In this document: positions 1-64,000 of the stretch, one piece after another | Layout: every line of letters starts with the position of its first letter | Position numbering within the stretch: position 1 is the first letter of the stretch | The notes under the pieces: generated by a model | Databases searched by the model: none | What the model was told of the DNA's origin: nothing | Seen by the model: the letters and a program-made list of their open reading frames with translations, nothing else | Made by a program: the position numbers and the translations under genes | NCBI GenBank assembly: GCA_012295275.1 | Contig: CM022665.1 | Coordinates: forward strand, 37,572,001 to 37,636,000 | Origin: Chrysomallon squamiferum | Lineage: Eukaryota; Animalia; Mollusca | Reading direction: 5' to 3' | Length of the DNA: 64,000 bases

Positions 1-456
1 CCTTTTATATTAATATTTCTTGCAATATATATTTACACTTATTCTTGTTGTATTCATACATTAAATAAAAGTTAAATATTACAAGAAAACGATGAAAGCC
101 TTATTAATTTCTTAAAATAAAATGAACTGTGCATTCGATGTATTATATTTTCCTGGTAAATGTAAAGTTTGTTTTCATTATTTCAAATCATCTAATTATT
201 TTAATTATGACATTATCAATCTGAAAAGACAACTCTTTAATACTTATTTATTTGTTTGTTTTTGTTTGTTTGTTTTGTTTTTTGTCTTTATCAACTGTGT
301 TTTTTGTTTCTGTAATTATTAGTTTGGTTTTTGTTTCCTTTTCTTTTCTTTCGGTGGCTTCTGAATTTATAAAGATACAGTCCTGCAACTTTTGTGTGTG
401 TAATACAGGCAACATAACAGTATAATGAAAGGCATGTATTTTGTAGTTCATAGAAC

Positions 457-505
<49 letters not shown>

Positions 506-3500
506 AGATTACCGTGATACATAAACCACAATTAATTTTCAGAATATTCAAGGCATGATAATTTATCCAGTGTCATGGTACGTGATAGAGTGCAGAGTCC
601 CAATGTGGGATAAATAACTAGGTTATTAATGTACTGGTAACTTTTCATCATTAGCTCTTCTAAGTGAGTAATTCTTAAAAACAATATTTAAAAATGTTCC
701 ATTTGTTAGATGGGCCCATGCTGTATGTAAATTTAAAAAAAGTATTAACATATTAATATTATATAATAGCTGAATATGAATTTTTAAAAGAAAACAAAAA
801 AAATGTTTTCTGCTGGGGCTTCTGTCTTTAAAGTTAATATGAATATTACAATTATTTTGAGATACGGCTAGATCATTCTGAGCAGCATGTATGCAGGCAT
901 TTTTCAACAATTGAAAAAGAAGTATAAATTATCCATATGCAAAAAAAAAAAAAAAAAAAAAAATCAAAAAACATTTAAAGAAAATGAAATATGCTCAATT
1001 TACGAGTGGGATAAAGGGAAACATTTTGTAAATAAACTGTCAGCAGTGAATTAATCTCAGGTTTAGCCACCCACACCATCAAATCACACCAACAAGAACA
1101 CAGTTGCAGATCAAACACATTGATGTTTATTGTTATCTATTTTTAACACAGATGTACCAACTACCTCTGAATTAAGTAATATCCCCTGATGTACAGTCTA
1201 TGTGTATTAGAGTAAATATGCAGAACCAGTTATAGAGCTGATGTCATGCAGTGTACAAACAAAGACAAAATTTAAATTCAGATCTCTGTCAGTAATCATG
1301 TTAAGACATGCTTAATCTATCAGAAATTCAAAACAGACACCTGTAACATACATTGGAGATGCTAACAAATGTTTTGGAGTAACTTATAGCATAGTTATTT
1401 TATGTGTGCATTCAGAAATTATCCTTTAACCATATTATAAATTAAATGTAAGAATTAATGCTGTAAAGGTTTTTTGTTGTTGTTTTGGTTTTATTAAATT
1501 GGTTATAAAATATTTATATAAATATGCTTTAAAAAAAACACAAAAAAAAAAAACACAGACTGGTATGTATATTATCACCTAAATAATATCCAAAACATAT
1601 ATATATAATCACACACATTTCATTCTTTAAATTACTTTTCTATAAACCATTTCATGCCAGACTTTTTATTAATTTTTAAAATTATTTTATCATTACATTT
1701 TTAATCAGAATTTTTAATTTTTTTTTTTTAATTTCAAAAATGAAATATTACATCTAAAACTTGTTTCAAAACATTTATTTTATACTGTGATCTTTAACCA
1801 AATTTCTTTTTGTCAACCATTTTTATGTATGACCAACTGTTACACTAATACTTTATATTTTACTATTTTAACCCTCTAATTTGATATATGATCTCAGCTG
1901 AATGCTATTTTCTGTGACATTAACTTGAATCAGTTAAACTAGGCTTCATCTAAAAGGACATGTTGATTTTGAATAGCCAAAACGTTTCACTTGGCTGAAT
2001 CCAAATACGAACAGCATGGCAAATACTGTGAACAAAATAGAACTGACCTAGTATTTTGCTGAGGATGGTTTTTTCAGTTTTGTCTATTTTAATAATCAAT
2101 GATGAAATATTTTTACTTTTATTAAATGCTTAAAAACAGAAACTGATAATCTTATTACCAATTATTCAAACATTAATTTTTTTGTTCATACCATGTTAAA
2201 TTGCTATAAGAATACTGAAAACTTCTGCCTATTTTTTGGCAGCAGGTCATTACCAGATTTGTACTGATGTTATTTCACATTACAGCTTTGCAAATGGGCT
2301 GTTCCCTGCAGCAGTGATTTTTAAAATCTACATGAGCAAGTTCCTCTTAGCTTTAGCATAAATATATTTACATAAATATATCAGGAATAGTGTGGCTTAT
2401 TTATTTACATATTGTCATTTACAAATTTAAAAAAAAAAAATACAATAAATAAATACAATAAACAATAAAAAATATATAAAAATAAATAAATAAAATTTAA
2501 AAACTGAAAATGATAAAATAATTGAAAAGACTTTTGTCAAGAATCTTTACTTTAAAACATGGCAAAAGTTATAGTTTATTTGAAGAACTGATGGATTATT
2601 TCTTAACAGCTTATATTTTATAAAGAAATACTGAATACAAGTAACATTAACCTGTTTGTTGTCAGAAACAGTTGTTGGGAATAATGTACAAATTTAGTGT
2701 ATCTCTGTCACAATTCATTCAAGCTGGTGCATATGTATCATTTTAAATAATTTATGTTTAAAATATCAAAAAAAATGAGACACAAATTAAAATAAAAAAT
2801 AAAATGAAATGAAATAATACTAACAGAATATTTATTTACTAAAATTCTTACTTTTATTTTAACCCATGGTGAAGTTCTAAGTGGTTTGAAAGATGTATTT
2901 GTAAGTACCGTTACATTTTGCCTCCATTTTGTCCAATAATCAAGTGACCACATTTTGCAATCTGCCAGCAGACTTCCAGTATTTCCATCTAATTATATTT
3001 ATTAATAAATCACTGGGCAAAAATATTTTTTTTATTTCTATTCAACATGTTACATACAGTTTTTTAAATACAAAGGACTGAATAAATAAATCAGAAACAA
3101 AAATAACATGTTAAAAATAATGCGCCAATGTTTAGTTTTATCACTTTTAGCAACAAAAAAAAAAAAAAAAAAAAAAATGGTGTAAAGATCATTAATAGGC
3201 CTTCATTGTTCCTCTGTGAGCCTCAGTGGAATTTGTTAATGAAAATAAACACAAATCTCCTTCTTATACCATTGAATAATTGATAAATGATTAAAGATAA
3301 TTGCATATACAATAAAGATTACAATTTACAAACCTACACAAGTAGGGGTCCGAGACTCAAGGAAGCAGGCTGCAAGTAAGTGTACAAATTATGTTAAATA
3401 AATTTACTTCTTATGGCACGAGTCTGTATAAAATATTTTGTTAATGGCCCTGTTTTAATATAAACAAGATAATGACATACATGTAGATGTTTAAGTTAAA

Positions 3501-3529
3501 GATATCAAAAATATCAGTTGCATCCGAAA

Positions 3530-3935
3530 AAACATTAACAAGCTGTCATTTGTAATTTCTAGATTTGACTACTGCAAACTACTACATCTCAGCTCCATCG
3601 ACTGCAGAAGATACGAAAACTATCCAAAAAAAAAAATGGCCGCTAGAACAATACCATTCAGATGTATGTTTGACCAGATCACACGGTGTTTCGTGAATGT
3701 CACTGGTTTCAGTTTCAAATGATGTGCCTTATTTTCAAGTATCTGTCTGGATATATCTCAACGTACCCTCGTGATGACCAAGATCCAAAACCAAACGCCA
3801 ACTCACAAGTCTTAATAATTCACTATGGACAAAGACATTTTTTTTATTATCTTCGGCCACCGTATGGAATGATCTTCCATAACACTTAATGTCTTCTACC
3901 GCATTGATTTGGACTGAAAACCTATCTGTTCGGTA
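3530..3935 (+). mobile_element. Decayed L2/CR1-clade LINE 3' (RT C-terminal) fragment, copy A
   Basis: Broken frames give FVISRFDYC, MAART, DQITR.FRECHW, YGQR and GLKTYLF, resembling the L2/CR1 pattern VISRLDYCN..AAR..DHITP.L..LHW..LKTYLF. Many stops and frameshifts. Confidence 0.65.
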
Positions 3936-4130
3936 AGGTAATTAAGATTTTTACAAAGACACTTTACAAACAAAAACATAAATTATATATATAATTTTTA
4001 TAAAACATTTCTTTATTATTATCTTTAAAATGTATTTATTACTTTCTTTTAAACTAATTATTTATTTCTTCATCTATCCATATGTGTGTCCGTCTGTATG
4101 TCTTTCTTTCTACCGCTTTAAGAATTTGAT

Positions 4131-5093
4131 TCAGCCAAACATAGAAGAAATCAACACGAGTAGCAGTCTAACTATCAGATCACCCAGTAACGGTTTGTAA
4201 TGTTTAATCATTTCGAAAGTTGGTGATCTTAATAACCATGAATCTTGCATCAGCTTCTTCCATTCCTTCATTTTGAAAATCTTAACATTTTCATGTTCTG
4301 AAATTATTATTCTACCATCTTCTAGTACACAAACATCAGATGGTTTAGAAATAGTGCATGTGTTTGGATAAATAAGAGTCATGAGACGTTTTTCTAGATT
4401 AATCATCGAAACGTAATTTTGCGTTTGGTTCACAAAAAACACCAGTTTTTCCGAAACGGAGATGCCTCTTAATTTGGGATAGCCTAAATGGACCCGGTAT
4501 TCAACGTATCCCTCGGGATCGAAGACAGTAATACAGAGTTTATTGGAGTCAGCGATTACTACTTTACCGCTTTTTGTGACCCTTATATGATAAGGATTAT
4601 GACATGTAATCTCAGACGTCATTAAACGGATGGTCTTGCAATCTTGATTTAGTATATTCACCTTTTCCTTGGTACCAGCAACCAGGTTTTTGTTTGGAAG
4701 CATAGCTATTCCGAAATAACGAGGATACGTCTTAATGGTTCTCAGGAGATGAACTTTTTTGTCCCGTAATTCAAAAAACGAAATGTTTCTTTCTCCAATA
4801 CCTGGAACCAAAAAACTGTTGTCACCCGTTGCCGTTATTCCGAATACTCTTCCCAAATGATTTGTGCTGTCCAGATATTTCCCGTCCATTGTAAAAGCTT
4901 TCGCGACAGCATTTACTATATCGGTGACGATTATGGCGCCGCATTTCAGAACAATCATTTGTTCAATCTGACCATCCCTTTCATCATGCTCGGTGGCAAT
5001 GGAGAATTCTGAGAGAAATGTCATATCAGAACAGTCCCTTTTCATAGGCGACATAAAGTCGTTTATGTATGTCCAACTTTTCCTTTCCCCCAT
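4131..5093 (-). CDS. Intronless NHL-repeat / beta-propeller protein (320 aa), copy A, hydrophobic C-terminus, no RING/B-box
   Basis: Long ORF with blade motifs (IIVTD, FGIAMLPNKNLVAGT, NPYHIRVTKSGKVVIADS, LRGISVS, KPSDVCVLEDGRIIISE) typical of NHL/TRIM71-like C-terminal domains. Confidence 0.8.
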   Translation of the reverse strand: MGERKSWTYINDFMSPMKRDCSDMTFLSEFSIATEHDERDGQIEQMIVLKCGAIIVTDIVNAVAKAFTMDGKYLDSTNHLGRVFGITATGDNSFLVPGIGERNISFFELRDKKVHLLRTIKTYPRYFGIAMLPNKNLVAGTKEKVNILNQDCKTIRLMTSEITCHNPYHIRVTKSGKVVIADSNKLCITVFDPEGYVEYRVHLGYPKLRGISVSEKLVFFVNQTQNYVSMINLEKRLMTLIYPNTCTISKPSDVCVLEDGRIIISEHENVKIFKMKEWKKLMQDSWLLRSPTFEMIKHYKPLLGDLIVRLLLVLISSMFG

Positions 5094-5836
5094 GCAAAAC
5101 GATTACTAAAACAAAACTGAAACGAGGAAACTGCCAGCAAAAAAATGTCCGATCACATGACTGTTGTGTACATTATTATTGATAATTTTATCTGGAGTTA
5201 TTCCCCTTATTACACTGAAACGAAAAATGTCGAAGTAGTGTCTTCGGACCAGAGAAGTAACAATTAAATGGTTTGGTTCATGATGATATATGCTGTTCTG
5301 CCCTAATGTTATTGTCGTCGTTGTTTTCTTCTCTTTATTCCACCCAGTTATTGAAGAAGTACATAATATACTACAAGTTTGTCAGATAATACTGAGATAA
5401 AAATAAAAATTTCTTTTCGAATGTTGTAACGGTCCCCGTTACTCTAAAATTACTCAGTCTTAATAGTTTCATGGTCCGGCGTAAATATATGGTATTTACT
5501 GTATTTAATTCAATATGTTTATCACCGAAAGTAAAAATAAAGATGTTTTTAAAAATAATATGCAAATTAGACATAAGTATATAACATTAAGCAAACAATC
5601 CATTTATTTTATTTTATTTTATTTTTATATATTTTCTTGGGTTATTATTATTATTATTATTTCTTAGAATATGGCTTTATGAGTCACTGCGAGTAAATAA
5701 ACATTTTATATTTCCAGTTTCAAAAACTTAATTCCAACCTTCAGACGCCTTTGAGATGCTATAGATGCTGATATTATTCTATTTTCATAACGTAATTGTG
5801 TACAAACATAGACGCAACCACTACAACAACAGCAAT

Positions 5837-5887
<51 letters not shown>

Positions 5888-7256
5888 TTATTAATAAATA
5901 AATAAAGTGTTTGTTTAATGTTATATATAAGATATTTTATAATTTTCAAAGGTTTCGCCTGAAATGCATGTTGATGACTATGACAACGAAAATTTCAATT
6001 CATTCAAGCTGGCAGATGAGGACCCTACTTTGAACCGGTCCATCTGAAAAAGAAAAAGAGGATTATGACGAAGAGTTTATAAAAACGTTAGAAAAGTAAA
6101 GCCACGTAAAACAAAAAACTTGTTTATCGTCCACCCATTTCAGTTTTACAGGTCGGGATGAAGGTTTTATTTTTATTTTTTTTTATTTGTATACTGCATT
6201 TCATCTTCGGTATTTATTACAAAACTCACACAAGGGGATAACGACGGCATGCGTCCATCCAAACCGATCTTTAAGTGGCAGCCTTCCTTTGGCATGAAGC
6301 ATGTCGCCATTTTCCATCTACTTATAGACGTCACAAAAGATAGATGAACATTCTATTCTATAGCCTGACAATTCCTGATAATGGTTAAACAGTTTTAATA
6401 GTTTTAACACTTTACTTGAAAAATAATGAATAAAAATATTTAATAAAGGAGGGCAGGAGTATTTATCAGGTCTGACGGGCATGCTAAACAAGTATTTTTT
6501 TTTTTATATTTATTTTATATTATTATTAGGTTGTTTTTTGTGGGGTTTTTTTTTTTTGTAATCTGGCCTAAATTACAGTTTCAAATTATTAAACAATTTA
6601 AAGACTTCATTTTAATTCTTTGTTTTAAATTATTATCTAAATATGTTTGGCTATAATTATGTATTTAGGATTCTTCCAGTGTATTTATTCATTAATAAAA
6701 GTTAAGTCTTACCAGAAGAAAATGAAAATTACAGAAAGGGACTAAACATCTTTCCATATAATAATGATAATAAGAAGAAGAAGACGAAATCTTAGTTTTA
6801 CCTTTTATATTAATATTTCTTGCAATATATATTTACATTTATTCTTGTTGTATTCATACATTAAATAAAAGTTAAATATTACAAGAAAACGATGAAAGCC
6901 TTATTAATTTCTTAAAATAAAATGAACTGTGCATTCGATGTATTATATTTTCCTGGTAAATGTAAAGTTTGTTTTCATTATTTCAAATCATCTAATTATT
7001 TTAATTATGACATTATCAATCTGAAAAGACAACTCTTTAATACTTATTTATTTGTTTGTTTTTGTTTGTTTGTTTTGTTTTTTGTCTTTATCAACTGTGT
7101 TTTTTGTTTCTGTAATTATTAGTTTGGTTTTTGTTTCCTTTTCTTTTCTTTCGGTGGCTTCTGAATTTATAAAGATACAGTCCTGCAACTTTTGTGTGTG
7201 TAATACAGGCAACATAACAGTATAATGAAAGGCATGTATTTTGTAGTTCATAGAAC

Positions 7257-7302
<46 letters not shown>

Positions 7303-10300
7303 AGATTACCGTGATACATAAACCACAATTAATTTTCAGAATATTCAAGGCATGATAATTTATCCAGTGTCATGGTACGTGATAGAGTGCAGAGTCCCAA
7401 TGTGGGATAAATAACTGGGTTATTAATGTACTGGTAACTTTTCATCATTAGCTCTTCTAAGTGAGTAATTCTTAAAAACAATATTTAAAAATGTTCCATT
7501 TGTTAGATGGGCCCATGCTGTATGTAAATTTAAAAAAAGTATTAACATATTAATATTATATAATAGCTGAATATGAATTTTTAAAAGAAAACAAAAAAAA
7601 TGTTTTCTGCTGGGGCTTCTGTCTTTAAAGTTAATATGAATATTACAATTATTTTGAGATACGGCTAGATCATTCTGAGCAGCATGTATGCAGGCATTTT
7701 TCAACAATTGAAAAAGAAGTATAAATTATCCATATGCAAAAAAAAAAAAAAAAAAAAAAAAAAAACATTTAAAGAAAATGAAATATGCTCAATTTACGAG
7801 TGGGATAAAGGGAAACATTTTGTAAATAAACTGTCAGCAGTGAATTAATCTCAGGTTTAGCCACCCACACCCATCAAATCACACCAACAAGAACACAGTT
7901 GCAGATCAAACACATTGATGTTTATTGTTATCTATTTTTAACACAGATGTACCAACTACCTCTGAATTAAGTAATATCCCTGATGTACAGTCTATGTGTA
8001 TTAGAGTAAATATGCAGAACCAGTTATAGAGCTGATGTCATGCAGTGTACAAACAAAGACAAAATTTAAATTCAGATCTCTGTCAGTAATCATGTTAAGA
8101 CATGCTTAATCTATCAGAAATTCAAAACAGACACCTGTAACATACATTGGAGATGCTAACAAATGTTTTGGAGTAACTTATAGCATAGTTATTTTATGTG
8201 TGCATTCAGAAATTATCCTTTAACCATATTATAAATTAAATGTAAGAATTAATGCTGTAAAGGTTTTTTGTTGTTGTTTTGGTTTTATTAAATTGGTTAT
8301 AAAATATTTATATAAATATGCTTTAAAAAAAAACACAAAAAAAAACACAGACTGGTATGTATATTATCACCTAAATAATATCCAAAACATATATATATAA
8401 TCACACACATTTCATTCTTTAAATTACTTTTCTATAAACCATTTCATGCCAGACTTTTTATTAATTTTTAAAATTATTTTATCATTACATTTTTAATCAG
8501 AATTTTTAATTTTTTTTTTTTTTTTTAATTTCAAAAATGAAATATTACATCTAAAACTTGTTTCAAAACATTTATTTTATACTGTGATCTTTAACCAAAT
8601 TTCTTTTTGTCAACCATTTTTATGTATGACCAACTGTTACACTAATACTTTATATTTTACTATTTTAACCCTCTAATTTGATATATGATCTCAGCTGAAT
8701 GCTATTTTCTGTGACATTAACTTGAATCAGTTAAACTAGGCTTCATCTAAAAGGACATGTTGATTTTGAATAGCCAAAACGTTTCACTTGGCTGAATCCA
8801 AATACGAACAGCATGGCAAATACTGTGAACAAAATAGAACTGACCTAGTATTTTGCTGAGGATGGTTTTTTCAGTTTTGTCTATTTTAATAATCAATGAT
8901 GAAATATTTTTACTTTTATTAAATGCTTAAAAACAGAAACTGATAATCTTATTACCAATTATTCAAACATTAATTTTTTGTTCATACCATGTTAAATTGC
9001 TATAAGAATACTGAAAACTTCTGCCTATTTTTTGGCAGCAGGTCATTACCAGATTTGTACTGATGTTATTTCACATTACAGCTTTGCAAATGGGCTGTTC
9101 CCTGCAGCAGTGATTTTTAAAATCTACATGAGCAAGTTCCTCTTAGTTTTAGCATAAATATATTTACATAAATATATCAGGAATAGTGTGGCTTATTTAT
9201 TTACATATTGTCATTTACAAATTTAAAAAAAAAAAAAATACAATAAATACAATAAACAATAAAAAATATATAAAAATAAATAAATAAAATTTAAAAACTG
9301 AAAATAATAAAATAATTGAAAAGACTTTTGTCAAGAATCTTTACTTTAAAACATGGCAAAAGTTATAGTTTATTTGAAGAACTGATGGATTATTTCTTAA
9401 CAGCTTATATTTTATAAAGAAATACTGAATACAAGTAACATTAACCTGTTTGTTGTCAGAAACAGTTGTTGGGAATAATGTACAAATTTAGTGTATCTCT
9501 GTCACAATTCATTCAAGCTGGTGCATATGTATCATTTTAAATAATTTATGTTTAAAATATCAAAAAAAATGAGACACAAATTAAAATAAAAAATAAAATG
9601 AAATGAAATAATACTAACAGAATATTTATTTACTAAAATTCTTACTTTTATTTTAACCCATGGTGAAGTTCTAAGTGGTTTGAAAGATGTATTTGTAAGT
9701 ACCGTTACATTTTGCCTCCATTTTGTCCAATAATCAAGTGACCACATTTTGCAATCTGCCAGCAGACTTCTAATATTTCCATCTAATTATATTAATAAAT
9801 CACTGGGCAAAAATATATTTTTTATTTCTATTCAACATGTTACATACAGTTTTTTAAATACAAAGGACTGAATAAATAAATCAGAAACAAAAATAACATG
9901 TTAAAAATAATGCGCCAATGTTTAGTTTTATCACTTTTAGCAACAAAAAAAAAAAAAAAAAAAAAAAAAAATGGTGTAAAGATCATTAATAGGCCTTCAT
10001 TGTTCCTCTGTGAGCCTCAGTGGAATTTGTTAATGAAAATAAACACAAATCTCCTTCTTATACCATTGAATAATTGATAAATGATTAAAGATAATTGCAT
10101 ATACAATAAAGATTACAATTTACAAACCTACACAAGTAGGGGTCCGAGACTCAAGGAAGCAGGCTGCAAGTAAGTGTAAAAATTATGTTAAATAAATTTA
10201 CTTCTTATGACACGAGTCTGTATAAAATATTTTGTTAATGGCCCTGTTTTAATATAAACAAGATAATGACATACATGTAGATGTTTAAGTTAAAGATATC

Positions 10301-10321
10301 AAAAATATCAGTTGCATCCGA

Positions 10322-10740
10322 AAAAACATTAACAAGCTGTCATTTGTAATTTCTAGATTTGACTACTGCAAACTACTACATCTCAGCTCCATCGACTGCA
10401 GAGGATACGAAAACTATTAAAAAAAAAAAAAAAAAAAAAATGGCCGCTAGAACAATACCATTCAGATGTATGTTTGACCAGATCACACGGTGTTTCGTGA
10501 ATGTCACTGGTTTCAGTTTCAAATGATGTGCCTTATTTTCAAGTATCTGTCTGGATATATCTCAACGTACCCTCGTGATGACCAAGATCCAAAACCAAAC
10601 GCCAACTCACAAGTCTTAATAATTCACTATGGACAAAGACATTTTTTTTATTATCTTCGGCCACCGTATGGAATGATCTTCCATAACACTTAATGTCTTC
10701 TACCGCATTGATTTGGACTGAAAACCTATCTGTTCGGTAA
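10322..10740 (+). mobile_element. Decayed L2/CR1-clade LINE fragment, copy B
   Basis: Duplicate of 3530-3935. Confidence 0.65.
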
Positions 10741-10937
10741 GGTAATTAAGATTTTTACAAAGACACTTTACAAACAAAAAAACATAAATTATATATATAA
10801 TTTTTATAAAACATTTCTTTATTATTATCTTTAAAATGTATTTATTACTTTCTTTTTAAACTAATTATTTATTTCTTCATCTATCCATATGTGTGTCCGT
10901 CTGTATGTCTTTCTTTCTACCGCTTTAAGAATTTGAT

Positions 10938-11900
10938 TCAGCCAAACATAGAAGAAATCAACACGAGTAGCAGTCTAACTATCAGATCACCCAGTAACGG
11001 TTTGTAATGTTTAATCATTTCGAAAGTTGGTGATCTTAATAACCATGAATCTTGCATCAGCTTCTTCCATTCCTTCATTTTGAAAATCTTAACATTTTCA
11101 TGTTCTGAAATTATTATTCTACCATCTTCTAGTACACAAACATCAGATGGTTTAGAAATAGTGCATGTGTTTGGATAAATAAGAGTCATGAGACGTTTTT
11201 CTAGATTAATCATCGAAACGTAATTTTGCGTTTGGTTCACAAAAAACACCAGTTTTTCCGAAACGGAGATGCCTCTTAATTTGGGATAGCCTAAATGGAC
11301 CCGGTATTCAACGTATCCCTCGGGATCGAAGACAGTAATACAGAGTTTATTGGAGTCAGCGATTACTACTTTACCGCTTTTTGTGACCCTTATATGATAA
11401 GGATTATGACATGTAATCTCAGACGTCATTAAACCGATGCTCTTGCAATCTTGATTTAGTATATTCACCTTTTCAGTGGTACCAGCAACCAGGTTTTTGT
11501 TTGGAAGCATAGCTATTCCGAAATAACGATGATACGTCTTAATGGTTCTCAGGAGATGAACTTTTTTGTCCCGTAATTCAAAAAACGAAATGTTTCTTTC
11601 TCCAATACCTGGAACCAAAAAACTGTTGTCACCCGTTGCCGTTATTCCGAATACTCTTCCCAAATGATTTGTGCTGTCCAGATATTTCCCGTCCATTGTA
11701 AAAGCTTTCGCGACAGCATTTACTATATCGGTGACGATTATGGCGCCGCATTTCAGAACAATCATTTGTTCAATCTGACCATCCCTTTCATCATGCTCGG
11801 TGGCAATGGAGAATTCTGAGAGAAATGTCATATCAGAACAGTCCCTTTTCATCGGCGACATAAAGTCGTTTATGTATGTCCAACTTTTCCTTTCCCCCAT
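10938..11900 (-). CDS. Intronless NHL-repeat / beta-propeller protein (320 aa), copy B
   Basis: Paralog of 4131-5093, differing at 4 amino acids (P/H, K/T, T/S, R/G). Confidence 0.8.
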   Translation of the reverse strand: MGERKSWTYINDFMSPMKRDCSDMTFLSEFSIATEHDERDGQIEQMIVLKCGAIIVTDIVNAVAKAFTMDGKYLDSTNHLGRVFGITATGDNSFLVPGIGERNISFFELRDKKVHLLRTIKTYHRYFGIAMLPNKNLVAGTTEKVNILNQDCKSIGLMTSEITCHNPYHIRVTKSGKVVIADSNKLCITVFDPEGYVEYRVHLGYPKLRGISVSEKLVFFVNQTQNYVSMINLEKRLMTLIYPNTCTISKPSDVCVLEDGRIIISEHENVKIFKMKEWKKLMQDSWLLRSPTFEMIKHYKPLLGDLIVRLLLVLISSMFG

Positions 11901-12615
11901 GCAAAACGATTACTAAAACAAAACTGAAACGAGGAAACTGCCAGCAAAATTGTCCGATCACATGACTGTTGTGTACATTATTATTGATAATTTTATCTGG
12001 AGTTATTCCCCTTATTACACTGAAACGAAAAATGTCGAAGTAGTGTCTTCGGACCAGAGAAGTAACAATTAAATGGTTTGGTTCATGATGATATATGCCG
12101 TTCTGCCCTAATGTTATTGTCGTCGTTGTTTTCTTCTCTTTTTCCACCCAGTTATTGAAGAACTACATAATATACTACATGTTTGTCAGATAATACTGAG
12201 ATAAAAATAAAAATTGCTTTTCGAATGTTGTAACGGTCCCCGTCTTAATAGTTTCATGGTCCAGCGTAAATATATGGTATTTACTGTATTTAATTCAATA
12301 TGTTTATCACCGAAAGTAAAAATAAAGATTTTTTTAAAAATAATATGCAAATTAGACATAAGTATATAACATTAAGCAAACAATCCATTTATTTTATTTT
12401 ATTTTATTTTTATATATTTTCTTGGGTTATTATTATTATTTCTTGGAATATGGCTTTATGAGTCAGTGCGAGTAAATAAACATTTTATATTTCCAGTTTC
12501 AAAAACTTAATTCCAACCTTCAGACGCCTTTGAGATGCTATAGATGCTGATATTATTCTATTTTCATAACGTAATTGTGTACAAACATGGACGCAACCAC
12601 TACAACAACAGCAAT

Positions 12616-12666
<51 letters not shown>

Positions 12667-14616
12667 TTATTAATAAATAAATAAAGTGTTTGTTTAATGT
12701 TATATATAAGATATTTTATAATTTTCAAAGGTTTCGCCTGAAATGCATGTTGATGACTATGACAACGAAAATTTCAATTCATTCAAGCTGGCAGATGAGG
12801 ACCCTACTTTGAACCGGTCCATCTGAAAAAGAAAAAGAGGATTATGACGAAGAGTTTATAAAAACGTTAGAAAAGTAAAGCCACGTAAAACAAAAAACTT
12901 GTTTATCGTCCACCCATTTCAGTTTTTACAGGTCGGGATGAAGGTTTTTATTTTTATTTTTTTATTTGTATACTGCATTTCATCTTCGGTATTTATTACA
13001 AAACTCACACAAGGGGATAACGACGGCATGCGTCCATCCAAACCGATCTTTAAGTGGCAGCCTTCCTTTGGCATGAAGCATGTCGCCATTTTCCATCTAC
13101 TTATAGACGTCACAAAAGATAGATGAACATTCTATTCTATAGCCTGACAATTCCTGATAATGGTTAAACAGTTTTAATAGTTTTAACACTTTACTTGAAA
13201 AATAATGAATAAAAATATTTAATAAAGGAGGGCAGGAGTATTTATCAGGTCTGACGGGCATGCTAAACAAGTACTTTTTTTATATTTATTTTATTTTATT
13301 ATTATTAGGTTGTTTTTTGTGGGTTTTTTTTGTAATCTGGCCTAAATTACAGTTTCAAATTATTAAACAATTTAAAGACTTCATTTTAATTCTTTGTTTT
13401 AAATTATTATCTAAATATGTTTGGCTATAATTATGTATTTAGGATTCTTCCAGTGTATTTATTCATTAATACAAGTTAAGTCTTACCAGAAGAAAATGAA
13501 AATCACAGAATGGGACTAAACATCTTTCCATATAATAATGATAATAACAATAGCTATAACATTAACAATAATAATAATAACAATAACAATAATAATAATA
13601 AATCTTGGTTTTACATTTTATAGGTCAGCCAATCATCAGTCCAAAATTTAATTAAGTGGAACGCCCTTCTCCTATTATGTGATTTTATTTTAAACCATAA
13701 GACTGAAAAGTGGAGAATGCTTAATAATACTGTCTAAGAATTAGTTCTGTTCGAGGACTGGGTAACTTTAAAATAACCTACGTAAAGGTATTGTTCATTA
13801 TAGGAATATTTCATTAACACTTGTTATCGGTACACTTTTATAGATGAATGCAGTCTACGTACAATACAGAGTGCATCAGGTTGCTTGAACCTTTTGATTT
13901 GTTGCCGAATACAGTATTAATTCTTTATAAATCTGGTTGTATAAACAACTAATTAATTACCTAACTAACTAACTAAATAAATAAATAAATAAACAAAATA
14001 AAAATTAAATTAAGAAGAAGAAAAGAAAGAAATAATCTTGTTTACACGATATTTAATTTTTTATTATTATTATTATTATTTTGTTTTTATTCTGTTTTTA
14101 ATTTCGTAGAATCTTTTATGCGTAAATGGCACAAGGAATTCAGATTAAGATCCTTGTTTTTACTGTAGGAGGTGTTGTCCAATATTTTTATTTCGATTAA
14201 TATACTGAACAACAGAACAAAAACGGTTAGAGAATTACATGTTAATAATATTCCCTGACACGGTCATGACAATGCGACACTCATTAACACTTATTAATGA
14301 GCCTCCTTCGTTTTGATCTTATTCTCGTATTTATATTCATTACAAGATAGGGAGCTTGTTAATATTGAAATATCTGGTTACCGAAGCTTGGCTATATTTA
14401 GGCAACGTCCGAATTTCACTCAAGCTGCTTAATCCAGGCTATTTGTATATCATCGAGTTTATTGTTTACCACACTGCAGATAAGTGTAGCATCTTGAAAA
14501 CAAAAGCTCCAGTGTATGTTATTTTATAAAATATACTGAGGATGATTTATGTCAAAGATAACAACAGATGCCTACCCCTCAGCATTATATATCTAATTAA
14601 ATAAGATAATTTCAAT

Positions 14617-14647
<31 letters not shown>

Positions 14648-14787
14648 TTTTAACTTTATTGTATTTTATTTTATTTTATTATTATTATTTTTTTTTTTTT
14701 TGTTTAATGAAGAAAAAAGAGGTAATATAGGCCTATACATTCGTAATTGGCTATATGAAAAACAGAATCAACGACAGTCGGTTATAT

Positions 14788-14823
<36 letters not shown>

Positions 14824-15049
14824 AACGTCACATGAGTATGCTTTTCTTTGCATGATTATTATATTGATATTGATTGTTTTTGTCGTACGATAACGGCGCC
14901 AGGGTACAAGATAACTCAGAACTGTCTGTTATGCACGGAGGTAATTCTTAATGACCTCAGCTTTGTTGAACGCTAATTTTAAAGCTGATCAAAACAAAAT
15001 AAAAATTAACAGTCCTTGATTTTTTTTTTTTTTTTTTTTCCGATATTTT

Positions 15050-15170
15050 TCATAGACAAGAACGCACGTACCACAGCATTTGATAAATCAGACAAGGCGA
15101 ACTGGGAAGTAATTCAGTGAATGCACCGAGCATGTTTGATCCAGTGACCCTCGACCTTAGACCCTCGTGC
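15050..15170. mobile_element. Degenerate SINE-like fragment
   Basis: gtaccacagcatttgata...tttgatccagtgaccc resembles a SINE body recalled from gastropod genomes. Recognition is from memory only. Confidence 0.3.
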
Positions 15171-15509
15171 TTAAACTATCGATAAGAAAAGTTATCTCTG
15201 TTGATGGTCTTCCTGATGACCAATACTTAAAGGAGCGACGTAAAAATAAAAGGAGAAAGAAAAGAAGAGTTGTTTACTGCAAGTCGAACTCAAAACGACA
15301 AGTGAATTTACTGCATCGTTGATTTTCTGTCCCTTCAAAGCTTTAGCCACAGCAGTGACTATGCTTCATGCTGATACGTGGTTGTTTTACTTTGTTTTGA
15401 TCAGCTTAAAATTAGCGCTCAACAAAGGCTGGGCAAAATCATTAAGAAATATCTCCATGTATGAGAAACAATTCTTAATTATCTTGTACCCTGACGTAGT
15501 TATCGTACG

Positions 15510-15510
<1 letters not shown>

Positions 15511-15569
<59 letters not shown>

Positions 15570-15640
15570 GTAAAGTAATGATAATGATAATGATAATGAT
15601 GATAACAATAACAATAATAATAGTAGTAGTAGTAATAAAC
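15511..15640. repeat. (TAA)n/(TGATAA)n/(TAG)n microsatellite block
   Basis: Directly visible; source of spurious poly-Y/L ORFs. Confidence 0.95.
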
Positions 15641-16309
15641 GAATAAATAAATAAAAAAATAAATAAATTTCGAACGCACCTTCCTCGCCGCCTTCAGTCA
15701 ACATGGAGTTCTATACAGCAATTTCGTCTCGTACTGATATATACACTACTATACACCTATAGCTTTAATTATTATTCTGTGAAGCTCAATGAACAATGAC
15801 GTGAAAAATGGGTTTTATATTGATTTGTCTTAACTATGTTTTCGAATTATTTCAGTTTGTAGTGTGAAAAATGCATTAGTTTTGTTTCTGTAAACCTTTT
15901 AACTCTAACCAGCATATTATCCTGTGTTTACAAATGCTTTAAGAGTTTTGTTTGTTTTTACATTGAAAAAACGAGGCCAAACAAATAGATGTAAATTAGA
16001 ATTGACACAGAATTAGATGTACTTGAAATTCGAAAGCATGAAAATGTATATAGTCACACAAAGACATGCCCGTGTATGTGTTTTTGTGTGTATTTGTGTT
16101 TGTGGTCCATGTATAAGTAAATTTAATTCATTTAGAAATATTACAAATGCATATGCATGAAAGTGCAGTCTATCTATCTCTCCATCCTAATATCGGTAAA
16201 TTTAATTCGATTAGAAACACTACAAATACATATACACGTGAAAATAAATATACTTACCCAAACACATATCACACACATTCACTCGAACGAAATAAAATAT
16301 CACATTCGT

Positions 16310-16341
<32 letters not shown>

Positions 16342-16657
16342 ACACACATATACCCACACCCACTTTCAACGGTGATTTATATTATAATTCCGATATGTAT
16401 ATATTTAGTAAGTATTCATGGTCATCCTTATCTATGCATATTGTTAATACATTAACTTTTTGGATCTCTAAAATTACTAGAAGCTTCTGTGTTTTTTTAT
16501 GATGTTGCTTTACAATGTTGTTGATGCAGAATTCTGGACTAACCTAAAAATTTCACTTACTGTAATTAATGACATTCTAGAAGGTTCGGTTTCATATCGA
16601 ATTGTGTAATCATTTTCAAACGTTGCCATAAATAAGTTAGATGTACTAAAACTGATA

Positions 16658-16660
<3 letters not shown>

Positions 16661-16724
<64 letters not shown>
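16661..16724. repeat. (CT)n microsatellite (others at ~20986-21044 and ~23579-23638)
   Basis: Directly visible dinucleotide runs. Confidence 0.95.
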
Positions 16725-16728
<4 letters not shown>

Positions 16729-17085
16729 TTTTAGACGGCAAGGCTCAAATAACCTGCATTTAATGCTTTAAGAGTTGGATTACCGCGAACAGATTAAATT
16801 CTTAATGTGGATTTCGAAGCTTTACTGATTCAGACAAAGAAGATAATGGTTCTAAAATACCAACAAAAAAATTAATTCTAACACATCAAAAAAGTCACAC
16901 ACACACCCACACACTTAAACACATAGTTAAATATCATTTTCTGAAACACAAAAGCCATTTGTTTATGTTTATTTATCTGTACTTGTATAAAATGTAAATG
17001 TATGTGTATTTACTTATCATTATTTTATCATCATCATCATCATCATTATTATTACTATTGTTCAACAACAACAAAGTAGTAGTCC

Positions 17086-17132
<47 letters not shown>

Positions 17133-18744
17133 ATAATAATAATTAATTAAAGAAATCATGGATATATTTTAAATTGTTTACCTAGCTTCAAACGAAAAGA
17201 AACGTAATATAAATGCTATAAAACTGATAAAATTATATTCGGTTAAAACGAAATTACAAATTAAAATATCTCTTTGATCTTAAAACAAACTGAAAATTAA
17301 AAACAGGATAAAACACGTTTAATCTTTCAACCACTTCATATAAATAAGTAGTATTTTTGAAATTCGAAAAGAAAAAAAAAGAAGAAAAAAATATTATATG
17401 GCACTTCAAAAACAAGACCATTATACAGTTTCCGATTAAACAGTATTCTGTGTGTGTTATTTATTGTTTTTAAACTAACATAAAATCCAAACAATGTATT
17501 TGTTTTCAAGCTCGAACAACGTCGATTTTTTTATATACCAATGTTAATGGCTGGTACAATGAATACACCACATTTGCACGGACGTCAGTACTGCTTAATA
17601 GATGACGATTTTATAAGGTTGAAAGAAAAAATGAGAAAAAAAGAAAAGAAAACACAATTGATTCTGCCAGCCAATGTTGTTATTAACTACACTTGTTTTC
17701 TGCTAATATCTTTTATTTTCTATCTTGCTTTCGTTCTTTCTTTCACTCTTTCTCCTCTATCTTTCAGTCGTTCTTTTCTCTCTCTCTCTCTTCTTTTCTT
17801 TTGTCTTCTTTCTTTTTTCTTTCCCTCTTCCTTTCTTTTTCATTCTTTTTTCTTTTTCTTCTTTGCTTTGGTTTTTGAAAGACGTGTTAAATAGACAGCA
17901 ATTTAGGAAAAAAAGAATTTCTCTTATTTCTCCGCTGTAAACAAATTAATTTATGCTTGCGAATAATAATCGTTGACAGTTAATGATTATTTGTAGTTAT
18001 TTTGTATGGTTTCTATGTCGATGGCGTGCTTGAATTAATAATATATCGCAGAGCTGCTTTCCTGTTTTATGTCTGTTGTGTAGAACGGTTGTTTTGGTTC
18101 AATCTGGAGATAATGGAGTTTAACATTCTATGACGCAATGAGGAACAGAATTGCTGCTTCTGTTGCAAATATTTATTTGTTTGCGTGTTCAAGTGCGTGT
18201 GCGGACTCTATTTTTGTCATTACAGAAACGAACTAACATCATCAACAACAACAGCACTAATGGGATTATACACTGATAGTGATGGCATAAACAACAAAAA
18301 GAACAATAATAATGATCATGATCATGCTGATGTTGATAACAATAATAATAATGCCATCAGTACCACCACCACCACCACAACAACAATAATAATAATAATA
18401 ATAAAAGAGATAAAAACAACAAGAAAAAGAGGAATAATTACCACAATACAGCGGATCAAAGCTCAAAACATATTTTCATTAACTACTAAGAATTTTCATT
18501 TTCATTTTTATTAGGATATTTTAATGTTTTTATTTATTTATTTATTTATTTATTTTCACTAATAATTAGAAATCACAGCGATACTAAAGATTCTCGAATT
18601 ACATATAAAACATATAAAGACACATTTATTTAAATTATTTGTAGAACATTTATGTGTTTACGAATGTTTGTATGTATGGATGTATGTATTTTAGGATTTC
18701 AATATTTCTGTCTTATGTACGTCTGAACAGACTCTGCACATAGA

Positions 18745-18885
18745 CAATATTCGGGAACGCACTGGCGCAGGAGGACAAAGTCCAATCACGACCTCACAAA
18801 CCCCGCCAGATGCCGCTGACGAGACTCGAACGTATTCACCCATTCACCCACACTCCGAAGATGAACGACGTTACCGTTCGGCATG
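18745..18885 (-). mobile_element. tRNA-derived SINE head (Pol III A/B boxes)
   Basis: Minus strand reads TGCCGAACGG (A-box-like) ... GTTCGAGTC (B box) followed by a GC-rich body. No intact cloverleaf. Confidence 0.45.
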
Positions 18886-19222
18886 TGTGCGTGTGAGTGT
18901 GTGTGTTATGTGTGTACGTATTTACGTATGTGTATTTGTATACCTGTGCGTGTGTGTGTGTGGACGTACAAGTGTGTATGTATTGCTATGTTTCTTACGT
19001 GATATACACAGTGTATACACATTGTTATATACTAAAGAAAGGAAAAAAAAGTAGTGCAAATCCGCTTAATATAATTATATACTTTACTGAAACAATAAGA
19101 TACATGTACTTTACAAAAACAAGGTTAATTGATTATTTTACAAAAACAAATATGTATTTTATAGAAACAAGCTTAAAGTATAATTAATGATATTATCACA
19201 AACAAATTAAAAATATATTAAA

Positions 19223-19267
<45 letters not shown>

Positions 19268-20983
19268 AATAAATAAATAAATAAAATAACAGGTAGCAGA
19301 GAACCAATCATTTGTATATTATAAAAAAACTCAGTTAATATATACCTAAATAAAATAAAAATATATATATATATATATCTATATCTATATCTATCTATCT
19401 ATATATATATAGATAGATATATATATATATATATATTTAAATAAACAACATACTTGCTGTGCATTAAGTTAAACAATAAACCCGAAACGTTTTCCATTTA
19501 ATAAAACATAAATTCTCATAAAACAAATAAATCATTTTGTTTGTTGAATTAATGGTCAGTGAATTTACGAAAGCCAGCGACCAATGTCTTTGTATATATT
19601 CAGCATTCCTTTCCATCATTATAGGAAACTATTGATACTGATTTGTTTTACTTTAATAGATCTCGAAGATAATCGATATATTTTGTGTTTAACCTGTGTC
19701 CACGCTGTAGACATTTTACTTAAGTGGAGTTACCTGGTGCACTTTAAATCAGCACAAACAATTGGTTTAAAATCGGTTATTGCAATTTCGTGTGCCAGGC
19801 ATAAAACTGAAGTAGATGTCATAGTTAATGGTATTTTCTTAAATGAATGACATATACTGTAAATCGATTCTTCTTACAGAAGATTTATTATACATTCAAT
19901 GCATTTTTATTCTTGTTTGACACAGACTTATATATATATATATATATATAAACCACATACACACACACACACACACAATTACACGAATGCTTCTTTTTCA
20001 AATGTTTTGGTTTATGCTATCTAGTCCGATAATTGTTAAGTGTGAAAAAAAAAAAAAAAAAAAAAAAAAAAAGGTTTTGTGCAGCTTTATTAAACAATAC
20101 ATTATACATTATTTTATTTTTTTTTTTTTTTTTTTTATTTCGATGTAGTGATAAAGTCCTCAGTGCTAATTTAAATATATTAAGATAATTTCATTTTATC
20201 AAGATTATTTCTCCTATTCCAGCATCCGATGGTTTAATTTGTTCCACTGTAATAGTATATTTGTTTTTTTTTTTTTTTTTCATGTTATAATGTTATTATT
20301 AATGTTAAGATATAAATAACCTGATGAATAACCCGTTCTGGTTAGTTCTCCAGCCTTGTACATCAAAGTTTTTGTGGTTTAAGTTGTCCTGCCCGATGCA
20401 AATTGTTCCCATTTCTTTCCCATGAAACGTCAGCAGCATTTACTTTCTGAATCAACCGTTGACATCTGCGTTTCATCATTGACGCCTATGAAAACTCCTC
20501 ATCTCTCTCGATATCAGCTGAATATTTGAACTAGAACACAGAGTTATCAGTGTGAAACGATGTTTTAATTGATTCTGTATCTCGACCAGCTTGTAATACA
20601 AATAAACCCGGTGATTGGCATCACACATGTGGGTCCAGCTGGTTTTTGATTTTCCCCATTAACACGTCTTTGCGACTTCACTGACTTCGTTGTCTGATTA
20701 GAAATGTTGGTACTGATAGCTGTAGTAATAGTAATACTGGTAGGAGAAAAGATGGTGGTGGTGGTAGCGGTAGTGGTAGTGGTTGTAGTAGTAACAGTAG
20801 CCTCTTTTGTTAACAGCAATATCAATGAAAACAAAAATAATGTGGTGGTAATAGTAATAGTAGTAGGAGGCAAATAGTAGAAAATATATATGATTTTTGC
20901 TTTCTTTTGTTATTATTATTTTTTTTATTATTATTATTATCTTATTATTTCAATCTGTTTGTATATATATATATATATATACA

Positions 20984-21047
<64 letters not shown>

Positions 21048-21771
21048 TTTCTCCTTTTTTTTGGCTTTATCTTTTTTTCTTTCTTTCTTTCTCTCGTTCT
21101 CTATCTTTATTTCTCTTTCGCTGTCTTTCTATCTCTCTATATATGTATCTCTTTTTCTGCTTTTCTCGGACTATCGCTTTCACTTATTCTTTTTATTATA
21201 TCTTTCTATCTGTCTCTCTGTCTGTCCATCTATTTATATATGTGTGTACATTTGTAAGTATATATATATGTAGTATGTATTTATCTTAATTGTTTTGTTA
21301 TCTATCTGTCTATCCATCCATTCATCCGATCATCTGACTTTATACAAATATGAATTTATCTCGTACAAAATGTATACACACACAAACATGTGCTTACTAT
21401 CACAAGTACATGTACTTTCACTTGTTCTACACGTGATTAAAATCCGTCCAATATTTGCCACAACTAGTAATTATAACACTTTCACCAAAGCTCTATTTTA
21501 ATTAAAAAAATATTACGGACTCGAGATTTCTCAGCTTATGGACATACTGACACGCCTACCAGATTATATTGATCTTGTTACTATGGAAATCGTTTCGTTC
21601 AGGTGTATTCCGTTTTACGTTGACTATGTATATAAATACCCTGACACGGGTCTGTCGATAGAACTATTCGTGACAGCACTGGCAAAGGTAAACATTAATC
21701 TGCTTTCTTTTTTCGAGCTACTAGACGTCAAACTGGAACGAATCAAGAAAAACGTCAAACTGGATTCCAAT

Positions 21772-23128
21772 ATGAATTATTTCAGACATTCGCAAAACAG
21801 GCGACGGCGAAAATTACCGCACATTCAAAGGAAGCAGCAAGACAGTTCTATATTCTGGCCTTCGTTTCACGGGGCGCTCGCTTGGATGAGGAAGAACCAG
21901 GAAACTATAGACACGGCTGTGAAACTTCTCGAGATTTACCCAAGTCTTAATACAGGACAGATCACTCGACGTTTTTTGGAATTTTCTCTGCCCTTTTTTC
22001 GGGGCGAAACCGAGCAAGTCTGATAAAGAAACATCTGAAAACACAGAACGCTTTGGCACACAATGCGCTGTTACAATTCCATCCATCTGTGTAACCGAGT
22101 GTGGTGATGATTATACCGAAAACCTGTACGGTATGCCCTGTGCTGCTTCCAATCTTCCGAAGGTTTCTGTGATAGGTAATCCTTTATCGGGGAAAACCAG
22201 TTTTCTCAGACTTGTTAAAGATCTCAGCGAATTTTCTCTAACCGTTAAATCACCAGTCTTCGAATCGGATGTGTGTGTATTTCTTTTAAATCATGAAACC
22301 GTCTCGGATGAGGCATGCTGCGGTGATCTTGTTTTAGCAAGTACTTTGGACATACCTATTCTGTTTGTCAAACCTTTGGGATTTAAATTACCCAGCCCGT
22401 TACCCGACACGGTAATCCAGCTAGCATTGTGTTCGAGCTGTAATAGTAGTTCGTCACGGTTTAGGAAAAACCAGTGTGGTGGTTCTGCAAGAATAGTTAA
22501 AAGTATTCAGAGGCCAGCAGATAAACGCAGTGGTTCATCTCTGCGACACGCCGAAAATACGGAAAAAACTTCCATTGAAAGACGCGATTCGGACATAATC
22601 GTGCTTCTTATTGACGGTTATAGGAAAGCTTTCGTTTACGACATTAACAATCACGACGAATCAGTTACAGCTTTGAAAGAAAATATCGAGAAAGTCACAA
22701 AAATAAATCTGCCATCTGCTAAAAGTGAGGAAGGTAGTTTTCTTTTAGAAAATACTGAAATGGTTAGGTCATCAGGTAATTTCTTGAGCGTACCTGACCC
22801 AGATGCTCCACTTTCGTGGTTCGAAAATTTTGACACAGAATCTGAAGATGATGCGATGTCAGATACTTCCTTAGAAGGAAGAAGCCTTTCAGAACTTAGC
22901 GAAATTGATTCCGAAGTCGGGTTATCTGAAAAAGAGACATTTTATTTTGTTGCCGATCGAAAAAGCTTACCAGGAAAAGTTGTGAAATGGCCACCAACGC
23001 CACCAGAAATACAGTCTGAAATTTCCTCTGTAGCCGATTCGCCGATTAATTTTTACAATTTAGACTTTGAACATTTTCAAACTGAGGTGGATTTATTTGA
23101 TTCGGATTCGACACCTGAATTAAGTTAA
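21772..23128 (+). CDS. Intronless P-loop/TIR-like alpha-beta domain protein with acidic tail, in two overlapping frames (21772-22023 and 21923-23128)
   Basis: ORF 22133-23128 (331 aa) has KVSVIGNPLSGKTS (Walker A) and SDVCVFLL..C..DL..A....IPILFV..GFKLPSPLPD (TIR-like). Its frame stays open upstream to 21923 without an ATG and overlaps the frame of the ATG at 21772. Confidence 0.6.
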
Positions 23129-23573
23129 GCATAAATTCGTTCATTTAGTTTTTAATACTCTTTCTACAGCGACAGGAATGTCAAACAATCATAGCGTTCG
23201 TCTGAATTCTTGATCAATAAAACAAAATCTGAGAGAACTGTTAACAAAACTTTGAAAGGTAGCGTTTGTTTTCTTCTACAATGATTTCAAATTAATAATG
23301 AAATGAACAGAATTAACTGAAGTAGAAAAACATAATTAATATGATGTTACCTCTTTAATTAGAAATGGGATTAAAAGATTACGCTTTGCAATATACAACT
23401 TCGATTCAGAATATCTGTAAAGGCCATAAATTATTGTAATTTTTTTTATATATTCTAATGTCATATGGAAATAATATGATTGTAGATTTATAATGTGTAA
23501 GTGCACACATATGAAACTAACTAGTAAGTAAGTTATATTACTGAAACCGATTACAGAAAATTATTTAGTTTTC

Positions 23574-23641
<68 letters not shown>

Positions 23642-24994
23642 ATATATGTAATATGTAAATATGTATACATATTAATGTTATTCATACAAAACTGTGACAA
23701 ATGAATTGTTAATATTACTCTGTGAGTACTGTTAACTAATAAAATATATGTAATAAAAATGTGACGTTAAATACATGTATGTCGCAATTTTCAGTTGCAT
23801 AATTATAAACAAGGCAGTGTTAAGAATATTCCGTTTTAAAGTCAGTCAGTCAAAGATTTATATTATTTTTAATACTGTTTTATACTAATAAATTATTGTG
23901 ATATCTACAAATGTTTTGTTGTTTGTTAATTTTTAATTTTTCTTATCATCAATCATCATAATTACTTTTCCTATTTCTATGATATTACAGCTTTTTAACA
24001 TCCGATCAGAATATCATACACATCGATTGGTTCATTGTTGTAGCCATATTAATGTAGTTATCCAGAAAATGGAATATGGTCGATGTAAAGACGCCGTCCG
24101 CGTTTCTATGGAAATAATAAAAATAATAAATGAAGATCGTTTTCTGGATAATTTGTTTTCTGTGGGATTAAAATTTAATTTGAAGGATGCACTAGAATCA
24201 TTTCAGATATATCAGCAGTTTTATAAACGGTATGAAGAGGAAAATAAACTGATTCCAAAAGAATGAAGACGAATGCTAACATAATCATAACAAATTGTTT
24301 GTGTTTTTACAGTTTATTTCTGCCTGCCTTACACAGAACGAGATGTTCGCGGGATCAATAACCGTAGTCATTATTGTCAGATCATAATAGACTGTTTATC
24401 TCTAGCTAAAACTGTCAGTAGGTGTCCTGTTTTCGCTAACGCTTGTTACATGGTTTCGTTGTTATTTTTTTCTGGTGTTTTTTTTTTTTTTTGTGTGTGT
24501 GGGGTTTTTTTTTTTTAAGATCATGGAATTTTGGTGAAATTTCATTTTCCCGGAGTATTAATGTGAAAAAATAACAAAAACAAACAACACAAAAAAGAAG
24601 AAGAAAAAAAAAAGATATATATAATAAACTTTGGATGAATAAACAGATAAATTTAATCTATTTTATATTTTCCAGATGTGAATTAATCTCGCTAGCTTGA
24701 AATTATAGAATAAATAAATTCAGTATTGTTTATTGTAAGTTATTATTATTATTATTATTATAACCTTGTAACAGGCGTCATTCCAGTGAAGTCTCTCTCT
24801 CTTTCTCTGTCTCTCTCTCTCAGCCTACGCCTATATTTGGTTACGTTATTTTTAGAGTCATCCTTTTGAAAATCAGCACTGATTAGTGAGTGTGAATTAG
24901 ATGGCGGATCCATCACAATATTATACATGATGAGAACAATCATTGATCCGGTTTGCTTTGTTTAATGTTTGTAATAAAAAGAGGCAGATTGATT

Positions 24995-25031
<37 letters not shown>

Positions 25032-25179
25032 TACACACACACACAAACACACACACCTGAATTATTTTAATGATTAAACAGCTTCGAAGTCAGTCCGTAT
25101 TATTCGAGATAATAAGCTAATGGCATCAGAAGAATAATGCTGGAAGTACATTTGTCCATCAGCATTTACAGAAATGTTT

Positions 25180-25480
25180 TACCACAACCACCACTACTAC
25201 TCCCTCTTCTATTAAAGCTGCTACTACTACCACTACTAACTCTGCTATTACTGCTTCTAATACTACCACTACTGCGGATATTTGAATATAGTTTACTGTA
25301 TAACCACCACCAATCCTACTACTAATAGTTATTGTAATACAAATACAAATAATGCTGCTACTACTACTTCTGCTACTACAGTTACTGCTACCATTGCTAC
25401 TGTTACTATTACTATTACTGTTATTACCACCACCACTATTAGTACTAATAGTACTGATACTACTACTACTACTATACTAA
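25180..25480. repeat. Degenerate (CTA/CCA/CTG)n trinucleotide low-complexity tract
   Basis: Directly visible; explains the poly-L and poly-T ORFs. Confidence 0.9.
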
Positions 25481-26233
25481 ATTATACACTGTTACATTAC
25501 CGTCATCTTTTTTATTACAACAAAGTCAACCGCTGACATTCAGTACACTATCACTGCTATTTAACACACGCGCACACATATATGTAGGTACGTACGTACA
25601 AAGGTATTTTAATTATTAATACATCTTTTTAAGTAAGTAAATAAACCATATCAAAACAAAAGAAATACAATCTAATTTAAACATAATAAAATCTTCATTT
25701 CATTGAAGGGTGAAAGGAAATGAAGAGCTACGGAAAACGAAAATAAAGACCAAAGTGTTCAACATTTTTCACGACCATTAAACACGGATGCTGGGCCCTA
25801 CGTACATTTTGTCCGAAAATTAGACCGCTAGACGTAGTAGATATCGATTTATGCATAGTTTTATATAATTTTTACGCTGATTAAAATTCTTTCCCCGATT
25901 CATCGTAAAAGAGACCACGTCATCAAGACGAATTCAGACAAATCAATGACAAGCCCACGTCATGCAGCACTTTGAAACACGTTTGGCCACGACTGACTAA
26001 ATAACCTCTAGAAAGCTTTTGGAATGTTTCAAGAAGACGTCAGTATTTCTGATAGTGACGCTGTTAGGTATTTTGGTGTGGACAGATACGTTAATCTGCT
26101 AAACGTTGTTGTAGCCATCAGGAATAGTCATCGGGACAATAGGCCCAGAGCTAATATAAACGGGTCATGCACGATCGATATATTCGAACTGCCATCGCTA
26201 TCTATTTATAAATATAAGCAGCTGCACATAATG

Positions 26234-26281
<48 letters not shown>

Positions 26282-27583
26282 GCAGCAGCAGCAATAATAA
26301 AAACCATAGTAATAATAATATCAAAAAGGAAAGAAAAATGGAAAATAAACAAACTGTGACATTACAATAGCCTCTCTTGATCGTCAGTAAACGATTCCTT
26401 CTGATAGAACATATGATCGTGTCATATGCTTTGGCGTCCTTTAAAAACCTAAATGGTGAACTTGGAATATTTCTCAATTTCTGAGCATGTTACGGCTGCA
26501 GCAAACCATAAAGACTCATTTTTGCTGGTAAGCAGACAGAGGGAGTCGTAGATTGATTCTGTTTCGATGACTTGTCGGCGGGATTAGTGATCGTAGTGAG
26601 GTCAGTATTGTTCATTATAGTAAACGATGATTACAAAGTTAAGTACAGACTGCCACGATTAATTAGTTTAATTCCACAAACTGGCTTCGTAGCGACTAAT
26701 TTAGCTTTTAGCTTTTGAAGTTCGTCAGATGATGAAGTAATTACATTGTCATTTTCATACCTTTTCGTTTTGCTATTGGTGGATGAGCTTAATATTAATA
26801 ACATATGGTAACACTCAATTTACAGACTCTAATATTACTTGGTTAACTATTAACAAATCGAGATATCATGTTAACACTTAAAATAATACGATTTTTGTTT
26901 AACGCTTTATCGTTCGACGACAATACGAGAAAGGCATAGAGAAAGACGAGGGAGGGAGAGAGTTAGCCTACATTACGAAAAATTCAAACTTTATTATTTG
27001 AAAAGATTTGGTGTCTTGTATGTGTATGGATAATTTGTACGTACTTTCAAAGGCTCTGGAGACGAAGAAAATGATTCAAATCTTGACTTGTAATAACAAT
27101 ATAATGCAGATTTTTCTGACTCGTAGATTCTGAATAAAAGTTATTATAAAACTCATTTTGAAAACGATATTTTAAAACCAAATCAAATAGTAACATAAAT
27201 TATATAATCTGGATAAAAAACTTTTTATTATTATTATTAATTCTTTTTTTAATGTAAATGATTTATTTCTTAATTTCACACTTCTGAACATAATTAAATC
27301 TGTCTTGAGTTTTTGCCATTGCTATAACAAATTCGTGAATTTCAGTAGAATTATTAATTTCCTTTACTTAAAAACAGAATAAAAGTATTAATTTGATTAT
27401 AAATATTTTGTTTATTGTTTTCTTCTTTATAGTGAAACCGATTTTATTCTTTAAGGACGCCACAATGATAGGGTCTTCCATTTTATAAGATCATGGATCA
27501 CCCCTATTAATCGTGTTAAGAATCTGTAAATAAGTTTTTGAAGCACTGTTTAGAAAAATTAAATCCCAAAGAAGAAAGCTCTA

Positions 27584-27637
<54 letters not shown>

Positions 27638-28184
27638 TTCACCAAAAATAAAATATAAATATTAGTAATACACATTTCACTGACCATTGCATGAACCATT
27701 CACCAGTTTAAGGACAACTGATCTAGAACTTCATAAATTGTTTGTTTTTTCTTTTGTTATTATATGTAATAATGTATTAAATAGTTTGATTTAAAGATAA
27801 AATTTTAACTGGTTTTATTTATTTATTTCTCTTGATTTCTCTTGTAAAGTCTTTGTTCTTATGTTTAAAACAAATTTGTTAAATACATGAAGTTTAACCC
27901 ATCCTGAAGGTCAAAAAGTAGCGTGACATGGGGACTCAATCTCTGGAGCACATTTGCGATGATCAAACGATATGGCTATTTCATGCGCTTTTGAAAAATT
28001 TGTCACATACTTTATTGGGTTTCATTCTTTTTTCTTTTAATTTAGTATAGCTACCGGATTTTAACGTCTGATCTCAGAAAGTATCAGTAGAGATAAGCAG
28101 AAAACACAAGCGATAAAAAGAAGATGATAAAAACAGAAAGACAAAAAACACCAGTAGTCCGTTGTTTTGACTGAACCAAATATT

Positions 28185-28250
28185 CCTAACGTCATCAAAA
28201 ATAGAGCACATTTTCGTTTACGTTTTACAGTTTGTTGCGCCATTTATTGC
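28185..28250 (+). promoter_or_regulatory. Putative NXF1 core promoter/5'UTR elements (ACGTCA CRE-like; CGCCATTT YY1-like)
   Basis: CpG-retaining segment just 5' of the NXF1 ATG (28273). Short motif matches only. Confidence 0.35.
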
Positions 28251-28272
28251 CAATAGCTCGTGATAAAATTCG

Positions 28273-31200
28273 ATGAGTTCGTTTAGGGTAACAGCTAGTC
28301 CGGATGGTTCCCGATCTTTTGAAGGTATGTTTATAATATAGAATGAGATCCTGTATAAAAATATCAAATATGACGGAATGTTTGGAGTTCTTATCTTTTA
28401 ATATTTTTGGTTTTAAACTAGCATAAGGCCATACCCAACACCTTGGTTTATAACTGATTTTTCTTTTTTTATCGTTATCATTACTGTAGGAAATGAATAA
28501 TCTGGTATGTCCCAGGGTAATGATAACAATTACCAATTTTAATAATAATAAAAATTTAATTTGATGAACAAAATATTTGAATATTAATGCTTATTATTGT
28601 GTAAGAAGTAAATGGACTTTTTAGATGAATCTAAAGAAAAAATGCGTTTAATATTATTCGTTATATTATGAAGTTGATGCAGTAATATTAAAAGTTATTT
28701 TAAAACTTTGAAGAGATCTGAATAAGCACACTGAAATGATTGAGTGGATTGTAGCATACAAAATAATACAAATTAACTCTGTTTCTTATACTTTGAAATT
28801 TTAAATTTGTTTCCTTATGTTGAAAATCAGGAGAGAAAAAGACGAACAGTTAGTAGATTTTAAAGTATGATAAACAAATTGTTTATTTAATGAAGGTTGT
28901 TTTTCTGTTTTTTTTTTTTTAACCTCTAGATCACGATGACAGGTGGTCAGGCAAACAAAAAAGTCAGAGACGAGGACAAGGAAAATCATATTACAACAGA
29001 AGTAATTGATATTATAAATGTTTATAGAAGGTTAAATTTAAGTATTTATTAATTAACTAAACAGTAATGTAAATAAAAAATGTATAAAATTTAACTTTAT
29101 CATATTTCTTCTGATAATATGAATTATACATAAAAAGTAAATAAATAGTAAGAGCATTTTGTATTAGACTAGAAAGTGTACAGTTAGTGTTTTGTACAGG
29201 TCTTTTTAGTTGACCAAATTTAATTGTTGAACATTTTCTTACCTCGGTGGTCATGAATATTAATCTTTTATCTGTTTGTTATCCATCAATTAATTAATCT
29301 GTCACATGTCACAGTATTACTATAAATTTATGTTCTGTTTAGACAATTACAACCGAGGCAGTAACAGAGGCAGCAGGGGTAATGTTAATCCACGTTCACG
29401 GTTTACTGATGAAGATGATGATGTTGCTATGGAACCTGCCAGTGGCCACAGCAACAGACGATTGTAAGCTTTACTAAAATTTCTTCCTTTCAGTGATTGA
29501 TAATCATGTTTTAATCAGCTATAAAAACATCTGGGGTTTTTTCAGTTTACAATTAGTTTTTAAGAGGGAATTTACTTTAATGTGTTTAAGTGAGCAAATT
29601 TGAATTTTGTTTTTGTTTTTTAAATACAGAAGAAAATATTGACTGCATTTTTACCTATTGAAGGAATATAAGTATGTGTATACCAGTAGTTATTCACATT
29701 TTTACATAAAAACACAATTAAAATACAGGATCTGTGAAATAAACAAATTTTCGGGTTGTTTGAAAATAAGAATCCATTTTAAATATCCTTTCTAAACAAA
29801 ATTGTTTTTAATGTATAGGATCTGTGATAGAATCTGCTTCATAAGAGTACATTAATATCTTAGGCTTCCACTACTGACCAAAAGGTTTTAATTTTTGTTT
29901 AAAATATTTTAACTTTATTTTTTATAATTTACTTTTCTCTTTTTTTTCTTTTTTTTCCCAGTAATCCATATGGACAAAACAACAGCTGGAGCAGACGAGG
30001 AAACAAAGGACGTTCTAATTCTAAAGGAGGCAGAAACCGTGATGATTACCAAAGAAACAGTGAGTAGCTATATTGAGCGTCTGCAGTTCATTTCAGATTT
30101 ATATGTAGCATTTCACTCTTTTTTAACCCTTATTCACATTTGAAAAATAAATCTGTAGAATGATGGAATTTCATATTAAATTTAATATATTAAAAAAAAA
30201 AAAAAAAAAAAAGGGTTTTATAACTAATGAACAATGCAGTTATATATATTTTTGTTGTTGTTGTTTTTATTATTTTGTTTTACATACATATAATTAATAA
30301 GAAACCATGAAAGCATATCAGAATTTGGATGATAACATTTAAGACAGACTGTTTACTAGAGACAGCTCATCCCTTTCAGATAAATTGAATTAGACATGAA
30401 GGTAATATATAGAAATGCAAGTACAAAGTTAATACATTAAATTTTATTTCAGGAGACACTAGTGTCATGCTAAGAATGGGGTTGCCAGTCAAACAGCAAA
30501 ATCAGTGGTACAAAATAACAGTGAGTCAGCATCTACTTAGAAATTAGATACATCTACAAATTTTGTTCTGTTGATTTACAAATAATTTGAATGGACTGGG
30601 TAAAAAGTTTGATAGTTAATGACTTGACTGACAAAATACAGACAGAATTTGTTCAGCAGAAAGTAAAAAAATTTTAAAAAGTTTTTCTGATCTTAAAACT
30701 AGTTAACACTAATAATAGTGTGATAAAATATTGGTAAACCATATGTGTGTGTGTGTGTGTGTGTATATATATACATAATAGATTAGCATTTTAAAAATAG
30801 ATGTATTGCTTCACTTAAAATATATTTATTTAATATTTAATATTATGCAAGCAGAGTTTGATATTCTTTGGTTGTTCTTTTTGTGACTTTGACCATAACT
30901 TTGTTTTTCTCTTTCCAGATACCACATGGCAAAAAATCAGGAAAGGATGAAATTCTTAAACTGATTACATCAGTGATTGATGGCCCATTTCAGCCCATAT
31001 ATGTAAGTTTTCTTTATCATTTTATTCTGTTTGAATTGTTGGTAAGCTAAACACAATCAGTTCAAAATGAATGACATTAAATTAACATTATCTTAAATGT
31101 ACAATAAACAGTTTTAAAAGGTGTTCATAGGATGGCTGCAATTGTTATGTTTGTTATCTTCCCATCAATAAACAAGTATCTAGGCCAGTGTTTCTTAACC

Positions 31201-34200
31201 ATTTACTTTTCAGCACCCCTTTTCATATACATTTTTAAAGATATGGCCTTAAGATTAAATTTTATACTGTCACAGAAACGCAATGAATTGTGTAATTATA
31301 AATGATTAGCTTTTATCATTGTTCTGTGTTCTCATAATGTTGAAAGGCTGTGCTATGACCTAGCTGAGAGTCACTAATCAAGCAGTCCATACAACAATGA
31401 AAAAAAAAATGAAAAAATTTTCATCATAAAATCAAGCTCAAACAGGAATATTTATTTTAAATGTCTGATTATAATGTACACTGTATAGTTAAGTATTATT
31501 TATTTATTAGCCAATTTTTATTTTTATTATTTTGTTTTAATCCTAGTTTCATCATCAGAGTAAGGATGCTTTGTTTTATGTGAAAGATAGGGATCAAGCC
31601 TCTGCACTGAAACGTATCAGCAGAACAATAACATTACCAAATGGATTTAAGGTTAGATTGTGTTCATCACTAAAATAGCTGCTGCACATTAGTTAAGAAA
31701 TGGCATTTTAAAAAGTGAAAAATAAGAGCATAACATGAATAAGATCAAGCTTATACTGGAAGATAAGAATCATTTGCAGATCCATGATCTTTGAAGTACA
31801 TTTTGTATGTGCTTAATTATTGTTTACCTTTTGTTTCTTTTATATTTTTTCTTATAATTATTATTGTTAACAGTGTGAAAGTTTATTCACCACAAAGATA
31901 GCAATTTCTTTTATAAAACTCTGGATACACAAATAATGTTTTAGTATGTGTGTGACTGTGCATGGTAATACTATCAGGTAATGTTATTTGATTTAAATAT
32001 GAAATCTTGACTCAGTATCAGTAGCCACCAGTGTTCCCTCTAATCTCTGTGTGCACAGTTGTGCAGTCATTGTATTGGTGCTGAATGCATTTTAATATAA
32101 ATCAGATAATTTGGCTTGGAAATGTATTCTGTTAAAAAATTGTTTACATATTTATGCAACAAGTGCCTTCATTTAAAAAACAGTTTTTTACTTTTTTTCC
32201 CTATCAGTTACTTTATCACTTATCTTGTCCATAGTGTATGTATTTATTTGTCTATATTTCATGGGGAAATCAAAACTAATTCATCAAATATAGCATATGG
32301 AGGTTTCTTTTTCCGATAGATTTTTGAAAAATACTTATAAAATTTACTTTTATATTTATAAGGATTTTCTGGGGCATTATTACTTTTTTCTTCTTTATAG
32401 ATGATTATTGTTGTTAGTCCATGCAGTCCACCTGTTATACCCATGGACAAAGAAAGCATTGAGAAGTTACAGGTAAAATATATATTTTAATATCTGAAGA
32501 TGTTTTTGGTTTTTTTCTGATTAAAATCTAAAAATTATTTTTTAATATTGTAGATATCAAAATATAAACTGCTTTTCTTATTCTCGTTTACTTTTGTAAG
32601 TAAGTACATACATCTATTTTACTTCCTACCCATCAAGATATGAGCTAGCACTTTTTACATAACTAAACATTTTTTTTTTTTTCTTGTTTTGAAACTTTGG
32701 TTTGTTTTGACTGTGAGTATAATTCCAAATTTTTTACTAAAATTCTTTATTGATCATCTTACTTAATAAAAGCAATATTAAGTTTCTTTTATTAATACTC
32801 TGCTGCCATTTAAACATTTTTTTTTGATATGTTCTAGGTAAGGATGAGTCAAAGGTATGATCCTGTGACAAAGTTTCTTGATCTCAGTTCATTGTATCAA
32901 GATGAAGGTAAGACATATTTTATTATTAAAATGACATAAAATTAACCAGTATGCATTTAGATCATTTATTCCACCAAAGGTATACTACAGCATTTACATT
33001 TTATAATGATTAAAAATGTCATGAAATCTTTCATGTGATATTATAGACCTACAATATGATATGCATAACACTGTGATTGCTTGGTTATAATCGTAATAGA
33101 AATTAAATAATTTGGCTTGGAAATATATTCTGTCTAAAAAAAAACAAAAAAACAAAAACAACAACTTTGTTTACGTAAAATTACTGCTCATTATTTTTGC
33201 AAGGTTAAAAACAATTTTTTTTTTTTTTTTTTTTCAATTATTTTACCATTTGTCCTGTCCATAGTGTATATTTTTATTTTATTTTCAGTGCTGTGTGCAG
33301 GTGGTCTGTACCTAGCCCTCAACAGACAAAACACAATGTCAAATGTTGTTAAAATTATTAAGGAGAATATACCTGAGGTCTGTATTAATTTAATCATAAT
33401 TGTCAAAATTCTTTATTGCATTATCACATGCTACAGTAATGTTGCATATACTACTTTTTAAAAATAATGTTTTGGTCTAACTCATCAATGTTTTGGTAAA
33501 ATTTATTTATTCTTAAAAGTAATACACTGTAAAACCAAGAATTGGCTATAAATGTAATTGTGTGTATGTGTGTGTGTGTGTGAACTACAGATAATGTAAT
33601 CTCTCAGTACTAAAAAATATATACTGCAGATATTTTAGACACAGTTGTTGATGTTGTATTAAATAATATAATAAAAAAGGATGTCTTTCTGTAGTGAACT
33701 AAAATTGAAAATAAATGTAAAACTTTTGTATTTATTTATTAGCTTGCTGGTTTGGATCTGAGTAATAATCGTCTTCTTTCATTAAGTCATCTGACAGATA
33801 TGGTTTCCGCAGCACCTCAGGTCACTCGACTGAATATTGGCAAAAATCAGGTAATGTTGTTGTTATATGTTACCTGATATCAAAAATTTTCATACTTCAG
33901 GGGATACAGAATGTTTAATATAACAAAAATCAAAAAAAAAAAATTCCTCTTCTGTCAGATACATATTTTTTGGTTATCTTACTTTTAATAACTGCCTTGT
34001 TTTGTTGTGAATAAATATGATATACACAATCAAAATATGTTTTTGCAACACCCCTGATATTTTATTTCTTTTGTTTACCTTCAGTGATGCAAAATTTATT
34101 AACAAATAGCTCTAGTTTTAATACATACGTCTTCAGCCATTTTGAACCTTTGTTGACATACTGTGTACAGGTGGAACTCTCTACTCTCATACTGTATGAT

Positions 34201-34622
34201 GGTATAGCAAGAATTATCAGCTAGAAAAGGAGACCATGCTATCCAAAAACAGTCAGCTGATAGTGTATTAAATAAGTGGTTGGATAAAATGTGTCAAGTG
34301 ACTGAAAACCCACACTTCTTTGCTTATCTGTTACCATTTGTCTGCAATATTTGATCAGCTGTTTCACTGCTACTTCATAAAAGTTTATATAAATAAAATT
34401 CAAGCTGTAAGCAAAACCATGTACTTGGTTTTGGAAAAGGTCTCAGACACAGAGGCATTGAGGAAAAATGATACAATAATATTGTCTAATTTTGATTTTC
34501 CCAAGTGCACATTGTTTTACTGAACTGCGTTTGCTTAGATCTGAGCAAATTTCCAACAGAATGTTTCGAAAATTTCAGATATTCTTTATAGCACTATTTC
34601 TCATGTCATATTACAGCTGTAT

Positions 34623-34659
<37 letters not shown>

Positions 34660-37600
34660 AAAAAGCAAAGAAAAATGTCAAAACAAACAAATAAAAGCCT
34701 AAACAGAAAATGCTTGTTAACTATTTACTTACAACATTTGAATGCATTTGACTTATCAGTTACGGAGATCCAGATTTTGAGCTGAAAGCTATGAAATCAA
34801 ATCAATCTGGGCTTCTTGTGAGTTTGATTTTTTTTTTTTTTTTTAACCTCTTTTTAAATACATAACTTATATAATGTTAAAATTTCAACCAAATCTAATA
34901 AGAATTAAAAAAAAAATTATTTCACTATAACATGACTCCTTAATTATTAGCGTGCTATCTCATATATGTAACTAAAATGATCTGAAGTACAGCTGATCCT
35001 AGATAAGTATCAATCAATCTTTTTTAATTTTAAAATGTTTCCATTAATAAATTTAGTAATTATTTTGGAGTTATTACCTTGTTATTAATGAATGATCTTT
35101 TAACTTTGGTAAATCTAAATTACATTAAAACAAAAAAATTTTCATTTATTTTTATTAAGTTTATTATTACCTTGATATTTTCTGTTTCTCTTCTTTTGGA
35201 TTCCTTTTTGTATGAGCTAGTTGATATGTTAAAAAGTGAGTTCTAAGGATGTAGATCAAAGTGAAATTTGTATATATGTTGAAAAGTTGAAATTTATTTT
35301 TAATTTTTAGTTGAGGTCTATTGATGAGCTTCAGAAGATTGAAGGGTGGAAATTGTTGGAGCTTGTTTTGGATGGCAATGATCTGTGTAATCGTTACAAA
35401 GATCAGACAGAGTATACTAGGTAATGGTATCGATCATTTGAGTTACCACATGTTCAGACATTGTGATCATCAGAATGCACTGGCTGGCTGATAACCACCA
35501 ATGGGGTAACTGATGACAGGGCACATTAAAATGAAATATAAATTTAAACAAAATTTTAACCCATAAATATACAGCTAGAAAAGAAAGAAACAATGTGTGT
35601 ATCACACAAAAATGAATGGTAATATTTTTTTATTTTAATTTTTTTTTACCCCATAATATCCTTATAACATCTGAAAATCTAAAATTCTCTTTTCTTGTTT
35701 TTCTTTGATTTTGATTTGATTTGATTTATTTATTTTTTTAATAATATTATTATTATTATTATTTTTTTTTTTTTTTTTTTTTTTTAAAGACTCCTGGGAA
35801 TAAAAGCATAATTTTTAGCAAGTATGGTGATTGTTTGGTGTGCTGACAAAATCTTTTCAAAGTTTTCATTTTATAACTCTTATTAACGCATACCACTGGA
35901 TTAGTATTGGAAATCTTACAAACATTTCTGCCTCTACTGATGATCTCATTTGACAAAATAAACAAAAAGGCTGAAACCAAAGCAAGCCAGAAATCTTTTG
36001 ATTCAGTGTCATCAAGTGAAATGGCCAGATAGAACTGACCCTGAAAAAGGGTTAACAATGTCCTGAAAAGGACATCACTTTTTTATTGAGGCCTGCAGAT
36101 AAATTATGCTGACCAGGTGACGCAGCTTTGCTTCCGATGACGGGTAAGATTTCCCAGGAAGGGGGACAACCTAAGACAGGGGCAGCTGGGACCTGGTGAA
36201 AAAGCAATTTCAAAAAAAAAAAAAAAAAAAGGATCGTTGCTAAGAAGAAATGATGATTTACTGAATCTGATTTCAGCTTGCCAATTTATGAAGAAGGCAA
36301 ACCAAAAATGATGGTAGCTTTTGTCAGTTGCAGTCTCAACTTTTATGTTTGGTTTTGGTTAAAACAGATAAAACTGTTGCTAAACATTCAGCAAAGTGTT
36401 GATCAGTGTTTTTTCTTTTCACAGAGTCAAAAGTAAAAAAAAATTCTTTGATGGGAAAAAACTGACTACAAATTATTTGACAAATAGTTAACAAACATTT
36501 TGTTTTTGTCTTCATTTAATGCAAGATTTGATCTTCGAATTCACATTTGTCTTTGATTGATTCCAAATATTTTGATATGGAATTCTTGTAAAGGTTTTAT
36601 TCCAATTAATAGCTTGACTTCACTTGTGCAGAATATCTCCTCAGATGTTTTGTCAGATGCACTCAGACTGCAGATTAAATTTGAAATATTTTGTGAGGTA
36701 CCCAGACAGTTACACCATATTTGCTTTGTGTATAGGTACCCAGACAGTTATACCATATTTGCTTTGTGTATTTTATGTTGTGTTACAAATGTCCAGTAAT
36801 TTTTTTTCCTACATGTTTGGGTTTTGTTTTTGTTCTAAAATAATTTTCCATCATTATTATGTATGTAGATAATATCAGTATATAAAATTAAGAAAATGTT
36901 CCACAAATCTGAAACCTTTATTAAGTTTTCTTTATTCATAAAACTGAGTCTCTCCTTTCTTATTTCTCTTTTCTGTTCTTCTTTTTTCCCTCTTTTTTTT
37001 TTTTTTCTCATATTTATAACATGAAAATAGAACTGCATATAATTCATTGTCTCCACCATTAATAATGTTTGGTTTGTTTTATCAATAGTCTGAAATATAT
37101 TTTATGAACATCTTGGTTTTTGTTATGTATGTATATTAATGTGACACTTTTCCAGTATGGTACGAAAGAAATTCCCCAAAGTCATCAGCCTGGTAAGTTA
37201 TGTTGCTGCTGTTGTTGTTGTTGTTGTTGTTTTTTTTTTTTTTGGGTTTTTTGTTTTTTATATTATATCTCAGATTTAGACTAAACTTGTTTGTTAATTT
37301 TATGAAGTTTCAGTTTGACTAAAGATATTAGTTTGTAAGAATTGTATTTGTAATGCTTGCAGATCAGTCATTCTGAAATTGGATATTAGGTCAAACCAAA
37401 AAAAAAAAGAGAGGGAGAGAGATGCATTTAATTTAGAAGATAAAAGTTATGAATTATTTAACAGTACTTGGAATAGGTCTCATTTCAGTATTTATAGAAT
37501 AACATGTCTAATTGATATTTGTTGCACAATAATACTAATTATATAACAGTGATGAGTAGAATATTGCAATGTTTTTATATTTTTCCTCAGGATGGACGTG

Positions 37601-40600
37601 AACTTCCACCACCTATAACATTTGATCTAGAAACTTCCACAGTTATCCCTCCATCAAAGGTTGTACATTTGGAATAGATATAAGTCTAAATACAAAATCC
37701 ATTTATAATTCATATACAGCTTAAATAACCTGCAGATTATATATATAAAATAAATTGTGCATTACATAAAGATTGTGTTTCAGATTATGGAGTTTATCGG
37801 AATTAAAAATTTCTGATGTTGATTCTAAACCTGTACAAAGATTTTATCTGATTTATATGTATATTTTTTAAAACGTTTTACAGTAGTGCATAAGTTCAAA
37901 GAATGAAATGAATATTTGTTCTAATACTTTCAGTAAATTAATGAAAGGTATAATTTGTTAATCATTTAAATATATAGTAACTTACTTATATCATGTAAAT
38001 CAGGAAAATGTAAATGAAAATATAAATTTTCTTTAATGGTGTGTTAGCTGATGAAATAAAGATGTGTATAATTTTATCTGATCTGTAAGTAACAAAGTAT
38101 TTCTTAATATCGAATTGAATAGAAATTCTGTGAATGAGAAAGATCCTTTGTTCAGTGTTAATATATTTAAAAAAAGAAAATAGTTTAAATTGGGGAAGTG
38201 TTTTCATTAATGAAGATGTAGTTCTGCACAACTTTGTGACAAAGATAATATTTACTGAGATATTAAAATTTAATAAATAATCATTTGTTTCATAAAATCA
38301 GGGAAGTTATTTCATGAATGAGGAGGTGAAGACTGTGGTTGTGAAGTTTCTCAAGGAATACTATACAATCTATGATTCAGACAACCGACAGCCATTACAT
38401 GAAGCCTATCATGAACAGGTGGGTGTATAAAGATTATTACCTCAGACCAGATGATATACATAGAGTGTGCTTGTTTAGTTAAAGGATTGGTTATGAACAT
38501 ATATAAGATTTGAGATGTGATATTTAATACTTTCAAAAATTTACAATATTTTTATTTTAGTTGAATATAAAGAAAGTTTTAAGTTTTGGCTTGCACTTTT
38601 TTTTCTTTTTTTGGGGGGTAAATGTAAATAACAATCTCTTTTTTCTTCTTCTTCAGGCTGTTTTCTGTATTGCAACAGCTTACAACGACACCTTGGAATA
38701 CAAGTAAGTTTTAATTTTCAATATTTGTTCAAATTTATTTCTGTTTTAATACTCACTTTATTTTCTTAGTTACTTTACTGAAAATCTGAAATTTTTAGTT
38801 TTTTTTGTTATCATTTTTTTAAATTTATTTATTACAGGCAAGCACCACTCAAAGTTTACCAACAAGAAAGCAGAAATATTTTTAGAGTGAAAGATGCAGG
38901 TATGGACTTGCGTTTGACATAACTATTGATCTTAAATTATATGACTGAAGTATCATTAATAAATCTTCATTCACTGTCAAGAATTATAAACCAAATGTAT
39001 ATCTAGGCCAGATTAAATTACTTGCAAATTTTATTTTATTTAATTTTATTTTATTTTATTTTATTTCTTTGTTGACAGCAAGAAGAGAAAGATGTATGAA
39101 ACGTGGACACATTTCTGTTGTGTCACAGCTCTGTCTCTTGCCAAAGACAACACACGACCCAAATTCATTTATTGTTGACATTAACATTGCCATGGTGAGT
39201 AGGAGTATTTGGTAATATTAATATGATTTAAATATTTTGAATAAATAATAATCCTCTGCATAACACTATTTGTTTTGGAAGGTTTTTAGTTGTTTAAATT
39301 CTGCCAAACATCATAGCTTTTTTAAAAATAATTTTTTTATTCCTTGTTATTTGGTAAACCCATGTGAAAGAAATGTTCTGTCTTGTTTTAGTATTGAATA
39401 ATACCATTTTAAAGAAAAAAAAAAAAAATCACATAATTTTATTCATTTAGAATTCTTTCAAAGGAAAAAAATATTGTTTTCAAATATTTATTTTTTCCTC
39501 TTTTATCTTTTCCAGCCAAATTTGTTAAGCTTTAGCTTATCAGGTATCTTTAAAGAAAGTAAGTAATTTTACTCCTTTTTTTATTTTTTTTTTTTATTTT
39601 TATTTTTTATTTTTTTGAAGTGTCTTGAAATGTTTGTTTAAGGATCAGTAGTTTTATATAGATCTTTTGATTAATCTAACATTATTACAAATTTTTTAAT
39701 TTGTTAATCTTTTAAATGTAACAGATATTTAAATTAAACATTGTAATAATAATCTTCATTTTTCTTTTTCTTTTTTAAATCCTGGATATAGTTAATGTTT
39801 TTGGAAAACACGCTCAAGATTAGATATTTTATTTGTTTTTATGTATTTTTTTTTTTTTTTTTTTTTTTCCCTCAGGTGAAAACAAGTCTGACAAACCACC
39901 CATACGAGCATTCAGCAGATTATTCGTCACTGTGCCTTATGGAACAGGGTAAAGTTCTCTTTATTAAAAGTGACATTTTTCTTTTCAAATTGAAAAATAG
40001 AAGAGATTTATATATATATATATTGGCTTACGGTGAGATTTGTCTGAAGATCAAGTCATGTTTTATTGAGTAATTTCCCCATCCAACCATTGTTCTGTGA
40101 TTGTGTATCAGAATCCTCGTGTATCTTTTTAAAGCATACCAGTCTTTTTATTTGTAAAAGATTAAAAAAAAAAAAAAATGGGGCTTCTTTAAATTTGATC
40201 AAAACAACAATTTCAAAAAATAAAATAAAAAATCAGTTAACAGTTTGTTTTGTCATTTATTATGTGAATGTGTTTTTAAAATTTGGGCTCTTTTGTTTTT
40301 TCAGGATGGTAATAACTAATGATGTTTTGACAATCACCAATGCCTCACCAGAACAGTCACAGGTACCAGTCATTCAAACATATATATATATATATATATA
40401 AATAATGTACAATGGATGAGGATGGTGAATATTTTCGTTGTATTAAAGCCGAGTTCTGAATTTGTTTCATGAGGCCAAAATGAAAAGGAAACTTTGATGT
40501 TATCATGTTTCTTTAAAAAAGATGTATTGAAAATAAAATTCTAATATATAAAAAAATAAATTATTTTCATTTTCTTTTCTTGCCTAGAAAAACTAAGTTT

Positions 40601-41895
40601 CAGTTTTACTAAAAGATCTTTGCTTGATTTTGAAAAATCACTTTAGAGAATTAAAATTTATTCTGTAGTAGTCATATTTCTGTGGAGGTTGCAGAGGTTG
40701 AACAAGCCAAACATTTGCAGAATTAAAAAAATAATAATAATATTAATTTTATTATCCATTCTTACTGTTTGTTCCCTGAATTAAAGAGGGATAATAATTT
40801 TTTTTTTAATTGTAGTCTGCATTCAAAAGTACAGGACCAACCCCATCTTCTAGTCCAGTATCCACTGCCCCACCTGCAGTGCCATCCACTAGCTTCTCCC
40901 CTCTGCCAGGAACCAGTATTCTACCACACAAAGAAATGGTGGAGCAGTTTTCTTTGGTATCTGGAATGAATTTAGTGTGGTCACAGAAGTAAGTGAATTT
41001 TATTTCTCGTTGCACAACAGAATTGAAAAATGTAATACAAATTGTTTAATCTGAAAAACATAAAGTCAAATATTTAAAAGTTTTTGAGAATTTAAAAGTT
41101 ACCTGAGATGTTATAAAATTGTTAGGTCTATTCTTTATATAAAGTTCTAAGCTTCCGTCCAAGTGTTATATTTTAAGAAGTAACTTTAAAGCTACCTTTC
41201 ATTCAGAATTTTGCTAAATAAAAACAATAAGATCTGCAAAAGAATATATATTATAAAAAATGATAAACACATTTTATTCTGCAGCATGTTTTGGCAATTC
41301 AGTATTACAGTCAGAATTCAACAAAATTTTGTTTTATTTAGATGTCTTGAAGAAAATGGATGGGATTATGAAAAATCTGGACTTGTGTTTACAAATTTAC
41401 ATGTGAGGAAATTATTTTCATTTTCTTTTCTTGCCTAGAAAAACTAAGTTTCGTTTTTACTAAAAGATCTTTGCTTGATTTTGAACAGGAAATAAGAAGG
41501 AGGGGATTATATACAAAGCTTATTTAAAATGTTCATTTTAGATATCAGTTTTTTCAGTATTTTTAAATAATGTTAAGTATTTTTTTATTTTTGTTAATCT
41601 GTAGGACAAGAAAATATGATTTATCTCTTAATTTATTTGATTGAAAGTACCTTCACATAATATTAATAGTAATTGAAGTACTGAGGTTCAGAAAAAATTT
41701 ACTCCAGAAAATATTATCAATATACCAAGATATGTAGATGGATTAAAGATATATATCCAAGTATGCTGTTTTATATGTAATTTTTATTTCTGAGAAAGAT
41801 ACATATCCAAATATTCTATTTTATATGTAATTTTTAAAATATTCTTTATCTTACAGGCACAAGGAAAAATTCCTCCAGAGGCTTTCATTAAGTGA
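28273..41895 (+). CDS. NXF1: Nuclear RNA export factor 1 (TAP), 24 coding exons, 647 aa; RRM, LRR, NTF2-like and UBA domains
   Basis: GT-AG exons 28273-28324, 28930-29001, 29343-29463, 29962-30059, 30453-30520, 30919-31002, 31547-31651, 32401-32472, 32838-32907, 33289-33377, 33743-33850, 35311-35420, 37156-37192, 37591-37659, 38302-38418, 38657-38703, 38838-38899, 39079-39194, 39516-39558, 39876-39948, 40305-40362, 40816-40988, 41342-41402, 41857-41895 join in frame (1944 nt). Hallmarks: EDHDDR, RFNPY, WYKITIPHG, LDLSNNRL, FPKVISLDGRELPPPITFD, LPKTTHD, RAFSRLF, SGMNLVWSQKCLEENGWDY, GKIPPEAF. Confidence 0.96.
36112..36197 (+). promoter_or_regulatory. Constitutive transport element (CTE), single-internal-loop type, in the NXF1 cassette intron
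   Basis: Contains CCGATGACGGGTAAGA (36134-36149) and CAACCTAAGACAGG (36167-36180), the two strands of the NXF1-binding loop of type-D retroviral CTEs as recalled. Closed by ACCAGGT/ACCTGGT, CAGCT/AGCTG and TTTCCC/GGGGGA stems. Confidence 0.88.
36696..36771. repeat. 38-bp tandem duplication (2 copies, 1 mismatch)
   Basis: aggtacccagacagttacaccatatttgctttgtgtat followed by aggtacccagacagttataccatatttgctttgtgtat. Confidence 0.95.
40559..41485 (+). repeat. ~75-bp dispersed duplicate in NXF1 introns 21 (40559-40634) and 23 (41410-41485)
   Basis: aattattttcattttcttttcttgcctagaaaaactaagtttc...tactaaaagatctttgcttgattttgaa occurs twice, nearly identical. Confidence 0.9.
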
Positions 41896-42372
41896 AATCA
41901 GAATATTCTATGAATATCAAATGTTTATGCCATGGATTCAAGTGGTTTTGATCTCAGATTGCTGTATAAAACTTTGATTTGACGAAGTTGGAGTTGGATC
42001 AAATTACAGTGTTGTTAGTAACATAGTGCAGTTGTGTATTGCAATAGCTGAAAGTGTTATTGTTATGTTTTTATTTTTCATAAATTCAGCTGTAAGAATT
42101 ATGAAAACTGTTTTTAACTATTATCAGGTAAATGCAGATATGTTTTTGTAGGAGGGGTTGCCAGGAAGCTAGAAAATGTTAATAACACTGTATTTAAAAA
42201 TCAACATAAACAATAATTTGGGGGGAGCAGGGGGTGTAAATAATCATAGATATTTAGTGTCTTAAGATTTATTTTTTTATTTTTATTTTTCCCCCTTCCC
42301 TTGAAATTCCCCAGGATTTAATCATTTCTGTGTTGAAACCACATTTACATAAAATAGATATTCACATTTTCT

Positions 42373-42389
42373 AATAAAAAGAACACTAG

Positions 42390-42426
<37 letters not shown>
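42373..42426 (+). terminator. Candidate NXF1 poly(A) signal AATAAA followed by a genomic ~37-nt A run
   Basis: AATAAA at 42373-42378, A-run at 42390-42426. Further AATAAA hexamers lie downstream. Confidence 0.4.
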
Positions 42427-42430
<4 letters not shown>

Positions 42431-43287
42431 TGCACTGTTGTACATTAATAAAGATTAATGTGTGTGTGGAATTGTATAAATTATACTACTAAAAATAAAG
42501 GGGAAATACAGTAAAACTGTTATTTAATTTACCTTTTGTTTTTGCCTTCTTTATTGCAATAGGATGAGAGGAATAATAAGAGAGATATGAAACTGTGTAG
42601 AACATTTAGTGGTTTTGCTTTTAAAATGTTACATCAAGCATATTGTATGAAAGAGGATATATTATTTTATTTTATAAAAATCAGCCTAGGTTGTTGCTGT
42701 TTGTTTTATTTTTATAATTTTCTTGTTAACTTGTGACAGTCACAGATTTGTCTGGGGGAATAATAATAATAAAGGTATATTTTAAAAATTATATTTACTC
42801 AGAAGCATTATATTGCATTTTTAAACAAAAATGAATTTGAATTTTATTTTGATACGTGTTTCTTATCTGTTCATATTTATTATATCCATTCGGCTTTTTC
42901 TCTTGACAGCCTAAGTTTGTAATGATATATACTTTGCTAACAGAATAATACATCAGATTTTCTCTGAATAGTATGTCAAAAATACTAAAAGTCTAATAGT
43001 CAATATCCAGAGATAAATTATTAATCAGTAGCCTTCAATACATCATTTAAAACAGCAAGACATTTAACTTTACAAATTTACCAACAAATATTTGCAGATT
43101 GAAAAAAGATGTTCACGTAATTAAGCTCCTTTATTTTTTTGGTGGCTATCCTTTTAACTTACTGTTATTATTTTTTTAAAATCTAGTGAAGTAATTTTCT
43201 TTCAGAGTGTTACTGATAAAAATGTTTCAGTAGTTGACCTGAATTTTAAACTTGCAAAATAAATATTGAGAAAAAAAAGGAAACACA

Positions 43288-46200
43288 TCATATTTTTTCA
43301 AACAAGTTGTCTCTGTATTCTTGTGGAGATTCAGGAGGAAATACTGGATAAACTGCTGTTTGTACCAGACACCTTACCAAATCTGCAAGTAGTCGTCTGC
43401 AAATAATCAAAACAAAACTTTGTTAACAAAACTTTTGAAATAAACGAAGATGAAAGATTTAACATTTTAACTCCTTGCTGATTCCGCCACAACATACATT
43501 TTAAGGGAAAAGATAAATTTTGGAATAACGTTGATACACAAAATATAACCAATTAAAACTTCATGCCAAAAGCAGTTTTATTTCCCCATGTATTTCTAAC
43601 TCCCCTTATACTCTTGGTTAATAAAATAAACCAGCTAATCAGTAAACATCCACATAGCTGTAGCAATAACAGGTTTGATTTTAAAATGTTACACCACATG
43701 CTGGCTTATAGCAAAATGACATGTTTTTATGTAGTTTTCCTTGAGATAGAAATCTTACTCTGAAACTTTGATCTACTCTTTAAGATATTTCTTCAGGTCT
43801 TTACACTGTTTCTAGAAGTGAACCAAATAACATACTGTGCACATGCTGGTCCTCCATTTATTTCCAACAACCAGATTTTGAAGTTTTCATCAACCATGAA
43901 ATCAAATCCAAACAGCTGAAAGCATTTGTAGTCTAAACTATGCGTAGAGATTTGCTGAAAGTAAACTTTTAATTAAAATAACAAATTCTTCTACTGTGTA
44001 TGTTATATATTCATGTTTATCTAGATAAACTCTGATAATTTGACATTGTTTATAATTACCTGTATAGAGAAAATACCATTAAGTGAAAGGTTAAAAACAA
44101 AACAAAGCTTTAAAGATGGATAAGTGTAAGAATAAAATATTAGGATTATGCACTTAATTAAGCTATTATAACCATAAATCGGTGACAAATGATGTGGAGT
44201 TGACTGTAAAAGATGCCTTGCTACCAACACTGTTAGGAGTATCCCAGGCAACTGATTCCTTTCTCATATTATTTTAAAATCATGATTGTCATCTGAAAAG
44301 TAATTTTTGTTCTGATTCAGATATAATATGTTATTACCTCATGTACTATTCCAAAACACATTTTGATGATAGATTTTATCTGTGGAATAAGTGTTGTCTT
44401 CATATTGACGTTGTATTTTTCTTGTAAGTACCTGAATTGGAGCAAATGATATCACTCTCATAAATATTTGGATATTAATCAATTACTAATGAATACTATA
44501 ATTACACTAAAGAGATTTTAACATTATGAGTAACTGCACTAGCTGTTAAAAGCACATTTGTTATATAATAATTTTCCTGTCAGTACTTACAAATATTATT
44601 TTAATAACTTTGAGATTATAAATATAAAATAATTCATCTCATTTTATGTAACCAATACATTTTATTTGAAAGATGAAAATGGAATGTGGTTGTGAAGCAT
44701 CTTTACTGTATGTATGTGTATGTGTGGTGTTCATGTTGAAGTGCACTTTAAAATATAAATTAACTTTTAAAAATGAAACACCTGTCAAACTGATCGTAAA
44801 ACATTTCATTTCCTTCTTCATATTGTCCAAACTTTGATGACCTTTCCTCTTGAAGATTATGATTGGTCAGATGAGGAATGACATCATCAAGGTTATCTAG
44901 AGAATATTCTTCTGAAGAAGTGCGGAGGACACCTTCTCTGTACAGATAAACAGTATATGAATGATCCAGCAGCACCCAGCATCTAGATAAATGATATATA
45001 ATATATTTTAATGATACTTGTTGCATTATACAATGTATTTTTACAATAATTTCTGCATCATACAACACAGGAAACAATAAGTTAGTATGTGATTTATTTA
45101 ATAGTTCATCCATTTATAAATAGGTAACAAGACTGGTCTAAATTAACTGATGACCTCAACTGAACATTGTCCATGTTCAGTTTTGTTCCTTTAAAATGAT
45201 GCACTTCCCAAGGTAAAAACATTTTTTAAAATCACATTTTCAAATTTAAAGAAATATCTGAAAATCTGTGAATAATAAAATTTTCACAAAAAGATACAAA
45301 ATTAAAACAATAAATGAAAAATCAAATTTTAATTACACTCTCCTAATTATGAACTTTCTATGGAAATCAGTGTAAACATCATAATTAAGTCATCACAGTT
45401 AGATACAAGTTTAGATAACAAAAACTAAATATTAGATTAAACACATCAGAAAATATATTATTGTAATATTACTAAATATTTGATGGTTGTATGTATAAGC
45501 TTGCTCTGTTTTGTTTGTGTTTTTTTGGTTAAATAAAGTTAACAAAATGGAAACATGCTGCCATATATCTATTAGTTATTTTATGATTAGCAGAGAGTAA
45601 AGTTTAGCACATATCATTTGGCCAGACATAGATTAATAGCTGGAATGGTAATTCTTCAAAGCAGTCACAGAGGGGATTTGATGCTGGAAACCATAATGCC
45701 TTAGGTTTGCAGTCTACAGCTTTCTCCTCAAAATGCTAAACAAAGTATTGCATTTATTACCTGATATCAAATTTTCGGCCACCATTTAACAAAAGAGGTT
45801 TCTGTATGTACTGCTGAATAATGTATGCCCTCTGCTGTCTGTCTATTTCTGCAAGCAGTTGTCTCACGTCACGTGAAATAGAAATTCCCTCACCTACAAA
45901 TTATTTAAATGTATCGGAATAAAATAATAAAGGAAAGGAATTTCAGCAGAACATCAGTTAGTTCTCCTCACAGCCCAATATGTCTTCTTCATAAAAAAAA
46001 TTAATAAATGTTTTTAAAATTACAAATTAAAATGAAAATTTTTAATAAATGTATTAATGAATATTTGTTTTAAATGATACCTCAGTACATTTCAGTGTTA
46101 ATGAATATTAAGTATCACTAATTTTTATTTTTGTCATAATAAAAATGTAAGAGTAGATCTACTGCAATCACTACAATGGCCTCTGTCATTAGTTAGCTGC

Positions 46201-47336
46201 AAGATATTTTAATATGTACCTTTCCATGATCTGATTTGACACACCAGTCATGGGACACTTACAAAGTAACCCAGTGGATACTGATCTACACATAATTTAA
46301 TTTAAAAAATCAGAAACAGTAATAACCAAGACATTTGTTATTAAGTTGCACCTTTTGATCCAGCAGTAATTTTTGAAATCCATATCACATCTTTTCCTGA
46401 TGTTTTGAAAATGTTATCTAATTCCAACAATTCACTTCTCTCGTCATGTCTTGGTGGTCTTTTTAATGGAAAAGCTGTTGAAATCTGACATTCTTGGTCC
46501 TTTGGAAAAATAATAAATGATGGAGGCAACCAATCAAAGAGAGGTCTGTTCAGTGTAACACAATATTGTTTCAGAGTCCTGGAATTAAGGAGGATTTATT
46601 TATTACTTTATACCAGCATAACTTGAATCCATCAAGTTATTTTCGTTTATTAGTTTTGAAATAGACCATGTTAAAATTCAAGACTTTCCATCTAGGCAAA
46701 AGATCATTTTAACTTTTTTTACTCAAAGCAAACTGTTAAGTGACTGATCAAAGGAATAAGTTTTACTTTTACCTAAGTACGTTAAGTACAGTTATGATAA
46801 AAGATGGAAATCTGCTATCAGCACTCAATGGACTTTTCTAATCAATAAGCAGCAAATGATCTTTAATCTTTAATATGCATGCTCTTGTAGGCTGTAAAAT
46901 ATATATCAAGACATATACATCAGTCTTAAAGCAATGGCAGAAATAGGAACTGCCCAAAGTGTGCACTGAAGAAAACTGATCCAGTGAAATTTTCATTTCT
47001 CACACCTGTGTTCTAACCACACATACATGTAAAACTAGTAAATCAAATTATAAATGTTAATGGTCATAAGAAAAAACAGTATTAGATTAATCCTGAATAA
47101 ACATTTTAAAAAAAAAAAAAACATACTGACAAATTTAAACAGTTATCTCTGTAATACCATTGTAATACTAACCTAATCATAGATACTTTTCTGCATATGA
47201 CTGAAGAACCTCTGTAGTAATTAACAAGTTGTTGAAGTCCTTTAACCTGACCTGAAATAAATATTAAATGTAACTTAATTAAATTATTCTCAACAAATAC
47301 AGATTCTTTTATATATTTTTTTTAAATAAAAATATC

Positions 47337-47375
<39 letters not shown>

Positions 47376-48102
47376 TATTATTATACCAGATCATTTTATT
47401 CCAGTGGTTGTCCTGTTTCAGACAAAGAATATATAATAAAATATTTATATAGCTCACATTGGTACCCAGGGCAGCACTTGCCTGAGAGCCACTTTACACT
47501 ATTAAAAATTAGTCAGGACCCAAAACGTGTTTTTTTGTGTGTGTATTTACTGGTATTTGCTGTAATTAAAACTTGAATATATAACAAATGCTAGATGTAA
47601 GTAGAGTAGCTGCTGATCAAATTACATTTAAATGATTGTATCTGGAGCACTTTACTGCTTTGACTTTGAAAACTATATACTTTTAGTATCATTTTTTCAT
47701 GTGCATTGTTGTTTCTTTTAGTTTTTTTTTTTTTTTTTTATATATTATTTCATTTTTTATTTTATTTTATTTTATTTTATTTTATTTATTTACTGTTCTC
47801 ATTTTTATTTTTGTTTGTTTCTTTCTCTAATTTATTATTATTATTATTATTATTTTTTTTTTTTTTACATATTTATATTTTATTCACTTGTACTGTAATA
47901 AATTAATATTATATTTGTGTTAATTAAAATCACCAAATTTGCTGTATGGAAGATGGTTTCTATCTCCTAGCATTAAATTGAACCTGTCTGAATCTCTAGG
48001 CAACCGTTTCCAGTATTTTGTCTGCAACAAATACGCCTGAACTGCTCTGTAAACGCTACTTTCGTCATCTCGTGAAATGAACGTGTAATGTCGATTTGAC
48101 AT
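43288..48102 (-). CDS. TTL: Tubulin--tyrosine ligase, 8 exons, 376 aa
   Basis: Exons 48102-47934, 47251-47173, 46578-46352, 45893-45761, 44982-44782, 44431-44338, 43954-43836, 43396-43288 join in frame (1131 nt). Motifs [82 protein letters not shown] match TTL proper. Confidence 0.95.
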
Positions 48103-50624
48103 GATAGTTTACATCAAAATATTTCGAAATGTTCATTGCACCGATAAAAGCTATAGCTAAGATGTGTTTGAAACTATTTACATTAGAGACCACAAAGTGG
48201 ACTCGTTCTCTTAAGTAAACAAATAAAAGATGGGTATGGACTGTGTATCAGTCTATGTTATGTGGCAGGCGGAAACGCATCAGTAATACGTGTAAGTTGG
48301 ACATGATTCACAAGTTGTTCTTGAAAATGCTTATCCTTGAAGAACCCATAAATTCCTAAGAAAAGATAAAGATTTAGACTTGAAAACGTAACATGTTTTT
48401 GTTTCAATAAATATATATTCACAAGTTATATGTGTGTGTACTCAATCACACAGACATGCACGCAGTCCTGCAAAATAAAGATAACAGCAAGTTTGATTTG
48501 ACCATAACAAATAAAATTATTTTCCCCTACATGCCCAACCCCCAAAACCAGATGTTTAATGCCCATAATTTGTTTTATCTAGAAAACTAAACACTCATTT
48601 CTTACAATAACAAGTACAGCACATCTATTTATAAATACATCCAAACATACATGTATTTGTCCTAAAGTATTAAAGTTTTCATACATTTACAAAATCCATA
48701 AAAACAACTAAATGTTCAGCTAACTAGTAAATATCTTCTTGTATGATATATCTCTGTACTGCCCATGCAGTTGTTATGTTGTCTTCCCATGTCAGTAGTA
48801 ATTGATGATGTGCTTAGAAGACTGATGAAAAATGTTTTGTGCAAAATGCTGTAATGGCCAGAAGTAACATTATGAGCCGATAATTATTAACAAACTTTTG
48901 TCTTAAATTAGACCTTGCTTGAATTTATTTCATGATTCTCATTATGAGAAAGTGCATGAGGACATTGCATATGCATTCATATTGTTTGGTTTGCTTTACA
49001 TTTGTCTAGCTTTCCATGTGTTAGTTTCATGTGGAACGCTCAACAACTGTAGTAACTACAAGCAGTATTTCAGGCCATTGCAATGATTTTAATGAGAATA
49101 AAATGACGTTTTTGTATGGACAATCCGCTTATGACCACCAGTGATAAAAAGTTTAAAAACCATTTGGTTTAATAAAAAGCTTTGATGTTTTGATTTTTTT
49201 TTTTTTTTTTTCGTTTTTCATTTTGCTTTATTGAAGCTTTTTTCTTCTTCTAGTTTAGTATAAAACTTTTTTCTTTTAGTTTGCTTCTTTTTAAACAAAA
49301 ATGTATTTTAATTTATTATTATCCCAAATACTAATAAAGTTTCAGTATCAGAAGCATAAAACAATATGTATCAAACGGTGTTAATTTAAGAAAATGCCTC
49401 CCCATTGCAAGTAAAAAACTGATAACAACTGTTACTGAATTACATTTTTTATTTTTGCCAATTCTGCCAATACAACATAGACTGAAATGGTCTAATGTAC
49501 ATTGTACAAATAATATCTTACTAGACAGAAAGTCTCCATTATTATTTCTTCTAGTAATTGGAATCATATTGTTTAAATAATAACTGTGTCATTTCTTTTA
49601 ATAAAAAAATTATTTTGCAGTAATTTATACAGGCACCTAAACAGTTATCCTTGGTGTATAAGTTTTCAAAATTTCTGAAAGTAAATCTTATTGAACAACC
49701 ATGCCTGATTCTTTTTCAACTCAGAATATAATTGTGTGTATTCATGTGTGTGTGTATGTGCATCTGTCTGTCTCTATAAAACATTATTATTATATTGCAC
49801 ATATCTGAGTATAAAAGGCAGCTGATGTTAATGTATCAAACAGTAAATAATAAGTTAATTTTATCATTACCATTAAAATTTATACAAGCCTAATCCATCT
49901 CTCTTTTGTCCAAAAAATAATACAAAGTAATTTTAGCAAGTCTCCCAAAACAATTTTGTTATTAATCATGTATTACATTATTATGTACAATAACTTTAAC
50001 TCTTTTAATCAGTAATTTTTTTACTTTTAAATGATTTTTTTGGGATGTACATTTAGTGACATTTTTCAAGGATGAAGAACACTAAATGAGACATAATCAC
50101 CCCACACTGTCTAATTAACTGGTAAAAACAAAACCATGTAAAATGTAGTAATTACTAAGAAAACACAAAGAAGCAGTATTCATTTCTAACTTCCAAATCT
50201 TAAACTAAAGTGTTTTTTGTTTCATAAAAGTAATGTTAGCAATTGAAAGAAGTTGTTTTTCTTTGCAGTTTTCTTAAAATTCCAACAAAAAAATGGTAGC
50301 CAAGTGTATTGAAAATCCTCAATAATTACTTTTTCTCTAAATGAAAATAGTTATGGCTGATGTATAAAATTTGTTATCATATTATATTATCTATTTCAGC
50401 GTAAACAATAACAGAAAATAAAGACACAAACAAGGCATATTTTACTAACAGTTAAAAATCAAAAACACCAATTGTTAAAAGGTATCTGTTATTTTGATAA
50501 AATCATGCATATTTATTTCTCAGACAGAGATGTCTGTAAAAATCTGAACAAATGTAATAACAGTTAAAGCAGACCCAAGATGACAACAGAATAAAGGCCA
50601 TCAATGAAAAGAATAATAATACAT

Positions 50625-53600
50625 TCAGTAAATGTATGGAAAGATCCGGTACTTGACACGCAGACAATAGTGATTCCAACTTGGACCATACTTCTTTTTA
50701 CAACGATCACTGTCACGTTTCTCCCGATGCACCAACAGACACACAAAATATACTGGATAGAAGTAGGGCAGTAAACTGAAACCTGGTGACAAAAAGTACA
50801 AATTATAATAAATAATAGTAATAATAATAAAAAGAATATCTAAATGTTAAAACAGATGGAATTAGAGTATATGTGACTGAAATGTTTTTATTATGTCCTT
50901 GAACAAGAAAGCATGAGAAAAATACTACTGCAGAATTAACATGATATTCATTACCAATAAATAAATATTGTTTAACTCATATTTGTCGCATATAAAGCAG
51001 ACTATAAATATGAGTATGAAAGTAGTTCCATGCATGCCTGTCTGCGTATGAATGCAGTTAGCTTCACTTAAAAACACAAAATCCTTGTTCACAAATATTA
51101 AAATAAAAAATGCTATGTGACTTTGACATACCACAAGGCAACGACCAAGCCAAAGCCATTAAGATATCACCAAGGTAGTTTGGCTTCCTGCAGAATCCCC
51201 ACCAACCAGATATGAGTAACTGTTTGCCACAAGATGTATGGATAGTTTTCAAATCTATTAAAAAGTAAAAAGTTGACAAAATCACTAAACATTTTCTGAC
51301 ATATAACCTGTAAATTCATCAACAGAATTTCCATTATAGAATGATAAGATTATGATAGCAAATTCAGAAAGTTCTTTTATTACTAGTACCATTTGCTCTA
51401 TAGCAGTGCTGGCATTACAGTAACAGGATTATTAAACTCCAGTACTAACTGAAAATGGTTATTTGACAGATGAAAAAGTTTTAATTCTGAAATTTATAAA
51501 GATAAGATCAATCCCTCTGCAATAAAATATAAATAAAACCATACGAGAAAGCTTAGGATCATAGGGATTTTTCCTGAAATCATTCTTCTCAGAGTTAGAA
51601 CTTCTGAAGATATAATAACCAATTACTGGAAAAAAAAAAATAAAAAAATAAAACAATTGAAAGAAAATGCAAAGAAAGTAATTACAAGTATTAACAATAC
51701 TAAAGACTGGCCACAAACATGTCATACACCCTCATAATCACATCACATCAACTTTCAAATGTGCAAAGTGCAAGTTTTTACTTTATTTCAAAATATGTAT
51801 TATTTATATTTATATATGATTGTCTTTATAAAAGGTAACATAACTCATATTTGTCACATATAAAGCATAGTAAATCATTTCAATAATGATGCTTCAGAAT
51901 GAACATTAAAAACCAACTGTCTTGCTTTTAAACCAAGATAATGTTTTTTAATAATCAATTTTTTTTTTTACTATGAGAAATGTTTAAAACAAAAACAGAA
52001 AAGAAAAGTCTTACAGTTGAGAAGTCCAATGCCACACATTACATTCAGGCTTAAGTCAGTGGGATGGTTCAGCAGAAAGTGAGGTTGCAGACAATACAGG
52101 AAAGGAACCCACACCAGATCTCCAAATATAAGCATATATCCAAACCCTTCAAGCATGATATCCATTGTTGTAAGTATAGCACACTGAAATTTTAAATTAA
52201 AATGCTTGATAAATAAGAAACGTTAGTAAATGAATCTGTTTTATATGAGATGACATCACCACTGCAAAAAAATGATATTATAAGCTGTATTCTATTGTTG
52301 TTATATTTCAGTATAAAGATTGGACAGCAAAAAAACAAACAGACATACAACCCAAAACAACTACCCACCAAAAACATGGTACATACCTCGAAAAACAGAG
52401 CATCAGCCACATATAATGTCTGGAAGACAGTCACCATTGTAAGAGCTGGAGGAAATGTGCCAGTATCTTTATATGCCTTAAGGAGAAAGATAAAATCCAT
52501 CATAACCCAGCCAATCAAACCTGGGCGCATCTCAAAGAAAAATTTCAAATCAAAGTTCCCAATACGAGGATTCAATTCACGACCAACAAAGAAATCGTAA
52601 AGCACACATCCTGCAAAAAAAAAAAAAGTGGAAAAAAAAAAAAAAAAATGAATTTGTGTAGTGAAATAATGATATATTCCATAACAGTCTATAATTTTAT
52701 CAACAGCTTTAAATGCTAGATTGTTTCTTCTCTCAAAGATGAATATCCATGATTTCATCATTAGTAATGGTGTTTAACACAATGGTATTTACAAACAAGT
52801 GCTGAAACACTGATGTTATATTATGAAGTTTTATACTTTTAGGCTATCTTTTAAAAGAAAAACATGGTTATATTCACACTGCACTGAATTCCTGCCACTT
52901 ACCACTGTTTCCACCTGGTGCCAAATCGCAGTTATCAGCATATCGTGCTTTGATGTACAATACAATACTCAAGAATACAGCAAAACAAAATGCTGTTGTT
53001 TGTATCTTGTCGAATTTGTCATATACCACGGTCAGTGGATATTCATAATACACTCCAACAGCAAAAGCAGCAAAGGTGATTAGTAAAGCATAAAAACCTG
53101 AAATGTTATAAATATTAACAAATACAGCAAACTTGAATGTGACATCTGACCTGTAATTTCATCCAAAATAATGAGGGTGTAATAAAAATAAAAATAAGAA
53201 GAACAAAAAATTTCATCCTTAAAATAAAAAAAATAGTATCTACAGTATAATAAAATATTCCTACTTACATTCAGTCACAAATTTATTATTCTGACATTCA
53301 TGTAAGAAATTACTGCTTTGAACTTTAAGGTGAAATTTTAAATTTATTATTTATTAGTATTAGTTATTATATTTCTTTTACCATTACAACGATAGACAAG
53401 TTTTTTGCCCGATTTCAATGGCTGTCCTTCAGCTAAATGACCTATTGGGAGCAAACTAAGAATTATCTGAAACAGCAACCATCCAAAAAATATGCATGTG
53501 GCTTCTAGGTCAAAGAAATATGTCCAGTGAGGAATGGGTGGAAATTCAAAAATTGAGCAACTGTTCTAAAAACAAAAATAAGACAAAGTATTAGCAATCA

Positions 53601-55453
53601 TCTCAAATGTAAATTCTTTAGTATTACTTTATTTGTTATGATTTTTTAAAAGTTTAAATGAAGTTAGCTGATGTTCAAAAACAAAATCAAAGTAAGATTA
53701 ACAAACAGAAAATAAGCTTGATGTAAGTTCAGTAAATTGAAATACAGTGGAACCTCATGTTATGAACTTAATTCATTCCAGAACTCAGTTAGTAAACAGA
53801 AGTGATGTCAGACACATGAACGTCACTCTCGTGTTTTGCAATTATTTATTTCTTAACCTCTACTGTGATACGTTTACACTTTCCACCAGTATTATCACTT
53901 TCACTTTTTGTTGTCTTGGGCACTACATTGGTATAATAAAAAAAAAATACATATAAAAGCAGCAACCCTTTAAAAAATGCGAGTGCACAATCTCAATGCT
54001 GCAAAAGCTATTGAGCTGCAACTGCGTATCGAAGACTAAAGGCCCTAATTCATGATATATATTTGCTACAGGGCAAGCCTATAATCCTTACTTTGACCTT
54101 GGTTTTGATGTAAGCATCTATTCTTGTCTTTACTAGATGTTGATGTCAAAAGAAGGCTTGTCGTGGCACATCAATGTAATTTGTAACTCAGGACATTATT
54201 CGTAAACCAAGACAAAAACTGCCCCAGATCACACTTCATAATCCAATGCATTCATAACCTGAGGTTCCACTGTATGATTAACTGTTTAAACTCCATCTCC
54301 CAATATAATCAAAAGTATATTTACCATGTCCCAGCATATAGCCTGCCAGTGTTACCTGTAGCACACCAAACTTGTGACCAAAGAACACTATTATTAGGAG
54401 GCATGCTAACTGCATTGTTGGGCCATATATATGTTCAATGTCATATTTCCCAGCTTTTGTGTTAATTTAAAAATGGCAAAAGGTTAAACTCCAGAGTTTC
54501 TAATAAACAAAATATTTTTAAAAAGTAACTTACTCTGCCACAGACAAGGTTTATTGTAAACACTATCACTGGCAACACAATAATCAGGACTGCTACACCT
54601 ATTGTTCCTCCAAATTCGAATTCTGTTGTTACAGGTACTTCGCAAGTTTTCTTTTGTCCATCACTATCCTTAGGCTATTCAGATGTATGAAATAAATAAA
54701 CACATTAAGTTATATATGATCTATAAAATAAAAATTGTATATTCATAAACAATTATGCACAAAAGGAAACTGAAAATGTGTTTTCATCTTCACTATTTTG
54801 TTTCTAACTCATAAAACTTCTCAATAATTAATAATTTTCACTGATGGTTGTGTTACTATCTTATTACTTTTCCTTTCTCATCTCTTTGTAGACTTCATCT
54901 TCACATTAACAATCAAGCTATCTACTAGCAGATAAATATTTAAATATAATTTACTCTCTAGTTTAGACTATAAATATATACTACAGAAACATGGCAAATT
55001 ATTTTTTCCTAACAATAATTTTGACAATATGTTCAGATTCCAGGACATGCTATTAGTTTAATAATCAAGAAACTAATCAGACAGGAACAGCCCTACTGCT
55101 TTCAAAAGTGGATTAATTGGGATATTCAGGAAGCAAGTGCCAAGCCAGCTTGAAAGAACTGCAGTGAAGAATTGTTGAAATATCTGTGAAAACTTTAAGT
55201 TTTTAAAGAAAAGAAAAGCAAAACAATGTTCTACATAAGTTACACATGCAAAGGAGAGTATATTTAAAATAATGAAATTTGTCTGGTTACAAGGAAGAGA
55301 ACTATTTTACCAAACAACAGATGTTAAATCTTCTTTGTGCAAGCAATTTAACATTGATGAAGATTAGCCAAGCAATCAAAGCCTGTCTGAAGAACACACA
55401 AAATTTTATAGACATACTTCTCTTTCTCTTATTTCTTGTTTTCTGATTGACAT
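50625..55453 (-). CDS. LBR: Delta(14)-sterol reductase, LBR/TM7SF2 (ERG4/ERG24) family; 9 coding exons, 436 aa from ATG 55453
   Basis: Exons 55453-55418, 54674-54534, 53565-53382, 53097-52903, 52610-52387, 52183-52015, 51625-51545, 51254-51132, 50782-50625 join in frame. Motifs [87 protein letters not shown]. The 5' end and LBR vs TM7SF2 naming are uncertain. Confidence 0.9.
53745..54272. mobile_element. Non-autonomous Tc1/mariner (Tigger/pogo-like) MITE, 528 bp, in a sterol-reductase intron
   Basis: 22-bp TIRs CAGTGGAACCTCATGTTATGAA / TTCATAACCTGAGGTTCCACTG (1 mismatch), flanked by TA on both sides. Confidence 0.88.
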
Positions 55454-58400
55454 CTTGGCAGTGTTACCTTTGCCTCTTTCAGTAAATCTTGAAACGATCT
55501 TTCACTTTCAGGGCTTGATTTTCTACTTCTTGATCGGGACAAACTTCGGTATCTAGCTCTTTTGATTTTTGGAGAACAACTTCTTCCACAACTATCTCTG
55601 CTGAATGTTCGACAACCATATCTCTAGAAAAAGAAAAACAGTACTTTCTCACTACTAATAAACATCTGTGCTATACCGATTTAAACACTATATGTATAAA
55701 TTTTGGTGGCTGAATGTTATAGCTGTGATTCAGTTATAAGAAACTCTTCTAAATTATAAATAGTGGGTTATCATAATGTAAAAATAGGAATAGACAACTT
55801 GTATTAACATTTTCTTTTATAATTAAATTAGCCAAGACACACCCACAATGCTTCCAAATAAAAAAACACCAATAAAATAACTGATAATGATAATGCTCTT
55901 TGTGCAAAGCCAAGAAAAGAAATCAAAACCAAAAAAAAAGAAAAGAAAAAAATAATAATTTTAACAAATAATTATCTTTGTTGATTTCCTCCACAGATGC
56001 CAAACTGAATTTTTTTTCCCTCCAATAAACCTTTAGAAAACCCTCTTTAGACCAATGATGGAGATCTGAATATTAATAAAATTTTGATAGGTGGTTGTTA
56101 ACCAATCTCAATCTAATTTATTGCTAATCTGTTCAAACAGAAATAATCCTGCAGTTCTTTACTACCCATTTACTATTAATAATAATGAAGTTGCTAAAAC
56201 CTTGCTGAAGCATGTATCATGAACATATTCCATGTGTCATCTTACATTTAAATTATAAATATCGGCCTAGAATTCTTTTCAAACTTAACCATTGTTTAAA
56301 ATAATAATAATTTTTAAAATGTGTAAAATAATAACAGTCTGGTGTAATAACAATCTGCTATACTGATTAAATCTTATTTTATTTATTTCTCATTACCAAA
56401 TGAATGATTTTTTTATTACTTCATTAAATGAGTTTGCCCTCATTCAATTGATGAAATATTTGATTTTTTTAGATTCTATTTTTGAGAAACCAACAATCAG
56501 TCACCAAGTAGTATTAACTGCTAATCTTATGTGCATGTTTTAATAAATGAATTATTTGATTAGGTTAGTTTAAAAAGTCAAACCTTCAGTTATTATTTGG
56601 AATATTTAATACATTTTATTTTATTTATGCATTACTTATTTTATTATTATTATTTTTTTTTTTTTTTTTTTTTTCATTAATTCTTTGGAATTTCATAACG
56701 TTCTGTGTGAATTGTACCGTGAATTCACATTTCAATTACGAGTTCTGTAATAGCCATTATTTTTTGTATATTCCGAATGGTCAGGATGTTATTTAATTTA
56801 ATTTATGAAGTAACCTAATCAAATATTTCATCTATTAAAAATATATTATTATAAGAAAAAAAATCAAGATGATCTGGTCAGTGAGCAGCGTTTTATACTC
56901 TAACAAAATTAAACTGTCCTGTCCGTAACTTACCAATTCGAACAAAGTAACCTTTAACCCCTAGATCACACTATTCAGTATACCCAATATAACTGTTTGT
57001 ACTGTTTGTACGTTACATCGAATACGCACCGTCCCCGCCAAATTTTGAAAAGGAAAGTTTCTTATTGTTATCAAACTTTTTCTTCTTTCTTCTTCTTTTT
57101 AAAGTGTTGTCGACATTCGTAAATAATCTGGAGTATTCTGGGACCAAAAATATATTATCGTAATACTTAGTAATCTTCAGTTTTATTTATTTATATTATT
57201 TTGACGACTTACCAGATATTCTTACCGAACGATGATACGCCAAATAAACCGGTCTATTTTTAATTTCATATAAAATGTAAAAAGATCGCACAACTGGGAA
57301 GTGACAGATTTTTATATTTATAGTTGTACAGATTTTTTAAAAGAGTCACGTAATCAGTCCTTCAGAATTTAACATTAATATTGGTGCTTAATTATGACTC
57401 TAATATTTACAAAATGAAAAATCATATTTACTATATTTCATCAAAGAATTTTTTTTTCGTTTTAAAAAAAAAAAAAAAAAAAAAAATTGATTATGCTGTT
57501 ATTATTTAATAGTGTGTTTGTGGTATTATTTTGCAGTGGGGTGTACCGCTACCGAGGGTTTTTTCGGACTCTACTTGGTATGAAAAATCGCTGCTAAATA
57601 TTGAAAACAAAAAGGTCGCTGTGGTTTACCCAACGACCGTGTATGGATTGAAGGACATATCCCATGCTTTGTGGACAGTCGTGTACCAAGGAAACAATTT
57701 TTGTATACGATAAATTATGTTAATATGTATACATAATGATGTAATGCACACACGATAAATTTATTGCACGTGAAAAGGAACTGATGGGTGAATCTCCCTT
57801 GATGTTTTTGGAGTAATTGTTCTTGTATTGGATAACATTAGTAGTATTCATTAAACAGAAAAAAATAAACAAATATCGCCAAGTATTTTAATCATAACAG
57901 TGCTAGATTTCAAAAATAATATAATTTCTTGATTTTTTTTTTCAGTGTGTGTATGTTACAATATACAATTAAATATTAAAAATATAAAAATCTTTAAGAA
58001 TTTCTATAGTGCATTCAATTTTGAGTCTCATTATGTACTGATTGTGTGCACTGATAACAGTTGTACTTGAATGCATTTTCTACTACTTACTGGTGTGGTT
58101 ATGGATCTAAACAGTTCTTGAATTGGTAGTATAGCATAAAATAGAGTACAGTGGAAAGTAAAATTTAATTAACTGGCAACGTCAATGTAGTAGTCTTATA
58201 TTACCTTTATTTATTTGAACTAGCTACAAAAAATGTTTTTATTAAAGAAGAATATACTGTAATTTATACCTTAAACAGTTAAAGGAAAATAAACAGTATG
58301 AGTTAAGACATATTTAAAACAAAAATTTTGAAAAAAGTCCACATGTCTGACATGAATATTCTGACTGGTGTCATGTTCACTATCATCTATACCGGTCATT

Positions 58401-60089
58401 CTCTATAGAGGCAATATGTCCACGTTGTTTGACAGGGCCTTGGAACCTGAAAAAACTAAAAGGCTGTGGCCACAAAAAGATTGAGAATGGTTATCTATGC
58501 TTCTTACCGGTTTTGTGTTGCTATTAGGTTTGGCATAACTGTAACAGAAAAGCTTCTGAACCGACAGAACCAGTGAGACTTTAGTAATATTCAAACAGTT
58601 TAAAGCCTGACTTTCAAAACAGTTCTTGGAAATAGTGAAGAAAGTTGTCTAATGATATGTATCTAAATGTGCTTATTTTCTGACATACAGTTTAAAATTT
58701 ATTTCACATATGGCAAGATTTTTTTATATGAATTACACCTATCATGTTTTGATGTAATAAATATTAACATTTTATTTCTATTTTTTTATTTTTCATTTAT
58801 TTTTTATTTAATTATTATTATTATTTTTTTAGATTAATAGTATGCTTATCATATCTGTTCTAGTTGTAATTTAAATTTTTCAGTTAAATATAATGGGTGG
58901 TTGCATTGAATATCAAACAGGAAAAGCATAAAACACAGTAATTAGAATGAAGAGGTAAAAATATTCAACTGGTTTTGTTGTTTGAACTGACTGAAAACTG
59001 TACTGAAAATGATTTGGTATGAAGGTCTAATAAATACTGTGTTTTGTTTTGTGCAATGCTCTTCTTGTTAATAGAATATTTACAAATTAAGGGAAAAAAA
59101 TTTCATCCAGCATGGATTAGCTCTTTGTATGAAAGTCTACACACAAAAAACACATTCAAGTAAAATAATTTTAACTGAATTTTGCTATTCTTTTTCCATT
59201 TTATATAATTATATAACCATTTCTATTTGTACAGGTTTATGTTATTCAGTGATAACCTGCAGATAATGAATAAGACACTTTTAAATATTTTAATAGAAAA
59301 AAAAATAAAAAATAAAACAAGTACCAAAATAACTTCACATGTTATTTGAATTTCATTTAAAAATATAATTACAATTTTTTAAATATTTCAATCACATTTA
59401 ACTTCAACACCAAAAGAAACAGAAAATTAAAAAATCAACTGCATGAAATTAAAAATAAAATCATTACCTTGTGAAAGGGAAATGGCATATTCCACTCTTC
59501 AGATATCAATAATTAAATTCTAAAATATTTTAAAAGAAAGAAAAAAGAAAACAAATCTATTAATTAAGGTCTACTGATAATAATAATAATTATTATTATT
59601 ATTATTATTATTGTTGTTGTTGTTGTTGTTGTTGTTGTTAACACAGAAATACACTTAACATTCCAAATTTCTTTTGAATGGACGCCTGCTGACAAATGAA
59701 AATGTTGTGTATCTTAATTCAAATTAATTTTCAGTAATATTGTGCCCCAAAACATGTCCTCAAGCATATGATGATGCATGTATCTAACCTAAATAACAAA
59801 AAAATATATATATTTGGCCAATAATAAGCAACTACAAATCAAAATTCAAATACCGCCCAAGTAATCTGATTTTGTGGGTCGTTCTTTAAACCTGTTATCT
59901 CCCCCCATTATGAATGAAACTTATATTAAAATCAAAATGTAAACAGTTAAAATATATATTAATTATAATTTCCATGAAACTTAAAATAAAACATTAAAAA
60001 AAAAAAAAAAAAAATTAAATTTCCTAACTTACAATAATTTACTGCACACGAAAAGTCGCCGAACGCTTGGCGGGCTAAATTCTGATGCA

Positions 60090-60150
60090 TTCTGATTGGA
60101 TCTTCTTATGACGTAATGAAGAAAGCGCGAAAAAAAAAGTGACCAATGCA
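60090..60150. promoter_or_regulatory. CpG-rich promoter-like site with two CCAAT boxes and a CRE/ATF-like ATGACGTAAT
   Basis: ctgattgg (~60092-60099), atgacgtaat (60108-60117) and gaccaatg (~60142), next to a CpG-rich segment ending in a minus-strand GTAAGT donor (~60032). Confidence 0.45.
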
Positions 60151-60449
60151 ACTGCTTTGTTTCCTTCTTCTTGTTATTAATTTAAAAGTTATTACGCATT
60201 TGTTTTTCTAATGGTTGGATATTTTAGTTTTAAATATACAAAAGTTAATTTCAATCAATCATTAGCGAGCGTCTGAATATTTATATTCTGTTATATAAAG
60301 TATTATATAAACTATGTTATTCGCTTTCAGTCAACGAAATGCTACAAAATTTCATCACAATTATTGACCTTGAACCGCAAATTTATTGACGTAAATTTAA
60401 TGTCACCGTCACAGTTAATGAGATTTTCAATGATTATATTTTTTATATC

Positions 60450-60505
<56 letters not shown>

Positions 60506-60657
60506 TTAAATTGATTTATTTGTTTTGCTTATATCTTCCTTGCAGTCATCCAAGAGAAAAGACCTAATTATTGAAAATGAATGTCTCTGGTTAAGAAAAA
60601 AAAAAAAAAAAAAATGTGAAGTTAATATAAAAATATAAAATGAAATGAAATTAAATG

Positions 60658-60692
<35 letters not shown>

Positions 60693-62447
60693 TAAATAAA
60701 ATAGTATAAGATCAGGTTTTCAAAATGATGCACCAAATACATTTAGTGAATGCTAAGCATGATGACTATTTATTTATTTCATTTTTAACCTATTTATTTA
60801 TTTATTTATTATTCTTTCTTATAAAAGAGTGAAATTATACGCATGAGATGAAATTTTGAATAATTAGTTCTGACTTGGAGGATGATGAGGAAGATATAAA
60901 CAAAACAATTAATTAATTAACCAAGACACATAAATATTCAGTCTGACACAAAGTTGTAATGCCATCATTGAGCATAATGTGATGACATCTGATTGCATTT
61001 TACACAATTTACCATTTGAAACTGACTGCTCTAATTCATTTTTGAGTTCTTCACCTACAACTGTGTGTTTCACTTATATAAAGAATAGGCATAGCCCTGT
61101 TACAAACTTTGAAAGAAAAGAGATTGCTGCTGGTTCCCTGTTGTTGTCAAATTTAAGATATTTCACGAAGTTCTCGAAATATCCAAGGAGATATATTTAA
61201 CGGCCGAAGCTCATCTAAGAATTTTATTTCTGACTGATGCCCTCTGAAGTGTTAAGCTAAGAGCAGCTATTGTTTCTTGTTCTGTATATTTGTTAAGATA
61301 TATCGATAACAATAATAGCATAAACAGACATAGTAATAAATCAGATTTGCGCATTAAAATGGCATAGAACGCTACCTTAGTTTTCTGGTTCCTAAGAATT
61401 AGGCCTAGATTGTCGTTCAACGGACATCTACAAATATTCACAAGCATAACATTTTATATATTTATGTTCTATTATTACGAAAAAAAAGTATGGTTCTGTA
61501 AAAATTCAATACAATGTCCACATCGAAGATTGATCCAGCTGCGATCATGCATCAGAAGCGCGGGGTTCAGTGATTCCCAAGATATATTATGGCAAAATGC
61601 CATTATTTTAAACTTTTTTATGACTTCAATTATTTAAGGTAAAATTAAACATTGTTAGAGGGTATTAACCTTCCAAATAGCTATAATCCAGTTAATTCTG
61701 AGTATATTCTTAAAAGATAAAGTAGTAGCTGAATGGATTTTTCAAATGGTCTAAAATAAACAGAAATACGACGGAGATAGCTTTAGTAATATTCATAGTC
61801 CTCTCTCTGTCTATATATATATATATTAATAAATATAACATTATTTAATATATATAATAAATATCACATTCAGGAAGAAAATAACAACCTATGTAGGTAC
61901 CTTAGGGCAATCACATTAGCCTATAAGTGGATTTCGTAGCTTTGTAAAAATTAACATTTAAAAACGCGATACAAATAGCGCTTACGTTTTACGGGGTCTC
62001 ACAGAATTTCAAGTGACAAAGTACAAGGCACGAGCATTTTAATATTATAATCTGCGTTAAAAGCGAGTCATTTTACGAATAATATATATACGCAGACATT
62101 TGCTGAAACATTGCCAATTACGATAAATATTTTAATCTTTTTTTTTTCTATAAATGTTTTATTTTAACTATTCGAAGTTTATCTTTTGTTTTCAGTATTG
62201 AAAATAAGTGTTGCAAAATTAATATTTTTTTTTTATTCAGCTTTTCGTTATTTTTTTTAATTAAACATGAATAAAATATCTGTACTTAATCGCTTTACTG
62301 GTTTTGTAGTAACGTAAACAAACACAAAAATTTATATATTTTCAATAATTTATTTCATTAAATTCAATAAAAGTATAATCAGCATACAGTTTAGAAACTT
62401 TTCTCAGCCCTTCTGTTAGTGATTTACGCTGTCTCAACTCTTTAAAG

Positions 62448-63438
62448 CAGTGGTTCTCAAACTTTTTGAAGTCAGGGCACACTTCAAGCCATACAAAAAA
62501 ATTGCGGGCACACTACACACAAAACGCAAAGAAATATAATGCAAAATGGAAGAAAATACAGAAATAACTGAAAGAAGGATATTGCTGCTGAATCGATTGC
62601 GGAGCAGGCTGCCGAGGTTTCTATCCTCATTGTCTACATCTATGTCAGAGTCTTCATAATTTCGCGTATAAACGGTTCTCATCTGGAATCTGTACCGTTT
62701 GTTTTTCTTCTCTGAGAGATGTTCACTGATATATTTAGAATTACCGCCCTTGTGTGAGAGATGTTCACGGATATATTTAGTTACTGCCCTTGTGTGAGAA
62801 ATGTTCACTGATATATTTAGAATTACCGCCCTTGTGTGAGAGATGTTCACTGATATACTTAGAGATACTGCCCTTGTGCGAGTATATACCTTTATTCATC
62901 ATCTATTTTGTGCTGATGAGAAGTATGAGCCTAACGTGTTTTGGCAATTTCTTCAAAAATATTGTAATATGAAATACAAAGCAATGGACTGTCAAAATGT
63001 CAAAAAACTGTCCAAAGGCTATATTTTTAATGGTGTGCATTGTGCAGTGAGGGAAAACGTTTATCAATCATTTGCTTTTAACAAATGTAACACTATAATA
63101 GGCTAAAATTCCATAAAGTATTAAAGTTTTAGATGGGTAGTGACTGTGACAGTGATAGGAATATGTGTCACAAGAAAACTATGGCTATTTATCACCCTAT
63201 CACTCATACTGTCACTGGTAAATAACCGCGCAACACTGAGCAGCCGCGCTAGCTGATCAGCTCATCACGAGTTTACAACGTGTATAAAAAAAATTCCGGG
63301 TAACCGGCTATTTCTTACTGGATATCTTTCCGCTCTTAACATAATCAAATTTTTATCATCGCAAATATCTACCTAGATCCTAGAATTTCGTGGGGCACAG
63401 CTAAATACGTCTCCGGGCGCACCCGCTGAGAACCACTG
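62448..63438. mobile_element. hAT/Charlie-like non-autonomous DNA element (~990 bp)
   Basis: Perfect 12-bp TIRs CAGTGGTTCTCA / TGAGAACCACTG with subterminal GGGCACA motifs. The 8-bp flanks do not form a clean TSD. Confidence 0.65.
62713..62878. repeat. 40-42-bp minisatellite, 4 units
   Basis: tgagagatgttcactgatatatttagaattaccgcccttgtg x4 with few variants and no spacers. Confidence 0.93.
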
Positions 63439-64000
63439 CAGTAGACAGACGCTGAGTCTCCGCCGACTCTGCTGTATTAAGTTCCATCACTGTCACGTGG
63501 CCCTAAGTCTATGGTTCAGTGAAAACGCATGATCATTTTAAAACTTCTGCTGTCATTACCATTATGAAATTTTGGAAAAATTCCTCTCTTTTATTATTTC
63601 TTTTTTTTATTTATTTATTTATTTTTTATTTTTTATTTTTTGACATTATTAATCATTATACGATCTTAATGATTATGGGCAAGAACAAAAAGAACAAAAT
63701 GAACAATGTAAACAGTATTATACTTATTTTGAAGAAACGATTGTAAAACGAAGTAAATATCCGGTTATTAATGAGCATTTACAAATGTCCCTATTGTCAC
63801 AAATGTTGTGATTTATGTTGGATTATATTTCGCCATCGAGAATGATATAAATTATTTCAATATTCCATTGCATTTAGTTAAGCATTTCTGATTTTTTTCT
63901 TTGTTTATAGTTATTTTATTATTATTTTATTTCGAGATTACATGCATGTACATGTATCTCAACTAATTGAGAGTATTTGCTAACTTATTTAATGCATTTT

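Follow-up and report, generated by a model that had tools for sequence, protein, structure and literature searches.

A CTE-type hairpin in the vertebrate-equivalent NXF1 intron of the gastropod Chrysomallon squamiferum and its probable descent from the snail-vertebrate ancestor

The longest intron of the NXF1 gene of Chrysomallon squamiferum contains an 86-nt hairpin that shares all 24 core bases with the CTE repeats of viral contigs, and this intron lies at the position of the vertebrate NXF1 intron that harbors a cellular CTE. Based on the position of the element, its predicted fold, and its recurrence in a second animal NXF1 gene, we propose that it is probably a single-loop CTE already present in the last common ancestor that vertebrates share with snails. 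The predicted role of this CTE is to be bound by NXF1, so that mRNA of the NXF1 gene itself can leave the nucleus with the intron retained. Intron 10 of NXF1 was reportedly described by Li et al. in 2006 as the site of a cellular CTE in vertebrates. Cellular CTEs are documented in NXF1 of over 30 mammals, zebrafish, and coelacanth, and a BLAST search found none in birds, reptiles, C. elegans, or Drosophila (PMC4338338, accessible text). The sequence-only reading of this DNA had regarded the element as unreported in Drosophila and nematodes, in agreement with the BLAST blanks in both. Nowhere does the accessible text of the same paper use the terms invertebrate, mollusc, lancelet, or sea urchin. 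Our search of mostly open-access literature yielded no report of a CTE in any invertebrate NXF1, and an earlier description may exist.

The NXF1 gene and the host intron

All coordinates refer to the window, the whole stretch of 64,000 nucleotides that was analyzed (GCA_012295275.1, contig CM022665.1, positions 37,572,001 to 37,636,000). The gene and the features around the intron of interest are:

28273..41895, + strand, NXF1 gene, 647 aa encoded in 24 exons, the frame free of internal stops (named relative mapped, splice sites read)
35311..35420, + strand, exon 12 of 110 nt, where the LRR domain ends (RNA contigs, splice sites, Pfam)
35421..37155, + strand, intron 12, 1,735 nt, phase 2, the longest of the gene (RNA contigs; position that of human intron 10)
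35422..35424, + strand, in-frame TAA one codon into intron 12 (sequence; same arrangement in locus L015)
37156..37192, + strand, exon 13, 37 nt (RNA contigs, splice sites)

All 23 introns of the gene have GT..AG ends, six of the splice junctions are backed by RNA contigs, and single exons match the Pfam families LRR_NXF1-5 and NXF_NTF2. The hairpin had been said to lie in the intron between NXF1 exons of 110 and 37 nt, and this is what the RNA contigs show in both of two RNA runs, where they skip 1,735 nt bounded by GT..AG. A candidate exon at 34757-34819 was rejected, as RNA contigs skip from 33848 to 35309. When human NXF1 intron 10 is retained, the product has 356 aa, 18 of which are intron-encoded (PMC5170612), so that human intron 10 must follow residue 338. 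Exon 12 of the snail ends at the column aligned with human residue 338 (alignment A1), and the proposed identity with the intron of the vertebrate CTE therefore holds. A mammalian protein supplied the human numbering in A1 after correction for a shift of one residue, which was set by means of R128/K129 (PMC4330393). Read-through into intron 12 is predicted from the sequence to add one residue before the stop, giving a protein of 350 aa with the RRM and LRR only, unlike the human sNXF1 with its 18-residue tail (PMC5170612). The stop of L015, the second NXF1 gene described below, likewise lies one codon into the CTE intron.

The snail element resembles the vertebrate NXF1 CTE (PMC4338338, accessible text) in its gene, its intron position, its single loop, its location nearer the 5' splice site (715 nt away, compared with 978 nt to the 3' splice site of intron 12), the presence of a donor-like word beside the loop, and an early stop in the intron. 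It differs in having a protostome host, and the comparison with the vertebrate CTE, made feature by feature, is indirect.

Elsewhere in the window, a duplicated block of ~6.8 kb (248-6000 and 7048-12700) has in each copy a - strand frame of 323 codons with NHL repeats (4131-5102 and 10938-11909, with a Pfam NHL match on the first). Two long overlapping frames of 173 and 401 codons occupy 21502-23128 on the + strand and have no Pfam match at E 0.01. The neighbors of NXF1 on the - strand belong by Pfam to the tubulin-tyrosine ligase family (43300-47300) and the ERG4/ERG24 sterol reductase family (50500-54700).

Fold and uniqueness of the hairpin

The element and its parts are:

36112..36197, + strand, CTE hairpin, 86 nt, with a single 6x6 internal loop (predicted fold, core pattern)
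36136..36147, + strand, 5' core strand with loop GATGAC, stem GGGT, and bulge AA (pattern, fold)
36141..36149, + strand, 5' splice-site-like word CGG|GTAAGA within the core (sequence)
36150..36166, + strand, apical 6-bp stem with 5-nt loop, its letters varying among copies with pairing retained (MFE folds)
36168..36180, + strand, 3' core strand with stem ACCT, loop AAGACA, and closing GG (pattern, fold)

Every stem and loop strand of the hairpin as first described was found in its place in the window, namely ACCAGGT (36112-18) with ACCTGGT (36191-97), CAGCT with AGCTG, GCTTCC with GGGGC (the stem containing one bulge), GGGT with ACCT, the apical TTTCCC-AGGAA-GGGGGA, and the internal loop in which GATGAC (36136-41) faces AAGACA (36173-78). 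Folding returned this hairpin as the MFE structure at -32.8 kcal/mol (z -2.58), a stability equaled in 2 of 200 shuffles, and with its flanks included the z value is -2.25. The first 109 nt of intron 12 show no such excess of stability over shuffles (z -0.87). With the core fixed and the remainder shuffled, none of 500 sequences matched both pairing probabilities of the element (0.94 for the upper stem and 0.72 for the lower closure), and its energy was reached by seven of the 500. This local folding test is not a general one for CTEs, since it is failed by all three viral halves and by all eight copies of the repeated element described below; in the case of the viral locus L002 it fails because pairing runs across the repeats.

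A scan of the 64-kb window for the two-strand core pattern gave a single hit, compared with none in 100 shuffles, and each core strand by itself, with up to two mismatches allowed, also has a single occurrence. The hairpin had further been credited with keeping three CpGs in a CpG-poor intron. It does hold three of the seven CpGs of intron 12, but the argument is weak and does not amount to independent evidence: the intron has 4.0 CpGs per kb, a value inside the span of 0-8.3 for the 16 other introns whose CpGs were counted, and other copies retain just one of the three. Rfam gave no match to the window element or to the viral copies, and hence is without this family. Also present in the intron are a run of A of ~19 nt located 3' of the hairpin (36212-36230) and a 38-nt tandem duplication whose copies are 97% alike (36696-36771).

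CTE copies in viruses and in other contigs

An exact pattern taken from the window was searched against 2.9 million viral contigs and matched two loci, L001 and L002, which we take to be type D retroviruses. Together they contain three repeats, each of which agrees with the window at every one of the 24 core bases, and in this respect the retrovirus-type character assigned to the snail element is upheld. L002 folds into two internal loops, each of which has the 6x6 loop, the GGGU/ACCU stem, and the AA/A bulge seen in the window. The type D CTE has twofold AAGACA loops, a motif that is named in the literature and forms the NXF1 site (PMC4330393). The snail element is thus like the CTE of type D retroviruses (MPMV/SRV) in its 24 core bases, 6x6 loop, 4-bp GGGU/ACCU stem, and AA/A bulge, and unlike it in that the two viral repeats cross-pair into two loops whereas the snail has one loop with its own apical stem. 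The flanking stems of the snail CTE are unrelated in sequence to the viral ones. Across nine aligned CTE copies, 25 columns are invariant.

A scan of metagenome contigs gave 14 loci, ten of which look like repeated elements; two of the loci are without flanking A's. Closely related CTE cores in L003-L005, L007, L009, L011-L014, and L016, six of them with two near-copies of the 3' strand, have the look of a repeated mobile element, and L006 and L008 were taken as chance matches.

One of the metagenome contigs, L015, carries a second NXF1 gene, with exons of 105, 78, 70, 89, 108, and 110 nt where those of the window have 105, 72, 70, 89, 108, and 110 nt. Its CTE is at 2975-3062, which is 906 nt into the intron that follows the 110-nt exon. 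When this intron was compared with intron 12 of the window, the CTE was the sole significant match (47 nt at 85%, with E 1.3e-9, the second-ranked match having E 2.2). The element is therefore conserved in another NXF1 intron, as had been supposed, with the stems of the hairpin altered yet still paired and the rest of the intron not conserved. The L015 protein is ~42% identical to its best named match, from Owenia. In the protein tree described below it falls outside the 15 molluscs and is grouped with them and Owenia (94), and its pairing with Owenia, based on 28% of the columns, has a support of 80, which weakly suggests a place beside this annelid.

A third single-loop CTE is found at 548-638 on the - strand of L010, an AT-rich contig of 2,436 nt without exons that may represent a long NXF1 intron from a different animal; its apical stem is wholly different and fully paired. 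Among the window, L015, and L010, all 18 cells of the apical stem are paired and four of the six pairs are changed on both sides, as judged from predicted folds, which lean towards pairing.

Host of the contig

The closest named protein to the window NXF1 is that of Gigantopelta (88% identity on one exon and 79% overall), with Haliotis at 62%. In a quick maximum-likelihood tree of 36 proteins, from which eight rows were omitted (Spirometra, because of its long branch, and seven unnamed proteins), the window NXF1 is sister to Gigantopelta (SH-aLRT 100), within gastropods (98), and within Mollusca (95). The contig is accordingly not vertebrate, and the worry that the hairpin had come in with a vertebrate or contaminant sequence is not borne out. 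Nine runs, from one organism and three studies, contain 80-92% of the words of the stretch. In addition, the hairpin and 317 nt of the AT-rich intron upstream of it lie on one contig in a DNA run (no differences) and in an RNA run (one difference, outside the hairpin), the two runs being from two studies.

RNA coverage of the intron and the NXF1 protein

RNA contigs span the boundary of exon 12 and intron 12 in both RNA runs, which are from one study and whose library may hold DNA, and such contigs carry no level, strand, or compartment information. In one run they cover most of intron 12, including the hairpin, whereas the other run has no contig over the hairpin itself, a gap to which no weight is given. 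In one run parts of introns 14 and 15 are also under RNA contigs. The contig depth at the exon-intron boundary and at the splice joint is 46.7 versus 11.8 in one run (X8) and 10.8 versus 13.5 in the other (X9), values that cannot rank the parts of the gene. RNA contigs of both runs likewise cover the gene's second-longest intron, intron 11 (33851-35310, 1,460 nt), which may be co-retained or slowly spliced.

On the protein side, human residues R233 and R249 are presumably contact residues for the CTE. The equivalent of R249 is kept in the window NXF1, and that of R233 is Y, a position that is also changed in one fish and one lizard protein. The RRM residues R128 and K129 of human NXF1 (PMC4330393) are both K in the window protein (alignment A1). 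In the same alignment, the equivalent of R128 is R or K in seven of ten molluscs and in none of five insects, and the N that precedes R249 is F in all five insects. These insect changes are possibly a trace, on the protein side, of the loss of the CTE.

The intron that is retained in Drosophila is, we assume, the one between the 110- and 37-nt exons. An intron-containing nxf1 transcript exists in Drosophila (sbr/nxf1), and the targeting of this transcript by SBR is stated as unknown in the accessible text of that report (PMC8151460). Unlike the snail, Drosophila is without a CTE-like sequence by BLAST (PMC4338338).

Proposed mechanism and alternative explanations

We now put forward a mechanism for the snail gene that is modeled on the vertebrate system. 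Specifically, NXF1:NXT1 would bind the AAGACA loop via the RRM and LRR, and mRNA that keeps intron 12 alone would be exported. The exported mRNA would either give the 350-aa RRM-LRR protein, without the NTF2-like and UBA domains, or be subject to NMD. By either fate, less of the message would go into full-length protein when NXF1 is abundant, and a feedback loop would result.

An orthologous and functional element might instead act mainly in the nucleus, where the donor-like word would recruit U1 snRNP or serve as a decoy, so as to slow the removal of intron 12 or stabilize the pre-mRNA with little export. The word CGG|GTAAGA is indeed a strong one, is retained in both L015 and L010, and is described for vertebrate CTEs (PMC4338338), and since part of it is hidden within the GGGT/ACCT stem, access to it could be gated by a bound protein. 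Such an action would, however, leave unexplained why the AAGACA strand and the 6x6 loop, which constitute the NXF1 site (PMC4330393), are invariant, and no splice joint from the word is seen in either of the two RNA runs, whose contigs drop rare forms, so that we regard a mainly nuclear role as rather unlikely. Less likely still is an independent origin, either by convergence on an optimum for NXF1 binding or because the snail intron received the CTE with a mobile element that carried it or by horizontal transfer. CTE copies do occur in viruses and in the ten metagenome loci that resemble repeated elements, and the blanks in birds, reptiles, Drosophila, and C. elegans (PMC4338338) mean that inheritance requires several losses. 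Against this, the element is in the same intron in vertebrates, the snail, and L015, has the single loop of the cellular CTEs, is present in one copy only in 64 kb, has no similarity outside the core to the viral and element loci, and has stems that diverged and are still paired. Descent of a functional CTE from the snail-vertebrate ancestor remains our preferred explanation.

Two trivial explanations carry little weight. Contamination by vertebrate DNA or a chimeric assembly has nothing in its favor but the strength of the CTE match and is highly improbable in view of the gastropod character of the NXF1 protein, the joining of the hairpin to AT-rich intron in DNA as well as RNA runs, and the nine runs of one organism that contain most of the words of the stretch. 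A chance match was gauged by means of a prokaryote control, in which a looser pattern was run over 596 billion bases and gave 29 loci, 28 of them distinct contexts that were scored (L018 repeats L006). All 29 were taken as chance, the lower closure being formed in none of the 28. The full 24-base pattern does occur in one of the 29 (L043), which is the one point on the side of chance, but this locus has neither a CTE fold nor an NXF1 exon, and the prokaryote rate corresponds to ~3e-9 per intron of such length. Place and fold together exclude chance for practical purposes.

Age of the NXF1-CTE circuit and its significance

The sequence-only reading had suggested that the NXF1-CTE circuit predates the split of protostomes and deuterostomes, and the data support this, on the basis of two protostome-placed genes, one of which is weakly placed. 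It had also suggested that the viral CTE is a captured copy of the host element. This is the hypothesis already stated in PMC4338338 and not a new one, and only the age changes. What is new here is the range of the cellular CTE, which extends from bony vertebrates to protostomes and implies a bilaterian age. We favor, with somewhat less assurance than the descent of the snail element itself, a broader view in which NXF1-CTE feedback is pan-bilaterian, has been kept near letter-for-letter for >550 million years, and disappeared from insects, nematodes, and birds alongside changes in the binding face of NXF1, the retroviral CTE being a late copy.

The published range of the cellular CTE stops at bony fishes in the accessible text of PMC4338338, and the mollusc gene and the second protostome-placed gene would move its origin to the bilaterian ancestor. 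The two genes would also close the remaining option that a retrovirus was the source of the vertebrate CTE. A published survey lists 25 DNA segments as conserved in both vertebrates and non-deuterostomes (PMC10735318), and a word search of its text and one supplement found no mention of NXF. If it is pan-bilaterian, the CTE would join a very small set of non-coding elements whose sequence can be recognized in both vertebrates and protostomes. The predicted tail-less short form in two invertebrate genes would serve to separate two ideas on the retained mRNA, one of feedback control and the other of a short protein that is functional and has a tail of its own. The gains and losses of the CTE across animals would offer natural pairs for the study of RNA-protein co-evolution.
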